Shown: one piece after another, positions 1 through 64,000 of the stretch
How positions within the stretch are numbered: the stretch's first letter is position 1
Layout: the number at the start of each line of letters is the position of its first letter
From: Nemertoderma westbladi
Taxonomy: Eukaryota; Animalia; Xenacoelomorpha
Assembly (NCBI GenBank): GCA_032718475.1
Contig: JAUCBJ010007494.1
Span: forward strand, 18,243-82,242
Direction: 5' to 3'
DNA: 64,000 nt
The notes under the pieces: model-generated
Database searches by the model: none
Told to the model about the DNA's origin: nothing
What the model saw: the letters and a program-made list of their open reading frames with translations, nothing else
Made by a program: the position numbers and the translations under genes

Positions 1-2409
1 GTTATAATTAAAACAGTCAATTTGATATATTCTTCCGATTCCATAGGCGGCTTACACACCAACTCCCACCCTACAGCCCTATTTATCCCAATCCATCAAT
101 TTTTGTCACAGGTGGTCTGAGGATACTACATTATACAAAATGAGTTTTCCAACCTGATAACTCTGTTTAATTTGACAATGTTTATAATAATAACTTCACC
201 TCGATCCATATACCATATGCATCAAACAGTCTTGCAATGTAATAAATCTGCCCAATAACTCATTGAACCGGAAGGACTCCCCTGGCTGACAACATATATC
301 AAAGCTAAAGTAAACACTATCTCTCCTTCATAGACTTATGTCTTCAATATACTACCCAGAGACAGTCAGTCCCAGGTTATACAAAATTAGTTACCTCGGA
401 GCCAGCAGCTGCTACAGAGTATTACATAACACAAATCCATTTACTATAACATTGCCTTTCTTTCCATTTCTTTGTCACATTTTCTCAGTTACCCCCCCCC
501 CCCCCCCCCACACCCCTCCCCACCCCTATAAGCAGTCTCATCAAACCACCTGAACTATTGCAGGAGTTAAAAGTATCACATTGTCCTAATCCAAATCAAC
601 TTGAGAGACAAAGAGCAGCGTTTATTTATTTATTTTTCAGATACATCGCCAACACTTTCTTATTTTAGTTCATATTAAGTATAACTTATAAACTCTTAAC
701 CCAGTGGCTCCCTACTGTAAGAAATGTACGTACGCCAAATGTCAATATGTGCACCGCCTCGTCGGATTCCGAGTGGCCCACACCCGCCCAGGTGTGCCCA
801 CTGCGGATCTTCCGTAGTAAACCAATTTGGTCAGGTCAAATCCAAACATTCGCTGGAGATCACCAAATGGGGCGCTATGTGAAGTACCGTGCAGACACGA
901 TGATGACGATGATATCTCATTATGGTGCATCGCGACGGCTCAAAATTTCAACCCTTTTGGGATCTGTGAAGATATAGAGGAAAAGAAATTTTTTTTGCTT
1001 TATTTTTTTACCATTTGGCAACTTTTGTGCACCGGTAGAACAATGAAATAAAAAAAAAGTAAAAAACGAACCACCCTAGAAATCATTTTTAAATTTTTTT
1101 GGCCAGACGAATGACGAGGCTCCTATCAGTTGTCCCCCAACTCATTTCAGATTTCTTGTAATGTGGTGGATATTTCAAAATTTTCTGCCACGCCCACTTT
1201 TTGTAGTAGCATGTAAAATTATATTTGAGATGACAACACTCAATAGTTTAACCACTTAAGACATTCCCCATAAGAGCTTCTCGTATCATCCCCATAAGAG
1301 CTTTCCCCTTTTTGAGATTTTGAATAGCCTAATGTACCTCCTCTTCTTCAAATGGTTCAAATAAAAAGGTTTTAAAGTTATTCCTAGATTAATTTATCGA
1401 GATATTAGTACTTACTGTAGCCAAGTTACAACAGTACCAACAAAATCATATTTACCACTGTTTAATTCCCTGTAATGTTTCTCGAAAGTATATTGATATC
1501 AGTATTACCAGTGTCACATTCGTTGCCGCTACATTTCTGTTTCCAAATTTTTTACTGTCTCTCTGGCTGAGACTTGCTAGAATTTTTGACTGACTTAATT
1601 TCTAGTCATGTCTCGAATTCCGTAAGACTTTCTATATTTAATACGGGCCTCGTTTACAAGATGATATGATGCTGTTGTTATTGCAACGGCATTTATTTAC
1701 TTTATTATTTAAATCCATAGGCAGGCCTACACCGCATTATATATTTCACTAAATTCCGAATTACCCCCCGTCACCTTTTATATTAACCCTATTGACATAT
1801 GGTCTGCGTGACTTTTCCTAAAATTTAATGGGCTATCCAACAGCCAAAACGCCATTTACATGACTATGCTAGTTTTCGTGCTGTGGTCCCGTGTTCTGGC
1901 ACCCATCATCAGTTTTTTTCGTGCAAAAATTTTCAAAAATTTTTTGGCTCACTAACTAACATCAATTTATTTCCAGTATATAACGGTTTTTAGGAAGCTG
2001 ATCACGAATCAAATATGACACTGAAATATATCGTATATTGAAGATTAGGGCATTTTAGTATTTGTGTCAATATGCGCACCAAAAATACAATTGAAGCACA
2101 CATTTGATAATCAAAAATCATAACCAAATCAACCTGATTGTTAGATATTATGGGTTAACTGGTACGCTGATAACGAATATGACACCCAAAAATATCGTAT
2201 TATCCATCAAAATTCTATATTTGCAAAATTTAAGAGTTTATAATTTTGTGCTAGGCCTACTTGTACTTTTTGTTCTGGGGCACAAGAATGGCACCAAAAA
2301 TGGATCTGCATTACCGGAAATATTTATAACTATCGTCATCGTGATCAGCGACCTCAAAAACCCTTATACCATCAAAATTGTAATTTCTCGGAGTCGGATT
2401 GATTTAAAG

Positions 2410-2713
2410 TCGGATTGGGCTGAGGCTGGTGGAAGGGTGGAGCTGCAGCCACAGTGGGTGGTATAGGGAGGAGCAATTGGATTGGGCTGAGTCTGGTGGG
2501 AGGGTGGAGCTGGAGCCACAGCGGGTGGCATAGGGAGGAGCAGTTGGATTGGGCTGAGGCTTGTGGAAGGGTGGAGCTGGAGCGACAGCGGGAGGTATAG
2601 GGAGGAGCAGTTGGATTGGGCTGAGGCTGGTGGATAGGTGGAGCTGGAGCCACAGCGGGTGGTATAGGGAGGAGCAGTTGGATTGGGCTGAGGCTAGTGG
2701 AATGGTGGAGCAG
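2410..2713. repeat. Left fragment (about 4.5 units) of the 67-bp G-rich satellite
   Basis: Same unit as the 20313-28851 array (GCTGGAGCCACAGCGGGTGGTATAGGGAGGAGCAGTTGGATTGGGCTGAGGCTGGTGGAAGGGTGGA); abuts truncated element A. Confidence 0.95.
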
Positions 2714-2715
2714 CT

Positions 2716-4161
2716 CATCAAGCCCAAATGTGTGTTGTGCGACGGGCCCCATTGTTTAAGTGTGTGTGAGGAGTTCCTAAAGAAATCCCTAAAAGATAGA
2801 CGCAAAGTCATGTGGGATAAGCGGTTGTGTTATAATTGTCTCAGACGAGGACACCAACGGCGAACCTGTTACTCCGACGCAAGGTGTGCAAAGTGCGGCG
2901 CGAAACATCATATTTTGTTGCACACCGAATTCGAAAGAAACAGCCCGAGTCAGGTAAGTGAATCTGAACTACATGTCCAATTCAGTGATGTGAACGACAC
3001 TGACCAAAGTTCTGAGATGGAAGAATTCTATACGGATGAATTCTCCGACAAAAACGAATCCTGTTACTTAATAAATACCGCAGTGTACCGAGCACTTACG
3101 TATGAGAAGGAAACCGACAGTGAGCTCCCCCTAACTACTCCTGACAGACAACCATCTTGGAAAGCACCAACTTCCAACGTAGGAATCCGAGAATTTCCCG
3201 TAGTGCAGTTGAGAGTCCACGGAGTAAATAACAGCTTATAGTGAACGCCCTCCTTGACTCCGGCAGCACTGGAACATTCATCGACAAAGAACTAGCCGAA
3301 GACATCTTTGCTGGACAACCCAAGTTCCGAACTAAGTTAAACATGTCAGGAATTATGCATGTTTGGAAATCTACAGTAATTGCAGATTACTATGTAGGTG
3401 CGTTGTCCACCCCCCAGGATGAACTAGGAGAACACAGTATAAGGTCAGTAAAAATGGTGGCGATAAAGAACTTCGCTACCAGCCAAGTGGAACCTTATAA
3501 CTGGGACGAGGATGATTGCACCCAGCAGCTTAAGATACCAAGATTCAACACAGACTACCCTGGAGTGCAAATACTCATCGGCCAAAATGCACATGAGGCG
3601 CTTGAGACATTGGAGAAACGGCCTGTTCAACCGCAACCACTACAAGTCTATGCGGGAAGAACTAGAGTAGGTTGGTACTTTACTGGCCCTTCCCGTAGAA
3701 CTCTCATGGAAAGACTGCCCAAAGAACGGGTCTACCAAGTAAGTAAATGGGAAGTGGAGGGCAGTGAGGTGGACGACCCAACTGAGGGAAGACCATACTC
3801 CTCAGATAATGACGACATCAACTCCAATGTAGATCAATGGAGACATTGCCTTGGGATGATTAATCCAGCCAACATCGCTTCCAGAGGAACAACTCCTCAA
3901 GAACTGATAGATACTCCAGGTTGGTTAAGTGGACCCGACTTCCTAAGTAAAGAAGAAGATGAATGGCCTCCTCATCTTACCACGGCGGAGATTAGACAGG
4001 CCAAGGGAGCGGGGAAAGTAACACAACAACTCAATCGCCCAGCTGGTCGTTTATGTTTACTGGAAAGAGACCGAAAACTGTCCGGAAACTATGGAAGGCA
4101 ATATACTCTTCCTACGACCACTTCCCTAATCCGACAAATATCTAGGGACTCCATAACATAA
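2716..4161 (+). pseudogene. Copy A gag(3' part)-protease remnant, RT/RNaseH/IN deleted
   Basis: Three BEL-type Cys/His knuckles; frameshift near 3235; ALLDSGSTGTFI protease motif; joins to the end of RNaseH (DQWRHC..NPA) and then to the ORF1 C-terminus (LNRPAGRLCLLE). Confidence 0.9.
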
Positions 4162-5780
4162 CAACATACGGAGTGGGTGTGTGACTATATTATTTTGCAT
4201 ATTTTACTATTTTTATAATTATGTATGTATTATTATGTAATTTTATTATAATCGTTTTCTTTAATTTTATTTAGTCGAATATTATTTTAGTGATTATTTA
4301 GTGCAATGTATATATTCGTGTTTATTACTTAATTATGTATATTATATATTTAGTGCGACGGCGAGAAATAATTATTTTCTCTTTCCTTACTGTCCGTATC
4401 ATATTATAAATACGTGACTACAGTAAGATGAAATCTCCGTACTTATTAAAGTACAATAAAGCTCCTACTATATTCGAGTATTATTGGTAAGCAGAGTATT
4501 AGGAATGCAAAGTTCAGATCCTCGTGTCTCGGCTAAACCAAGCTCTGGGTAGACCTTGAAAACGACTTGCCTCTTCTCACTGACATTGCTTCGTGCGATA
4601 TTGCTCTCATGCCGTATATTAAATAATACATATAGTAGCGTGATGTCCCTTTAACAGTAGCGTAAAACGCAAAATAAATGTGTTAAACCCTTTGACCATC
4701 TGCAATTCTAGTCTATTAAGATATCGTGGCACCCACCGATATACTTGAAAGACAAGCTTTAGAATCAGTGGTTAACGTCCCCAGACATGTCTGGAATAAA
4801 CCGGTGCCCATCCTAAATAATAACAATTAATATTTATTAAAATCTGTAAAATTCAGATCCATAAAAATTCTAGTCGATTAAGATATCGTAGCACTTACCG
4901 ATACTCTTAAAAAGACAATTCATAGAATTAAGGATCTTAGTCCCCAGACATGTTCTGGAATAAAATTGTGTCTATTTAATATTAAATAATAAAATTACGG
5001 GAATAAATTTAAATTCATCTCTTTAATGAATTTGATAAATTGTTATTTTATACAATTTATAATATTCCCAAAATTCCATTAATTAATAGATCATGGGAGC
5101 GGAGATTCACCCTATTAAGTGTATTAGTGTGCGAGAATCTCCAATATATAGTCAATAGCCGATAAAATTCATAAAATCATATATAAAGATGATATTGACC
5201 ATTAAAGACTTACTATTAAATAGCATCCCAGATCTGTATGCATGGGAATTACCCTAATTCTACCGCTAGCTTTCCATAATGTTACCATAGCAACAACCAC
5301 GCTAGAATTAGAAGTGAGTTAACAGAACAATAAAAAGCTTGCTCATTGAATAGCATACGGAATAAATAGCACACCGCTAGTATCCAAGGATACATAATAA
5401 CAACGTGACATTCTGGAAAGCACTTGACTACCGGACAAATGACCTGAATGTGTGATAGAATGTGTACAATTTGTGATAGTTACGTGGAATTTGTGCGTTT
5501 GTAGGTGAATGTTACTACTAAGGTGTGTTTTCAGTAGCGAGTCGCAATTGTGAAAGTAACCCTAACTCTGCAGTAAATCTAAGCCCTTGGGACGGACAGT
5601 GGAGTGACTCGTGCTGGTTGTCGTTGTCGTCGTGTAGCTACACGTTGGCAAAAAACACAGCAACGACGATACATCGGTGCTGAGAATCTCGCACTGTCCG
5701 GGGGCAGAGAGGGGTAGGCAGCGACGCCTGCTAGCCTAAATATAAACTCATTATAATATTAATAAACTCATATAGCAGAT

Positions 5781-6746
5781 ATGACTGAGTTGATAGAAGA
5801 TGATCTTGGTATCAGGGAGCGATATACTCTATTTTTACAAGCGTTTGTTGATAGCTTGATACGCAGCGACGCTGGTCCAACTACTATGGAGGACGATGGT
5901 CGTTATATCAAACCGCCAATGTTCCCAAGAGCAGCTCACGCGTGAGTTGGACTATAGAAAATTCACCGCTCGCTATACGCATTGTAATGGTACGTATATG
6001 GACTTCTTAACTACTGGTCATCCTATCGACCTACACGATACGGACGATATAGACACCGAAAGGGAAATGGTTTTATTTAAATATCATACCCAGTGGAAGC
6101 GGAACGATAAACTGAGACTCAAACACGAAAATTCTATTCGAAACCGACTCGAAAGTGAAGATGTTGAAGAGCCGGATAAACGCAGCGACTTCAACAAATA
6201 TCTGGAATTCTTGAGAGAAACATATCTCAATATTACCAGTCAACAGAATCTAGAAACTCGATATCCTCAAGGTATACATCATGACCGCATGGTAGAACTC
6301 AAACGGCTCTATTCCACTATGATGTATCTTACCGCCGATCGACCGCTACCTGTTATACCGGATAGCTTCGAACAGATGGAGGAATATTGTAAAACTGGAG
6401 AACGATCACCCGCGTTTCCCCTACAAGATGTGCGTCTTTGGTATTATTGCGATGAATGCCCTAGACCCAACCAACAAACGGAAAGACATAAACATCCGCG
6501 GAGACGTTGCACTAAACACGGTTTTACTCGCAATACTTGCAGGAGTTTCGAGCGAAATTTGTTTGACGTATCACCTACGCTCATTCGACTCAGACGATCC
6601 TTAAATAAACCAATGATCAGAGTTCAGGAATACTCGATCAGACCTCCTCATTCCCTAACAAGACCTCAGACTCTTGATCCTATTAGTATGACGGATCCGC
6701 CCGAGCTGTACTCACTGTTCAAAGATCTAGTGTTACCTGAACAATT
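5781..6746 (+). pseudogene. Copy A ORF2, 5' part
   Basis: ATG at 5781 (MTELIEDDLG as in C ORF2), frameshift near 5920, homologous up to LVLPEQ where LTR B begins. Confidence 0.9.
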
Positions 6747-7975
6747 TGTAAAAGCTTTTACTGAATTGTCCGGTTATTTTTCCTTATTTTTCCCGTAAAG
6801 TACTCTGTAGTTGGTTTACCAGGCATAAAAAGGCCGTGTCCTTGCTGTACTGGTGTTTTAGCGGACATAAGAGCTATTTCTTCTGTATTTGTACTTTAGA
6901 GGACATAATCCGTAATTCCGTGACGTAAAAGCACGATACTCTTGAAAACAGTGTCGCTACCATGACGACGGCTAGCAGCTGATATTGCCACGTTGACGTT
7001 TCTTTGTTTCTCTGTTCTCTCGTTGTTCAGGTTGACCAATCAGAGCGTTTGTTATCTCTGTGTTGGAGGTATATACAGAAACTCAGTAGTTCAGTGTTAT
7101 TGTTTTTGTCCAGAGCCTAAGAACCGGCTTTGGCACCTCCGTGTTTTAGTTTTTAGTCTTACACTAGTAGGTTTAATTATAAAGGGCATATATCCTTTAA
7201 CGCACCTACCTGACTCATGGAATCACTGCATACTGATGACTGATGTCTGCATACTGCAGTACTGCATACACTGCATACTGTGTAACATTGTGCATACCTT
7301 TATATTGTTATACTGCTATTTACCGTCAGTTCTTCATAATATGGTTGATGAATAATTATATTTGGAATAACGATAAACAACCCCGAAACCCAATGTTCTT
7401 GATATACCGAAGGTAAGAGAGAAGGGTTACAGATAAACGATTGTGACTTATGTTAAAGTGGTTTGAAGTGAATCTAATGTTATTTGATAGACCCTACATG
7501 AGCCAGTCTGTGTTCCTTATATATGTGACTAAAATCAGTGAAGATCGGCAGATTAGTGTGCAGTATTGTGCAGCATTGTGTATGAGTGAGTCTGTTAAAG
7601 AAGCATTCCTAAAGAATGCGCCATATATGTGAATTATAATTAAGCCATATCGTTGTGAGTGGTTTAAGTCATAACTCTGTTTATATAGATAAAGCGCCAC
7701 GTCCTAAAGGAACTGTTAATATTCCCGAAGGTGAATAATATTGTCAGAGATTATATAATACTGTCAGTCGAATAATACATTAGGCTTACATAGCAATAAA
7801 ATTAAACCGTCGAACCCAATCTCCCGGGAATTTCCAGCGGGTGAATGGTCGCGCACGGATTGGTTTCGACTAGTGTAGTGAATCAAATACTTGTCATAGA
7901 CTAAAAACTGATTTAATATCTAGAAGACATCTTAATTTGGTGGGTTAAACTGCCAAAGGTCTGAAAGCGCGAACA
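6747..7975 (+). repeat. 5' LTR of copy B
   Basis: TGTAAAAGCTTTT...GCGCGAACA; matches 17267-18495, with one substitution noticed (6994 T vs 17514 C). Confidence 0.97.
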
Positions 7976-10119
7976 TTAAAGGATATAGCTTCTTTATTGC
8001 AGTAAGCAATAAAGTCGAAAGTACCGGTCGACCGGTAACCAGTAGGCCTGACTGCCTGATCATCCGGACCGGTACCTACAGCAGTATTATTCGATTTTGA
8101 TTGTTATATACCAGTAGGTCTTAATAATTAATCGGGGACGCCTGGTTTTTATTGAGATTTTACTTATTTCTGTCAAGTTTTATTTATTTGTAAGCCAGTA
8201 TTGAACAGAAGGCGTGTAAGCCTGATCAGATTGTACAGACAATTTGTAGGCTGAGCTGTTGTCTGATTGCTGTTAAGTCCGAACGAATTGCAGTGTGTGT
8301 AGAGCACTTGTCCGATTAAGTACGGTTAGGAAGTAGGGGCAGCAACGCTGTAAGGTAATCCCCCAGATAAAGAATAAGTCGCACTACTGGGTTAGAGCGC
8401 ATACTCCCTAATCATTTCGGAGTCTGCATGTCCTGTAGTTTATTTAGGCTTGAGAGTAGTCTGCCATCGTTTAGTCTGTACTTTGTTTGTGTAAGTCTGT
8501 ACGGGTAGCGTATAATTTTATTTAGATAATTTGTAGGCTGGATAGTTGTCTGGCTGTTATTAGGTCTGAACGGATTGCTGCGTGTGTAGATCATCTGTCC
8601 GATTAAGTACGATTAGGCAGTAGGGGCAGTGAACACTGTAAGGTAAACCCCCAACTAAAGAATAAGTCGCACTACTGGGTTAGAGCGCATACTCCCTAAT
8701 CATTTCGGAGTCTGCATATACCGTAGTTTGTTTAGGCTTGATAGTAGTCTGTCAGTGTTCGGTCTGTATTTTGTTTGAGTAGTTTGTACGCGTAGCGTAA
8801 TATTTATTATTCAGAGTTTATGCGATTATTCGCAACATTCAAGTCCCCAAGTTTGTTCCTACAGTAATTGTGTTTGTTATACATACCGCTATAGTTAAAT
8901 TAACCTCGGTACTACACGGGCTGCTCGGCGTAGGTAAAGACTGGTGATTTTGTGCATCGGTCACTCCAGCAGATGCCGTGGTTCTTTTAGCTGTTCAAGT
9001 ATATTTAATTACTGATTAACTGTTGTGCAAGTACTCGTACCTAATTTAGGGTTTAGTGTACAGTGCTTTCCGAGAAGTAATTATTGTAGACATTATATTT
9101 GTGTTGTAAAGTGGTTGATAGGCACATTCGATTAGCTCTATTAACTTCTAGGTAGGAACACTCCGTGATACATAACGTAGAACCTATAGCGATACGGCTA
9201 TAGGTCGTCAGGCGGTGGCATTTTCCTATCTAGACAACGCAGTGTATTTACTACTACTTATTATTTCAAATACCGTAGTACCCTGTCCGCTGTAATAACC
9301 GGTTTTCTAACCCTTTGTTAGGCTGGTTTGTAGAATTCTTGTAAAATTACCCTAAAAATTCGTATTTTGCGTTTTTGTAAAATTTTGTGTTTATTTAGAG
9401 ATTGTAATCTCACCCGAATTGTACGTAATTTGTAGTATTAAGTAACTTAGGTAAATTAGAATTATTTGTTTTAGTGTCTCATAAGTAACACTTCACTGAA
9501 AGCGCACCGCTTTGTGTAGTGATTACCCCCAGAAATAATAACATTTATTTCAAACATTGACAAAACCCATTAAAACGGGTATATATATATTATAAATCAA
9601 ATCTAACGATTTATAAATCGTAGGCCTACAATACAAACATTAGGTCTCAATATAAGTTGGACTACTGCTCAAATAACGGTAATAAAGTAAGTAAGTAACC
9701 AAGTAACCCTAAAGTTCAGAAATTCAGTTATTTTAAAATAATTGATATACCGGTATTTACGATAGGCCTATTATCTTTATTCCTATAAATCTAGGCTGAA
9801 ATTATACCGGTACGTGTAATTAATTCTATTTCAGAATTATATATCCTACAGACTGTAAGCTGTATACCGGTATTCCAGATAGGCCTATTATATATTTATA
9901 TATATTTGTGCTAAAATTATACCGGTATTCGGTGATAAACCTAGTCTGTAATAATAGTTATATATACTATAAGCATACCGGTATTCTAATATATTATATA
10001 TATCACGCTACACTGAGTAGCAGTACCGGTGATTAATTACTAGGCTAGCAGTTAATACTGAGTTACTAGACTTGCTCAGACTGTAATACGGCAGTAGACA
10101 TTCAACTGTACACATAAGC

Positions 10120-13100
10120 ATGTCTGACGCAAAGCAGAACCTGTCAGACAGTCTACTAGATACAACCGAGAGTGAAGTGACAGCAGAGAAACCGCATAAG
10201 AGGGATGCCATTGACATCTATCTGTCAGACTATCAGCGTTTTTTGGGAGATGAAGAGTTGAGGAGAAGGCTAGAGGGACTTAGCCCTAATAGCGAAGGAG
10301 CCAAACTCGTGTTAGATGCGATTGATGTGGATAGGTTAGCGGCGAACCAAGCTAAATTCGATGAACAACTCCGCATCGCTAGAGAACAAGAAGAACAAGT
10401 AAAGAAAAAACGTATAGAAGACAGAAAGATAGCAGCAGTGGCAGAGGCGGAAAGAAAAGCGACCTTGGCAGAAGCAGCGGCAGAGGCAAAAGCGGCAGCA
10501 GCAGAAGCAGAGGCAAAGGCAACAAAAGCAGCAGCAGAAGCAAAGGCAGAGGCAAAAGCGGCAGCGGCAGAGGTAAAAGCGGCAGCGGTGGCGGAAGCAG
10601 AACGGAGAGCATCTGAAGAGGCAACCCAACTAGAGTTGGAAAATCTTCAAGAGAGGCAAGACAACTTCAATAAACAGTTAACAGCTAGTAATATGCAGAT
10701 GATGAGTCGATCTACTCCCAAAAGACAGGGATATACATCATCGGAGGAAGGCGATACCACCGATACTGAAGGCAAAGGAAATAGATCTCGTCTAAGCAGA
10801 CGTAAAAGAACATTCCACCGTCAGAAATTGCCTGATTTGCCTCCAGCTGTTAGAAGGCAACTAAATAACACCAACTTAGGTAGTACAGAGCCCACAGACC
10901 AAATAATTAAAATAGAAAGACTCCCTACTATAGTGGATGAGCCTGAAATAAGTAGGCCTGTTCTTGAAATCACCCCTACGGTAATAGATACATCTGTGCT
11001 CCCTGAAGCTACCTATAAATTCCCTCTACATAGCACTAAGCTACCTGTGCCCCGTAGGACTGCCCGAGAGACAGTTCAGGTCCTGGACCCCGAGCGAAAT
11101 ATTCCGAATTTGTCGCCCGTTGTCCCTTGTCTGCCCGCTACGACGTTGGCGGATCCCGTTTCGGCGGTTGATTGGGTAGACGAGAGACGGCGGGGGATGG
11201 ATATTCTCCTCGGAGAGATGAAGGAGAATCGGATACGCTCCTCCCAACAGGTCCGAGAGTTGGAAGGGACTGTCCAACATTTAAAGGGAACAGTGAGGGA
11301 AAGCAAGTTGGAGTTGCAAGAAGTGCAGCAAAATATCGCGCTAGAGCGCGATAAATTAGTAAGTTTACAAAAGGGTATACCACCACCCTCTGTAACAATG
11401 TGTCAACCTGTTAGGTCTGAAGTATTGCATGCGCAAGGTGTGGAGCCTACACGCATATATACTGCTAGCGAAGTAGAAACTCCTATAGTGAACCCTATTA
11501 AGGGTAATTATAGACCTGTTGATAATGATATTCCCTATAGAACTGATCATAATCCGAGAAATTTATATACCGATAACTCGATATTAAATAGCACGATGGC
11601 CCAAGAAAGTTTTACGCGTCAAATGGCTAGAACCGAAGCCCGGCAAGCGGTAAAGGTTGGAGAGATTGTCAAGTTCAATGGAGATGAGATGAAATGGTTA
11701 CCTTTTAATGAATATTACAAAGATAACATACAGAACTCTGTACTATCTAATGGAGAGAAACTTAGATTCCTCATCGAATGTTTGGAAGGACCTCCCAAGT
11801 CAATGGCGTTAAAATTTATTGGACATCCAGATGGATTAAGACAAGTTTGGGATACACTAAACATCAGGTATGGTAATAGGAATGACATAGCTGGGTATTT
11901 GTATGCAAAATTAATGGCGCCCCGAAAGTTTCTTAGCAGCGGGATTATAGAGTTTTCCGATGAGATTCAGGAGATCTGTAGACAATTAGATTGGCTAGGT
12001 AAGTCTCATGAATACCAGAATTCTATGGTTGTAAGAGCCTTAGCATCTGCTTTGCCCAAGGGTGGAGTAGGTACACGCTGGGATAAGAAGGTGTTATATA
12101 TGATGGAACAACAACGACGAGACCCTACCATGACTGATCTCATGTCATTCTTAGATAGAGAAGTGAAATTACAGCTCCTAAGGCAGTCCAGAGAGAAGAC
12201 ATTGGAAAACAAGGTAAGTGAGAAACCCGTTTCTAGGAGAAGGGTAACACCAGTATGTTATACCGACGACGGTGAAAGCCAAACCTCTCAAGGAGAGGAC
12301 AGCGGGAAAGACACTGACAGACCTTATTATGTCAATAAAATGCCTAAAGAACAGGTAAGTAAATCCAAGTCTCGACCCAATGACAGAAGGGAACCGATAC
12401 AAAAAACCCCTCCTACGTCTCCTAAAGGAATTCAGGTGAGAAAGCCCGAGGAAAGAACAAGTGTGCACCACATAGCACAGGTTAAAGTAAGTAACATCAA
12501 GCCGAAATGTGTGCTGTGCGACGGGCCCCACCGTTTAAATGCGTGTGATAAATTCCTGAGGAAATCACTCGAGGATAGACGTGAAGTCATGTGGGATAAG
12601 CGGTTGTGTTATAATTGCCTCAGACGAGGACACCAACGGCGAACCTGTAACTCCGACGCAAGGTGTGCAAAGTGCGGCGCAAAACATCATATCTTGTTGC
12701 ACACGGAATTCGAACGAAACAGCCCGAGTCAGGTAAGTGAGTCCGAACTACATGTCCAATTCAGTGATGTGAACGACACTGATCAATCTGAGATGGAAGG
12801 ATTCTATACGGACGAGTTCTCCGACCAAAACGAATCCTGTTACCTAATAAACACCACCGCAGTGTATCGAGCACTCGTGTATGAGAAAGACACAGACGGC
12901 GACCTTACCTTAACTACTTCCGATCAACAACCATCTTGGAAAGCGCCAACTTCCAATATAGGGATCCGAGAGTTTCCTGTGGTGCAGGTAAGGGTGCACG
13001 GACCTAAACGGAGTTATGTAGTGAACGCCCTCCTGGACTCCGGCAGCACAGGAACATTCATCGATAAAGAGCTAGCCGAAGATATATTTGCTGGACAGCC

Positions 13101-14250
13101 CAAGTTCCAAACTAAGCTCAACATGTCTGGCATTATGCAAGTTTGGAAATCTACAATAACAGCTGCTGATTATTATGTAGGCGCGTTGTCCACCCCACAA
13201 GACGAACTAGGAGAACACAGCATAAGGTCAGTGAAAATGGTGGCTATAAAGAACTTCGCTACTACTCAAGCAGACCTTTATAATTGGGATGAGGATGAGA
13301 GCATACAACATCTTAACATACCTCGATTCCAGACTGATTATCCTGGAGTGCAAATACTCATCGGCCAAAACGCGCATGAGGCGCTGGAGACATTAGAGAA
13401 ACGACCTGCTCAACCGCAGCCACTACAGACCTATGCGGTAAGAACTAGAGTAGGTTGGTACCTTACTGGACCTTCCCGTAGAACGCTCAGGGAAAGACTG
13501 CTTCAAGATCGTGTCTGCCAGGTGAGTGAATGGGAAGACGATACTAGTGAGGGAGACGACCCAACTGAGGGAACACCACACTCCTCAGATAATGACAATC
13601 TTAGCTCCAATGTAGATCAATGGAGATATTGCCCCAAGAAGTTTAATCCAACGGACATCGCTTCCAGAGGAGCAACTCCTCAAGAACTGACAGATACTAT
13701 AGACCGGTTAGGTGAACCCGACTTCCTGAGTAAGGAGAATGAATGGCCTCCCCATCTTACTCCGACTGAGATTAGACCAGCCAAGGGAGCGGAGAAAGTC
13801 GAACCTGAAACCCGGACGGGTGGATCGGAGTTATTTGAACCCGGGATAGATCTGTCGGTATTACATGTTGCCAGGGACGACGCCGTGGATCTGGGCCTCC
13901 CCTCCGCGAGTGGATCCTTCATGAAGATCAGAGAGAGCGATTGGAGCTCTGGAACATCAGACGTCTCGCAGGGACTCTCACCTCTCCTGCAGAGAGCGAC
14001 GGACCACTATAGCTCCTGGAATCGGCTTTGTGACGCCGTCATATACTTTGAGCGATGTTTCTATCGTCACTATTCCAGGACGAAGAGGAAACCTGGAATT
14101 GTATTCAGGATGCAGCGACTCAATCACCCAGTCGGTCGTTTGTGTTTATCGGAAGGGAATGGAGGACTCTCCGGAAACTGTGGAAGACAAGATTCTCTTC
14201 CCACGACCACCTCCCTAATCCTTCAAACATCTAGGGACTCCATAACGTAA
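10120..14250 (+). CDS. Copy B Gag-protease polyprotein (1376 aa) with in-frame deletions of RT/RNaseH and integrase
   Basis: Gag core FNGDEMKWLPF..EKLRFLIECLEG, three knuckles, DSG protease; no YMDD and no DDE core; ends with the native ORF1 C-terminus. Confidence 0.9.
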   Translation: MSDAKQNLSDSLLDTTESEVTAEKPHKRDAIDIYLSDYQRFLGDEELRRRLEGLSPNSEGAKLVLDAIDVDRLAANQAKFDEQLRIAREQEEQVKKKRIEDRKIAAVAEAERKATLAEAAAEAKAAAAEAEAKATKAAAEAKAEAKAAAAEVKAAAVAEAERRASEEATQLELENLQERQDNFNKQLTASNMQMMSRSTPKRQGYTSSEEGDTTDTEGKGNRSRLSRRKRTFHRQKLPDLPPAVRRQLNNTNLGSTEPTDQIIKIERLPTIVDEPEISRPVLEITPTVIDTSVLPEATYKFPLHSTKLPVPRRTARETVQVLDPERNIPNLSPVVPCLPATTLADPVSAVDWVDERRRGMDILLGEMKENRIRSSQQVRELEGTVQHLKGTVRESKLELQEVQQNIALERDKLVSLQKGIPPPSVTMCQPVRSEVLHAQGVEPTRIYTASEVETPIVNPIKGNYRPVDNDIPYRTDHNPRNLYTDNSILNSTMAQESFTRQMARTEARQAVKVGEIVKFNGDEMKWLPFNEYYKDNIQNSVLSNGEKLRFLIECLEGPPKSMALKFIGHPDGLRQVWDTLNIRYGNRNDIAGYLYAKLMAPRKFLSSGIIEFSDEIQEICRQLDWLGKSHEYQNSMVVRALASALPKGGVGTRWDKKVLYMMEQQRRDPTMTDLMSFLDREVKLQLLRQSREKTLENKVSEKPVSRRRVTPVCYTDDGESQTSQGEDSGKDTDRPYYVNKMPKEQVSKSKSRPNDRREPIQKTPPTSPKGIQVRKPEERTSVHHIAQVKVSNIKPKCVLCDGPHRLNACDKFLRKSLEDRREVMWDKRLCYNCLRRGHQRRTCNSDARCAKCGAKHHILLHTEFERNSPSQVSESELHVQFSDVNDTDQSEMEGFYTDEFSDQNESCYLINTTAVYRALVYEKDTDGDLTLTTSDQQPSWKAPTSNIGIREFPVVQVRVHGPKRSYVVNALLDSGSTGTFIDKELAEDIFAGQPKFQTKLNMSGIMQVWKSTITAADYYVGALSTPQDELGEHSIRSVKMVAIKNFATTQADLYNWDEDESIQHLNIPRFQTDYPGVQILIGQNAHEALETLEKRPAQPQPLQTYAVRTRVGWYLTGPSRRTLRERLLQDRVCQVSEWEDDTSEGDDPTEGTPHSSDNDNLSSNVDQWRYCPKKFNPTDIASRGATPQELTDTIDRLGEPDFLSKENEWPPHLTPTEIRPAKGAEKVEPETRTGGSELFEPGIDLSVLHVARDDAVDLGLPSASGSFMKIRESDWSSGTSDVSQGLSPLLQRATDHYSSWNRLCDAVIYFERCFYRHYSRTKRKPGIVFRMQRLNHPVGRLCLSEGNGGLSGNCGRQDSLPTTTSLILQTSRDSIT

Positions 14251-15904
14251 CAACATATGGAGTGGGTGTGTGACTCTATTATTTTATATTATTTTATTAT
14301 TTTTATATTTCTGTATGTATTACTATGTAATTTTATTATAATCGTTTTCTTTAATTTTATTCAGTAGAATGTTATTTTAGCGATTATTTAGTAGATTAGT
14401 GCAATATATATTCGCGTTTATTACTTAATTACGTATATATTATATTTAATGCGACGGCAAGAAATAATTCTTTTCCTCTTTCCTTACTGTCCGTATCATA
14501 TTATAAATACGTGACTACAGTAAGATGAAATGTCCGTACTTATTAAAGTACAATAAAGCCACTACTATATTTAAGTATTATTGGTAGGCAGAGTATTAGG
14601 AATGCAAAGTTCAGATCCTCGTGTCTCGGCTAAACCAAGCTCTGGGTAGACCTTGGAAACGACTTGCCTCTTCACACTGACATTGCTTCGTGCGATATTG
14701 CTCTCATACCGTATATTAAATAATACATATAGTAGCGTGATGTCTCTTTAACAGTAGCGTGTAACGCAAAATAAATCTGTTAAACCCTTTGACCATCTGT
14801 AATTCTAGTCGATTAAGATATCGCGGCACCCACCGATATCCTTGAAAGACAAATTCTAGAATCAGTGGTTAACGTCCCCAGACAAGTTCTGGAATAAATC
14901 GGTGCCCATCTCAAATATTAATTAGTTAATATTTACAAATCAAATAAGTCAAAATCTGTAAAATCCAGATCCTTCAACAATTCTAGTCAATTAAGATATC
15001 GTAGCATTTACCGATATTCTTAAAGAGACAATTTCTTAGAATTAAGGATCTTGTGCCCCTAGACATGTTCTAGAATCAAAATATGTCCATTTAATTATCA
15101 AATAATAAAATTTCAGGGAATAAATTTAAATTCATGCCTTTTAATGAATTTAATAAATTGCCATTTTACGCAATTTATAAAGTTCCCAAAATTCCATTAA
15201 TTAATAGATCAAGGGAGCGGAGATTTATCTTATCATGCGTATGAGAGTGTGAAAGTCTCCCAAACATAGTTAATAGCCGATAAAATTCTTAAAGTCATGT
15301 ATAAACAGGACATTGACTATTAAAGAATTCCTATTAAATAACATCCCAGATCTGTATGCATTGGAATTACTCTAATTCTACCGCTAGCTTTGCATAATGT
15401 CACCATAGCAACAACCACGCTAGAATTAGAATTGAGTTAAAAGAACAATAGAAAGCTTGTCCCATTGAATAGCATAGGGAATAAATAGCGCACTACTAGT
15501 ATCCAAGGATACATAATAATACAGTGACATTCTGGAAGGCATTGACTAACGGACAAATGGCTCGAATGTGTGTAATTTGTGACAAGTTGTGTGTGTGGTA
15601 TTTGTGAGTTTATAGGTGAATGTTACTGCTAAGGTGTGTTTACAGTAGCCAGTAGCAATCGTAAAGTAACCTAACTCTCCAAGGAATACCTGAAGTACAT
15701 CTAAGTCTTTGGGACGGACAGTCGAGTGACTTGTGCCGGTTGTCGTTGTCGTTGTGCGGCTACGTCGTTGGCGAAAGTACAGCGGCGACGACACATCGGC
15801 GCTGAGGATCTCGTACTGTCCGGGGGTTAATTGGAGTAGGCAGCGACGCTCGCTAGCCTGAATATAAACTCCTTATAATGTGGATAAACTCATATATAGC
15901 AGAC

Positions 15905-17188
15905 ATGACGGAGTTGATGGAAGATGTTCTTGGTATCGGGGAGCGATATACTCTACTTTTGCAAGCGTTTGTTGATAGCTTAATACGCGGCGACGTTAGT
16001 CCAACTGCTGCGGAGGACGATGGTCGTTATATCGAACCGCCAATGTCCCAAGAGCAGCTCACGCGTGAGTTGGACTATAGAAAATTCGCTGCTCGATATA
16101 CGCGGCGTAATGGTATGTATATGGGCTTCTTAACTACTGGTCATCCTATCGATTTACACAATACGGACTATGTCGACTATATATCCTGCCCAGCGGAGTC
16201 GGAACCATAAACGGAAATTCGAATGCGAAAATTCTATTCGAAATCGACTCGAAAGAAAAGACACTTAAGAAACAAATGGACGCGGTAACTCCAAAGTATA
16301 TTTGGAATTCTTGATAGAAGCATTGTAACAACAAATAAATGTCACCCGCGTTTACCCTACCAGACGTGCGTCTTTGGTATTATTACGATAAAAGCCCTAG
16401 ACCCAAATAATAAACGGAAAGACATAAACATCCATGTAAACCGAAACTTGTTGACGTATCACCTATGCTCACTCGGCTCGAACGATCCTGGAGTAAACCT
16501 ACGATCAGAGTCCCGGAATACTCGGTCAAACCTCCTCATTCCTTAGTTGGACCTCAGACTTGCGATCCTGGTGGTGTCGCGGATCCTCGCGGACGGTATT
16601 CACTGTTCAAGATCTAGTGCTACCCTAACAATTAATCGGTAACACTCCGACAGTGATTTCTAGCTAGCCGCCCATCTTACCTAGCTGGATTATGACGCAG
16701 ACACCTAATATCATTATCCAATCGTATGGTCGTCCCGTTTAACGCGATACAACCCTTCATCAAGGTGAAGGAGAGCATTGTACGAAACGAGTTAAACGCT
16801 ATTCTATAAAGATCAAAAAGGAAACCTGCGTTTGTTCAGATAAACGTAAGTTATAACAGTAAGTCCAATCGATAAACGAATTGGCCTTATCTCAATTCGA
16901 TTGGGAAATCCAGAATCTCTAAGAAGTTATCGAACTTGGACGATCCTATTCTCTGCGAGAGTTTTTGGATGAACGTATCCAGCTACGAGCGGAGGAAAAT
17001 CAGCTCGAGGAGAAGCATATCGAAACGGCAGATACCCCGACCACAATCCTACACCTTCTGATGCAATCATATTGCACCCTTCACCCAGGAGTTATGGCCC
17101 TCCTAGTAAAGTGGCTCCCCCCAAAGAGAAAAAGACTCTTGCTAGCCTCAAAAAACTGCGTAAACGCCGTCTGCGTAAGAAAGACTAA
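15905..17188 (+). pseudogene. Copy B ORF2 remnant
   Basis: Homologous to C ORF2 but with many stops, frameshifts and deletions, including loss of the knuckle region. Confidence 0.88.
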
Positions 17189-17266
17189 CTGTTTAGAGTA
17201 TCTTTATGTTTTAGAAACTGTGATTTTTATATTTTATAGACTGAAAATCCCATTTTCTGGGAGCGG

Positions 17267-18495
17267 TGTAAAAGCTTTTACTGAATTGTCCGGTTATTTT
17301 TCCTTATTTTTCCCGTAAAGTACTCTGTAGTTGGTTTACCAGGCATAAAAAGGCCGTGTCCTTGCTGTACTGGTGTTTTAGCGGACATAAGAGCTATTTC
17401 TTCTGTATTTGTACTTTAGAGGACATAATCCGTAATTCCGTGACGTAAAAGCACGATACTCTTGAAAACAGTGTCGCTACCATGACGACGGCTAGCAGCT
17501 GATATTGCCACGTCGACGTTTCTTTGTTTCTCTGTTCTCTCGTTGTTCAGGTTGACCAATCAGAGCGTTTGTTATCTCTGTGTTGGAGGTATATACAGAA
17601 ACTCAGTAGTTCAGTGTTATTGTTTTTGTCCAGAGCCTAAGAACCGGCTTTGGCACCTCCGTGTTTTAGTTTTTAGTCTTACACTAGTAGGTTTAATTAT
17701 AAAGGGCATATATCCTTTAACGCACCTACCTGACTCATGGAATCACTGCATACTGATGACTGATGTCTGCATACTGCAGTACTGCATACACTGCATACTG
17801 TGTAACATTGTGCATACCTTTATATTGTTATACTGCTATTTACCGTCAGTTCTTCATAATATGGTTGATGAATAATTATATTTGGAATAACGATAAACAA
17901 CCCCGAAACCCAATGTTCTTGATATACCGAAGGTAAGAGAGAAGGGTTACAGATAAACGATTGTGACTTATGTTAAAGTGGTTTGAAGTGAATCTAATGT
18001 TATTTGATAGACCCTACATGAGCCAGTCTGTGTTCCTTATATATGTGACTAAAATCAGTGAAGATCGGCAGATTAGTGTGCAGTATTGTGCAGCATTGTG
18101 TATGAGTGAGTCTGTTAAAGAAGCATTCCTAAAGAATGCGCCATATATGTGAATTATAATTAAGCCATATCGTTGTGAGTGGTTTAAGTCATAACTCTGT
18201 TTATATAGATAAAGCGCCACGTCCTAAAGGAACTGTTAATATTCCCGAAGGTGAATAATATTGTCAGAGATTATATAATACTGTCAGTCGAATAATACAT
18301 TAGGCTTACATAGCAATAAAATTAAACCGTCGAACCCAATCTCCCGGGAATTTCCAGCGGGTGAATGGTCGCGCACGGATTGGTTTCGACTAGTGTAGTG
18401 AATCAAATACTTGTCATAGACTAAAAACTGATTTAATATCTAGAAGACATCTTAATTTGGTGGGTTAAACTGCCAAAGGTCTGAAAGCGCGAACA
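17267..18495 (+). repeat. 3' LTR of copy B
   Basis: Preceded by PPT-like GGGAGCGG, followed by TSD CAATT. Confidence 0.97.
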
Positions 18496-18500
18496 CAATT

Positions 18501-19061
18501 AGTCGGTGGCACCCCGGTTGTGGGCTTCCTAGATATTAGCCCATCCTACCTAGCCGGATTGGGACGCGGACATTTAATATCGCCGTTTAACTCTTACCAT
18601 CGTCCCGGTTTAACACCGATACAACCTGTCACCAAAGTGGAGGAGAGCGTTGTACCAAACGCGTTAGACGCTATTCTACAAAAGATCAGAAAAGGAACCT
18701 ATGCTTGTTCAGATAAACGTAAATTGCACTAGCAAGTCCAAGCGGTAAACAAAGTAACTTTATCTCAGTTCGATCGGGAAATCCAGAATCTCTAAGAAGT
18801 TATCGAACTTGGACGACCCTATTCTCCGCAAGAATTTTTGGACGGACACATCCAACGACAAGCGGAGGAAAATCAGCTTGAGGAGAAGCATATCAAAATG
18901 GACGAGACACCGACCGTAACCCTAAACCTTCTGATGCAATTGTATTGCACCCTTCACCCAGGAGTTATAGCCCTCCTAGTAAAGTGGCTCGCCCCAAAGA
19001 GAAAAGGACTCTTGCTAGCCTCAAAAAACTGCGTAAACGCCGTCCGCGCAAGAAAGACTAA
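18501..19061 (+). pseudogene. Copy A ORF2, 3' part
   Basis: VGGTPVVGFLDI..YLAGLGRGHLISPFN continues ORF2; contains stops and a large deletion; ends with the KKLRKRRPRKKD-equivalent sequence. Confidence 0.88.
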
Positions 19062-19124
19062 CTGTTTACAGTATTTTTATATTATAGAAACTGTATAGAA
19101 TTAAATCCCATTGTCTGGGAGCGG

Positions 19125-20312
19125 TGTAAAAGCTTTTGCGGGATGTAACTGGCCCTTTTTCTCCGCAATCCAGTTTTCCCTCAATGCGCTCAAATACTCT
19201 AAAACTGCCTGGCTTGAGTGACGCAGTCTGCTGGCTGATTGGCTGATTTGCTGTGCGTGTATGGCCTCTTTGTTCTGTTCGATCAACCAATCAGAACAAT
19301 GATCGACCAATCAGAGCGATTTCGCCTTGTGTTGGCTGTGGGCTGCAAAGGCTAGGGTGGTTTGGCATTTAGACATTCGTGGAACCTGTGGAATATGGAG
19401 CTCCGCCAATGAGAGCTATTTCTCTTTGTGTTGAAAGATACCTACAACAGCCCACAGGGATCAGTGTGTTGGTTTTCCAGATGCCTGAACATCGGCTATG
19501 GAATAATTATGTGTTTCAGACTTTAGCCAAACATTAGAACGGCTTTGATTACCGGAACGTATAACTGTTATCAAACCAATGCATGACTCGCATACCTGGC
19601 ATATCAGACTCAGTATATGCCTTTCACCACATTATTTTACTGCTATTTACTGTCGGTTGTTAATTGTATCTGTTGATGGAATATTGTTATATTTGGATAA
19701 TATCGATAAATAATCATAAAACCCCATCTTCTTGATATACTGAAGGTAAGAGACCGGTTACATATAGCAATTGCGACTTATATGATATTGGTTTTGGAGT
19801 GAATCTAATGCTATTTCATAGGCACTACATGGGTCAATTGCTGTTCTCTTTATATGTGACTAAAATTAGTGAAGGTCGGCATATCAGTGTGCAGTATTAT
19901 GCGGTACCGGTAGTGTGCATGATTGTGACAGATAACTAAGCATCTCCTAAAGAATGCGCCTTATACGTAAATCAATAGCCATCCCGTTGTGTTTAGTGTA
20001 AGTCATAGGTCTATTTATATATTTAGAGCGCCACGTCCAAAAGGAACTGTTAATATCTCCCGAAAGTGAATAATATTTGTCAGAGATTATATATTAACGA
20101 TCAATCGAATAATACAGTAGGCCTACACCACAATAAGGTCAGAGCCCCCGAATCCAGTCTCCCGGGTATATCCAACGGGTGAATGGTCGCGCATAGGCTG
20201 GCTTCGGCTAATGTAGTGTATCAAATACTCGTCATAGGCTAAAGTCGATTTATAATCTAGAAGACACCTAAATTAGGCGGGTTAAACTGCCTAAGGTCTA
20301 AAAGCGCGAACA
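19125..20312 (+). repeat. 3' LTR of copy A (third LTR variant)
   Basis: TGTAAAAGCTTTT start after GGGAGCGG, GCGCGAACA end; R/U5 alignable to B and C, U3 divergent. Confidence 0.93.
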
Positions 20313-23300
20313 CTGGTGGAAGGGTGGAGCTGGATCCACAGCGGGTGGTATAGGGAGGAGCAGTTGGATAGGGCTGAGGCTGGTGGAAGGGTGGAGCTGA
20401 GCCACAGCGGGTGTTATAGGGAGGAGCAGTTGGAATGGGCGGCGGCTGGTGGAAGGGTGGAGCTGTAGCTACAGCTGGTGGTAGGGAGGATGAGTTGGAT
20501 TGGGCTGAGGCTGGTGGAAGGGTGGAGCTGGAGCCACAGCGGGTGGTATAGAGAGGAGCAGTTGGATTGGGCTGAGGCTGGTGGAAGTGTGGAGCTGGAG
20601 CCACAGCGGGTGGTATAGGGAGGAGCAGTTGGATTGGGCTGAAGCTGGTGGAAAGGTGGAGCTGGAGCCACAGCGGGTGGTATAGGGGGGAGCAGTTGGA
20701 TTGGGCTGAGGCTGGTGGAAGGGTGGAGCTGGAGCCACAGCGGGTGGTATAGAGAGGAGCAGTTGGATTGGGCTGAGGCTGGTGGAAGTGTGGAGCTGGA
20801 GCCACAGCGGGTGGTATAGGGAGGAGCAGTTGGATTGGGCTGAGGCTGGTGGAAGGGTGGAGCTGGAGCCACAGCGGGTGGTATAGAGAGGAGCAGTTGG
20901 ATTGGGCTGAGGCTGGTGGAAGTGTGGAGCTGGAGCCACAGCGGGTGGTATAGGGAGGAGCAGTTGGATTGGGCTGAAGCTGGTGGAAAGGTGGAGCTGG
21001 AGCCACAGCGGGTGGTATAGGGGGGAGCAGTTGGATTGGGCTGAGGCTGATGGAAGGGTGGAGATGGAGCCACAGCGGGTGGTATAGGGAGGAGCAGTTT
21101 GATAGGGCTGAGGCTGGTGGGAGGGTGGAGCTGGAGCCACTGCGTGTGGCATAGGGAGGGGCAGTTGGATTGGGCTGAGGATGATGGAAAAGTGGAGCTG
21201 GAGCCACTGCGTGTGGCATAGGGAGGAGCAGTTGGATTGGGCTGAGGCTGGTAGAATGGTGGAGCTGGAGCTACAGCGGGTGTTATAGGGAGGAGCAGTT
21301 GGATTGGGCTGAGGCTGGTGGAAGGGTGGAGCTGGAGCCACAGCGGGTGGTATAGGGAGGAGCAGTTGGATTGGGCTGAGGCTGGTGGAAGGGTGGAGCT
21401 GGAGCCACAGCGGGTGGTATAGAGAGGAGCAGTTGGATTGGGCTGAGGCTGGTGGAAGTGTGGAGCTGGAGCCACAGCGGGTGGTATAGGGAGGAGCAGT
21501 TGGATTGTGCTGAGGCTGGTGGAAGGGTGGAGCTGGAGCCACAGCGGGTGGTATAGGGGGGAGCAGTTGGATTGGGCTGAGGCTGATGGAAGGGTGGAGC
21601 TGGAGCCACAGCGGGTGGTATAGGGAGGAGCAGTTGCATTGGGCTGAGGCTGGTGGGAGGGTGGAGCTGCAGCCACAGCGGGTGGTATAGGGAGGGGCAG
21701 TTGGATTGGGCTGAGGATGATGGAAAAGTGGAGCTGGAGCCACTGCGTGTGGCATAGGGAGGAGCAGTTGGATTGGGCTGTGGCTGGTGGAAGGGTGGAG
21801 CTGGAGCCACAGCGGGTGGTATAGAGAGGAGCAGTTGGATTGGGCTGAGGCTGGTGGAAGTGTGGAGCTGGAGCCACAGCGGGTGGTATAGGGAGGAGCA
21901 GTTGGATTGGGCTGAGGCTGGTGGAAAGGTGGAGCTGGCGCCACAGCGGGTGGTATAAGGAGGAGCAGTTGGATTGGGCTGAGGCTGGTGGAAGGGTGGA
22001 GCTGGATCCACAACGGGTGGTATTGGGAGGAACAGTTGGATAGGGCTGAGGCTGGTGGAAGGGTGGAGCTGGATCCACAGCGGGTGGTATAGGGGGGAGC
22101 AGTTGGATAGGGCTGAGGCTGGTGGAAGGGTGGAGCTGAGCCATAGCGGGTGTTATAGGGAGGAGCAGTTGGAATGGGCGGCGGCTGGTGGAAGGGTGGA
22201 GCTGTAGCTACAGCTGGTGGTAGGGAGGATCAGTTGGATTGGGCTGAGGCTGGTGGAAGGGTGGAGCTGAGCATCAGCGGGTGTTATAGGGAGGAGCAAT
22301 TGGATAGGGCTGAGGCTGGTGGAAGGGTGGAGCTGCAGCCACAGTGGGTGGTATAGGGAGGAGCAGTTGGATTGGGCTGAGTCTGGTGGGAGGGTGGAGC
22401 TGGAGCCACAGCGGGTGGCATAGGGAGGAGCAGTTGGATTGGGCTGAGGCTTGTGGAAGGGTGGAGCTGGAGCCACAGCGGGTGGTATAGGGAGGAGCAG
22501 TTGGATTGGGCTGAGGCTGGTGGAAGGGTGGAGCTGGAGCTGGAGCCACAGCGGGTGGTATAGGGAGGAGCAGTTGGATTGGGCTGAGGCTGGTGGAAGG
22601 GTGGAGCTGGAGCCACAGCGGGTGGTATAGAGAGGAGAAGTTGGATTGGGCTGAGGCTGGTGGAAGTGTGAAGCTGGAGCCACAGCGGGTGGTATAGGGA
22701 GGAGCAGTTGGATTGGGCTGAGGCTGGTGGAAAGGTGGAGCTGGAGCCACAGCGGGTGGTATAGGGGGGAGCAGTTGGATTGGGCTGAGGCTGGTGGAAG
22801 GGTGGAGCTGAGCAACAGCGGGTGTTATAGGGAGGAGCAATTGGATAGGGCTGAGGCTGGTGGAAGGGTGGAGCTGCAGCCACAGTGGGTGGTATAGGGA
22901 GGAGCAGTTGGATTGGGCTGAGTCTGGTGGGAGGGTGGAGCTGGAGCCACAGCGGGTGGCATAGGGAGGAGCAGTTGGATTGGGCTGAGGCTTGTGGAAG
23001 GGTGGAGCTGGAGCCACAGCGGGTGGTATAGGGAGGAGCAGTTGGATTGGGCTGAGGCTGGTGGAAGGGTGGAGCTGGAGCTGGAGCCACAGCGGGTGGT
23101 ATAGGGAGGAGCAGTTGGATTGGGCTGAGGCTGGTGGAAGGGTGGAGCTGGAGCCACAGCGGGTGGTATAGAGAGGAGCAGTTGGATTGGGCTGAGGCTG
23201 GTGGAAGTGTGAAGCTGGAGCCACAGCGGGTGGTATAGGGAGGAGCAGTTGGATTGGGCTGAGGCTGGTGGAAAGGTGGAGCTGGAGCCACAGCGGGTGG

Positions 23301-26300
23301 TATAGGGGGGAGCAGTTGGATTGGGCTGAGGCTGATGGAAGGGTGGAGCTGGAGCCACAGCGGGTGGTATAGGGAGGAGCAGTTGGATTGGGCTGAGGCT
23401 GGTGGAAGTGTGGAGCTGGAGCCACAGCGGGTGGTATAGGGAGGAGCAGTTGGATTGGGCTGAGGCTGGTGGAAGGGTGGAGCTGGAGCCACAGCGGGTG
23501 GTATAGAGAGGAGCAGTTGGATTGGGCTGAGGCTGGTGGAAGTGTGGAGCTGGAGCCACAGCGGGTGGTATAGGGAGGAGCAGTTGGATTGGGCTGAGGC
23601 TGGTGGAAGGGTGGAGCTGGAGCCACAGCGGGTGGTATAGGGGGGATCAGTTGGATTGGGCTGAAGCTGATGGAAGGGTGGAGCTGGAGCCACAGCGGGT
23701 GGTATAGGGAGGAGCAGTTGGATTGGGCTGAGGCTGGTGGGAGGGTGGAGCTGCAGCCACAGCGGGTGGTATAGGGAGGGGCAGTTGGATTGGGCTGAAG
23801 CTGGTGGAAGGGTGGAGCTGGATCCACAACGGGTGGTATTGGGAGGAACAGTTGGATAGGGCTGAGGCTGGTGGAAGGGTGGAGCTGGATCCACAGCGGG
23901 TGGTATAGGGAGGAGCAGTTGGATAGGGCTGAGGCTGGTGGAAGGGTGGAGCTGAGCCACAGCGGGTGTTATAGGGAGGAGCAGTTGGAATGGGCTGCGG
24001 CTGGTGGAAGGGTGGAGCTGTAGCTACAGCTGGTGGTAGGGAGGATCAGTTGGATTGGGCTGAGGCTGGTGGAAGGGTGGAGCTGAGCAACAGCGGGTGT
24101 TATAGGGAGGAGCAATTGGATAGGGCTGAGGCTGGTGGAAGGGTGGAGCTGCAGCCACAGTGGGTGGTATAGGGAGGAGCAGTTGGATTGGGCTGAGTCT
24201 GGTGGGAGGGTGGAGCTGGAGCCACAGCGGGTGGCATAGGGAGTAGCAGTTGGATTGGGCTGAGGCTTGTGGAAGGGTGGAGCTGGAGCCACAGCGGGTG
24301 GTATAGGGAGGAGCAGTTGGATTGGGCTGAGGCTGGTGGAAGGGTGGAGCTGGAGCCACAGCGGGTGGTATAGAGAGGAACAGTTGGATTGGGCTGAGGC
24401 TGGTGGAAGTGTGGAGCTGGAGCCACAGCGGGTGGTATAGGGAGGAGCAGTTGGATTGGGCTGAGGCTGGTGGAAGAGTGGAGCTGGAGCCACAGCGGGT
24501 GGTATAGGGAGGAGCAGTTGGATTGGGCTGAGGCTAGTGGAAGGGTGGAGCTGGAGCTGGAGCCACAGCGGGTGGTATAGGGAGGAGCAGTTGGATTGGG
24601 CTGAGGCTGGTGGAAGGGTGGAGCTGGAGCCACAGCGGGTGGTATAGAGAGGAGCAGTTGGATTGGGCTGAGGCTGGTGGAAGTGTGGAGCTGGAGCCAC
24701 AGCGGGTGGTATAGGGAGGAGCAGTTGGATTGGGCTGAGGCTGGTGGAAGGGTGGAGCTGGAGCCACAGCGGGTGGCATAGGGGGGAGCAGTTGGATTGG
24801 GCTGAGGCTGATGGAAGGGTGGAGCTGGAGCCACAGCGGGTGGTATAGGGAGGAGCAGTTGGATTGGGCTGAGGCTGGTGGGAGGGTGGAGCTGCAGCCA
24901 CAGCGGGTGGTATAGGGAGGGGCAGTTGGATTGGGCTGAGGATGATGGAAAAGTTGAGCTGGAGCCACTGCGTCTGGCATAGGGAGGAGCAGTTGGATTG
25001 GGCTGAGGCTGGTAGAATGGTGGAGCTGGAGCCACAGCGGGTGTTATAGGGAGGAGCAGTTGGATTTGGCTGAGGCTGGTGGAAGGGTGGAGCTGGAGCC
25101 ACAGCGGGTGGTATAGGGAGGAGCAGTTGGATTGGGCTGAGGCTGGTGGAAGGGTGGAGCTGGAGCCACAGCGGGTGGTATAGAGAGGAGCAGTTGGATT
25201 GGGCTGAGGCTGGTGGAAGTGTGGAGCTGGAGCCACAGCGGGTGGTATAGGGGGGAGGAGTTGGATTGGGCTGAGGCTGATGGAAGGGTGGAGCTGGAGC
25301 CACAGCGGGTGGTATAGGGAGGAGCAGTTGGATTGGGCTGAGGCTGGTGGGAGGGTGGAGCTGCAGCCACAGCGGGTGGTATAGGGAGGGGCAGTTGGAT
25401 TGGGCTGAGGATGATGGAAAAGTGGAGCTGGAGCCTCTGCGTGTGGCATAGGGAGGAGCAGTTGGATTGGGCTGAGGCTGGTAGAATGGTGGAGCTGGAG
25501 CCACAGCGGGTGTTATAGGGAGGGGCAGTTGGATTGGGCTGAGGCTGGTGGAAGGGTGGAGCTGGTGCCACAGCGGGTGGCATAGGGAGGAGCAGTTGGA
25601 TTGGGCTGAGGCTTGTGGAAGGTTGGAGCTTGAGCCACAGCGGGTGTTATAGGGAGGAGCAGTTGGATTGGGCTGAGCCTGGTGGTAGGGTGGAGCTGGA
25701 GCCACAGCGGGTGGCATAGGGAGGAGCAGTTGGATTGGGCTGAAGCTTGTGGAAGGGTGGAGCTGGAGCCACAGCGGGTGGTATAGGGAGGAGCAGTTGG
25801 ATTGGGCTGATGCTGGTGGAAGGGTGGAGCTGGAGCCACAGCGGGTGGTATAGAGAGGAGCAGTTGGATTGGGCTAAGGCTGGTGGAAGTGTGGAGCTGG
25901 AGCCACAGCGGGTGGTATAGGGAGGGGCAGTTGGATTGGGCTGAGGCTGGTGGAAGGGTAGAGCTGGAGCCACAGCGGGTGGTATAGGGGGGAGCAGTTG
26001 GATTGGGCTGAGGCTGGTGGAAGGGTGGAGCTGGAGCCACAGCGGGTGGTATAGGGAGGAGCAGTTGGATTGGGCTGAGACTGGTGGGAGGGTGGAGCTG
26101 CAGCCACAGCGGGTGGTATAGGGAGGGGCAGTTGGATTGGGCTGAGGCTGGTGGTAGGGTGGAGCTGGAACTACAGTGGGTGGTATAGGGAGGAGCAGTT
26201 GGATTGGGCTGAGGCTGGTGGAAGGGTGGAGCTGGAGCCACAGCAGATGGTATAGGGAGGAGCAGTTGGATTGGGCTGAGGCTGGTGGAAGGGTGGAGCT

Positions 26301-28851
26301 GGAGCCACAGCGGGTGGTATATGGAGGAGCAGTTGGAAAGGGCTGAGTCTGGTGGAAGGGTGGAGCTGGAGCCACAGTGGGTGGTATAGAGAGGATTAGT
26401 TGGATTGGGCTGAGGCTGGTGGAAGGGTGGAGCTGAGCCACAGCGGGTGTTATAGGGAGGAACAGTTGGATTGGGCTGAGGCTGATGGAAAAGTGGAGCT
26501 GGAGCCACTGCGTGTGGCATAGGGAGGAGCAGTTGGATTGGGCTGAGGCTGGTGGAAGGGTGGAGCTGGATCCACAGCGGGTGGTATAGGGAGGAGCAGT
26601 TGGATAAAGCTGAGGTTGGTGGAAGGGTGGAGCTGGAGCTACAGCGGGTGGTATAGGGAGGATCAGTTGGATTGGGCAGAGGCTGGTGGAAAGGTGGAGC
26701 TGGCGCCACAGCGGGTGGTATAAGGAGGAGCAGTTGGATTGGGCTGAGGCTGGTGGAAGGGTGGAGCTGGATCCACAACGGGTGGTATTGGGAGGAACAG
26801 TTGGATAGGGCTGAGGCTGGTGGAAGGGTGGACCTGGATCCACAGCGGGTGGTATAGGGAGGAGCAGTTGGATAGGGCTGAGGCTGGTGGAAGGGTGGAG
26901 CTGAGCCACAGCGGGTGTTATAGGGAAGAGCAGTTGGATTGAGCTGCGGCTGGTGGAAGGGTGGAGCTGTAGCAACAGCGGGTGTTATAGGGAGGAGCAA
27001 TTGGATAGGGCTGAGGCTGGTGGAAGGGTGGAGCTGGAGCTACATCGGGTGGTATAGGGAGGATCAGTTGGATTGGGCTGAGGATGGTGGAAGGGTGGAG
27101 CTGGATCCACAGCGGGTGGTATAGGGAGGAGCAGTTGGATAGGGCTGAGGCTGGTGGAAGGGTGGAGCTGGAGCTACAGCGGGTGGTATAGGGAGGAGCA
27201 GTTGGATTGGGCTGAGGCTGGTGGAAGGGTGGAGCTGGAGCCCCAGCGGGTGGTATAGGGAGGAGCAGTTGGATTGGGCTGTGGCTGGTGGAAGGGTGGA
27301 GCTGGAGCCACAGAAGGTGTTATAGGTAGGAGCAGTTGGATTGAGCTAAAGCTGGTGGAGCTGGAGCCACAGCGGGTGTTATAGGGATGGGGCAGTTGGA
27401 TTGGGCTGAGGCTGGTGGAAGGGTGGAGCTTGAGCCACAGCGGGTGGTATAGGGAGGAGCAGTTGGATTGGGCTGAGGCTCGTGGGAGGGTGGAGCTGGA
27501 GCCACAGCGGGTGGTATAGAGAGGAGCAGTTGGATTGTGCAGAGGCTGGTGGAAGGGTGGAGCTGGAGCCACAGCGGGCGGTATAGGGAGGAGCAGTTGG
27601 ATTGGACTGAAGCTGGTGGAGCTGGAGCCACAGCGGGTGTTATTGGGCGGAGCAGTTGGATTGGGCTGAGGCTGGTGGAAGGGTGGAGCTGGAGCTACAG
27701 CGGGTGGTATAGGGAGGATCAGTTGGATTGGGCTGTGGCTGGTGGAATGGTGGAGCTGGATCCACAGCGGGTGGTATAGGGAGGAGCAGTTGGATAGGGC
27801 TGAGGCTGGTGGAAGGGTGGAGCTGGAGCTACAGCGGGTGGTATAGGAAGAATCAGTTGGATTGGGCTGAGGCTGGTGGAAGGGTAGAGCTGAGCCACAG
27901 CGGGTGTTATAGGGAGGAGCAGTTGGATAGGGCTGAGGCTGATGGAAGGGTGGAGCTGGAGCCACATCGGGTGTTATAGGGAGGAGCAGTTGGATTGGGC
28001 TGAGGCTGGTGGAAGGGTGGAGCTGGATCCACAGTGGGTGGTATAGGGAGGAGCAGTTGGATAGGGCTGAGTCTGGTGGAAGGGTGGAGCTGGAGCCACA
28101 GCGGGTGGTATAGAGAGGATCAGTTGGATTGGGCTGAGGCTGATGGAAGGGTGGAGCTGAGCCACAGCGGGTGTTATAGGGAGGAGCAGTTGGATTGGGC
28201 TGAGGCTGATGGAAAAGTGGAGCTGGAGCCACTGCGTGTGGCATAGGGAGGAGCAGTTGGATTGGGCTGAGTCTGGTGGAAGGGTGGAGCTGGAGCCACA
28301 GCGGGTGGTATAGGGAGGGGCAGTTGGATTGGGCTGGGGCTGGTGGAAGGGTGGAGCTGGAGTTACAGCGGGTGGTATAGGGAGGAGCAGTTGCATTGGG
28401 CTGAGGCTGGTGGAAGTGTGGAGCTGGAGCCACAGCGGGTGTTATAGGGAGGAGCAGTTGGATTGGGCTGAGGCTGGTGGAAGGGTGGAGCCACAGCGGG
28501 TGTTATTGGGAGGAGCAGTTGGATTGGGCTGAGGTTGGTGGAAGGGTGGAGCTGGAGCCACAGCGGGTGGTATAGGGAGGAGCAGTGGGATGGGGCTGAG
28601 GCTGGTGGAAGGGTGGAGCTGGAGCCACAGCGGGTGGTATAGGGAGGAGCTGTTGGATTGGGCTGAGGCTGTTGGAAGGGTGGAGCTGGAGCCACAGCGG
28701 GTGGTATAGAGAGGAGCAGTTGGATTGTGCAGAGGCTGGTGGAAGGGTGGAGCTGGAGCCACAGCGGGCGGTATAGGGAGGAGCAGTTGGATTGGGCTGA
28801 GGTTGGTGGAAGGGTGGAGCTGAGCCACAGCGGGTGGTATAGAGAGGAGCG
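20313..28851. repeat. 67-bp G-rich tandem satellite, about 125 units, with higher-order blocks
   Basis: Period 67 (e.g. GAGCCACAGC at 20531 and 20598); variant units recur at about 20430, 22170 and 23985. Confidence 0.98.
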
Positions 28852-30454
28852 GTTGCCCTGGTGACATTACGATCCAATCTGGGTACCAAGTGATGGGTGC
28901 CTCTCAAAAGGTAGGTGCTAAAATGCACAACGAGCAACAATGAGCAATAATGAGCACCAACGGGCAAAAACGAGCAAACACTTGGGAACTATGATAAATA
29001 CACATCATGACTATTGGATAATCAGTAAGTACAATACGTAAGTAGCTGTGTAACAGTAACTATAATAAAGTAACTTAACAGTACTCCACTATACTGTAGA
29101 TTGAAGATATACATTCATTACACAGTATAATGTATACCAGTAATATACCGAATATACACCATATCCTATGTAGAATATAGTGTCGTTATTGAACGCAACC
29201 CCCCCCCCCCCCACCCCCCTCCCCCCAGCCCAAATTTTTACACAATGCCATTTTTTTTGCAGAATGGCACCTTTTTTGACGAAAGGCAACGACATCGATA
29301 TATAACACATATATTATTTATTATTGCTCGTTAAATAATTAAATAATTAATAGAAAAAAATAATCTCCATTAGCGTTCATCCATAATGTAGTTTAACTTT
29401 AAAGAGGTGTGTTTTCATTAACCCACCAAAGACCGTTTGATTCAGGTTACACCAAGGACCGTTTGGGTCAAATTGACCCACAGTACAGTATATTATTGAT
29501 AAATATATCATTCAAAATGACCAAAAGTGAGGCATTATCAGTGTGAAAACTCATTTGCGACTTACGGCCCAGTTACTTATGCTATTTACATCCGATTTGG
29601 TTTCAATAACGAGCGTAGCGAGTGACACAACGAAACGAGAGTTTCTCATTTTGATCAGATATGTACTGTATGTAGTGCACCAGGTCCAGACCCATTACCG
29701 GCTACTGCATTATGAAAATCGCCCACGCCAGGTAAAATTTGAAAGAGAACCGCGCCAATCTGTACTGTTACGATACTGATGGTATCTGGTACAATCTGTA
29801 CTCGTTACTGTACAGTACTATTGTATGTACATAGAAATTTTGACAACTCCACCTGAACAAGCCTGTGTATAAGATGAGTTTCATAATATCATTCACGTAA
29901 GTACTCAGACTATTTACTTCAAACTGGGATTGATTAATGAGCGAAGCGAGTGACACAAAAACCGAGGACCTAAAGCTATGGGACCTAAACGCTTTGTGAC
30001 CTGATGACCTACTGCTACTGACCTAACTCAGTAACTGCCTAAAGTATACAGATGTGTGGACCTAACGCTACCAGGCTGCCAGGCTACATTGTCCACAAAA
30101 GAGATTCTCAAAAATGTTTCCATTTCAAGCACAACTTTTATATATTAGCCCAATTTATTAATTTATACTGTAGGCCTATAGGCTAATGACAGACACAATG
30201 ACCACTGGTTGCCAATAGGCGGTAGGCCTAGATAGCTAGATGATATATTTATGGCTATTATAGCCAGACAGCCAGATACGAGTCAGCCAGTCCCGGTAGC
30301 TTTAGGTCCTGGTGGCCTGGTACTGTAGCTTTTAGGTCCGTGGCCTACACTTTACACAGGTTACATAGACGAGTTGAAAGGAACCAAAACTTAAACGAGA
30401 GTTAGGAATAATTTAATTGAGAATTAGGACCGATTTGGACCTAACGCTACATTA

Positions 30455-30750
30455 CCACTCCGAGTGGAAGAGAATTCCAAATATTGGGCGCAGCTACAGC
30501 GAAATATCGATTACAGTAGCTCTCTAGGTTAAATCGTGGGATGATGGGGAGACTCTGGTCATTGGAGCGCAGTGGGCGTGGTTGATAGTGTGGATGCAAG
30601 AGATCAGTAAGATAGGCCGGACCCATATTACTGTATTAAGCCACACTTACTGTATATGTCAAAAGTGCAAATTTATTATCAATACGGCGCAGAATAGGCA
30701 GCCAATGAAGATCACGCAACACTGGTGTAATGTGCTCTGTTTTACCGAAA
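30455..30750 (-). mobile_element. CR1/L2-type LINE ORF2 3' fragment
   Basis: Minus strand reads KTEHITPVLRDLHWLPILRRIDNKFALLTY and then PAYLTDLLH..PRPLRS..PRF..FAVAAPNIWNSLP, the typical CR1/L2 post-RT tail. Confidence 0.85.
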
Positions 30751-30849
30751 CGTAACTTTATTTCCGAATTACGACTCTTGCCGAACGTGATAGTTGCCGA
30801 AACGCGATGTAACCACTGCGCTGCGACGTACAGTACCTGTATGTAAGTG

Positions 30850-31575
30850 GTCGCCAGGCGCCCGCAGTCTGTCTGTAACTGGTATCCAGACGCCCGCATT
30901 CTGTCTGTAACTGGTAGCCAGGCGCCAGCAGTCTGTCTGTATCACTGTATCTGAGAGGCAGGCGCTAGCAGTCTGCCTGTATCTGGTATTCAGATACCCG
31001 CAGTCTGTCTGTAACTGGTAGCCATAGCCAGGCGCCAGCAGTCTTCCTGTAACTGGTAGCCAGACGCTAGCAGAGTCTGCCTGTAACTGGTATCCTGACG
31101 GCCGCAAAGGCTGTCTGTAACTGGTAGCCAGGCGCTAGCAGTCTGACTGTAACTGGTATCCAGACGCACGCAGTCTGTCTGTAACTGGTAGCCAGGCGCC
31201 AGCAGTTTGTCTGTATCTGGTAGACAGACGCTAGCAGAGTCTGCCTGTAACTGGTATCCTGACGGCCGCAGTCTGTCTGTAACTGGTAGCCAGGCGCCAG
31301 CAGTCTGCCTGTAACTGGTAGCCAGGCGCCAGCAGTCTGCCTTTAACTGGTATCCAGACGCCCGCAGTCTGCTGAAACTGGTAGCCAGGCGCCAGCAGTC
31401 TGTCTGTATCTGGTAGCCAGGCGCCAGCAGTTTGTCTGTATTTGGTAGCCAGGCGACAACAGTCTGCCTGTAACTGGTAGCCAGGCGCCAGCAGTCTGCC
31501 TTTAACTGGTATCCAGACGCCCGCAGTCTATGTCTGTAACTGCAACTGGTAGCCAGGCGGCAGCAGTCTTTCTGT
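30850..31575. repeat. 31/32-bp minisatellite (CAGTCTGTCTGTAACTGGTAGCCAGGCGCCAG), about 22 units
   Basis: Tandem units directly visible. Confidence 0.93.
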
Positions 31576-31822
31576 ATAAGAATGTAATTTAAAGTGATAA
31601 CTAACACACAATGGTATCTATACTAAGGTAGTTACTAATAATTGTTCTATAAAGGTCTTAATACTTGCCGCCTTTGATTGCCTTTATGAGACTTTATTCA
31701 TTGCATAAGTAATTGCCTTTGTCAAAAGTGTATAAATAGGAGGAGTTTTAGGCATTAAAACCATTCTCTATCAGAAAATTATCATAACTTTAGTTACAAA
31801 GTTATTTACAAATACTGTAAAA

Positions 31823-34800
31823 ATGTTACCCGTAAGTCTTAAACTATTTCCTCTGCTGTCAGCTCTTTTCCTACTCCAGGTAAGTTTATTTAATGCATAA
31901 AGTATTCATTTAGCGTTGTTATCTGAATTATTCATTTAATGATTTGCTCACGTGAAAAAATAAACCCTTTATTAAGGATGTTAGATTTATTCATCAAAAC
32001 AAAACAAAATGTTTTCTCACAGAATTATTCCACAAACAGAAATTGTATTTAAATGGTTAGCATCCTAGAGAGAGTGACAACGCATACATGACTGTAGCCA
32101 ACAGCTGTTTGACTGTCTCACAAACTGTCTGTTAGTTATTCAGTTCACATTTATTTTGGTTTTTGTCCCAGTATTGCAGACTGGTTTGCTATTATTATGG
32201 CCTCCCCCAGTCTGATGTGTCCGGATATCCATATTGGTTGTCCAGTTGTCCTTTTTAGTTGTCTAGTTGTCCGTATAGGTTATCCCCGTCACCACCATTT
32301 GGTCTCCCGATGTCGCGTTGGATATCCGTCTGTCCACGTCTGTTTCCCTGGCCACGTCTTATTCCCATGTCCACATTTGTTGTCCCGTTGTCCCCACACC
32401 AATTGTACCCCAACTCATATCAGTTTTCTTGTAATATTGTAATATGTGGTGGATTTTTCAACATTTTCTATCGCAATAATTTTTATTATCCGTTTAAATC
32501 ACTCATGATGTCCTTTTTTTTTTACTTTTTATGTCCTCCAGAAATTTACCTTTAGGTTCCATGCTACCGGTTTCTCTACTGCTGTTCTCCCAGGCTGCTA
32601 TCAGTACCGGTATTAGTATATAGAGCACTATTTTGCTGTATTATTGCTGTATTGTTTGTACAGATGTAGGTATTAAGCAGGTATTTTAGTACCGGTACCG
32701 GCACCGGTACTGCTGTAGGCCTACTGTGTACCCTTGTTACCATTAGAATACGGTATTGGTAGGCCTACCGGCTGACCGGTTGTGCTAATAAATTTTAAAT
32801 AATTGATAGGCCAAACTAGATTGTGGAAAATGTGGATATACCTTTCAGTTTCACATACATAATTTATCAGTTTTATAATGGATCATGACTACTGTCTGTG
32901 TAGTGTTACTGATAGCGGCACCACTACTTCCAACAGCACAGATCAGTTCATAAACTCATACGTACTCGAAAAAACTACTTATACATGTTATACCCCGTTA
33001 CCGTTTCCATTTGATACCGTTACCGTTGGTTTGAAAATCCCGCCTCTGTAACATGCTCCTTTCCCTCAATTAGTTAAGTGATCGTTTATTTTTTTGGTTA
33101 GAAAATCCCGCCTCTGTAACCTGCTCCTTTCCCTCAATTAGTTAAGAGGTCGTTTATTGTTTTGGTTAGGAAATCCCGCCTCTGTAACCTTCTCCTTTCT
33201 CTCAATTGGTAATGTTATCGTTTATTGTTTTGGTTAGAAAATCCCGCCTCTGTAACCTGCTCCTTTCCCTCAAGTAGTTAAGTGATCGTTTATTGTTTTG
33301 GTTAGAAAATCCCGCCTCTGTAACCTGCTCCTTTCCCTCAATTAGTTAAGAGATTGTTTATTGTTTTGATTAGAAAATCCCGCCTCTGTAACCTGCTCCT
33401 TTCCCTAATTTGGTAAAGTGACCGTTTATTGTTTTGGTTAGAAAGGCTAACCTCTAGTAACCTGCTCCTTTCCTTCATTTGGTAAAGTGACTGTTTATTG
33501 TTTTGGTTAGAAAATCCGGCCTTAACCTGCTCCAACCAACCTTAACCAGAAAAAGTGAATTTTGAAAAAAATGCGACTTATGGTCTTTTTACATTGCACG
33601 GCAGAGCTATTTATAATTTATTTATTATTACAGGCAAATGATGGACAATGTGGAGCCATTAATGTAAGTTTATTTGTTATTTTAAATTATTATTTTAAAT
33701 GTAGTTTCATGCGATTTCATAGATATTGTAAGTGGTGACAAGTTGAGATAAATTCATAAAAGTTATAAAATAATTGAGTTGAGATAATGTCTGGGAGACC
33801 TCTGGTGACCAAAAAAGAAAGGGTAACAACAGTTACGAGCTTTCACCCGACAGGGCTTCTCAAGCCATTCATCAAGCCCTGTCGGGTGAAAGCTCGTAAC
33901 TGTTGTTACCCTTTCTTTTTTGGTCACCTGAGTGTCTCCCAGACATTATCTCAACTCAATTATGATTACTACGGTGACGAGAGCGCGACAATTTCTTAAA
34001 AGTTATAAAAATATTTCCTAACAGGTTACAGAGCCGGAAGAACAGAATACAGAGTTGAAAGAAATATTAAAGTTGAATGACCAAGTAAAAGATATACTTA
34101 CAAACCTAATTAACCAAGTCGATGAGCTAAATAACGATGTTAGTTTCTTAACCAGTAATTATTTGTAACATAATTATTTGTTAAATTTAACTTCATACGA
34201 TTTCATAGATATTGTAAGCGAGTTGAATTAATAAAAAATTATAAAAATATTTCCTAACAGGTTACAGAGTTGGAACAACAGAATACAGAGTTGGAGGGAA
34301 ATATTACACGGTTGAATGACCAAGTAAACGATTTAAATACAAACCTAACTAACCAAGTCGATGTAAATAATGAGCTAAAGAACGATGTTAGTTTCTTAAC
34401 CAGTAATTATTTGTAACATAATTATTTGCCGTGTTGAAGTCCTTCTGTTTTATTATTATGTTTTTATTTATTTGTGTGGAATTAATTTCGCACTACCAAA
34501 TCGCCAGGCCGACATATTTCCTAACTTTATATCGCTGTGCGACATTATTTCTCAGTATGTCCCTACGCCATATATTTACTATGTATTTCAGTATATCCAG
34601 TATGTCACCGCGTCATTATTAGGTTGTTCTAGAAAGTTTAAGTGCAAAACTACAAATAATTCCCCACAAATAAATAAAATTAGATTCGCCGTTGTTCATA
34701 ATTACCACATTAAATCTTTTACGGCCCTCGTTTTATTATTTCACTAAACAAAATCACTCGTGCCGTAACGCTATAATGTGCTATTTTATGAGCAACGACG

Positions 34801-35657
34801 TAATATAGTTAGTATTTAATTGCTCTAAATGTTGGGTCGAAATGCCGGCGTTTAATGATTTCCCTAGAGAACTCCAATCCAACCACTGATCAGATGTGTG
34901 CAGAGGATTTACAGAATTTAATAAACAATTTCGATTAATAATATTTCCTAACAGGTTACAGAGTTGAACGAGTTAGTTTACAGGTTACATGATACAGAGA
35001 TAGTGATTTCATCCATTACACTGTATCAGCTAATGGCTCCTCTGCTATTAAAGCATAATGATGGAGTAAAGATTCAACAAAGAGTTGATGGATCTGTTGA
35101 CTTCTATCGAAACTGGGATGAATATGTTGAAGGATTTGGTGATCCGAATACCAACTTTTGGTTGGGGTTGGAGGCGATCCACAATGTGAGTAAAGGCGGG
35201 GTGAAGTTGAGAGTCGATTTGTGGTTTACTGGATGGGGGATATTACCGTAAGAATTATTATATTAGAATATTACCGGAAGAAAGGAGGGCTTATCCCAAT
35301 GATAAAATCACTGGTGAGGGAAAGAATTACAACAACGAACACAAATACGCGGAATACAACAACTTCTCTGTCGGATCAGCTGCAACTAATTATCGCCTAC
35401 AGGTATCCGGTAACCATGGTACTGCTGGTGACTCATTGGAGCGGAACAACGGTCTCCCATTCTCTACCAAGGACCGCGATAATGACGGGAGGGACTCCAA
35501 CTGCGCCGTAGATGAAACTGGGTCGTGGTGGTACAACTACTGCGGGTTGAGTAACTTGAACGGAGAATACGGTGCGGGGGCTTATAAAGGACCTTATTGG
35601 TATCGTTTTACTGGAGTGAATCCGGCTTCTCGAGTTGAAATGAAGATTTGGATTTAG
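31823..35657 (+). CDS. Secreted fibrinogen-related (FReD; ficolin/angiopoietin-like) protein gene, 5 coding exons, frameshifted in the last exon (possible pseudogene)
   Basis: Phase-0 GT-AG exons: 31823-31879 (signal peptide MLPVSLKLFPLLSALFLLQ), 33634-33663, 34025-34138, 34261-34386 (duplicated coiled-coil exons) and 34955-35657 with IQQRVDGSVDFYRNWDEYVEGFG, FWLGLEAIH, FSTKDRDND, GSWWYNYCGLSNLNG. TATAAA at 31731; AATAAA near 35738. Confidence 0.85.
33033..33535. repeat. 68-bp tandem repeat, about 7 units, intronic
   Basis: GAAAATCCCGCCTCTGTAACCTGCTCCTTTCCCTCAATT.. recurs at 33033, 33101, 33169 and onward. Confidence 0.93.
33770..33963. repeat. Near-perfect palindrome (about 90-bp arms, 15-nt loop), intronic foldback/MITE-like insertion
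   Basis: ATAATTGAGTTGAGATAATGTCTGGGAG...CGACAGGGCTT paired with AAGCCCTGTCG...CTCAACTCAATTAT. Confidence 0.92.
34452..34610 (+). repeat. Short dispersed repeat, second copy at about 57075-57200
   Basis: TTTTTATTTATTTGTGTG.AATTAATTTCGCACTACCAAATCGCC...TGCGACATTATTTCTCAGTA is shared by both loci. Confidence 0.85.
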
Positions 35658-36306
35658 TAAATCTGTAAGTTTTATATAAAATTACTAAATAATTCCAACA
35701 GAGTTGCGTTGGAAACTAACTTTTACATTTAATTATAAAATAAATATAAATAAAATATAATAATATATTTGGCTGAAAAGTTAATAATAATAATTAATAA
35801 TAATGAGTTCCGGTATAAATATCGTTTTTTACTATAAAATTATTTACTTTAACGTTTTTATTATTTATTTTGCAGTTAGAATTCCCAATAAGTTTTAGAA
35901 GAGACTGAATCTTGGCTGTTCTGCTGTATGTTACCAGTTTATATGTGTGATGGTTATGGGTTATTGGTTAATGTTTGGTTAATATTTACAATATATTAAT
36001 AAATTATAGTTGCAATAACTTAACTTTATTTACTTAACTTGCTGTTAGACCAGGAGGGGCCGGTTGCATATAAATCAACCTTAGCTAAGGTGCACCTTAA
36101 CTCATAAGTGTTGCCTTAAATACTTCAACATCCGTATCAGTTGTTGTCTGCCTAATATTACCTAATATATTTTATAGAAACATTTTGAGAACGTCGGAGG
36201 AGGTCCGAGAGCAAAATTTGGACTTTTCAAAATCAGCTGATATAATTAAACAAATTAATTGTTAATTAAAATTCTTTATTACCTAATAATATACAAATAA
36301 ATCCTA

Positions 36307-37025
36307 TTATATTTTTACGCCTCTGTTTGAATATCGCCAGTTATTGGGTTTCTGGAACGGTTCCTGTGCCAAAGCGAGGGAGCGAAGAGGAGTCCTAAAT
36401 GAACCGGAATCAGGGGCTGTCATACCAACCCGGATATATTCCGAGCGATCAGTCGCCCTGACTACGGGGGTCGGGGAGACACGGGGGAAGCGGGAGTGGG
36501 GTCGAATGATTCCGAGGTGGCGGCCCGGAATACAGGAGGGATATCAAGCGATATCCCCGCGGTAGTATCCGGGGTTACAGACGAGTCTCTGTTGAAACTC
36601 CTCCGGTAAACCGACGTGTAGGGCCGGGTACCTCGCCCAGCTGTGTCACTCACCCACTCGATGTGGTTCGCAGACAGATGCTGCCGCTTATCTCCGTAGG
36701 ATTTAAAGTTCCCGCCGAAATAAACCCCGTAGTCGCGCGCCTGATGTCGGTTGTCGTGGAAAGAAAAAGGGTTTCCAGTTTTATATTTTTGCTTCGATTT
36801 TTTTAGGAAATCCGGCGGTATTCTGTAGGTAGAAGCGTCGCGTCTTTGCGAAAGTTCTAGAACATTATTGTTGCCAGTGTGTCGGTAGATATCTGTCATC
36901 ATTTCATCATGTCATCATGCAGTCATGTTCTCTCGGATTGCCAATGGTGGCGCCTCGTTTCTATTGTAATACCACGTGTGGTCTATTGGTAACCATGGCG
37001 ACCAAGGTTGGCTAGCTTTCGGCAT
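36307..37025 (-). pseudogene. TEX36: Intronless TEX36-like (HDNR-motif) gene, disrupted
   Basis: PFSFHDNRH..GVYF..DKRQHLSAN..W resembles TEX36 as I recall it (PFSVHDNRH..DKRQHVSRN..W). The in-frame upstream start MPK at 37025 is followed by two TGA codons. The C-terminus RFPR..TPLRSLALAQEPFQKPNNWRYS lies in another frame, with its stop at 36307. Confidence 0.75.
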
Positions 37026-38656
37026 ACTCAGAGAAAATAGTTCGTCGAATTAATAATGAAGAAACATTTTATTTCATTCTACGTCTAACACTAGCAAATT
37101 TATATAAAGTAACTCAATATTCCCACTCGAGGTAGAGCCGTACTTTATAAATAAAAATATACAACATAAAAATACCGGTTAAAACAATAATTTTGATAAA
37201 ATTTGAAAATAATAAATAAATAAACAAATCGACAAACATGCTAATATTAATGCAACCAACCCGAGAATAAGTCGGCCGTTAATTAGATTGGCATTAACGG
37301 TGTATTGATTACCCCTCCGTGTTGCCAAGCAATAATTCTCTCAAGGTAATAGATGTTGCCATTCGCTACTCCATTGCGGTACATTATTTCATTGGAGTTG
37401 CATTTAATGTAGGATAAACAACCATATTATACATTTTTGTTTTGAGACGTTGGCGCTAATTTACACCGGGGGAGGGGGGGGGGGGGTTATAAAGCACACG
37501 CTACCCAATAGCGACACGTATTTTAGTGACACGTATTTTAGTGACACAAATTTTAGTGACACGTATTGAAATTTATATTACTCTACGTCCTACGATACGT
37601 GAATTATATCAAATTTTGTCAACTACACGGAAAAACCAATAAGGACATAAAATCAGGTTAATTTAGTAAAACTTTTTATTATCATATTTGCACTACTTGT
37701 TTTTTTCGTGTCCCAGGGGGCACATTCAAAATGACCAGAAATTTCAGCATCCAAAAAAACGCTACATACTACAAATAAATTTATTCTAGCGTGTCATAAA
37801 TTATGACAATTTTAGCACGAAAAATCATTTTTTATGGGTGCCAGTAAGGGACCCCAGCATGAAAACTAACTCAGCCATAAATTATTGATATATTTGAAAC
37901 AGAGACAGTTTCACCTCCATTCTCCTTGGCTGAGCCAGAATTGGCTGAGAATGGGCAACCGGGCTGGTGGAGGCCACAATAATTATAAAATTATTAGCCA
38001 AAATAATATAATTATAAACCGCAACTATTAAAAACTGTGAAATTAATATGTTTTGTTATTAAATTATATTATTATGTAACAGGTTAAAGAATATATGTGC
38101 CCGTCCCAGAGCCCTTACATTACGTGTCCCAAAATAATACAGATTACATAACAACTGTGCCATTTAAGCACTTCGGCTACTTTTAAAATCTGTATTACTG
38201 ATATACTAAGTGTAATTTACTTTAATTAATTATTTTCCCTTACCTATAATTACACTTTTATTTCATTTTAGATAATTCTACCTTCCTGGCTGAATTAAAT
38301 AAAATAATAATAATTATTATTTATTATTGCTAAATCCACAAATAAAAACGGTTTCTATGGAGAACAGATTAACCTTGGAAGCGCAAGGTTACAACGTTCA
38401 AACAACGGAAGTAGAAATGGAAGGACGGACAATACTAAGGTGTATGCCAAAGCTAACAGATGTAGTGGCTCGACCCAAAAGTCATAACATTCATAGGTAA
38501 ATGTATCAACAAAGATTTCAGCATTAGATTAAAACGAAGCATTAAATATTATTGTCATAATATATTTCGCGAATATAAATTAATTTCCTTAACTTAGAGA
38601 CAAAATTATTTAATTACTTAAAATATTTAATATTTTGTGACAAACAAGAGTTTCTG

Positions 38657-39880
38657 TGTAAAAGCTTTTGTGGGATAACTGATTCGTTTGCCTTGTTGGC
38701 CAGTTCCCCCCCAGTCGCTAAGAATACTCTCAAAGTGATCTATAGTTAAAATAGTGTAAGCTACCAGCTTATTGGCTGATTTGTGGGATGCAGGTATCTG
38801 GGCTCTGTTAATCGTCCAACTAGCCTAAGAGGGTTGCGTCATAGCCTGTTTTTGTATCTTCCAATAGAAATTTGAGTTATCCTGGATTTTAACCAATCCT
38901 GAGCTACTGAACTGAAAATTCCTATCTCACTGCTCATCCTCTGTGTTGAACGGGAGCTTTGGGGAATAAGTGTAGTTGGTATTCTCGTAGTCACGAGTTT
39001 TTTAAAGCCACGAAAGAACGGCTTATAGTGTTTTGTGCTTTTCTGCTTTTTAGTTTAACACTAGCAGGTTTAATTATAAGGACATATATCCTTTAACTGG
39101 CAAAACAAACTGCATATCATATCAAACTGCGGACTGCATACCTAACGCACGGCATACTACTGACTGCTGAAACATTGCAAACTCATAACAATCAGTGTTC
39201 AGTTGTTGTTTTATACTGCTATTTACTGTCGGTTATTCATTATATTTGTGGATGAATTATTATATTTGGAATAACGAGAAACAACCCCGAAACCCAATAT
39301 TCTTGATATACCGAAGGTAAGAGAGAAAGGTTACAGATAAACGATTGTGACTTATGTTAAAGTGGTTTGAAGTGAATTTAATGTTATTTGATAGACCCTA
39401 CATGAGTCAGCCTGTGTTCCTTTTATATGTGACTAAAATCAGTGAAGATCGGCAGATTAGTGTGCAGTATTGTGCAGCATTGTGTATGCGTGAGTCTGTT
39501 AAAGAAGCATTTCCTAAAGAATGCGCCATATATGTTAATTATAACTAAACCATATCGTTGTGAGTAGTTTAAGTCATAACTCTGTTTATATAGATAGAGC
39601 GCCACGTCCTAAAGGAACTGTTAATATTCCCGAAGGTAAATAATATTGTCAGAGATTATATAATACTGTCAGTCGAATAATACATTAGGCTTACATAGCA
39701 ATAAAATTAAACCGTCGAACCCAATCTCCCGGGAATATCCAGCGGGTGAATGGTCGCGCACGGATTGGTTTCGACTAGTGTAGTGAATCAAATATTTGTC
39801 GTAGGCAGAAAAGCGATTTAATATCTAGAAGACATCATAATTTGGTGGGTTAAACTGCCAAAGGTCTGAAAGCGCGAACA
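38657..39880 (+). repeat. 5' LTR of copy C
   Basis: TGT...ACA ends; CCAAT boxes in U3; donor-like AG/GTAAGA at 39317; AATAAA at 39700. Confidence 0.98.
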
Positions 39881-39892
39881 TTAAAGGATATA
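39881..39892 (+). promoter_or_regulatory. Non-canonical primer-binding position (TTAAAGGATATA), complementary to an LTR-internal 12-mer
   Basis: No TGG after the LTR; exact reverse complement of TATATCCTTTAA at 39085-39096; same pair in B (7976-7987 and 7189-7200). Confidence 0.6.
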
Positions 39893-40182
39893 GCTTCTTT
39901 ATTGCAGTAAGCAATAAAGTTGAAAGTACCGGTCAACCGGTAAACCTGAACGGTACATTGTAGGTCTGTAGGCCTAACTGTCATAACCGGTACCGGTACT
40001 GCTGTATAAGTACATTTAGTATTATTCGATTTTGATTGTTGTATACCTGTAGGTCTTAGTACTTAATCAGGGAACGGCCGCCCTGGTTTTTTATTGAGAT
40101 TTTACTTATTTCTGTCAAGTTTTATTTGTTTGTAGGCCAGTATTGAACAGAAGACGTGTAAGCCTGATCAGATTGTGCAGAC

Positions 40183-40745
40183 AATTTGTAGGCTGAGCTG
40201 TTGTCTGATTGCTGTTAGGTCTGAACGGATTGCAGTGTGTGTAGAGCAACTGTCCGGTTAAGTACGGTTAGGAAGTAGGGGCAGCGAATGCGGTAAGGTA
40301 AACCCCCAGCTAAAGAATAAGTCGTACTACTGGGTTAGAACGCATACTACCTAATCATTCCGGAGTCTGCATGTCCTGTAGTTTATTTAGGCTTGAGAGT
40401 AGTCTACCATCGTTTAGTCTGTACTTTGTTTGTGTAAGTCTGTACGGGTAGCGTATAATTTTATTTAGATAATTTGTAGGCTGGATAATTGTCTGGCTGT
40501 TATCGGGTCTGAACGGATTGTAGTGTGTGTAGAGCACCTGTCCGATTGAGTACGGTTAGGAAGTAGGGGCAGCGAACGCTGTAAGGTAAACCCCCAGCTA
40601 AAGAATAAGTCGTACTACTGGGTTAGAACGCATACTGCCTAATCATTTCGGAGTCTGCATATACCGTAGTTTGTTTAGGCTTGATAGTAGTCTGTCGGTA
40701 TTTGGTCTGCATTTTGTTTGAGTAGTTTGTACGCGTAGCGTAATA
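40183..40745 (+). repeat. 288-bp tandem duplication in the 2.2-kb 5' leader (also about 8240-8810 in B)
   Basis: CTAAAGAATAAGTCGTACTACTGGG occurs at 40310 and 40598. Confidence 0.9.
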
Positions 40746-42078
40746 TTTATTATTCAGAGTTTATGCGATTATTCGCAACCTTCACATTCCCCAACTTTGT
40801 TCCTACAGTAATTGTGTTTGTTATACATACCGCTATAGTTAAATTAACCCCGGTACTACACGGGCTGCTCGGCGTAGGTAAAGACTGGTGATTTTGTGCA
40901 TCGGTCACTCCAGCAGATGCCGTGGTTCTTTTAGCTGTTCAAGTATATTTAACTACTGATTATCTGTTATACAAGTACTCGTACCTAATTTAGGGTTTAG
41001 TGTACAGTAGGCCTACTTTCCGAAGTAATTAGTGTAGGCATTATATTTGTGTTGTAAAGTGGTTGATAGGCACCTTCGATTAGCTCTATTAACTTCTAGG
41101 TAGGAACACTCCGTGATACATAACGTAGAACCTATAGCGATACGGCCATAGGTCGTCAGGCGGTGGTATTTTCCTATCTGGACAACGCAGTGTATTTACT
41201 ACTACTTATTATTTTCAAATACTGTAGTACCCTGTCTGTTGTAATAACCAGATTTCTAACCCTTTGTTAGGCTGGTTTGTAGACTTCTTGTAAAATTACC
41301 CTAAAAATTCGTATTTTGTGTTTTTTGTAAATTTTTGCATTTATTTAGAGATTGTAATCTCACCCGAATTGTACGTAATTTGTAGTATTAAGTAACTTAG
41401 GTAAATTAGTATTATTTGTTTTAGTGTCCTGTACGTAACACTTCACTGAAAGCGTACCGCTTTGTGTAGTGATTACCCCAGAAATAATAACATTTGTTTC
41501 AAAGATTGACAAAACCCATTAAAACGGGTATATATATATTATAAATCAAATCTAACGATTTATAAATAGTAGGCCTACCATATAACAATTAGGTCTCAAT
41601 ATCAGTTGGATTACTGCTCAAATAACGGTAATAAAGTAAGTAAAGTAACAAAGTAACCCTAAAGTAACAGAAATTCAATTATTTGAAATAATTGATATAC
41701 CGGTATTTACGATAGGCCTATTATCTTTATTTCTATAAATCTAGGCTGAAATTATACCGGTACTTGTAATTAATTCTATTTCAGAATTATATATCCTACA
41801 AACTGTAAGCTGTATACCGGTATTCCGATAGGCCTATTATATATTTATATATATTTGTGCTAAAATTATACCGGTATTCTGTGATAAACCTAGTCTGTAA
41901 TAATACTTATATAGTTATATATACTATAAGTATACCGGTATTCTAATATATTATATATATATAACGCTACACTGAGTAGCAGTACCGGTAATTAATTACT
42001 AGGCTAGCAGTTAATACTGAGTTACTAGACTTACTCAGACTGTAATACAGCAGTAGACATTCAACGGTATACATAGTC

Positions 42079-45000
42079 ATGTCTGATACTAAGCAGAACC
42101 TGTCAGACAGTATATTAGATGTAACTATCTGCGACTCAGATAGAGACGTACAACAGTCTGGTCGTAAATTCAGTTCACCTCCCACTGTGAGGAAGGTCAT
42201 CCCTCCAGTAGTAATAACAGAACCTAGGCTAGTCCAACATCGTAGGTCTATCATAGGCACCCGAGCTCAGGTCAAGCGGGACCAACAAGCAGCGGAACAG
42301 CAACAACCCGCTAGTCAAGAACTTATTCCTCAGCGGCCCAGCAGCTCCAGTAGTGAGGATACTGTAGAGCTGACACCCGAGCGCGGAGCAGAGATGACGG
42401 ATGCGGTTTATACGGATCCCCTTCTCATCCTTCCTGCAGCCGTACTCACCAGGTTATTGATCGCGGTGGAAGAACACCAGATCGATTGGGCGAGAAGTCA
42501 ACGACCAACTAGAGATAGTTATGCGGGATACACGAGTGAAGAACTGAAGTCTATTGTCGAGTCGCAATGGAACTTCCCCGGACCCGGACTCCCGTTTGAT
42601 TTATCAGAAGCTGCCTGGGAAGACATACACCGGATGGGAGTAGCCAAGGAAACCATCGATCCAGCTGTATGGAAGAGGTCCGCAGCCGGATACGCACAAG
42701 GATTCTTCAGCTCTATGGAGCGAGTAGAAAAACAACTGTTTCAACAACCTCAAGGACCTCAAGAGCAGGGATCGCTGCTTTATCAAGTTAGAGAAAGAGT
42801 TCTGCGGATTAGGCTAATCTTATCCGCCTTTGAGGAGGCTTCTAAAAGAAGGCAAGACACGTCGTTGCAAGTTGCCGTAAAGACTTGGTTTCAACGGGTG
42901 AGTCGCCAGGTTCAAGGAGCAGCTCAGTGGAAAGCTCAGTTGGAGGAGCGCTCAACCCATGGAGAATCAACAGACGCTACTTTTTCCCAAGTGGAAAGTG
43001 AAGCGACGGCAGAGAAACCGCATAAGAGGGATGCCATTGACATCTATCTGTCAGACTATCAGCGTTTCGTAGGTGATGAAGAGTTGCGGAGAAGACTAGA
43101 TGGGCTTAGCCCTAATAGTGAAGGAGCCCAGCGTGTGTTGGATGCAATTGATGTGGATAGGTTAGCGGCGAACCAAGCTAAATTCGATGAACAACTCCGC
43201 ATCGCTAGAGACCAAGAAGAACAAGTAAAGAAAAAACGTATAGAAGATAGAAAGGCAGCGGCAGTGGCAGCAGCAGTGGCAGAGGCAGAAGCGGAAAGAA
43301 AGGCAGCAGCAGCAGTGGCAGAGGCAGAAGCGGAAAAAAAGGCAGCAGTGGCAGTGGCAGAGGCCGAAGCGGAAAGGAAAGCGGCAGCAGCAGTGGCAGC
43401 GGCAGAAGCCGAAAGAAAAACAGCAGAGGCAGTGGCAGAAGCAGAACGGATGGCATATGAAGAGGCAACCCAACTAGAGTTGGAAAATCTTCAAGAGAGG
43501 CAAGACAACTTCAATAAACAGTTAACAGCTAGTAATATGCAGATGATGAGTCGATCTACTCCCAAAAGACAGGGGTATACATCATCTGAGGAAGGCGATA
43601 CCACCGACACTGAAGGCGGAGGAAATCGACCTCGCCTAAGCAGACGTAAAAGAACATTCCACCGTCAGAAATTACCTGATTTGCCTCCAGCTGTTAGAAG
43701 GCAACTAAATAACAACAACTTAGGTAGTACAGAGCCCACAGACCAAATAATTACGATAGAAAGACTCCCTACTATAGTAGATGAGCCTGAAATAATTAGG
43801 CCTGTTCTTGAAATCACCCCTTCGGTGATAGACACACCTGTGCTCCCTGAAGCTACTTATAAATTCCCTCTACATAGCACTAAGCTACCTGTGCCCAGTA
43901 GAACTGCCCAGGAGACAGTTCAGGTCCTGGACCCCGAGCGAAATATTCCAACTTTGTCGCCCGTTGTCCCTCGTCTGCCCGCTACGACGTTGGCGGATCC
44001 CGTTTCGGCGGTTGATTGGGTAGACGAGAGACGGCGGGGGATGGATATTCTCCTCGGAGAGATGAAGGAGAATCGGAGACTCTCCTCCCAACAGGTCCGA
44101 GAGTTGGAAGGGACGGTCCAACATTTAAAGGGAACAGTGAGGGAAAGTAGGTTAGAGCTGCAAGAAGTGCAGCAAAGTATCGCGCTTGAACGCGATAAAT
44201 TAGTAAACACCCAAAAGGGTATACCACCACCCTCTGTAACAATGTGTCAACCTGTTAGGTCTGAAGTATCGCATGCGCAAGGTGTGGAGCCTACACGCAT
44301 TTATACTGCTAGCGAAGTAGAAACTCCTATAGTGAACCCTATTAAGGGTAATTATAGACCTGTTGATAATGATATTCCATATAGAACTGACCATAATCCT
44401 AGAAATTTATATACCGATAACTCGATATTAAATAGCACGATGGCCCAAGAAAGTTTTACGCGTCAAATGGCTAGAACCGAAGCCCGGCAAGCGGTAAAGG
44501 TTGGAGAGATCGTCAAGTTCAATGGAGATGAGATGAAATGGTTACCTTTTAATGAATATTACAAAGATAGCATACAGAACTCTGTACTATCTAATGGAGA
44601 AAAACTTAGATACCTCATAGAGTGCTTGGAAGGATCTCCCAAGTTAATGGCGTTAAAGTTTATTGGACATCCAGACGGATTAAGACAGGTTTGGGATACA
44701 ATAAACATCAGGTATGGTAATAGGAATAATATCGCTGGGTACTTGTATGCAAAGTTAGTAGCGCCCCGAAAGTTTATTAGTAGCGAAATTATCGAGTTTT
44801 CCGATGAGATCCAGGAGATCTGCAGACAATTAGATTGGCTAGGTAAGTCTCATGAGTATCAGAACACTATGGTTATTAGAGCAGTGGCTTCTACTTTACC
44901 TAAAGGTGGAGTAGGTACACGCTGGGATAAGAAAGTGTTATATATGATGGAACAACAACGGCGAGACCCTACCATGGCTGATCTCATGTCATTCCTAGAT

Positions 45001-48000
45001 GGAGAAGTGAAATTACAGCTCCTGAAACTGTCTAGGGAGAAAACACCGGAAAACAAGGTAAGTGAAAAACCCGTCTCTAGGAGAAAAATAACACCAGTAT
45101 GTTATACCGATGACGGCGAAAGCCAGACTTCTCAAGGAGAAGATAGCGGGAAGGACACGGATAGATCTTATTACGTGAATAAAATGCCTAAAGATCAGGT
45201 AAGTAAATTCAAGTCTCGAACAAATGACAGGAGAGAACAAGTAAGAAAAACTCCTCCCATGTCTCCCAAGAGAATTCAGGTGAGAAAGCCCGAAGAAAAG
45301 GCAAGTGTACACAATGTGACTCAGAATAAGGTAAGTAACATTAAACCAAAATGTGCGCTGTGTGACGGGACCCACTATTTGAATAGGTGTGATGAATTTC
45401 TAAAGAAATCATTAACGGAGAGACGCGAAGTTATGTGGGATAAGCGGTTATGTTATAATTGCCTCAGACAAGGACACCAACGGCGTACCTGTTTCTCGGA
45501 CATAAGATGTGCAAAGTGTGGTGCGAAACATCATATCTTGTTGCACGCTGAATTCGATCGAAATAGTCCGAATCAGGTAAGTGATTCCGAGCTACATGTC
45601 CAATTCAGTGATGTGAACGACACTGATCAATCTGAGATGGAAGGATTCTACACAGACGAGTTCTCCGACGAAAACGAATCCTGTTACATGATAAATACCG
45701 CAGTGTATCGAGCGCTCACCTATGAAAAGGATACAGACAACGACTTCAACCTAACTACTTCTGAGCGACAACAATCTTGGAAAGAGCCATCTTCCAATGT
45801 AGGGATCCGAGAGTTTCCTGTGGTGCAAGTGAGGGTTCATGGACCTAAGAGGAGTTATGTAGTGAACGCCCTCCTTGACTCCGGTAGTACAGGAACATTC
45901 ATCGACAAAGAGCTAGCCGAAGATATATTTGCTGGACAACTCAAGTTCCAAACTAAGCTCAACATGTCTGGCATAATGCAAGTTTGGAAATCTACAATCA
46001 CAGCGGATTATTATGTAGGAGCATTGTCCACCCCCCAGGACGAACTAGGAGAACATAGCATAAGGTCAGTGAAAATGGTGGCTATAAAGAACTTCGCTAC
46101 TACTCAAGCAGACCTTTATAATTGGGACGAGGATGAGAGCATCCAACATCTTAACATACCTCGATTCCAGACTGATTATCCTGGAGTGCAAATACTCATC
46201 GGCCAAAACGCGCATGAGGCGCTGGAGACATTAGAGAAACGGCCTGCTCAACCGCAGCCCCTACAGACCTATGCGGTAAGAACTAGAGTAGGTTGGTACT
46301 TTACTGGCCCTTCCCGTAGAACACTCAGAGAAAGACTACCGCCAGAGAGCGTATGCCAGGTGAGTGAATGGGAAGATGATACCAGTGAGGGAGACAACTC
46401 AACTGAGGGAATTCCATATTCCTCAGATAATGACGACGTTCACCAGCTTTTTGATGAGGAGAATACCATCGATCTCCTTAAGGAAAACGACGCTTGGCAA
46501 AACCAAGTGAACTTATGTCAACTTCTCTATCCATCTGAACGAGAAGCTTATAACGACGAGTTACATGACGTCATTGAGCGTCATAATGCCAAGATTCGGG
46601 ATGAACATGCTGTACGATTCTTTACGCAAGAGGCAGTAGAGCCCAATTCCTATGATAAGGCCTTATCAGTGGAAGAGGAAAGGGCCAAGCAGATCCAAGA
46701 GACTACCACACGTTTCATCAAAGATCAAGGTAGGTATGAAGTCGGTTTACCTTTTCGTAAGAAAGAGCCGAAGTTCATCAATAACAGACCTTTGGCGGAA
46801 AAAAGAATCGCGCAACTCCATCGACGCCTTACGGCTAATTCTTCAGCGAAAACAATGTATCAAACACAGCTGGAAAAGTTTATTAATAAGGGATACGCGG
46901 AGAGGGTACCGGAAGAAACACCTGTGACTGAAAGAACGTATTATTTAACTCACCATTACGTTCCTAAACCCGGTAAACCCAATGAAGTGAGAGTAGTGTT
47001 TGATGGCTCCGCTCTTTACATGGGTCAATCCCTTAACTCTGAATTGTTACCCGGACCCAACTTACTTCAATCTTTGTTGGGAATTCTTTTAAGATTGAGA
47101 CAATATGCGATTGCTTTCGCCTCAGATATAGAAGGCATGTTCTTGCAAGTCAAAGTGTTGGATAGGGATCGAGATAGCCTACGATTTCTATGGTGGCCCG
47201 AAGGAGACCTCAACCAGAAACCGGTGGAGTATTGGATGACCATCCAGGCCTTTGGGATAATCTCAAGCCCTTCCAATGCCTGTTCTGTAGTGCGTACTAC
47301 TGCAGAGGACAACCGAGAGGCATTCTCTAAGGAAGTGATCGACAACATCAAGAAAGACATATACATGGACGACAATCTGAAGTCCCTTCCATCAGTTGAA
47401 GAAGCCATTGAGGTCGCTAAGGGAACGGTAGAGTGCTTAAAAAGAGGTGGTTTTCGATTAACAAAATTCACCAGCAACTCCCGTGAGTTTCTGGAGTCGA
47501 TTCCTGCGGAAGATCGCGGAGCGAAAGATCTAGATTTGATCAAAGATGATCTGCCAGAAACCAAGACACTCGGCTTGAAATGGGACACAGAGAGAGATAT
47601 CCTGTTTTTCCAACTAAAACAGCGGGACAATCCTGTTCGAACCAAACGGATTTGCTTAAGTATACTGAGCACCTATTTCGATCCATTGGGATTTATTAGC
47701 CCAGTTATATTGATTGCTCGAAGTTTGGTACAACAAATGTGGCTTGAAAACCACTCATGGGATGATCCACTTAAGGGGGAGTTACTGAAGCAGTGGATGA
47801 AATGGGAAGATTCTCTACCAGCGATCGAGGAGTTTATAATTTCCCGTTCATATTTTGGTCATGTTTTCCCTACGTATTCCTATCAACTCCATGTGTTTGG
47901 AGACGCCAGCGATATGGGAATCGGTATAGTAGCCTACCTAAGAGTGGAAACTCCGGATGGAATCAAACTCGCCTTGGTCACTTCTAAAGCATTAATCAAC

Positions 48001-50247
48001 AACAAGTTGAAAGTTCCTCGAGCGGAGTTAAAAGCGGCTCTATACGCTACAGCCATCGGCCGGAATGTAACCGAACAGATTGACTATACATTAGAGAAAA
48101 CTGTATATTGGACCGACGCTTTACTCGTGTTAGAGTATATAACCAATGAAGTCTGTCAGTTCAGCGTCTTCGTTACCAACAGAGTAGCCATCATACTTAG
48201 TCGCACGACGATGGACCAATGGAGACATTGCCCCGGAACGATTAATCCAGCGGACATCGCGTCCCGAGGAGCGACTCCAAAGGAATTGGTAAATACTCCC
48301 GAATGGTTAGGCGGACCCGACTTTCTCTACCGAGAAGAAGAAGAATGGCCACCCCATCTCACAACAGCAGAGATCAGACAGGCCAAGGGAGCGGAGAAAG
48401 TTAAGCCCAAAACTCGAGCGAGTAAATCAAAGTTGTTCAAACCTGCGGTTGATCTATCTGTATTATTTACTTCCGGAGATGATGCTTTGGATCAGAAACC
48501 CACCGCCACGACGAAAGAAGTCTTGGAAATCCGTGACAAGGATTGGAAATCTGGAATACCAGATATCTCGCAAGGACTCTCACCTCTCTTGCAGAGAGCA
48601 ATACGTCACTACAGTTCCTGGAATCGGCTCTGTAAAGCCGTCACCTATTTGAAACGATGTTTTCATCATCGTTACTCCGGAACAAAGACCAATAGTGATG
48701 ATACTCCATCTACATCTGCACGAGTCCATGTTGTTAAAGATCTTCCCCAATATAAGGTATCCCACAGGTTTCTAAAGGAGAAGATCAGCTACCAGGAGCA
48801 TGATGAAACCAACAAACAGATGCTGAGACTCCTACAATGCTATGAGGATTCCGATAAGTATTTCCTGTTGTTAAGAAATCCACAGATGCGCTTAAGGGAT
48901 CGCTTCTCTAGTACCATGATAGATGGGTTAATACGTGTTGGAGGTCGGCTCACCAACGCCCCGTTATCCTTTGACACTAAGTTTCCCATACTCATTAGAA
49001 ATCTTGATATACAAATCAAGATGATTGTAGATGTTCATAGCAAACTGTACCATGCCGGTAGAGAGCGGGTTCTGAGCGAAATCCGAACTCGCTACTATTT
49101 TTATAAACCCCGTAGGGCTCTGAACCAAGTTCTTAGGAACTGCATACCCTGTAGGAAAGCATTCAGTAGGCCTTTAACGCAGCGAGAGGCAGAATTACCT
49201 AGGGAAAGAGTAAGCTTCTATGAACCACCCTTTACTAATACCGGTGTGGATTTATTTGGCCCTATTGAAGTATATCGTGCCCGGACTATAGTCAAGAGAT
49301 GGTGTGTCATCTTCGTTTGTATGACTTGTAGAGCTATCCATCTCGATATGGTAAACGATCTATCCACCAACAGCTTCGTGTTGAGTTTGCGACGACAGAT
49401 AGCTCGCTTCGGAACCAGTAACACGATGAGATCGGATAAGGGAACGAACTTCATTGGCGCCAATAACGAAATTCAAGCTTACGTAAAGGACTGGAATAAA
49501 AGACAGGTGGACGATCAGCTAAGAATAACAGCGTCTAGCTGGACCTTCAACGCCGCCGACGCCCCTTGGTGGGGAGGAAGTTGGGAGAGATTGATTAGGA
49601 GCGTGAAGACTGCGTTCCACTTTATTGTGCCTTGTCGCGCTTATCTCACCGACGAACTATTGCGGACGTTAATGGAGGAAATCGCCGCCTATCTCAACGA
49701 AAGACCGCTTATGCCAGTCTCTTCAAATCCTGATTCCCTGGAAGCGCTAACACCCGCGCACTTTCTACTGAAGAAACCCGTAGCCATGCTCCCGCAATCG
49801 GAGATCACAGACGGAGACGAGTACTGCCGTCGAACCTGGCAACTTATGCAGTTGCTATCCCGTCGTTTCGCTGACCATTTTGAGAAACATTACCTGCCCA
49901 CTCTACAACTTCGAACTAAGTGGTTTGCGCAGCAAGAAAACGTCAGCGCTGGAGACATGGTGCTTATTGTGGACCCCGATCTCCCACGTAAGCGATGGCA
50001 AACAGGACGTATCATCGAGACTTATATCTCGAGCGATGGTTTGGTGCGATCAGTAGAGCTCGTCGTCATGCGGCGGAACTTTAAGAAACCAGGGATAGTC
50101 TTTGAGACTCAACAGCTTAATCGCCCAGTGGGACGTTTATGTTTACTGGAAAGAGACAGAGAGCTCTCCGGAAACTATGGAAGGCAAGAAACTCTTCCCA
50201 CGACCACTTCCCTGATCCAACCGACATCTAGGGACTCCCCAACTTAA
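42079..50247 (+). CDS. BEL/Pao Gag-Pol polyprotein (2722 aa): Gag, 3 Zn knuckles, aspartic protease, RT, RNase H, integrase
   Basis: ALLDSGST; YLTHHYVPKPGKPNEVRVVFDGS, DIEGMFLQV, YMDD; LHVFGDAS, PRAELKAA, YWTDA, NPADIASRG; HSKLYH..CIPC, GVDLFGP, SDKGTNF, PWWGGSWERL; BEL domain order in a single ORF. Confidence 0.98.
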   Translation: MSDTKQNLSDSILDVTICDSDRDVQQSGRKFSSPPTVRKVIPPVVITEPRLVQHRRSIIGTRAQVKRDQQAAEQQQPASQELIPQRPSSSSSEDTVELTPERGAEMTDAVYTDPLLILPAAVLTRLLIAVEEHQIDWARSQRPTRDSYAGYTSEELKSIVESQWNFPGPGLPFDLSEAAWEDIHRMGVAKETIDPAVWKRSAAGYAQGFFSSMERVEKQLFQQPQGPQEQGSLLYQVRERVLRIRLILSAFEEASKRRQDTSLQVAVKTWFQRVSRQVQGAAQWKAQLEERSTHGESTDATFSQVESEATAEKPHKRDAIDIYLSDYQRFVGDEELRRRLDGLSPNSEGAQRVLDAIDVDRLAANQAKFDEQLRIARDQEEQVKKKRIEDRKAAAVAAAVAEAEAERKAAAAVAEAEAEKKAAVAVAEAEAERKAAAAVAAAEAERKTAEAVAEAERMAYEEATQLELENLQERQDNFNKQLTASNMQMMSRSTPKRQGYTSSEEGDTTDTEGGGNRPRLSRRKRTFHRQKLPDLPPAVRRQLNNNNLGSTEPTDQIITIERLPTIVDEPEIIRPVLEITPSVIDTPVLPEATYKFPLHSTKLPVPSRTAQETVQVLDPERNIPTLSPVVPRLPATTLADPVSAVDWVDERRRGMDILLGEMKENRRLSSQQVRELEGTVQHLKGTVRESRLELQEVQQSIALERDKLVNTQKGIPPPSVTMCQPVRSEVSHAQGVEPTRIYTASEVETPIVNPIKGNYRPVDNDIPYRTDHNPRNLYTDNSILNSTMAQESFTRQMARTEARQAVKVGEIVKFNGDEMKWLPFNEYYKDSIQNSVLSNGEKLRYLIECLEGSPKLMALKFIGHPDGLRQVWDTINIRYGNRNNIAGYLYAKLVAPRKFISSEIIEFSDEIQEICRQLDWLGKSHEYQNTMVIRAVASTLPKGGVGTRWDKKVLYMMEQQRRDPTMADLMSFLDGEVKLQLLKLSREKTPENKVSEKPVSRRKITPVCYTDDGESQTSQGEDSGKDTDRSYYVNKMPKDQVSKFKSRTNDRREQVRKTPPMSPKRIQVRKPEEKASVHNVTQNKVSNIKPKCALCDGTHYLNRCDEFLKKSLTERREVMWDKRLCYNCLRQGHQRRTCFSDIRCAKCGAKHHILLHAEFDRNSPNQVSDSELHVQFSDVNDTDQSEMEGFYTDEFSDENESCYMINTAVYRALTYEKDTDNDFNLTTSERQQSWKEPSSNVGIREFPVVQVRVHGPKRSYVVNALLDSGSTGTFIDKELAEDIFAGQLKFQTKLNMSGIMQVWKSTITADYYVGALSTPQDELGEHSIRSVKMVAIKNFATTQADLYNWDEDESIQHLNIPRFQTDYPGVQILIGQNAHEALETLEKRPAQPQPLQTYAVRTRVGWYFTGPSRRTLRERLPPESVCQVSEWEDDTSEGDNSTEGIPYSSDNDDVHQLFDEENTIDLLKENDAWQNQVNLCQLLYPSEREAYNDELHDVIERHNAKIRDEHAVRFFTQEAVEPNSYDKALSVEEERAKQIQETTTRFIKDQGRYEVGLPFRKKEPKFINNRPLAEKRIAQLHRRLTANSSAKTMYQTQLEKFINKGYAERVPEETPVTERTYYLTHHYVPKPGKPNEVRVVFDGSALYMGQSLNSELLPGPNLLQSLLGILLRLRQYAIAFASDIEGMFLQVKVLDRDRDSLRFLWWPEGDLNQKPVEYWMTIQAFGIISSPSNACSVVRTTAEDNREAFSKEVIDNIKKDIYMDDNLKSLPSVEEAIEVAKGTVECLKRGGFRLTKFTSNSREFLESIPAEDRGAKDLDLIKDDLPETKTLGLKWDTERDILFFQLKQRDNPVRTKRICLSILSTYFDPLGFISPVILIARSLVQQMWLENHSWDDPLKGELLKQWMKWEDSLPAIEEFIISRSYFGHVFPTYSYQLHVFGDASDMGIGIVAYLRVETPDGIKLALVTSKALINNKLKVPRAELKAALYATAIGRNVTEQIDYTLEKTVYWTDALLVLEYITNEVCQFSVFVTNRVAIILSRTTMDQWRHCPGTINPADIASRGATPKELVNTPEWLGGPDFLYREEEEWPPHLTTAEIRQAKGAEKVKPKTRASKSKLFKPAVDLSVLFTSGDDALDQKPTATTKEVLEIRDKDWKSGIPDISQGLSPLLQRAIRHYSSWNRLCKAVTYLKRCFHHRYSGTKTNSDDTPSTSARVHVVKDLPQYKVSHRFLKEKISYQEHDETNKQMLRLLQCYEDSDKYFLLLRNPQMRLRDRFSSTMIDGLIRVGGRLTNAPLSFDTKFPILIRNLDIQIKMIVDVHSKLYHAGRERVLSEIRTRYYFYKPRRALNQVLRNCIPCRKAFSRPLTQREAELPRERVSFYEPPFTNTGVDLFGPIEVYRARTIVKRWCVIFVCMTCRAIHLDMVNDLSTNSFVLSLRRQIARFGTSNTMRSDKGTNFIGANNEIQAYVKDWNKRQVDDQLRITASSWTFNAADAPWWGGSWERLIRSVKTAFHFIVPCRAYLTDELLRTLMEEIAAYLNERPLMPVSSNPDSLEALTPAHFLLKKPVAMLPQSEITDGDEYCRRTWQLMQLLSRRFADHFEKHYLPTLQLRTKWFAQQENVSAGDMVLIVDPDLPRKRWQTGRIIETYISSDGLVRSVELVVMRRNFKKPGIVFETQQLNRPVGRLCLLERDRELSGNYGRQETLPTTTSLIQPTSRDSPT

Positions 50248-51897
50248 TATCGTTCGGAGTGGGCGTGTGACTCTATTATTTTATATTCTTTTATTATTTT
50301 ATATTTATGTATGTATTACTATGTAATTTTATTATAATCGTTTTATTTAATTTAGTAGAATATTATTTTGGCGATTATTTTGTAGAATAGCGCAATATAT
50401 TCGTGTTTATTACGTACGTACATACTTACTTATATTATATTTAGTGCGACGGCGAAGAAATAATTATTTTTTCTCTTTCCTTACTGTCCGTATTATATTA
50501 TAAATACGTAACTACAGTAAGATGAAATGTCTGTACTTATTAAAGTACAATAAAGCCACTACTATATTTAAGTATTATTGGTAGGCAGAGTATTAGGAAT
50601 GCAAAGTTCAGATCCTCGTGTCTCGGCTAAACCAAGCTCTGGGTAGACCTTGGAAACGACTTGCCTCTTCACACTGACATTGCTTCGTGCGATATTGCTC
50701 TCATACCGTATATTAAATAATACATATAGTAGCGTGATGTCCCTTTAACAGTAGCGTATAATGCAAAATAAATCTGATAAACCCTTTGACCATCTGTAAT
50801 TCTAGTCGATTAAGATATCGCGGCACCCACCGATATACTTGAAAGACAAATTCTAGAATCAGTGGTTAACGTCCCCAGACAAGTTCTGGAATAAATCGGT
50901 GCCCATCTCAAATATTAATTATTTAATATTTGCAAATCAAATAAGTCAAAATCTGTAAAATTCAGATCCTTCAACAATTCTAGTCAATTAAGATATCGTA
51001 GCATTTACCGATATTCTTAAAGAGACAATTTTCTTAGAATTAAGGATCTTGTGTCCCTAGACATGTTCTAGAATCAAAATATGTCTATCTAATTATCAAA
51101 TAATAAAATTTCAGGGAATAAATTTAAATTCATGTTTTTTAATGAATTTAATAAATTGCCATTTTACGCAATTTATAACATTCCCAAAATTCTATTAATT
51201 AATAGATCAAGGGAGCGGAGATTTATATTATTATGCGTATGCGTGTACGAAAGTCTCCCCAACATAGTCAATAGCCGATAAAATTCATAAAGTCATATAT
51301 AAACAGGACATTGACTATTAAAGAATTCCTATTAAATAACATCCCAGATCTGTATGCATTGGAATTACTCTAATTCTACCGCTAGCTTTGCATAATGTCA
51401 CCATAGCAACAACCACGCTAGAATTAGGATTGAGTTAAACTAACAATAGAAAGCTTGTCCCATTGAATAACATAGGGAATAAATAGCGCACTACTAGTAT
51501 CCAAGGATACATAATAATACAGTGACATTCTGGAAGGCATTGACTAACGGACAAATGGCCCGAATGTGTGTAGTTGTGACCAGTTGTGTGGTATTTGTGA
51601 GTTTATAGGTGAATGTTACTGCTAAAGTGTGTTTACCGTAGCTAGTCACAATCGTAAAATAACCTAACTCCCCAAGGAATACCTGAAGTACATCTAAGCC
51701 TTTGGGACGGACAGTGGAGTGACTTGTGTCGGTTATCGTTGTAGTTGTACGGCTACGTCGTTGGCGAAAGTACAGCTACAGCGGTACATCGGCGCTGAGA
51801 ATCTCTTACTGTCCGGGGGCAAGGGGAACTAGGCGTCGACGCCCGCTCGCCTAACGATATAAACTCATTATCATATTGGTGAACTCGTATAGCAGAT

Positions 51898-54800
51898 ATG
51901 ACTGAATTAATAGAAGATGATCTTGGTATCAGGGAGAGATATACTCTACCTCTACAAGCGTTTGTCGATAGCTTAATACGCGGCGACGCTGATCCAACTC
52001 CTACGGAGGACGATGGTCGTTATATCGAACCGCCAATGTCCCAGGAGCAACTTACGCGTGAATTGGATTATAGAAAGTTCACTGCTCGCTACACTCATCG
52101 TAATGGTACGTATATGGACTTCTTGACCACTGGTCATCCTATTGATTTACACGACACCGACGATGTAGACACCGAAAGGGAAATGGTTTTATTTAAATAT
52201 CATGCCCAGCGGAGTCGAAACGATAAATCGAGAATAGAACACGAGAACTCTATTCGAAACAAACTCGAAAGAGAAGACGTTGAAGAACCTGATAAACGTA
52301 ACGGTTTCAACGATTATCTAGAATTCTTACGAGAGACCTATCTCAATGTTGCTAGTCAACAAAACCTCGAAACTCGATATCCCCAAGGTATACATCCAGA
52401 TCCTATAATGGAACTCAAACGGCTCTATTTTACGATGATGTATCTTACCGCCGATCGACCGCTACCTGTCGTTCCAGATAGCTTCGAACAGATGGAGGAA
52501 TATTGTAAAACTGGAGAGCGATCACCCGCGTTTCCCCTTCAAGACGTGCGTCTTTGGTATTACTGTGACGAATGCCCTAGACCTAACCAGCAAATCGAAA
52601 GGCATAAACACCCTCTGAGACGTTGCGCTAAGCACAGTTTTACGCGATATACTTATGGGAGTTTCGAGCTTAACCTTTTCGACGTATCGCCTACGGTCGC
52701 GCGCCTTAAGCGATCATTGAATAAACCCATGATCAGAGTTCCGGAATACTCGGTCAGACCTCCCCATTCACAAGTGATACCTCAAACTCTAGATCCTAAT
52801 AGTATTACGGATCCTCCCGAACTGTACTCACTGTTCAAAGATCTAGTGTTACCTGAACAGTTGATTGGTGGCACTCCGGTAGTGGGTTCGCTGGATATTC
52901 GCCAACCTTACCTTGCTGGACTAGGACGCGGTCATTTAATATCACCGTTTAATCCCTACAACCGTCCTGGCCTTCCTCCGATCCAACCTGTTACAGAAGT
53001 CGAAGAGAGCGTGATACGAAATGCATTGGACGCTATTCGGCAGAAAATCGGGAAAGGAACTTACGATTGCTTGGAGAAACGTAAATTGCAGCAACAAGTC
53101 CAAGCGGTGAAAGAACTAGCTTTACCCCAGTTTGATAGAGAAATACAAAATCTAGAGGAGGACATCGAACGTGGACGAACCTACTCTTTACAGGAATTCC
53201 TGGACGAGCGCTTGCAACAACAAGCGGAGGAAAATCAGATCGAGGAAAGACATATAGAACTGACTGAGAGGGAAGAAGCAGCTTTAGCTCAACCAGAGGC
53301 TCAAATTCTCGTGACGGATCTCTATTCCAAAACGATCCTCCACCCCTCAATGGTTCCTCAGTTTAAAGACAAGCTCTTTGCTACGGTACAACCTCAACCG
53401 GTTAATACTGATCTCAGATCTCACGAGCTCGTTGCTGACGCTCCCATGCTACAACGCCCACCCGTAGAGGCTGCCCGTGTCGATGGCATACTTGTTGAGC
53501 CTCCGGACAATAGAGCAGATCTTGTCCGTCGCATGGTGCACGATGTTAACATACGCGCTCACCCGTTAATACTTGGAACTAAACTCGCCAAGTTAGACGA
53601 ACACAATAAGTTCATACGTTTTGAATGTTTCCGGCGCTTTCTGACTCCGTTCCGTAAAGTCGATAGTCAGTTCAAAGATCGCGCGCTGACCAAGCTCAGT
53701 CTTAGAGACTCAGCTGCGGAGAAACTGAGTAGCGCTGGATTTGCTGTGTTTCAAGACGTTTGTATACAGAACTCACATTCATCTGTTATACAAAGACCCC
53801 GAATACCTACAGGTTATTCTGTCGTGGAAATACAGACAGTGGGTCCACTTACGGAAACCGACGCACCAACTTCGTCTATGCAGCTGGAGGATGAACCAGT
53901 ATGCTTGGAATCCGAAGCGATTCAACCTACGGCTTCTCGGAGCAGTGACAATGATTATGTCATAGAGTGGTATCAAGGTCCACAGCGTCTCACAGCGTAC
54001 GATTATCGACACGCCAACTACGTTTCCCGAAAACGTTGTCGATTATGCGCATCGAGAGACCACTTCACTCCTCTAGACTCGAGCGTACCTTGTTCCTATT
54101 TCCTCGAACAACCGATGATGGAAATATATTGTGCTTATTGCCGGCTTAATAACTCTCATATATTTGCCGTCTGCCAACAATTTATGACTCAATGTCACTA
54201 CTGCCAACTTAAAGGACACGAAAGTTACAATTGTCCCTTTAATCGCGATTTAGAGAGCGTAGACGAGATGATCACCCTGCGATACATCCGAGCTTGGGAA
54301 GCGAACGCAGATTTACATTGCGAATCCAGACATCGCTATTACCCTGGACGAGCTTACGAGGGAGTTTACGCGTTCCATCCTTATCTATTCGCGTCGATTG
54401 AACAGAAAACACGCGTACCAAGTTACGAGTTAATGAAGCGTGTTGGTGAGTGTATTTCCACCAAGTTTGTCAGGAAATACCTGAGAAACGTTAATCCTAA
54501 TGATATAACCACATATCACCTGATCAATTTTATCCGTCAGGACCCTGAGTATGGCGACATTTTCGTGAACTCGCATCCTGAACTCCAGGAAGTATCTCGG
54601 CGCCCATATGAATATCGAACCCGAGAACGCGAGCTGGAGAGAACCATTAAACCGAGAAAGTTCCTCACCACTCACGGTCCACCCACCGCTAGTGTCCAGA
54701 CGACCCGTCAAGGACCCGTGGGAGCTGCTGTCCTGAGACGCGCTCTAAAGGCCGTTAGACCTCGCTCCACTGAGGTTGATATTAATCAACCAGGTACTTC

Positions 54801-54966
54801 GACCGGCGGGTATACCGATCGTAATCCTACCCCTTCTGATGCAATCGTATTGCACCCTTCGCCTAGGAGCTACAGCCCTCCTCATAAAGTGGCTCGCCCC
54901 AAAGAGAAAAGGACTCTTGCTAGCCTCAAGAAACTGCGTAAACGCCGTCCGCGCAAGAAAGACTAA
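51898..54966 (+). CDS. ORF2 (1022 aa), unknown soluble protein with three CCHC knuckles and a C-terminal NLS-like tail
   Basis: Long open frame inside the LTRs; CRLCASRDH..C, CAYCRLNNSHIFAVC, CHYCQLKGHESYNC; KKLRKRRPRKKD; no signal peptide or transmembrane segment visible. Confidence 0.9.
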   Translation: MTELIEDDLGIRERYTLPLQAFVDSLIRGDADPTPTEDDGRYIEPPMSQEQLTRELDYRKFTARYTHRNGTYMDFLTTGHPIDLHDTDDVDTEREMVLFKYHAQRSRNDKSRIEHENSIRNKLEREDVEEPDKRNGFNDYLEFLRETYLNVASQQNLETRYPQGIHPDPIMELKRLYFTMMYLTADRPLPVVPDSFEQMEEYCKTGERSPAFPLQDVRLWYYCDECPRPNQQIERHKHPLRRCAKHSFTRYTYGSFELNLFDVSPTVARLKRSLNKPMIRVPEYSVRPPHSQVIPQTLDPNSITDPPELYSLFKDLVLPEQLIGGTPVVGSLDIRQPYLAGLGRGHLISPFNPYNRPGLPPIQPVTEVEESVIRNALDAIRQKIGKGTYDCLEKRKLQQQVQAVKELALPQFDREIQNLEEDIERGRTYSLQEFLDERLQQQAEENQIEERHIELTEREEAALAQPEAQILVTDLYSKTILHPSMVPQFKDKLFATVQPQPVNTDLRSHELVADAPMLQRPPVEAARVDGILVEPPDNRADLVRRMVHDVNIRAHPLILGTKLAKLDEHNKFIRFECFRRFLTPFRKVDSQFKDRALTKLSLRDSAAEKLSSAGFAVFQDVCIQNSHSSVIQRPRIPTGYSVVEIQTVGPLTETDAPTSSMQLEDEPVCLESEAIQPTASRSSDNDYVIEWYQGPQRLTAYDYRHANYVSRKRCRLCASRDHFTPLDSSVPCSYFLEQPMMEIYCAYCRLNNSHIFAVCQQFMTQCHYCQLKGHESYNCPFNRDLESVDEMITLRYIRAWEANADLHCESRHRYYPGRAYEGVYAFHPYLFASIEQKTRVPSYELMKRVGECISTKFVRKYLRNVNPNDITTYHLINFIRQDPEYGDIFVNSHPELQEVSRRPYEYRTRERELERTIKPRKFLTTHGPPTASVQTTRQGPVGAAVLRRALKAVRPRSTEVDINQPGTSTGGYTDRNPTPSDAIVLHPSPRSYSPPHKVARPKEKRTLASLKKLRKRRPRKKD

Positions 54967-55036
54967 CTGTTTAGAGTATTTTTATATTTTAGAAACTGTG
55001 ATTTTATATATTTTATAGACTTAAATCCCATTTTCT

Positions 55037-55044
55037 GGGAGCGG
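55037..55044 (+). promoter_or_regulatory. Short polypurine tract GGGAGCGG
   Basis: Immediately precedes the 3' LTR in all three copies, within a TCCCA-n5-TGGGA hairpin. Confidence 0.75.
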
Positions 55045-56268
55045 TGTAAAAGCTTTTGTGGGATAACTGATTCGTTTGCCTTGTTGGCCAGTTCCCCCCC
55101 AGTCGCTAAGAATACTCTCAAAGTGATCTATAGTTAAAATAGTGTAAGCTACCAGCTTATTGGCTGATTTGTGGGATGCAGGTATCTGGGCTCTGTTAAT
55201 CGTCCAACTAGCCTAAGAGGGTTGCGTCATAGCCTGTTTTTGTATCTTCCAATAGAAATTTGAGTTATCCTGGATTTTAACCAATCCTGAGCTACTGAAC
55301 TGAAAATTCCTATCTCACTGCTCATCCTCTGTGTTGAACGGGAGCTTTGGGGAATAAGTGTAGTTGGTATTCTCGTAGTCACGAGTTTTTTAAAGCCACG
55401 AAAGAACGGCTTATAGTGTTTTGTGCTTTTCTGCTTTTTAGTTTAACACTAGCAGGTTTAATTATAAGGACATATATCCTTTAACTGGCAAAACAAACTG
55501 CATATCATATCAAACTGCGGACTGCATACCTAACGCACGGCATACTACTGACTGCTGAAACATTGCAAACTCATAACAATCAGTGTTCAGTTGTTGTTTT
55601 ATACTGCTATTTACTGTCGGTTATTCATTATATTTGTGGATGAATTATTATATTTGGAATAACGAGAAACAACCCCGAAACCCAATATTCTTGATATACC
55701 GAAGGTAAGAGAGAAAGGTTACAGATAAACGATTGTGACTTATGTTAAAGTGGTTTGAAGTGAATTTAATGTTATTTGATAGACCCTACATGAGTCAGCC
55801 TGTGTTCCTTTTATATGTGACTAAAATCAGTGAAGATCGGCAGATTAGTGTGCAGTATTGTGCAGCATTGTGTATGCGTGAGTCTGTTAAAGAAGCATTT
55901 CCTAAAGAATGCGCCATATATGTTAATTATAACTAAACCATATCGTTGTGAGTAGTTTAAGTCATAACTCTGTTTATATAGATAGAGCGCCACGTCCTAA
56001 AGGAACTGTTAATATTCCCGAAGGTAAATAATATTGTCAGAGATTATATAATACTGTCAGTCGAATAATACATTAGGCTTACATAGCAATAAAATTAAAC
56101 CGTCGAACCCAATCTCCCGGGAATATCCAGCGGGTGAATGGTCGCGCACGGATTGGTTTCGACTAGTGTAGTGAATCAAATATTTGTCGTAGGCAGAAAA
56201 GCGATTTAATATCTAGAAGACATCATAATTTGGTGGGTTAAACTGCCAAAGGTCTGAAAGCGCGAACA
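55045..56268 (+). repeat. 3' LTR of copy C
   Basis: Matches 38657-39880; followed by TSD TTCTG. Confidence 0.98.
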
Positions 56269-56303
56269 TTCTGTCACAAATTGGTGTAACAATAGCAGTT
56301 AGA

Positions 56304-56484
56304 ACATTAATCTAACTTAGTGGGTTAGGAGAGCCCAAATCGAAATTACTAAAAGGTAACAGTGACAGTTAATGTTTGTAACACAAAACTTTACATTAAT
56401 CTAACTTAGTGGGTTAGGAGAGCCCAAATCGAACTTACTAAAAGTTAACAGTGACAGTTAATGTTTGTAACACAAAACTTTACA
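56304..56484. repeat. 89-bp direct tandem duplication
   Basis: ACATTAATCTAACTTAGTGGGTTAGGAGAGCCC occurs at 56304 and 56393. Confidence 0.9.
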
Positions 56485-56951
56485 ATAATCTTTTTTCATG
56501 TTTACGATTTTTAACATTAACTTAATTCACTTAAGGATAAAAAGTACATCAATAAAATAAACATGGTATATTGAATGTATTTTACATTGTTTTAACATGT
56601 ACAATTATTTCAAAACAAACATACGAATATATAAAAATAGAGCCAGCGAATGAATATGTACTGCAATAAGTTTGGTCGGTGTAACATTCCTCCTACAACC
56701 AAAGAGACTACCGGAATATCTAACCATTTATTTGTAATAATTGAATAAAATATATAAATTATCAAACACGTTTAAAACAGCTGATGTTACATAATATAAT
56801 GGGGCATTTTAATCTAAATACTAAATACCTAAACAATATACACAATAACACAGAAATTAGTATCTGTAGAATAACTTTATAGAATAATAAAGAATATTAT
56901 AGAATATTAACGTTCAATAAAATAGTAGTCTATGGATAGTATTGTGTTAAT

Positions 56952-58613
56952 TAGGGATGCAACACAGCTCCGGCTCCGGAGCTCCGGCCCATTATACTGG
57001 CTCCGGCTCCGGGCATATTAATTCGGAGTCAATCCGGAGATAAAGTTGTTGAAATTCGAATAAAATAATTTAAGGTTTTTTATTTATTTGTGTGAAATTA
57101 ATTTCGCACTACCAAATCGCCATGGCTACATATTTTCCATCGCAGTGCGACATTATTTCTCAGTAAGTCCCAACGCCATACATTTTAATATGTTATGTCC
57201 AGTAGTTCCACGTATTACATGGTAAAAAGTATAACTTTTTTCACATGTAATAAATAAGTTTCTTTGATTTATGAATAATGCGAATATCGTAGTTAGTTAA
57301 CTTAATCAAATGTGGTTTGAAACTGATTGGTTGCAGGTACAGCTTGTTTTTCTTAAGTTTACTGACACCACCTCCCTTGTGAAATTGATTAAATATTTGA
57401 ACAACAACATTAAAATTATATAATTAGTTTGTTGAATTTGTGTAAAATAATCGGTTTAACATACTACAACTCTTTTATTCACAACATACTATTTATAAAA
57501 TAATTCAAGAATTGCTCTTTGCTTTTATAACAGTATCCAGTAGTTTTCATTTATAATTTTTAGTATGTTATATTTCGATGGTGTTTTATCATAACCACTC
57601 AACACTCAAAAACCTAATTGTTCAGGGGAGCATTTTTCTACATTCTAATTCCCCTATGGTACCTAAGAGATAATTTTTGGTTTCATAAAGTAGATAATAA
57701 ATCTTTCATGCGGTAAAACACCACAATTAGTATTTTTAGTGACATTTAACCAATTTATCGATGTTTTTTTAGGATTTGAGTGGTTATGCAAAATTTTTTC
57801 ACTTTATTGTGATTTTTCATAACGACATATCTATTAATATGTTAGGCATACGAACAAAACAATCAGTGAAATCTGTCCGAGACAGTCTTTTCATGAACTG
57901 CTAACTATCTTTCCTCCTATCCATCACCTTCGGCTCCATAAAACCTGGACTCCATGGCCAATACAGTGCATTGTTTGAACAAACACAATTACCGGTATTC
58001 AATTAAATGTCAATTAAAAATGTCAAATATTTATTTAATCTGAAATCTGAAAAAACAGTCATGTAAAGAAGTACTTATAGTAGTTACAATTCGAATACTT
58101 TAACGATAATTCGAATACTAATACTTTAATAGAAGATTCGTAGAAGTCTGAATGTGCCAAAAAACACTAAAACTCTATTTTGACAAAAATGACATTTGAG
58201 TCGTTATGATAAAACACCATCGATTTATTTATGCAATAACAATATTTCGGGAAATCGACACAAATAACAGCTGATTACTCCTAAAAATAAAACTGTAATC
58301 AAACTGTTCTATTAAATTTAGTTTATTGTTTTGGTTATAGAATAACATGCCACAGTAAACGACTCATTTCCCTTAATTAATAATTTAACATTGAGGCGAA
58401 TTATTAATTCGCCGAGAAAGAATTTGCGTCAACCCCCCCCCCCCCCCCCCCCCCGTCTCATGAACTCATATCTGTGTGCTTCTACTATAAAATTAAATTG
58501 GAATTATCAATCCCCAAATCTCCGGCTCCGACTCCGGCCGGACCTCATATTGTAACCTGGATTAACCTCCAGGCTCCGGCTCCGGATTAAATTTTAGCTC
58601 TGTTGCATCCCTA
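56952..58613. mobile_element. Non-autonomous hAT-like DNA transposon
   Basis: TIRs TAGGGATGCAACA.AGCT and AGCT.TGTTGCATCCCTA; subterminal CTCCGG repeats at both ends; degenerate 8-bp flanks GTGTTAAT and GTGTTTAG. Confidence 0.75.
57575..58223. mobile_element. Nested MITE-like element
   Basis: About 28-bp inverted repeats TCGATGGTGTTTTATCATAAC.ACTCAA and TTGAGT.GTTATGATAAAACACCATCGA. Confidence 0.65.
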
Positions 58614-58857
58614 GTGTTTAGCAATGCTATCATTCACTCACTCACATAAATACCATACAGACAGGTAATGGCTGGTGTTAATGTTAACTATAAATAATTA
58701 ACATTAATGTTGATATACTATTGCAATGGCGTGAGAAAACAGCTCACCAACCCCCCCCCCCCCCATCTACATTATTATTCCTACCAAATAAATAAATAAC
58801 TGCTAAGAAATTTGTTTTAATTTAGTAAGAAACGCAGGTATCGTTTTTTTTAAATTG

Positions 58858-60750
58858 TCATCTTGTTGATTTCAATTTGTTTGAAGATCTGAATATCTTG
58901 TCCTTCTCTCCGGGTGATGAACCCCTGTCATTCTCTCCAGCTGATGAACCCTTGTCCTTTTCTCCAGCTGATGAACCCTTGTCCTTCTCTCCAGGTGATG
59001 AACCCTTGTCCTTCTCTCCGGGTGATGAACCCTTGTCCTTCTCTCCAGCTGATGAACCCTTGTCCTTCTCTCCAGCTGATGAACCCCTGTCCTTCTCTCC
59101 AGCTGATGAACCCTTGTCCCTCTCTCCAGCTGATGAACCCCTGTCCTTCTCTCCAGCTGATGAACCCTTGTCCTTTTCTCCAGCTGATGAACCCCTGTCC
59201 TTCTCTCCAGCTGATGAACCCTTGTCCCTCTCTCCAGCTGATGAACCCCTGTCCTTCTCTCCAGCTGATGAACCCTTGTCCTTCTCTCCAGCTGATGAAC
59301 CCCTGTCCTTCTCTCCAGCTGATGAACCCTTGTCCTTCTCTCCGGGTGATGAACCCCTGTCCTTCTCTTCAGCTGATGAAACCTTGTCCTTCTCTTCAGC
59401 TGATGAACCCTTGTCCTTCTCTTCAGCTGATAAAGCCTTGTCATTCTTTTCAGCTGATGAACCCTTGTCCTTCTCTCCAGCTGATGAACCCTTGTCCTTC
59501 TCTCCAGGTGATGAACCCTTGTCCTTCTCTCCAGCTGATGAACCCTTGTCCTTCTCTCCAGCTGATGAACCATTGTCCTTCTCTCCTGCTGATGAACCCT
59601 TGTCCTTCTCTCCGGGTGATGAACCCTTGTCCTTCTCTCCAGCTGATGAAACATTGTCCTTATCCCCAGTTGTTGAAGCCTTGTCCTTCCCCCCCTTACC
59701 CTCGTCCATCTCACTACTCCTGCCGCTTTCTAAATCGTCACTATTTATACTGTCCACCTCTTGCGTCTCCTCATCTATCCCTCTCACCCTACTCACATCC
59801 AGATTAACCACTTTGGTTGCCCTCAACCCCGCACGCTTGGGGGCGACTCCTCCCGTCTCTTTACAGACAACGGCTTCCCTCAGCAACCCGGCCAGATCCA
59901 TCTCGAACTCTGTGTCGTCGCGTCTCAGACACATATCCTGCTCCAACTTCAGCTTACCATCGGCTATCGACTTGATCCCTTCCTCTATGGTACCTTTACT
60001 AACTAATTTAATGACTTCGACTTCCTTATTTTGACCCACTCGATGGCATCGGTCCTCAGCCTGTTTATCGTTGTAAGGGTTGAAGTCTAAGTCGTGGAGG
60101 ATTACAGTATCTGCTGCGGTAAGGTTGATGCCAAGACCTCCAGCGCGCGTCGAGATCAGGAATATAAAGAGTTTATCATCTGTATTAAAGTCGTCGATCA
60201 TAGACTGTCTGTCAAGTACCGGAGTGGAGCCATCCAGTCTGAGGTACCGGTAACCGCGGTGCTGTAAGTACGGCTCAACTATGTCTAGGATGATGACGAA
60301 CTGACTGAATATCAACACGCGATGACCGCCAGCCAGCAGCTCGGGGAGTTTATCGTCCAAATAGGAAAACTTACCCGACTGGATAATTTGTTCGGTTTTA
60401 AGCCGCTGGCGGCGTAACGAGTTGTATTTGCTGCACACAGTGTGGATCTCGAAGTCGGACATCACGGATAAGTCCTCGATCCAGTGCTCCAGGACTCGGT
60501 CCTTAACGTCCTCTTTAATGATGACCTTGGCGATAGAGCTGATCTTTTTATCGGTGTAGAGAGAGCGATGCAGCAGCGGGTGATTGGCCGCCTTCCGTAG
60601 TTGCATCAAGGCTCCCGCTATGGACGTTGTACCGGCGCCGCCATCCTCACTACGTATCGATTTACCGAGACTCCGTTTCATCGTGGAATAGAGCAGCTGT
60701 TGGCGCTCAGTCATCGATACAAACTCGACTGTTTCCACTTTCGCCGGCAA
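58858..60750 (-). CDS. SMARCAD1: Terminal coding exon of a SMARCAD1/Fun30/Etl1-family SNF2 remodeler (helicase C domain plus repeat tail)
   Basis: Acceptor TTTATTTTAG before LPAK; LMQLRKAANHPLLHR, MSDFEIH, SGKF, RVLIFSQF, STRAGGLGINLTAADTVILHDLDFNPYNDKQAEDRCHRVGQ. Upstream exons not identified in the window. Confidence 0.9.
   Translation of the reverse strand: MPAKVETVEFVSMTERQQLLYSTMKRSLGKSIRSEDGGAGTTSIAGALMQLRKAANHPLLHRSLYTDKKISSIAKVIIKEDVKDRVLEHWIEDLSVMSDFEIHTVCSKYNSLRRQRLKTEQIIQSGKFSYLDDKLPELLAGGHRVLIFSQFVIILDIVEPYLQHRGYRYLRLDGSTPVLDRQSMIDDFNTDDKLFIFLISTRAGGLGINLTAADTVILHDLDFNPYNDKQAEDRCHRVGQNKEVEVIKLVSKGTIEEGIKSIADGKLKLEQDMCLRRDDTEFEMDLAGLLREAVVCKETGGVAPKRAGLRATKVVNLDVSRVRGIDEETQEVDSINSDDLESGRSSEMDEGKGGKDKASTTGDKDNVSSAGEKDKGSSPGEKDKGSSAGEKDNGSSAGEKDKGSSAGEKDKGSSPGEKDKGSSAGEKDKGSSAEKNDKALSAEEKDKGSSAEEKDKVSSAEEKDRGSSPGEKDKGSSAGEKDRGSSAGEKDKGSSAGEKDRGSSAGERDKGSSAGEKDRGSSAGEKDKGSSAGEKDRGSSAGERDKGSSAGEKDRGSSAGEKDKGSSAGEKDKGSSPGEKDKGSSPGEKDKGSSAGEKDKGSSAGENDRGSSPGEKDKIFRSSNKLKSTR
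58895..59665 (-). repeat. 27-bp coding minisatellite (GSSAGEKDK, about 28 copies)
   Basis: CTGATGAACCCTTGTCCTTCTCTCCAG units, in frame with the SMARCAD1 exon. Confidence 0.95.
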
Positions 60751-61530
60751 CTAAAATAAATAGAACACATTATATTCTATTCGATTAAAATATTGTGATA
60801 GTTGGTCACAGTTCCGGAGGTAACCCAAAGGCTCCTCTCTATCCGAGGCAACCCGAAGAAGGCTCCTACTACTGGAGGCAACCCGAAAGATCCTCTCCAG
60901 GTCCATTCCATGTTACGTGTGTTTCATCCTGATACGATTTTTGAAGTTCATCAAGCAAATTTTATTAGAAAACACTTCACAAACAATAACTTATAGTTTC
61001 TGTATAATTGTTTGGTTATTCCATGTTGTGTATGTGAAATATTATTTAACAAAAGTAAATATTAGATTCTCAGTAAGCATTTAAAGAAAGTGTTACGTGT
61101 GTTACACATGAAATGCACCCAAAATTGGACAAATAATGTAAGTTAAATTTCATGAAAATCAAGAGTATTAGTAATGCAGATCAGTGACTATCCGATATAA
61201 TTAGATATCTAAAATGATAAATAACATAGTTGCAGGTAATAAATCCAATTCTGACTAAAGTAGTAGACAAAAAATGCGAGTGACTCTCGTTACGTGTGTT
61301 ACGTTACATGTGTTACATTTAAGACCACTACTCCATTTGCCAATTAAATTATGTTCATTAATATTGTATACAAATATTAGTCTTGTCATTGTATAAGTAT
61401 TAATGCCTAATGTGAAGAAAAACATCCAAAATGTAATTCTGGATAATATAGTTGTGACCAACTTTGGGAATGAAATGTTACTTTTTGTTTGTAACACAAG
61501 TAACATAATATAACTAAAAGTTTCAATTTC

Positions 61531-61760
61531 TAAGCTTTCACTACATTTGGTAAGCCATGGTTTGGTTAAGCATACAAAGCAAGAATGTTATGTGCTCTAA
61601 AATGCCACAAAGAGTAAGTATGCGAATACACCATGTCCCAGAATATAGTGTCGTAATTCAGTATTCGCATAACTTACTCTTTGTGGCATTTTAGAGCACA
61701 TAACATTCTTGCTTTGTATGCTTAACCAAGCCATGGCTTACCAAATGTAGTGAAAGCTTA
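61531..61760. repeat. Long palindrome (about 99-bp arms, about 31-nt spacer)
   Basis: TAAGCTTTCACTACATTTGG...TATGCGAATAC paired with GTATTCGCATA...CCAAATGTAGTGAAAGCTTA. Confidence 0.95.
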
Positions 61761-61766
61761 CCTTTG

Positions 61767-63220
61767 ACTGGAGGCAACCAAAAGGCTTCTCTCTATAGGA
61801 GGCAACCCAAAGTTTTCTCTCTATAGGAGGCAACCCGAAGGCTCCTCTCTACAGGAGGCAACCCGAAGGCTACTCTCTACCGGAGGCAACCCAAAGGCAC
61901 CTCTCTTTAGGAGGCTCCTCTCTACCAGAGGCAACCCGAAGGTTCATCTCTACTGGAGGCAACCCGAAGGCTCCTCTCTAATGGAGGCAAACCGAAGGGT
62001 CCTCTCTACTGGAGGCAACCCGAAGGCTCATCTCTACTGGAGGCAACCCGAAGGCTACTCTCTAATGGAGGCAACCCGAAGGCTCCTCTCTACTGGAGGC
62101 AATCCGAAGGATCCTCTCTATCAGAGGTAACCCGAAGGCTCCTCTCTGCCGGAGGCAACATGAAGGCTCATCTATACTGGAGGCAACCCAAAGGCTCCTC
62201 TCTACTGGAGGCAACCCGAAGGCTCCTCTCGACCGGAGGCAACCCGAAGGCTCCTCTCTACCGGAGGCAACCCAAAGGCTCCTCTCTACTGGAGGCAACC
62301 CGAAGGCTACTCTCTAATGGAGGCAACCTGAAGGCTACTCTCTAATGGAGGCAAACCGAAGGGTCCTCTCAACTGGAGGCAACCCGAAGGCTCATCTCTA
62401 CTGGAGGCAACCCGAAGGCTACTCTCTAATGGAGGCAACCTGAATGCTCTTCTCTACCGGAAGCAATCCGAAGGCTCCTCTCTACCGGAGGCAACCCTAA
62501 GGCTCCTCTCTACTGGAGGCAACCAGAAGGCTCCTCTCTTACGGAGGCAACCCGAAGGCTCCTCTCTAACGGAGGCAACCCGAAGGCTCCTCTCTACCGG
62601 AGGCAACCCGAAGGCTCCTATCTACTGGAGGCAACCCGAAGGCTCCTCCCTACTGGAGGTAACCCGAAGGCTCCTCTCTACCGGAGGCAACATGAAGGCT
62701 CCTCTCTACCAGAGGCAACCCAAAGGCTCATCTATACCGGAGGCAACCCGAAGGCTCCTCTCTACCAGAGGCAACCCGAAGGCTCCTCTCTACTGGAGGC
62801 AACCCGAAGGCTCCTCTCTACTAGAGGCAACCCGAAGGCTCCTCTCTACTAGAGGCAACCCGAAGGCTCCTCTCTACTAGAGGCAACCCGAAGGCTCCTC
62901 TCTACTACAGGCATCCCGAAGGCTCCTCTCTACTAGAGGCAACCCGAAGGCTTCTCTCTACTAGAGGCAACCCGAAGGTTCCTCTCTACTAGAGGCAACC
63001 CGAAGGCTCCTCTCTACCAGAGGCAACCCGAAGGCTCCTCTCTACTAGAGGCAACCCGAAGGCTCCTCTCTACTAGAGGCAACCCGAAGGCTCCTCTGTA
63101 CTAGAGGCAACCCGAAGGCTCCTCTCTACTAGAGGCAACCCGAAGGCTCCTCTCTACCAGAGGCAACCCGAAGGCTCCTCTCTAACGGAGGCAACCCAAA
63201 GCTCCTCTTTACTAGAGGCC
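61767..63220. repeat. 28-bp minisatellite (GGAGGCAACCCGAAGGCTCCTCTCTACT), about 50 units; degenerate units also at 60815-60900
   Basis: Tandem units directly visible; probably intronic to SMARCAD1. Confidence 0.96.
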
Positions 63221-64000
63221 ATCAAAATGACTATAATCTTGGTAGTCAACTAGAAGAGAAGAGGGGCCTTAAAACAACAAATATCACTATTTCCTGATTG
63301 GATTTAAACGGGGTACCTAGCAACGCATCAGCTGGATTCAAAATACCATATTAATGAGCAGGAGGGGCCAGGGCCAGGGCCAGGGCCAGCTTTCCATTAG
63401 TACCAACAGACAGCTATAAGGTTGAAGAGTAACTGCGGTGGGATTGGTGTAATATCGCCGGAGACACCTTTTTCAAACGCTTGTAGCTAAAGATTGAAAG
63501 CAAAAATAAAAATTCTGACTCACCCACGAAGGAGGAGGGAGGTGGAACTAATCTCATTCTCATTCTCATTCGCAATCTCATTAAGATTTTGTAGAAAAAT
63601 TAGGGGGGAAAATTTGGGACGCCGAATTACCTACCATACTATATTCTGGGACATGGTGTATATTAATTGTATTGTGAATTGTAAATCTCTGCAACTCTCC
63701 ACTACAACTGCTTAATTGTTGTTGGTATACAAATGGAGTTTTTTTTGGACCGGACCGTCTCCCAGCATTAGATCTAAACAATTAAAATGAACTCCATACA
63801 TAGGTCACTCAAAATCTATGAAGTTGTTCAAAAGTTATTAAGCCTATATTTAGCGCCCCCTAGCGGCGGACCACTTGAATGCACATTGCCAAATTTCTGA
63901 AAACTTTCTAAACTTTTGACTTTCAACTTGTGTATTAATTTCATAAAATATTCGCTGAGTTACTGTATCAGAATTCAAAGATTAGACGGACCGACCGACC

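Follow-up and report, generated by a model that had tools for sequence, protein, structure and literature searches.

In the window (the whole 64-kb stretch of DNA that was analyzed), a single LTR family is represented by three elements, C, B, and A (Table 1), B being inserted in A, within A's copy of the second open frame. The LTR ends of C and B were set by the identical LTR pairs together with the 5-bp target duplications. Because DUF1759, Peptidase_A17 (1.3e-35, Pfam), Integrase_H2C2, and DUF5641 all lie in its 2733-codon Gag-Pol frame, C is, judged from its predicted proteins, a BEL/Pao element (Belpaoviridae). The Pao-type domains of the Gag-PR-RT-RH-IN polyprotein are accompanied by LTRs, a purine tract, and a target duplication; PF05380 is present in 112/112 homologues, the best of which shares 44% identity with C across RT-RNase H. 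No chromodomain family was matched in C (Pfam), and its polyprotein is not of the type found in the Ty3/gypsy chromoviruses (Tf1/sushi). C keeps the acidic motifs of the RNase H, its putative catalytic residues, and the second open frame has no Pfam or PDB match.

Table 1. Features of elements C, B, and A (positions are those of the window)
Feature	Position	Strand	Remarks
Element C	38657-56268	+	17.6 kb; intact, young; TSD TTCTG
5' LTR of C	38657-39880	+	1224 bp, TG...CA; identical to C 3' LTR
Candidate initiator-type promoter, C	38987-39023	+	YAGT (A at -96), CGGCT 30 nt later; promoter role putative
Candidate self-primer 12-mer, C	39085-39096	+	LTR nt 429-440
AATAAA, likely poly(A) signal	39700-39705	+	~600 nt downstream of 12-mer; AATAAG in A
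Predicted 8-bp hairpin in U5	39841-39862	+	Just upstream of site; predicted in B too
Predicted primer-binding site, C	39881-39892	+	Exact 12-mer complement, offset 0 from LTR end
Perfect 9-bp hairpin after site	39897-39919 (C); 7992-8014 (B)	+	Same sequence in both
Gag-Pol open frame of C	42046-50247	+	2733 codons; domains given in the text
RT YMDD of C	47362	+	Within Gag-Pol frame
RNase H acidic motifs of C	47890-48255	+	Within Gag-Pol frame; putative catalytic residues
Second open frame of C	51883-54966	+	1027 codons, sense strand, CCHC-like cluster
3' LTR of C	55045-56268	+	Purine tract GGGAGCGG on its 5' side; 12-mer again at 55473
Element B	6747-18495	+	TSD CAATT; LTRs differ at 1/1229 bases; RT deleted
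5' LTR of B	6747-7975	+	12-mer inside, at 7189-7200
Predicted primer-binding site, B	7976-7987	+	Same sequence as C site
3' LTR of A	19125-20312	+	A keeps 3' LTR and part of interior; 5' end lost
A-type motif TATAACTGTTAT	19560-19571	+	Ungapped alignment to C/B 12-mer, four differences

C shares with the Belpaoviridae (genus Semotivirus) the set and order of domains, TG...CA LTRs (here of 1.2 kb), a purine tract, and a 5-bp duplication. The ICTV description of the family (PMC8742986) has its members primed by host tRNA at an 18-nt primer-binding site (PBS) for tRNA-Arg or tRNA-Gly, with genomes of 4.2-10 kb; C, in contrast, lacks an 18-nt tRNA PBS, is 17.6 kb long, and has a second, non-Pfam frame.

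The other two elements share one deletion junction relative to C (approximately C 46437 to 48214) by which the RT and most of the RNase H have gone, and each has a second deletion inside the integrase (window 2716-20312). A and B are only ~85% alike, B is young, and the gag-protease part has been kept, as in a long-lived non-autonomous lineage. A 288-bp tandem duplication lies in the 2.2-kb leader of both C (40178-40758) and B (8236-8815), and a 67-bp G-rich satellite with 128 copies is found on both sides of A (20313-28855; 2408-2711). Fibrinogen-domain-like coding pieces, recognized by eye in two frames at 34952-35657, are consistent with an animal host.

The post-LTR site and its complement within the LTR

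In both C and B, the first bases after the 5' LTR (which ends in CA) are TTAAAGGATATA, at offset 0, and these are the exact complement of an LTR stretch, TATATCCTTTAA, that occurs in the window only at 7189, 17709, 39085, and 55473 (i.e., once per B or C LTR); the reverse complement of this 12-mer is found in the window only at 7976 and 39881. The initial annotation had reported both this complementarity and the lack of TGG after the two intact 5' LTRs, and both observations hold: TGG is missing from the 200 nt that follow the C LTR, and B has its first one at +168 after the LTR. The LTR motif, which had been placed at about nt 430-455, is present, and its exact place is now corrected to nt 429-440 in C and nt 443-454 in B. 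The 12-mer was recovered anywhere in the C LTR in 6/20000 dinucleotide shuffles, and internal positions reaching a 12-nt complement to their own LTR number 4/15139 in C (the post-LTR site among them) and 2/9266 in B. The cognate 12-nt duplex of C has a predicted energy of -11.6 kcal/mol. Neither the window nor the 109 related loci described below contain a tRNA, and since the window has no Rfam RNA either, no element-encoded tRNA primer is seen.

Two further points of the annotation carry less weight than it gave them. The 12-mer is indeed identical in LTRs that have otherwise diverged (149/346 identical positions in U3, and 52/104 over the next 104 nt), but it terminates a 50-nt block in which B and C agree at 46/50 positions, so that its identity is weak evidence when taken alone. 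Seven joints in contigs of four runs leave C at 39095-39099 and rejoin it at 39174-39222, which implies that the conserved block ends with the 12-mer; 40/165 variant positions are listed for the family-variant contigs, too few to call the 12-mer invariant. Likewise, the perfect 9-bp hairpin that follows the site is present in C and B, but, as the window lists 14 perfect hairpins of at least 9 bp, it is not special by itself. Its 5' arm (39898-39905) is also an 8-base complement of LTR GCAATAAA (39698-39705), and one may speculate that the arm masks the 5' poly(A) signal.

Matched changes in the A subfamily

The annotation had suggested looking for compensatory change between the LTR 12-mer and the post-LTR bases, and the A-type LTR, whose motif differs from that of C and B at four positions, offers such a comparison. 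The A LTR end was compared with contigs of four runs (X1, X3, X4, X5). In X1, a 54-nt contig (record 6) agrees at every position with the final 45 nt of the A LTR and then reads ATAACAGTT. Its depth is 416.7, against about 60-68 for flank-like contigs, or ~7 times the depth of a single insertion (67.8 for one contig listed in X3, and an inferred value of ~60 for X1). The new bases, 9 in number, come from a single contig in a single run (X1, which may be the sample of the window itself) and are connected to the motif 740 nt upstream through the LTR-end type and not physically. They pair 9/9 with A's motif and 5/9 with C's, and the four differences between the A and C sites lie opposite the four differences between the LTR motifs. 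The A-type end thus complements A's own motif and does not keep TTAAAGGATATA without an LTR complement; it was expected to read TAACAGTT..., which is correct as to the complement, but the site starts one base earlier, as ATAACAGTT. In the whole window, the complement of the A 9-mer occurs once, at the place aligned with the 12-mer. The predicted energy of the cognate A duplex (9 nt) is -7.9 kcal/mol, and those of the crossed A/C pairs are -0.6 and +0.9 kcal/mol. No A-type loose end is listed in X3, and X4 and X5 have no contigs at the A LTR end.

As the A-type bases are seen in only one contig, the contig could in principle be the flank of an insertion that matches by chance, as could the C site. 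The probability of the A-type match is, however, 8e-6 for a random flank and 1e-4 for four random substitutions, and together with the shuffling result for C and the ~7-fold contig depth these values make coincidence exceedingly improbable. It is by evidence of this type, four matched changes, that a working duplex can be told from a chance one, and two subfamilies with different primer pairs in one genome provide a direct test case: under self-priming, A-type copies would read ATAACAGTTAT(A) after the 5' LTR.

A PBS complementary to an LTR-internal stretch, the mark of self-primed elements, is found in C, B, and the A-type end. Because four site changes match four LTR changes between subfamilies, and because there is no TGG site, the C/B/A family likely primes reverse transcription with its own RNA (at a probability of roughly 0.8, as estimated from the sequences), and the annotation's central proposal is in this way supported by the offset-0 complement, the missing TGG, and the compensatory changes of the A type. 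The right end of an LTR is fixed by the start point of minus-strand synthesis, and the primer must therefore pair at the post-LTR site. This bears on whether the duplex, while real, might have a structural role (packaging, dimerization, or translation control) with some other primer being used. Covariation by itself shows pairing or copying, not priming, and in the fungal GalEa elements a hairpin-type site with an unknown role replaces the PBS (PMC5445492); in C and B, however, the site begins at the first post-LTR base, precisely where minus-strand synthesis must start, and no other primer site is present there, which leaves a purely structural duplex very unlikely.

A proposed priming route and the transcription start

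By analogy with Tf1, self-priming would begin with the 5' part of the transcript folding back, bringing the 12-mer onto the site ~785 nt downstream. A cut just 3' of the 12-mer, made by the element's own RNase H, would follow, and the RT would extend the freed 3' end into a minus strong-stop DNA of ~780 nt that could jump via the R region of ~630 nt. The RT-less B and A elements would be primed likewise, in trans, by a C-type enzyme. Since plus-strand synthesis would copy the primer into the site, a change in the motif would reach the site in one round, and covariation between the two would arise easily.

The length of the primer depends on where the RNA starts. The annotation had noted an Inr-like (C/A)AGTG about 100 nt upstream of the motif; TCAGT is indeed found at -98/-99 in B and A, but C has GTAGT instead, at equal spacing. 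In C, B, and A, respectively, YAGT lies at -96, -96, and -97 and CGGCT at -66, -64, and -67, despite the diverged U3, and the pair may be an Inr and a DPE. Given self-priming, a capped fragment of ~110 nt starting near -97 has, in our assessment, slightly better than even odds, and a Tf1-like, cap-proximal primer of 11-13 nt is possible, at well short of even odds. The annotation's idea of a primer longer than in Tf1 thus gains from the YAGT/CGGCT spacing and loses from the predicted folds: the duplex probability is near 1 if the RNA starts at most 1 nt from the 12-mer, 0.4-0.98 with a start at -17, and only 0.00-0.18 in the predicted ensemble once the RNA begins 31 or 100 nt upstream, which speaks against the longer primer, even if folds of ~900 nt are weak evidence. 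Run X4, which is guessed to be RNA, covers U3 and is thus uninformative on the transcription start.

At 25-35 nt upstream of the 12-mer, a TATA box is lacking. TATAAA is found at -11 in B only, with TATAAG in C, and would place the start ~20 nt past the start of the motif, that is, downstream of the 5' copy. In that case the element would have to use the 12-mer copy in the 3' LTR, which is the same sequence, or a second RNA molecule. We regard this variant as very unlikely: A has no TATA-like box at that place, the motif in its native upstream context is predicted to be occupied by local or R pairing, and a cut in the 3' LTR would be expected to remove the R region that the jump requires.

Two other sources of the primer were considered and rejected. 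A splice-built primer is not indicated in C, where the 12-mer is contiguous and no junction matches better, and a primer generated at the poly(A) site is at odds with the position of AATAAA ~600 nt downstream of the 12-mer and with A's site, which begins with A. A TTTAG resembling a 3' splice site lies 32-34 nt upstream of the 12-mer in all three LTRs, and no splice donor common to the A, B, and C LTRs that would pair with it was found. Strong donor-like AAG|GTAAGA sequences in R (39317, 39637) are kept in A, B, and C, and a spliced message carrying the second frame might use them.

Known self-primed elements and the relatives of C

In the available text of the Tf1 and sushi reports (PMC7175516, PMC4600332, bioRxiv 2022.12.06.519325), these elements are without a tRNA site and have an 11-12 nt PBS after the 5' LTR that complements an LTR-internal stretch. 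The group includes Tf1/Tf2 of Schizosaccharomyces pombe, Tj1, and Tosmo1-3, all like C in these two respects as far as the same texts go. In Tf1 itself, the RNA's first 11 bases anneal to the PBS, and RNase H cleaves between bases 11 and 12 (according to the accessible part of PMC7175516), the primer duplex being one part of a three-duplex structure (bioRxiv 2022.12.06.519325, likewise in part). C differs from the Tf1/sushi elements, which are Ty3/gypsy chromoviruses, in being BEL/Pao, in having no chromodomain family match, and in its loop of ~785 nt; it also has no TATA box at a distance of 25-35 nt ahead of the motif, and of the three duplexes of the Tf1 "pretzel" the central one is predicted, whereas the two flanking ones are not conserved between B and C. 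Self-priming is described for Tf1/sushi and has further been predicted for Tcn1 and plant TAR elements (portions of PMC6317226, PMC4600332, and PMC6934838). As with C, the prediction for the TAR elements (Houba, Osr-1; Ty1/copia) and Tcn1 comes from complementarity alone; they belong to other superfamilies and another kingdom, and the available portion of PMC6317226 does not mention splice-built primers.

The mechanism that we propose is a known one, here in a superfamily for which priming by tRNA has been described, and the main new evidence is the four matched changes. The annotation knew of no report of self-priming in BEL/Pao; we likewise found none in print in a search made mostly by title and abstract, with most subscription journals, Repbase Reports, and GyDB outside its scope, and the main text of two BEL/Pao surveys (PMC3118150, PMC554778) does not include the PBS or tRNA. 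If the reading is right, BEL/Pao would become the third superfamily in which initiation does without a tRNA; this would explain the many BEL/Pao copies without a detectable PBS, and annotation tools that require a PBS would miss such copies.

We gathered 109 loci with BEL/Pao proteins, 20 of which have a repeat that seems to mark the LTR end. After L077 (its contig ends inside the LTR) and L064 (a tandem repeat) were dropped, 18 relatives were typed and the other 89 were not; for 8/18, the purine tract or the pol end served for a guess at where the LTR begins. With the rule that a match be exact, at offsets 0-3, and either contiguous or GT-AG spliced, 11/18 relatives have a self-complement, 11-15 nt long and spliced in 9 cases and contiguous in 2 (two of the 11, L076 and L094, are close kin), 3/18 have a TGG site, and 4/18 have neither. 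Pairings between non-cognate sites and LTRs reach 11 nt in 3/340 cases. In L086, L101, L025, L088, L095, L014, L024, L076, and L094, the site pairs over 11-15 nt across a GT-AG intron of the element's own LTR, and five of these nine have a GTAAGT donor. The first-exon part of the spliced primers is 3-9 nt, which would seem too short for a whole first exon and so favors a start near -97 over one at the motif. A promoter at a conserved position upstream of the relatives' primers was not found (TATA at -31 in 1/11, with mixed Inr positions).

One more source of the primer has to be weighed here, namely the 5' half of a tRNA cleaved at its anticodon loop; the LTR match would then be a by-product. 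The last seven bases of both primers (CC-UUU-AA and CU-GUU-AU) look like anticodon loops, if the loop pattern that we assume is correct. Copia and Helenus elements are described as primed from the anticodon loop, tRNA-Asn-GTT being one of the tRNAs used (PMC10886601, in the part available), and the half-tRNA primed FunCo1, fungal Helenus, Osser, and Bianca elements resemble C in having a PBS without TGG directly after the LTR. Their site, however, matches a tRNA anticodon arm, whereas the C and A sites match and covary with the LTR, and the FunCo1 tRNA-Lys internal-region site ATTAAGAGTCT (PMC5445492) shares TTAA and 5/10 bases with the C site. A tRNA half would also leave the four matched changes inside the LTR without a reason, and in 9 relatives the complement spans the GT-AG junction of the LTR; we consider it a highly unlikely primer.

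In a FastTree phylogeny of 44 RT-RNase H rows (C, 25 selected proteins, and the 18 relatives that were typed, without the untyped loci and without reference elements of the named superfamilies Sinbad, Dan, Suzu, Pao, Flow, Tas, and BEL), C has a long branch and attaches at an open fork in a clade of 30 rows with a support of 99. This clade holds all self-complementary loci but also two TGG loci, and so does not order the gains and losses. Taking these observations together with those on C, we tentatively suggest, at a little under even odds, that a large BEL/Pao branch of aquatic animals may have lost tRNA priming independently of Tf1 and may follow a mechanism that Tf1 does not have, in which a long capped primer is cut from the interior of the element's own transcript, usually assembled by splicing out an LTR intron and ready-made in C; with the primer copied into the site, the pair could change freely, giving each subfamily a private primer outside host control by tRNA fragments.

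BEL/Pao relatives were looked for in viral contigs, where there were none. Thirty-six of the loci (L074-L109) come from GTDB prokaryote genomes that encode BEL/Pao proteins, several with both LTRs, and we read these as host-animal contigs binned into MAGs, plus one Wolbachia record.

Follow-up and report, generated by a model that had tools for sequence, protein, structure and literature searches.

The closest described systems are the Tf1/sushi chromoviruses, which prime reverse transcription from their own RNA. According to the accessible parts of the published accounts, the primer-binding site (PBS) of Tf1, Tf2 and Tj1 is complementary to 11-12 nt of the element's own long terminal repeat (LTR) (PMC10085805, PMC7175516, PMC4600332), the Tf1 RNA requires a three-duplex pretzel that includes two duplexes flanking the PBS (PMC10085805), and the Tf1 primer is freed by RNase H cleavage (PMC7175516). 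Element B, the retrotransposon described here, resembles these elements in having a PBS that complements its own LTR, and the bases to either side of this PBS have complements in the LTR 3' of the primer with which they could form duplexes. Unlike them, element B belongs to BEL/Pao and not to Ty3/gypsy, ~785 nt separate its primer from its PBS, and the 5'-terminal position of the primer is here a proposal. Element B also adds a covarying anti-primer and three upstream helices, which are absent from the accessible parts of the Tf1 accounts. Neither a reverse transcriptase (RT) of the Ty3/gypsy chromovirus type nor a chromodomain was found in B, which carries Pao-type domains and gave no chromodomain match. 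By analogy, B is considered to work like Tf1 and yet to stand outside the Tf1/sushi group.

According to the ICTV profile, the Belpaoviridae are tRNA-primed and their replication is poorly understood (PMC8742986). Element B shares with this family the domain set and order, a single gag-pol frame, TG...CA LTRs and a short purine tract, but it is 17.6 kb long compared with 4.2-10 kb for the family, and it has no 18-nt tRNA-complementary PBS, whereas the profile states tRNA priming. Further differences from BEL/Pao elements as described (PMC8742986, PMC3118150) are its 2.2-kb leader, its orphan ORF2, an RT that is only 38-45% identical to the best relatives, and its long branch.

As described in the accessible part of PMC3592414, the 5' RNA domain of Ty1 also has long-range pairing near the PBS, first bases engaged in a pseudoknot, and possible end-to-end pairing. 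However, Ty1 is tRNA-primed and its elements lie within gag, and the likeness is one of architecture, with no sequence likeness claimed. Retrozymes and other ribozyme-bearing retroelements, as covered by the accessible part of PMC4918200, likewise carry a structured RNA in the LTR, but element B is autonomous and has no hammerhead core common to its three variants. Within the literature covered, which comprised the accessible parts of papers outside subscription journals and Repbase notes, no account was found of BEL/Pao self-priming or of such an LTR fold. The B family points to an independent BEL/Pao route to self-priming, with extra control in the form of a covarying primer lock, and its LTR RNA may rank among the larger structured RNAs within LTRs.

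General features of element B

Five LTR copies belonging to three variants (A, B and C) are present in the window, which is the whole stretch of 64 kb of DNA that was analysed; the parts of the LTRs and of element B described below lie on its forward strand. Element B (38657-56268) is an intact BEL/Pao element of 17.6 kb. Its 5' LTR (38657-39880; 1224 nt, TGT...ACA) and its 3' LTR (55045-56268) are 100% identical, the 5-bp target-site duplication TTCTG flanks both ends of the element, and a short purine tract precedes the 3' LTR, which holds a second copy of the whole structure without the PBS. Variant C (6747-18495), from which most of pol is deleted, is nested inside variant A; its 5' LTR (6747-7975) and second copy (17267-18495) are 99.9% identical, and its PBS is the same as that of B. 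Variant A is represented by a 3' LTR (19125-20312), which supplies most of the compensatory changes described below, and an A-type PBS was not found within the window. Element B is a young, recently inserted and intact element. As a side observation, 67-bp tandem arrays adjoin both ends of the shortened A element (2304-2900 and 20322-29000), which suggests residence in satellite DNA.

A single open gag-pol frame of 2733 aa (42046-50247) encodes DUF1759, protease, Pao RT/RNase H, integrase and DUF5641 domains (PF05380, E 1e-35; PF03564, PF18701, PF17921), and its homologues are of Pao type. Its Gag-PR-RT-RH-IN polyprotein with Pao-type domains makes element B a BEL/Pao element by protein, and it also has the TG...CA LTRs, polypurine tract and target-site duplication of such elements. 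ORF2 (51883-54966; 1027 aa) contains a CCHC-like knuckle and has no detectable homologue; the homologue search returned no env-like or other family match, and all Atlas matches were below 0.8. ORF2, with its Cys/His knuckle cluster, is 85% identical in variant A across 276 aa, while 32% of the four-fold sites differ.

Identity to the nearest RT relatives is 38-45%, and the named ones come from animals, mainly marine invertebrates and fish. In an RT tree of 83 sequences, B lies on a long branch with a local support of 0.27, a weak value, so no clade is claimed for it. A pattern scan for homologous LTRs gave 20 loci in viral contigs, none with blastn likeness, and 0 in metagenome contigs, and a protein-based scan of viral contigs returned no relatives of B. 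The 80 metagenome loci with 38-45% RT identity have no LTR or ORF2 similarity to B, so the covariation evidence is confined to the three variants in the window. Public DNA contigs contain many variants of the B family.

Primer-binding site and predicted self-primer

The PBS of element B (39881-39892) lacks a TGG start and is not of tRNA type. Instead, it is complementary to 39085-39096, a predicted self-primer of 12 nt that is its exact complement in B and C (12/12 Watson-Crick pairs). The primer overlaps the 5' strands of two helices, P3 (39082-89) and P4 (39091-97), which are described below. Directly 3' of it begins a hypervariable spacer (39098-39212) whose length varies among copies; in public DNA contigs, copy lengths diverge at this same point among the variants listed (40 of 109). 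On the other side of the PBS, the adjoining leader strand (39893-39901) is an exact 9-nt complement of the anti-primer strand 39500-39508 in B and C, and competes with a local hairpin at 39897-39919.

The best initiator-like matches are at 39045-39052 and not at the primer. TTATAA at 39074, which A lacks, was for that reason not taken as a TATA box. A splice-built self-primer was also rejected, the primer being contiguous and there being no GT donor at the primer end in B or C. It is very unlikely that the primer is instead the 3' end of the RNA, with the transcript stopping at the primer motif in the 3' LTR and helices P0-P4 locking the 5' copy. The 3' copy would indeed be free of its partners if the RNA ended at the primer, and C has a TATAAA variant signal 17 nt upstream of the primer end. 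However, there is no such signal in B or A and no downstream GU-rich element, and a poly(A) tail would require trimming.

Among the 80 distant loci, 28 candidate LTR-end sites were picked by eye, and seven of these (L024, L089, L091, L062, L100, L051 and L033) have 7-10 perfect self-complementary bases, mostly directly after an initiator-like motif, although 7-mer self-complementarity in relatives can arise by chance. Another relative, L080, carries a tRNA-type PBS. Some of these distant BEL/Pao elements (L024:1374-1720, L089:1-130, L100, L062 and L051) have short LTRs with self-complementary primer sites of 7-10 nt, most of them without a TGG-type PBS.

Helices of the LTR RNA

The first-pass annotation had described a conserved multi-domain RNA of about 650 nt that occupies what it took for a long R/U5 and may position or process the self-primer, and every motif that it quoted was found at the position it gave. 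A conserved, multi-helix and primer-linked RNA is indeed indicated, but it spans ~39045-39900 (~850 nt), and its best-supported helices engage the primer segment, outside the limits first drawn.

Five nested helices (P0-P4) pair the segment 39045-39097, primer included, with three distant sites. P0 (39045-39056 with 39803-39814) starts at the initiator-like motif and is the sole helix that differs in all three variants; in an anchored register, five of its 12 pairs are double-sided across B, C and A, two of them via double transversion. P1 (39058-39064 with 39775-39781) has one double-sided change. P2 (39067-39075 with 39705-39713) has an alternative, mutually exclusive pairing, W, in which 39067-75 pairs with 39539-39551, and the changes in A fit both. 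P3 (39082-89/39528-35) and P4 (39091-97/39498-504), each covering part of the primer, have two double-sided changes each; these fall in A, whose primer sequence differs, so that the anti-primer covaries with the primer. The anti-primer itself (39498-39535) is a mimic of the PBS that is split by a hairpin, Z, and consists of P4' (39498-504), Z (39507-24) and P3' (39528-35). Upstream of P0, a weak GCC/GGC hairpin of 3-7 bp (39005-39025) is possible in all three variants.

P2', stem (i) and P1' form a predicted three-way junction almost without linker (39705-39781), the loop of which holds an invariant strand of helix a. For stem (i) (39714-27/39762-75), one compensatory change had been claimed, and the evidence proved stronger: A carries two double-sided changes (39724/39765 and 39715/39774), together with a swapped C.U/U.C mismatch and two wobble-type changes (P=0.013 under random placement of changes). 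Stem (ii), a hairpin at 39841-39862 that was also proposed to be compensatory, has one double-sided change and one change from U.G to C-G (P=0.016), and T39846C and G39847A, which are common variants in public contigs, turn both of its wobbles Watson-Crick.

Pairing between an invariant segment in the loop of stem (i) and the LTR terminus had been noted as well; the complementarity of 8/9 holds, while the segment is invariant in all three variants and hence without covariation. The suggestion that the RNA positions the self-primer fits the anatomy, since this pairing would, by analogy, supply one of the two duplexes that flank the PBS in a Tf1-type pretzel. Two such duplexes are possible by complementarity, one formed by helices a and b and the other by 39893-901 with 39500-508. 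Helix a (39754-59 with 39872-77) is invariant, and neither it nor the leader duplex shows covariation. Helix b (39761-66 with 39863-68) has one double-sided change and is mutually exclusive with stem (i), since 39761-68 pairs either with 39721-27 (stem i) or with 39863-68 (b), and the changes in A again fit both.

The remaining pairings lack support as covarying ones. In the proposed long-range helix 39345-54/39570-79, A has a C.A mismatch and no pair is changed on both sides (P=0.52), the hairpin GCATT/AATGC is only 4-5 bp long with no supporting change, and the hairpin TAATATT/AATATTG does not reach p>0.3 in all three variants.

The primer-PBS complement, P0-P4, the split anti-primer and the two PBS-flanking complements can all be read from the sequence itself as potential pairings. 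The first-pass annotation is partly confirmed, in that the structure is real but larger than first claimed, being a covarying, primer-centred LTR RNA.

Covariation and sequence conservation

Inside the limits first drawn (39210-39880), for which covariation had been claimed, 10 helices have a double-sided change compared with 5.8 ± 2.4 by chance, which is not clearly above the expectation, and in RNAalifold 2 of 193 pairs are double-sided. The covariation signal emerges once 39045-39097 is included. For the 73-pair model on an unedited MAFFT alignment, 96.3% of cells are paired, and 11 pairs are double-sided versus 4.4 ± 1.6 in shuffles (0/500) and 0-3 when slid. Per-helix P values are 0.0006-0.05 for P0, 0.11 for P1, 0.002 for P2, 0.012-0.021 for P3, 0.013 for P4 and 0.016 for b, in addition to those given above for stems (i) and (ii); as the helices were chosen from the same sequences, both the 73-pair and the per-helix tests lean favourable.

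An all-against-all scan of 23,978 window pairs ranked P0, P4, P2 and W 1st, 2nd, 4th and 5th, and among 1487 permutations the top score was reached 20 times and the top-5 sum seven times. Almost equally high scores come from the antisense strand, so the window-pair scan does not tell the two strands apart. A sense RNA is favoured by the non-Watson-Crick pairs in P0-P4, i, ii and b, most of which are G.U and none A.C. Own-variant duplexes are more stable than the cross-variant mean for P0, P2, P4 and stem (i), while for P1 and P3 the contrast is one-sided.

The comparison comprises three variants only, and B and C are 95-99% identical across most of the block, so the evidence is mostly a two-lineage comparison in which P0 alone differs in all three. 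The least probable of the readings considered is that the pairings arose by chance in an AT-rich repeat and that conservation comes from recombination or DNA-level sites. The sequences are few, the null was not exceeded within 39210-39880, and a permutation test at the level of helices gave P values of only 0.01-0.07, all of which suit this reading. The nested order, the double transversions of P0, and the G.U rather than A.C departures in the model helices argue against it, as do the ranks and permutations of the window-pair scan and the shuffle test on 73 pairs.

The U3 regions of the three LTRs are unalignable (~50%), and the last 660 nt are ~95% (B/C) and 78% (B/A) identical. Four-fold sites differ by 16% (B/C) and 26-32% (A), while block segments outside P0' differ by 1-7% (B/C), which puts the conservation of the block above the neutral rate, by a clear margin for B/C and a modest one for A. 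Among the 21 public-contig variants listed at 39690-39900, 12 lie in model helices; pairing is kept or improved by 10 of them and broken by the other two, both rare. The variants are unphased.

Most of the conserved sequence belongs to two domains for which folding gave no firm structure, one inside P4 (39213-39497) and the other between P3' and P2' (39536-39704). The first contains an invariant splice-donor-like site at 39316. This donor-like site (39313-39321) is strong, and an acceptor-like sequence lies just 5' of the gag start (~42020-42040); splicing between the two would take the PBS and most of the fold out of the translated RNA. The second contains AATAAA at 39700, in B and C only.

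Neither domain has a link to the primer, which would suit a fold that mainly serves another step (3'-end formation over a long R, 5'-3' pairing, dimerisation, packaging, export or binding of the ORF2 protein) and overlaps the primer incidentally, a reading that we regard as quite unlikely. AATAAA adjoins P2', leader positions 39898-905 are complementary to the AATAAA region, and ORF2 has its CCHC-like knuckle. Moreover, Ty1 requires CYC5/CYC3 end-to-end pairing, as stated in the accessible part of PMC3592414. However, the primer is exactly covered by two covarying helices whose partner strand is a PBS mimic, AATAAA is missing in A, and no ENE-type U-rich internal loop is common to the variants. 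For the ENE triple helix in particular, no two-sided U-rich loop was found, and runs of at least 5 U number one in B, two in C and none in A.

Predicted folds and proposed mechanism

Energy minima differ by variant (W/P3/P4/a/b in B, P0/P1/W/P3/P4 in C, and P0/P1/P2/i in A) with no shared fold, and the model of P0-P4 with stems (i) and (ii) lies 7-17 kcal/mol above the minimum before pseudoknots are counted. The folding z of the whole region is only -2.3, and sliding-window z values are unremarkable, with a lowest value of -2.9. Folding fails to predict helix a/b in C, where its probability is 0.06, and the leader duplex in both B and C (0.0-0.02).

The predicted fold depends on where the RNA starts. 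When folding begins at 39076-39085, primer:PBS pairing has p=0.93-0.99, whereas from 39052 the primer is locked in P3/P4 (p=0.77-0.95) and primer:PBS pairing falls to p 0.0-0.19. Primer:PBS pairing holds at four of the six 3' extents tested and is lost with 170 and 220 nt of leader. The best reading of these predictions is that two alternative folds exist: in the 5' copy the primer sits on the PBS, and wherever the upstream bases are there it is locked in P3/P4.

We tentatively propose, at somewhat short of an even chance, that the LTR helices and the primer complement form a two-state scaffold for tRNA-free, self-primed reverse transcription, an enlarged relative of the Tf1 pretzel. Transcription would start at or just 5' of the primer (~39076-39085), and with such a start the 5' copy of R would be without the P0-P2 and W strands. 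The 5' copy may then fold as an enlarged Tf1-type pretzel with the primer on the PBS, and the element's own RT-RNase H would cut after the primer to leave a 3'-OH. The 3' copy, which has the upstream bases and no PBS, would fold into P0-P4 and stem (i), so that the duplicate primer is kept from use or cutting, the assignment of folds to copies being part of the proposal. Pairing of the upstream strands with the 5' copy could, in addition, hold both RNA ends together for strand transfer. Such a primer lock bears on a hazard of self-priming, namely harm to the element's genome from the duplicate primer in the second repeat or from priming too early.

A start further upstream, at ~39045-39052, is possible but unlikely. 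The RNA would still be a self-priming scaffold, but the primer would be internal (nt ~41-52) and held next to the PBS by P0-P2, in the manner of an extended tRNA primer. It would leave P3/P4 for the PBS inside the 5' copy, with Gag as the probable chaperone. All three variants have a YYRNWYY initiator-like motif at the start of P0, with U3 conservation beginning just upstream, and helix a would bring the PBS to the junction of P1, P2 and stem (i). In C, the state with P0-2, i, ii and primer:PBS is near the minimum (-225.2 vs -226.7, loop penalties ignored), but in B it is 10 kcal/mol above it. Against an upstream start, folding from 39052 predicts the locked primer mentioned above, primer:PBS pairing would form a 12-bp pseudoknot, and the possible hairpin at 39005-25 lies further upstream.

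A ribozyme was among the functions first suggested, but nothing was found in its favour among known classes. Rfam gave 0 matches at E<=5 for 38500-42100 and one chance snoRNA match in A (E 5.7), and no known catalytic core is common to the three variants. By motif patterns, no hammerhead, pistol, hatchet, HDV, group I, group II or RNase P core is shared by all three; a loose twister-like pattern lies at different places in A, and resemblances to group II domain V and H/ACA were rejected by eye or pattern. It is likewise very unlikely that the RNA is a self-cutting ribozyme of some undescribed class, whose cut would fall after the primer and leave a 3'-OH, with P3, Z and P4 as substrate-binding arms. 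The size, the pseudoknots, the many invariant unpaired-looking stretches, and the placing of the primer end in a covarying three-way junction would suit a ribozyme, but besides the empty Rfam search, the acidic residues of the element's RNase H appear intact when read by eye. Known small ribozymes leave a cyclic phosphate, which is unable to prime. In a broader form, which we consider very unlikely, the ~850-nt LTR RNA would be a large machine, catalytic or conformational, of a class not yet described. It would free its own primer with a 3'-OH, needing neither a tRNA nor cleavage by protein, and its upstream helices would clamp the ends of the genomic RNA together for strand transfer.

Other repeated domains in the element

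The leader contains tandem 290-nt repeats (40175-40760 in B and 8233-8817 in C), each of which is predicted to fold into a rod-like hairpin of ~260 nt that is rich in G.U pairs and shows several consistent changes. Repeats of ~117 nt (41690-42000) are rich in the palindrome ACCGGT, which is also frequent at 39928-40000. Between gag-pol and ORF2, a ~105-nt domain is duplicated and occurs in six copies in all (50790-50900, 50968-51082, 14793-14903, 14970-15084, 4695-4805 and 4858-4970). The copies have a common predicted fold in which 4 of 32 pairs show double-sided changes, with no real Rfam match, and the domain is possibly an IRES-like element or a protein-binding element for ORF2.

Follow-up and report, generated by a model that had tools for sequence, protein, structure and literature searches.

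An orphan triple-zinc-knuckle gene in the env position of a long BEL/Pao retrotransposon of Nemertoderma westbladi, with a possible Rev/CERV-like role

The 64,000-nt stretch of Nemertoderma westbladi DNA analysed here (the window) holds a young, unusually long, recently inserted member of a multi-copy BEL/Pao family, and in the usual env position of that element, after pol and ahead of the 3' LTR, lies an intact 1022-aa gene (ORF2) that is under purifying selection, as is gag-pol. We tentatively favour reading it as a non-Env gene whose product would act in trans and in the nucleus, by analogy with Rev and CERV, on behalf of the unspliced genomic RNA. Its features are as follows.

51898..54966, plus strand: ORF2, 1022 aa, orphan, predicted non-Env accessory protein; intact, no internal stop
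52564..52635, plus strand: N-terminal Cys/His cluster (aa 223-246), possible fourth zinc site
53008..53274, plus strand: acidic helical, coiled-coil-like stretch (aa 371-459) from a low-confidence model
54037..54234, plus strand: three CCHC zinc-knuckle motifs (aa 714-779)
54919..54963, plus strand: basic, NLS-like C-terminal tail (9 of 15 residues K/R)

The protein is much as an earlier note on this DNA had described it. When the pol-LTR interval was shuffled 200 times, no stop-free frame exceeded 231 codons, against the 1022 aa of ORF2. The three knuckles are exactly those claimed, namely CX2CX4HX9C (aa 714-732), CX2CX5HX4C (aa 745-759) and CX2CX4HX4C (aa 766-779); among 20,000 residue shuffles of ORF2 one such motif arose in 0.4% and two in none, and the array, present by motif, is below Pfam detection. 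The further Cys/His cluster is likewise there (C223, C226, HKH, C243, H246), and the copy at 5923-6750 retains it; the C-terminus is indeed very basic, K or R making up 9 of the last 15 residues. Between these, aa 366-470 have a D+E fraction of 0.24, and aa ~371-459 form the most confident helices (pLDDT 50-62) of a poor single-sequence model. The absence of a signal peptide or transmembrane anchor was borne out by a hydropathy scan, the only method applied to it: the maximal 19-residue Kyte-Doolittle mean is only 1.07, so that ORF2 has no transmembrane or signal-like hydrophobic segment. Given the three CCHC motifs, the basic tail and this lack of a membrane segment, ORF2 is not an Env; from the motifs we infer a nuclear location and nucleic-acid binding.

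Homologues were sought widely. A phmmer search of 1.84 billion representative proteins returned 0 matches at E<=0.001, hence no Caenorhabditis protein, CERV and Cer19-ORF2 included, and neither that search nor Pfam gave any link to class I, II or III fusogens or to Rev or CERV. Word-indexed searches yielded no homologue of the whole protein among near-length proteins (7995 candidates scored), of residues 690-920 (112 candidates) or among shorter proteins (50 candidates). Pfam assigned 0 families to ORF2, with no capsid or DUF1759 domain, the best E value against PDB sequences was 0.39, and viral contigs searched with ORF2 and with pol matched neither. A match at one metagenome locus (28% over 59 residues) was rejected as chance, since it rests on one 8-residue word and has no knuckles, and an Rfam scan gave one chance match (E 0.39). 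The ESM Atlas neighbours (zf-CCHC/DUF8363, HEXBP-type and zf-MYND proteins) all score <0.9, a range that shuffled proteins also reach, and serve as leads only. AlphaFold2 run without an alignment gave models too poor for use (mean pLDDT 35 and 50), and Foldseek with the second of them (mean pLDDT 50), a low-quality query, found nothing at E<=0.001. An exact protein look-up found none of three entries (ORF2, gag-pol and a neighbouring helicase ORF); since even gag-pol and the helicase ORF are missing, coverage of the host is probably poor, which makes the orphan status of ORF2 partly a sampling result.

The dN/dS of ORF2 is 0.09-0.24 in all seven segments compared within the window (these leave out residues 455-694 and 915-969), comparably low to the 0.11-0.29 found in six segments of gag-pol. 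In the region 53980-54640, among the best-supported 40 of 139 variant sites, 26 carry synonymous changes, where 21-27% would be expected to (p<1e-6), 29 fall at third codon positions and none changes any of the 12 zinc ligands non-synonymously. Synonymous divergence between family copies reaches dS ~1.3, so ORF2 has long been resident in the family. The earlier note had named two outcomes that would count against its proposal, a match to a known fusogen or Env or to a gene captured from the host, and neutral evolution among copies; the first was not seen in Pfam, PDB or the 1.84 billion proteins and the second is contradicted by the dN/dS values in the window, which together support a functional non-Env accessory protein.

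The element around ORF2 is laid out as follows.

38657..39880, plus strand: 5' LTR, 1224 bp, TGT...ACA, with the target-site duplication TTCTG at 38652-38656 just upstream
39085..39096, plus strand: candidate self-primer segment in the LTR, 12 nt, exact complement of the 12 nt that follow the 5' LTR
39881..39892, plus strand: primer-binding position, with no TGG start, unlike a tRNA-3'-end site
39881..42078, plus strand: leader, 2.2 kb, constrained by p-distance
42079..50247, plus strand: gag-pol in one ORF, 2722 aa, by Pfam domains and motifs
55045..56268, plus strand: 3' LTR, with TTCTG at 56269-56273 just downstream

The two LTRs are identical in sequence, start with TGT and end with ACA, and TTCTG flanks the full 17,612 bp; TG...CA ends and a target-site duplication are BEL/Pao traits. 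We class the element as BEL/Pao on sequence grounds, namely domain content, Cys-His box and domain order. Its gag-pol contains DUF1759, Peptidase_A17/GDAS, Integrase_H2C2, DUF5641, a protease LLDSG and an RT YMDD, and a BEL-type triple Cys-His box (as defined in PMC554778) that ends in HX3-4H lies at aa 1092-1156. The order is PR-RT-RH-IN (LLDSG 1265, YMDD 1762, GDAS 1941, HHCC 2320, integrase core motifs 2389-2502), RT and the integrase core being identified by motif, as Pfam listed no RVT or rve match in gag-pol. The ICTV profile (PMC8742986) gives an 18-nt tRNA-Arg/Gly primer-binding site and a genome of 4.2-10 kb as typical of Belpaoviridae; this element departs from both, being 17,612 bp long with a primer site that pairs with the LTR, and neither trait, though typical, defines the family. 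Base composition predicts 3e-4 matches for the 12-nt complementarity, the LTR segment is kept in diverged LTRs at 7189 and 17709, and a tRNA gene search across the window found none. The leader has a p-distance of 0.053, against 0.24 at gag synonymous sites of the same copy.

A second constrained non-coding region separates pol from ORF2.

50248..51897, plus strand: non-coding spacer, 1.65 kb, constrained and structured; candidate cis-acting response element
50790-50900 and 50968-51082, plus strand: duplicated hairpin
about 51057-51330, plus strand: hairpin cluster
about 51700-51820, plus strand: long stem

Its p-distance is 0.06 and 0.11, whereas the ORFs on either side, taken from the same alignments, have synonymous values of 0.33-0.51. 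The mean folding z is -1.88 in the spacer (8 windows) and -0.21 in the LTR (6 windows); the LTR is thus unsupported as a structured RNA target, as which the earlier note had proposed it, and the spacer is the likelier target of the ORF2 protein to judge by predicted folding. Selected spacer stretches, chosen after a scan, fold with z of -4.2, -5.7 and -3.3, and covariation is thin (compensatory pairs 2/28 and 2/58). Alternatively, this region could serve as a packaging signal or an internal promoter.

Deleted copies in the window bear on which parts are needed in cis. Both copies that span the ORF2 knuckle region delete ~53259-54804, removing all three knuckles, and both that span pol have no RT or integrase but still contain the complete spacer; we take this pattern as a sign that ORF2 acts in trans. 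The copies as retroposed spliced RNAs found no support at the 9 junctions examined, and no GT..AG ends were discernible in 12 deletion or alignment breaks inspected in the window. Summed contig depth is lower across the middle of ORF2, depth being unable to rank parts of the element.

Splice-like signals are found on both sides of the spacer.

39314..39321, plus strand: LTR-internal, splice-donor-like AAG/GTAAG, shared by three LTR variants
44841..46365, plus strand: six consensus donors AG/GTRAGT in gag-pol, from a motif scan (44841, 45056, 45197, 45329, 45575, 46358)
51890..51897, plus strand: tandem acceptor-like TAG/CAG directly 5' of the ORF2 start, the same in three of three copies
54446..54540, plus strand: intron-like GT...AG segment, 95 nt, inside ORF2, missing from one low-depth contig of a DNA run

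Codon shuffles of gag-pol hold a mean of 0.46 such donors and 0 of 2000 reach six, for a motif chosen after being noticed and a shuffle that ignores codon-pair bias. The motif is absent from the window's minus strand and occurs once in 28,791 non-family bases, and five of the six donors are exact in the deleted copy at 6747-18495. Joined to the acceptor before ORF2, five of the six would not keep the frame, leaving 44841 as the sole phase-compatible donor. We count the six donors toward a need for a regulator of unspliced RNA, and the acceptor-like TAG/CAG before the ORF2 ATG toward a possible spliced route of expression; the 95-nt segment missing from a single DNA contig is a thin hint of splicing of element RNA. 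Strong donors could instead serve U1-mediated protection against early polyadenylation. A look-up of sequencing runs that contain the element gave no confirmed RNA run.

In the Rev/CERV-like reading that we favour, the ORF2 protein would be made from a spliced mRNA, by way of either the LTR donor or gag donor 44841, the latter route giving a Gag-ORF2 fusion as in CERV. The basic tail would carry the protein into the nucleus, the acidic helices would let it oligomerise, and the zinc knuckles would bind element RNA at the structured spacer; as the spacer would lie within the intron of the ORF2 mRNA, it would mark unspliced RNA only. Genomic RNA so bound would escape splicing and be exported, as with HIV Rev and Cer1 CERV, and, once in the cytoplasm, would be available for packaging and for translation into Gag-Pol. 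Against this, neither sequence nor structure links ORF2 to Rev or CERV, although it may work like them without being a family member, and CCHC knuckles fit a nucleocapsid role equally well. The larger proposition, a 'complex' belpaovirus with an independent Rev/RRE-type circuit (an orphan triple-knuckle protein from spliced RNA and a response element in the spacer), is possible but doubtful, a judgement that jointly covers the kept gag donors, tRNA-independent priming and trans parasitism by Gag-protease-only derivatives.

Of the competing accounts the best placed, though we think it unlikely, makes ORF2 a second nucleocapsid-like or RNA-chaperone protein, perhaps a captured piece of gag, that packages the very long RNA or anneals the self-primer in the particle. 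The element's self-priming signature suits it, as does the knuckle spacing, which resembles that of the BEL Gag box (a long, then a short linker); the two arrays give a weak, non-significant BLASTP alignment (23% identity, E 2.7). Its other props are the label 'Nucleocapsid?' given to Cer19-ORF2 in PMC7084138, and the zf-CCHC and HEXBP-type Atlas neighbours, whose scores are no higher than shuffled proteins attain. Against it, ORF2 has no capsid or DUF1759 domain, Gag already has a complete triple box, and the basic tail suggests nuclear import.

Less probable again, ORF2 would be a transactivator of transcription or an anti-silencing factor at work in the nucleus, for which VANC, Tat and foamy Tas are models, binding element DNA or nascent RNA and countering host silencing. 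The basic tail, up to four zinc sites and the acidic helical stretch are what such a factor might carry, the deletion pattern of the copies speaks for trans action here as well, and the U3 part of the LTR differs among subfamilies while the remaining LTR is kept. However, CCHC knuckles mostly bind single-stranded nucleic acid, a mismatch with this role; ORF2 shows no fast arms-race evolution, its dN/dS being as low as that of gag-pol; and the gag donor cluster is left unexplained. In either of these two roles ORF2 would still represent a new family of proteins at the env position.

It is improbable that the element picked ORF2 up from its host or from a foreign source for some function unrelated to its replication cycle, such as host benefit or manipulation: rotifer LTR elements do acquire unrelated third ORFs, for example nucleases and esterases (PMC5408684), and a paralogue may exist in the host genome, but the protein searches gave neither homologue nor Pfam domain, and the dS between copies indicates long residence. 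Two further options, an Env or fusogen that went unrecognised and an open frame with no function, are largely refuted and very improbable, the env position of ORF2 and the env-like third genes of known Belpaoviridae (PMC8742986) being outweighed by the hydropathy maximum of 1.07, Cys residues arranged as CCHC motifs and purifying selection.

The third genes of BEL/Pao elements (Tas, roo, Cer7, mosquito gB-type) are env-like (PMC8742986, PMC13524379, PMC554778), and the ICTV profile, which calls Belpaoviridae replication poorly understood, lists only env-like ones (PMC8742986). Such elements share with ours the Gag triple Cys-His box, the PR-RT-RH-IN order, the BEL Pfam domains and a 3' third gene; they differ in their env-like gene, 4.2-10 kb size and tRNA primer site, where here we find a predicted soluble product, 17.6 kb and a self-priming signature. 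Searches of open-access text turned up no report of a BEL/Pao element with a zinc-knuckle, non-Env ORF in 3' position. Rotifer and plant LTR elements have extra ORFs downstream of pol that are specific to particular lineages, and to many of these no function can be assigned (PMC5408684, PMC6317226). These elements are Ty3/gypsy and copia, and the identified ORFs encode nucleases, esterases and plant mobile domains, unlike ORF2.

Older papers on Cer elements mention extra ORFs. We take Cer19 of Caenorhabditis to be BEL/Pao from the BEL-type DUF1759 label on its gag-pol (PMC7084138). Cer19-ORF2 (C38D9.2, F15D4.5) is reported there, like ORF2 here, as a separate zinc-knuckle ORF (zf-CCHC, expressed) between the LTRs; it apparently lies upstream of gag-pol (Fig. 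S3A text) and may be the Cer19 nucleocapsid, whereas ORF2 lies downstream of pol in an element whose Gag has its own triple box.

The best functional model, by analogy, would be CERV of C. elegans Cer1, a proven non-Env nuclear regulator in env position; CERV has 517 aa, a C4-type loop and a G-protein-like domain, and its role in splicing and export is proven (PMC10309623). Cer1 is Ty3/gypsy, whereas ORF2 belongs to BEL/Pao, is 1022 aa long, has three CCHC knuckles and has a predicted role. That an LTR element can carry an accessory ORF other than Env is, as a general idea, not new, and the novelty implied by the earlier note was overstated, because CERV (PMC10309623) and the zinc-knuckle ORF reported for Cer19 (PMC7084138) precede it. 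Unspliced-RNA export is settled for few LTR retrotransposons, CERV being an element-encoded solution; with its putative orphan regulator, its candidate response element and its natural deletion derivatives, by which cis and trans parts can be told apart, this family would open the question to testing in a third retroelement lineage.

The 1022-aa ORF flanked by pol and the 3′ LTR (ORF2, 51898–54966, + strand) is real, under selection and non-Env. An earlier note had described an intact frame with three CCHC zinc knuckles, a further Cys/His cluster, a basic C-terminal tail and no membrane anchor, and all of these held up: the longest frame in 200 shuffles was 231 codons; the knuckles lie at aa 714–732, 745–759 and 766–779 (54037–54234), and at least two such motifs arose in none of 20,000 shuffles of ORF2; the Cys/His cluster is N-terminal; the basic tail and an acidic helical stretch are present; and the 19-residue hydropathy maximum is 1.07.

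Pairwise against the copies in the window, by simple counting with gap- or stop-containing codons excluded, dN/dS was 0.09–0.24 in all seven segments of ORF2 (aa 1–453 and 970–1022) and 0.11–0.29 in all six segments of gag-pol. Because the knuckle region is absent from the window copies, contigs of four sequencing runs were used for 53980–54640, evaluating each variable site singly; the best-supported 40 of 139 variable sites comprised 26 synonymous and 14 non-synonymous changes, 29 of them at third positions, and the only one that fell in the 12 ligand codons was synonymous. Neutral evolution, which the note had named as grounds for abandoning its reading, is contradicted by the low dN/dS, the synonymous excess among these listed variants and the unaltered ligands.

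The host element, a BEL/Pao LTR retrotransposon, spans 17,612 bp; its two 1224-bp LTRs are identical to each other, and TTCTG is duplicated on either side of it. A contig of run X3 carries the flanks joined without it (joint 38651 to 56269); this insertion is therefore a recent one, polymorphic among the samples. Its single 2722-aa gag-pol ORF holds DUF1759, protease, Peptidase_A17, Integrase_H2C2 and DUF5641, together with YMDD, integrase motifs and the BEL triple Cys-His box, as defined in the available part of PMC554778. The Gag N-terminal part is unusually long (42079–44500), placing about 810 aa, with an Ala/Glu-rich repeat, ahead of DUF1759. The 2.2-kb leader contains tandem duplications at 40179–40758 (about 290 bp, 85%) and 41696–41963 (about 150 bp, 74%), retained in a deleted copy. 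The element and its surroundings are:

2304–2871: shorter block of the G-rich 67-bp array, beside the first family copy
about 2716–6746, 6747–18495 and 18505–20312: three further family members, damaged or deleted
20322 to about 28900: large G-rich tandem array, 67-bp unit
38657–56268, +: the element
58858–60714, −: 618-aa ORF in which a Helicase_C domain precedes a long tandem repeat with a 10-residue unit; its distance from the 3′ LTR is about 2.6 kb
61531–61760 and 33800–33932: near-perfect inverted repeats with 89-nt and 59-nt arms

By motif reading the 618-aa ORF is SNF2/SMARCAD1-like, and the inverted repeats are possibly MITEs.

Missing from the deleted copies are RT, the greater part of RNase H, integrase and the half of ORF2 that bears the knuckles; leader, LTRs and the non-coding spacer between pol and ORF2 (50248–51897) are retained. 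Since coding parts are lost and these regions kept, the deletion pattern is that of trans-acting proteins and cis-acting RNA. One non-autonomous derivative (6747–18495) has a pair of LTRs to itself and an uninterrupted frame of 1387 codons (10087–14250) that retains the Gag core and protease across three deletions, without RT or integrase; about 290 codons of the long Gag N-terminal part are absent from it. Two deletion joints of the window's derivatives recur in contigs of other runs, so the derivatives are multi-copy families. The three members at 2716–20312 are nested or abutting: one LTR starts within ORF2 of the copy at 2716–6746, and the fragment after 18495 resumes ORF2 from about the same point, which suggests that the family inserted into itself.

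Six perfect AG/GTRAGT donors lie in gag-pol (44841 to 46358), with none on the minus strand of the window; this motif was picked post hoc, once seen. Six were reached in none of 2000 synonymous-codon shuffles (mean 0.46), five are exact in a deleted copy, and outside the family the motif occurs once in 28,791 bases of the window. An LTR donor at 39314 is retained in three LTR variants. Two bases ahead of the ORF2 ATG, in three of three copies, stands a tandem TAG/CAG acceptor-like site, with which only donor 44841 of the six is in frame. A 95-nt GT...AG segment inside ORF2 is exactly missing from one low-depth contig of DNA run X1, a thin hint that reverse-transcribed spliced RNA may be its source. 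The 1.65-kb spacer differs from two copies by 0.06 and 0.11 per site, vs 0.33–0.51 at flanking synonymous sites; recombination between subfamilies could also maintain this similarity. The spacer is also the most structured region in the element scan (mean z −1.88 vs −0.21 for the LTR; −4.2, −5.7 and −3.3 for three selected stretches), but compensatory pairs number just 2 of 28 and 2 of 58.

We tentatively favor a Rev/CERV-like role for ORF2 in export of unspliced RNA, every step of which beyond the sequence features is conjectural. The many strong donors in the genome would create a requirement for such an export route; ORF2 protein would be produced from spliced RNA and imported into the nucleus, there to bind the spacer, a segment that would be retained in unspliced RNA only. 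A second nucleocapsid or chaperone, with which the knuckle spacing agrees, is unlikely, that spacing being only weakly like the Gag box (E 2.7). Slightly less likely is an anti-silencing factor or transactivator, which agrees with the predicted nuclear tail and does not fit the donors. As minor options, a captured gene with another role is improbable and an Env or junk very improbable indeed.

Directly following the 5′ LTR, where no tRNA-type primer site was found, 12 nt (39881–39892) exactly complement LTR positions 39085–39096 (3e-4 expected), and the LTR 12-mer is retained in a diverged LTR pair (7189, 17709). This pairing is a Tf1-like self-priming signature, in line with the self-priming criterion in the accessible text of PMC6317226. 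A TATA-like motif immediately upstream of the LTR 12-mer complicates a self-priming model. Except for the terminal 12 nt, the first ~390 LTR bases (U3-like; 38657–39046 vs 17267–17669 and 19125–19634) are unrelated across subfamilies, the remainder being 79–90% identical; this divergence reads as promoter swapping.

No Pfam domain was found in ORF2, and no relatives by word-indexed protein searches, among 1.84 billion representative proteins, or in PDB or viral contigs. A single metagenome locus resembling ORF2 was rejected as a chance match. Atlas neighbours were generic zinc-finger clusters, all under 0.9, and structure models predicted with no alignment could not be used. Sparse sampling of the host plays a part, because the window's other two tested proteins likewise have no exact sequence in the protein collection.

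BEL/Pao elements are described as 4.2–10 kb long with an env-like third gene (PMC8742986; likewise PMC3118150, whose supplementary tables may hold longer elements), and the third genes of the BEL elements named in the available part of PMC13524379 are fusogens. Among the listed open-access matches, no BEL element is described as carrying a 3′ knuckle ORF, and the accessible portions of PMC3601003 and PMC8220671 add nothing further on third ORFs. Excerpts of other papers report that third ORFs other than Env occur commonly in rotifer (PMC5408684) and plant (PMC6317226) elements; that the Caenorhabditis element Cer19 carries, as a separate ORF, an expressed zf-CCHC frame of unassigned function, upstream of a DUF1759 gag-pol according to figure text (PMC7084138); and that CERV, an ORF of gypsy-type Cer1 that occupies the env position without being an Env and is joined by splicing to exons of gag, is nuclear, Cys-dependent and needed for genomic RNA export (PMC10309623). 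The ORF2 protein and its 17.6-kb BEL setting are undescribed in the literature as searched, and a non-Env third ORF is a kind of thing already known.
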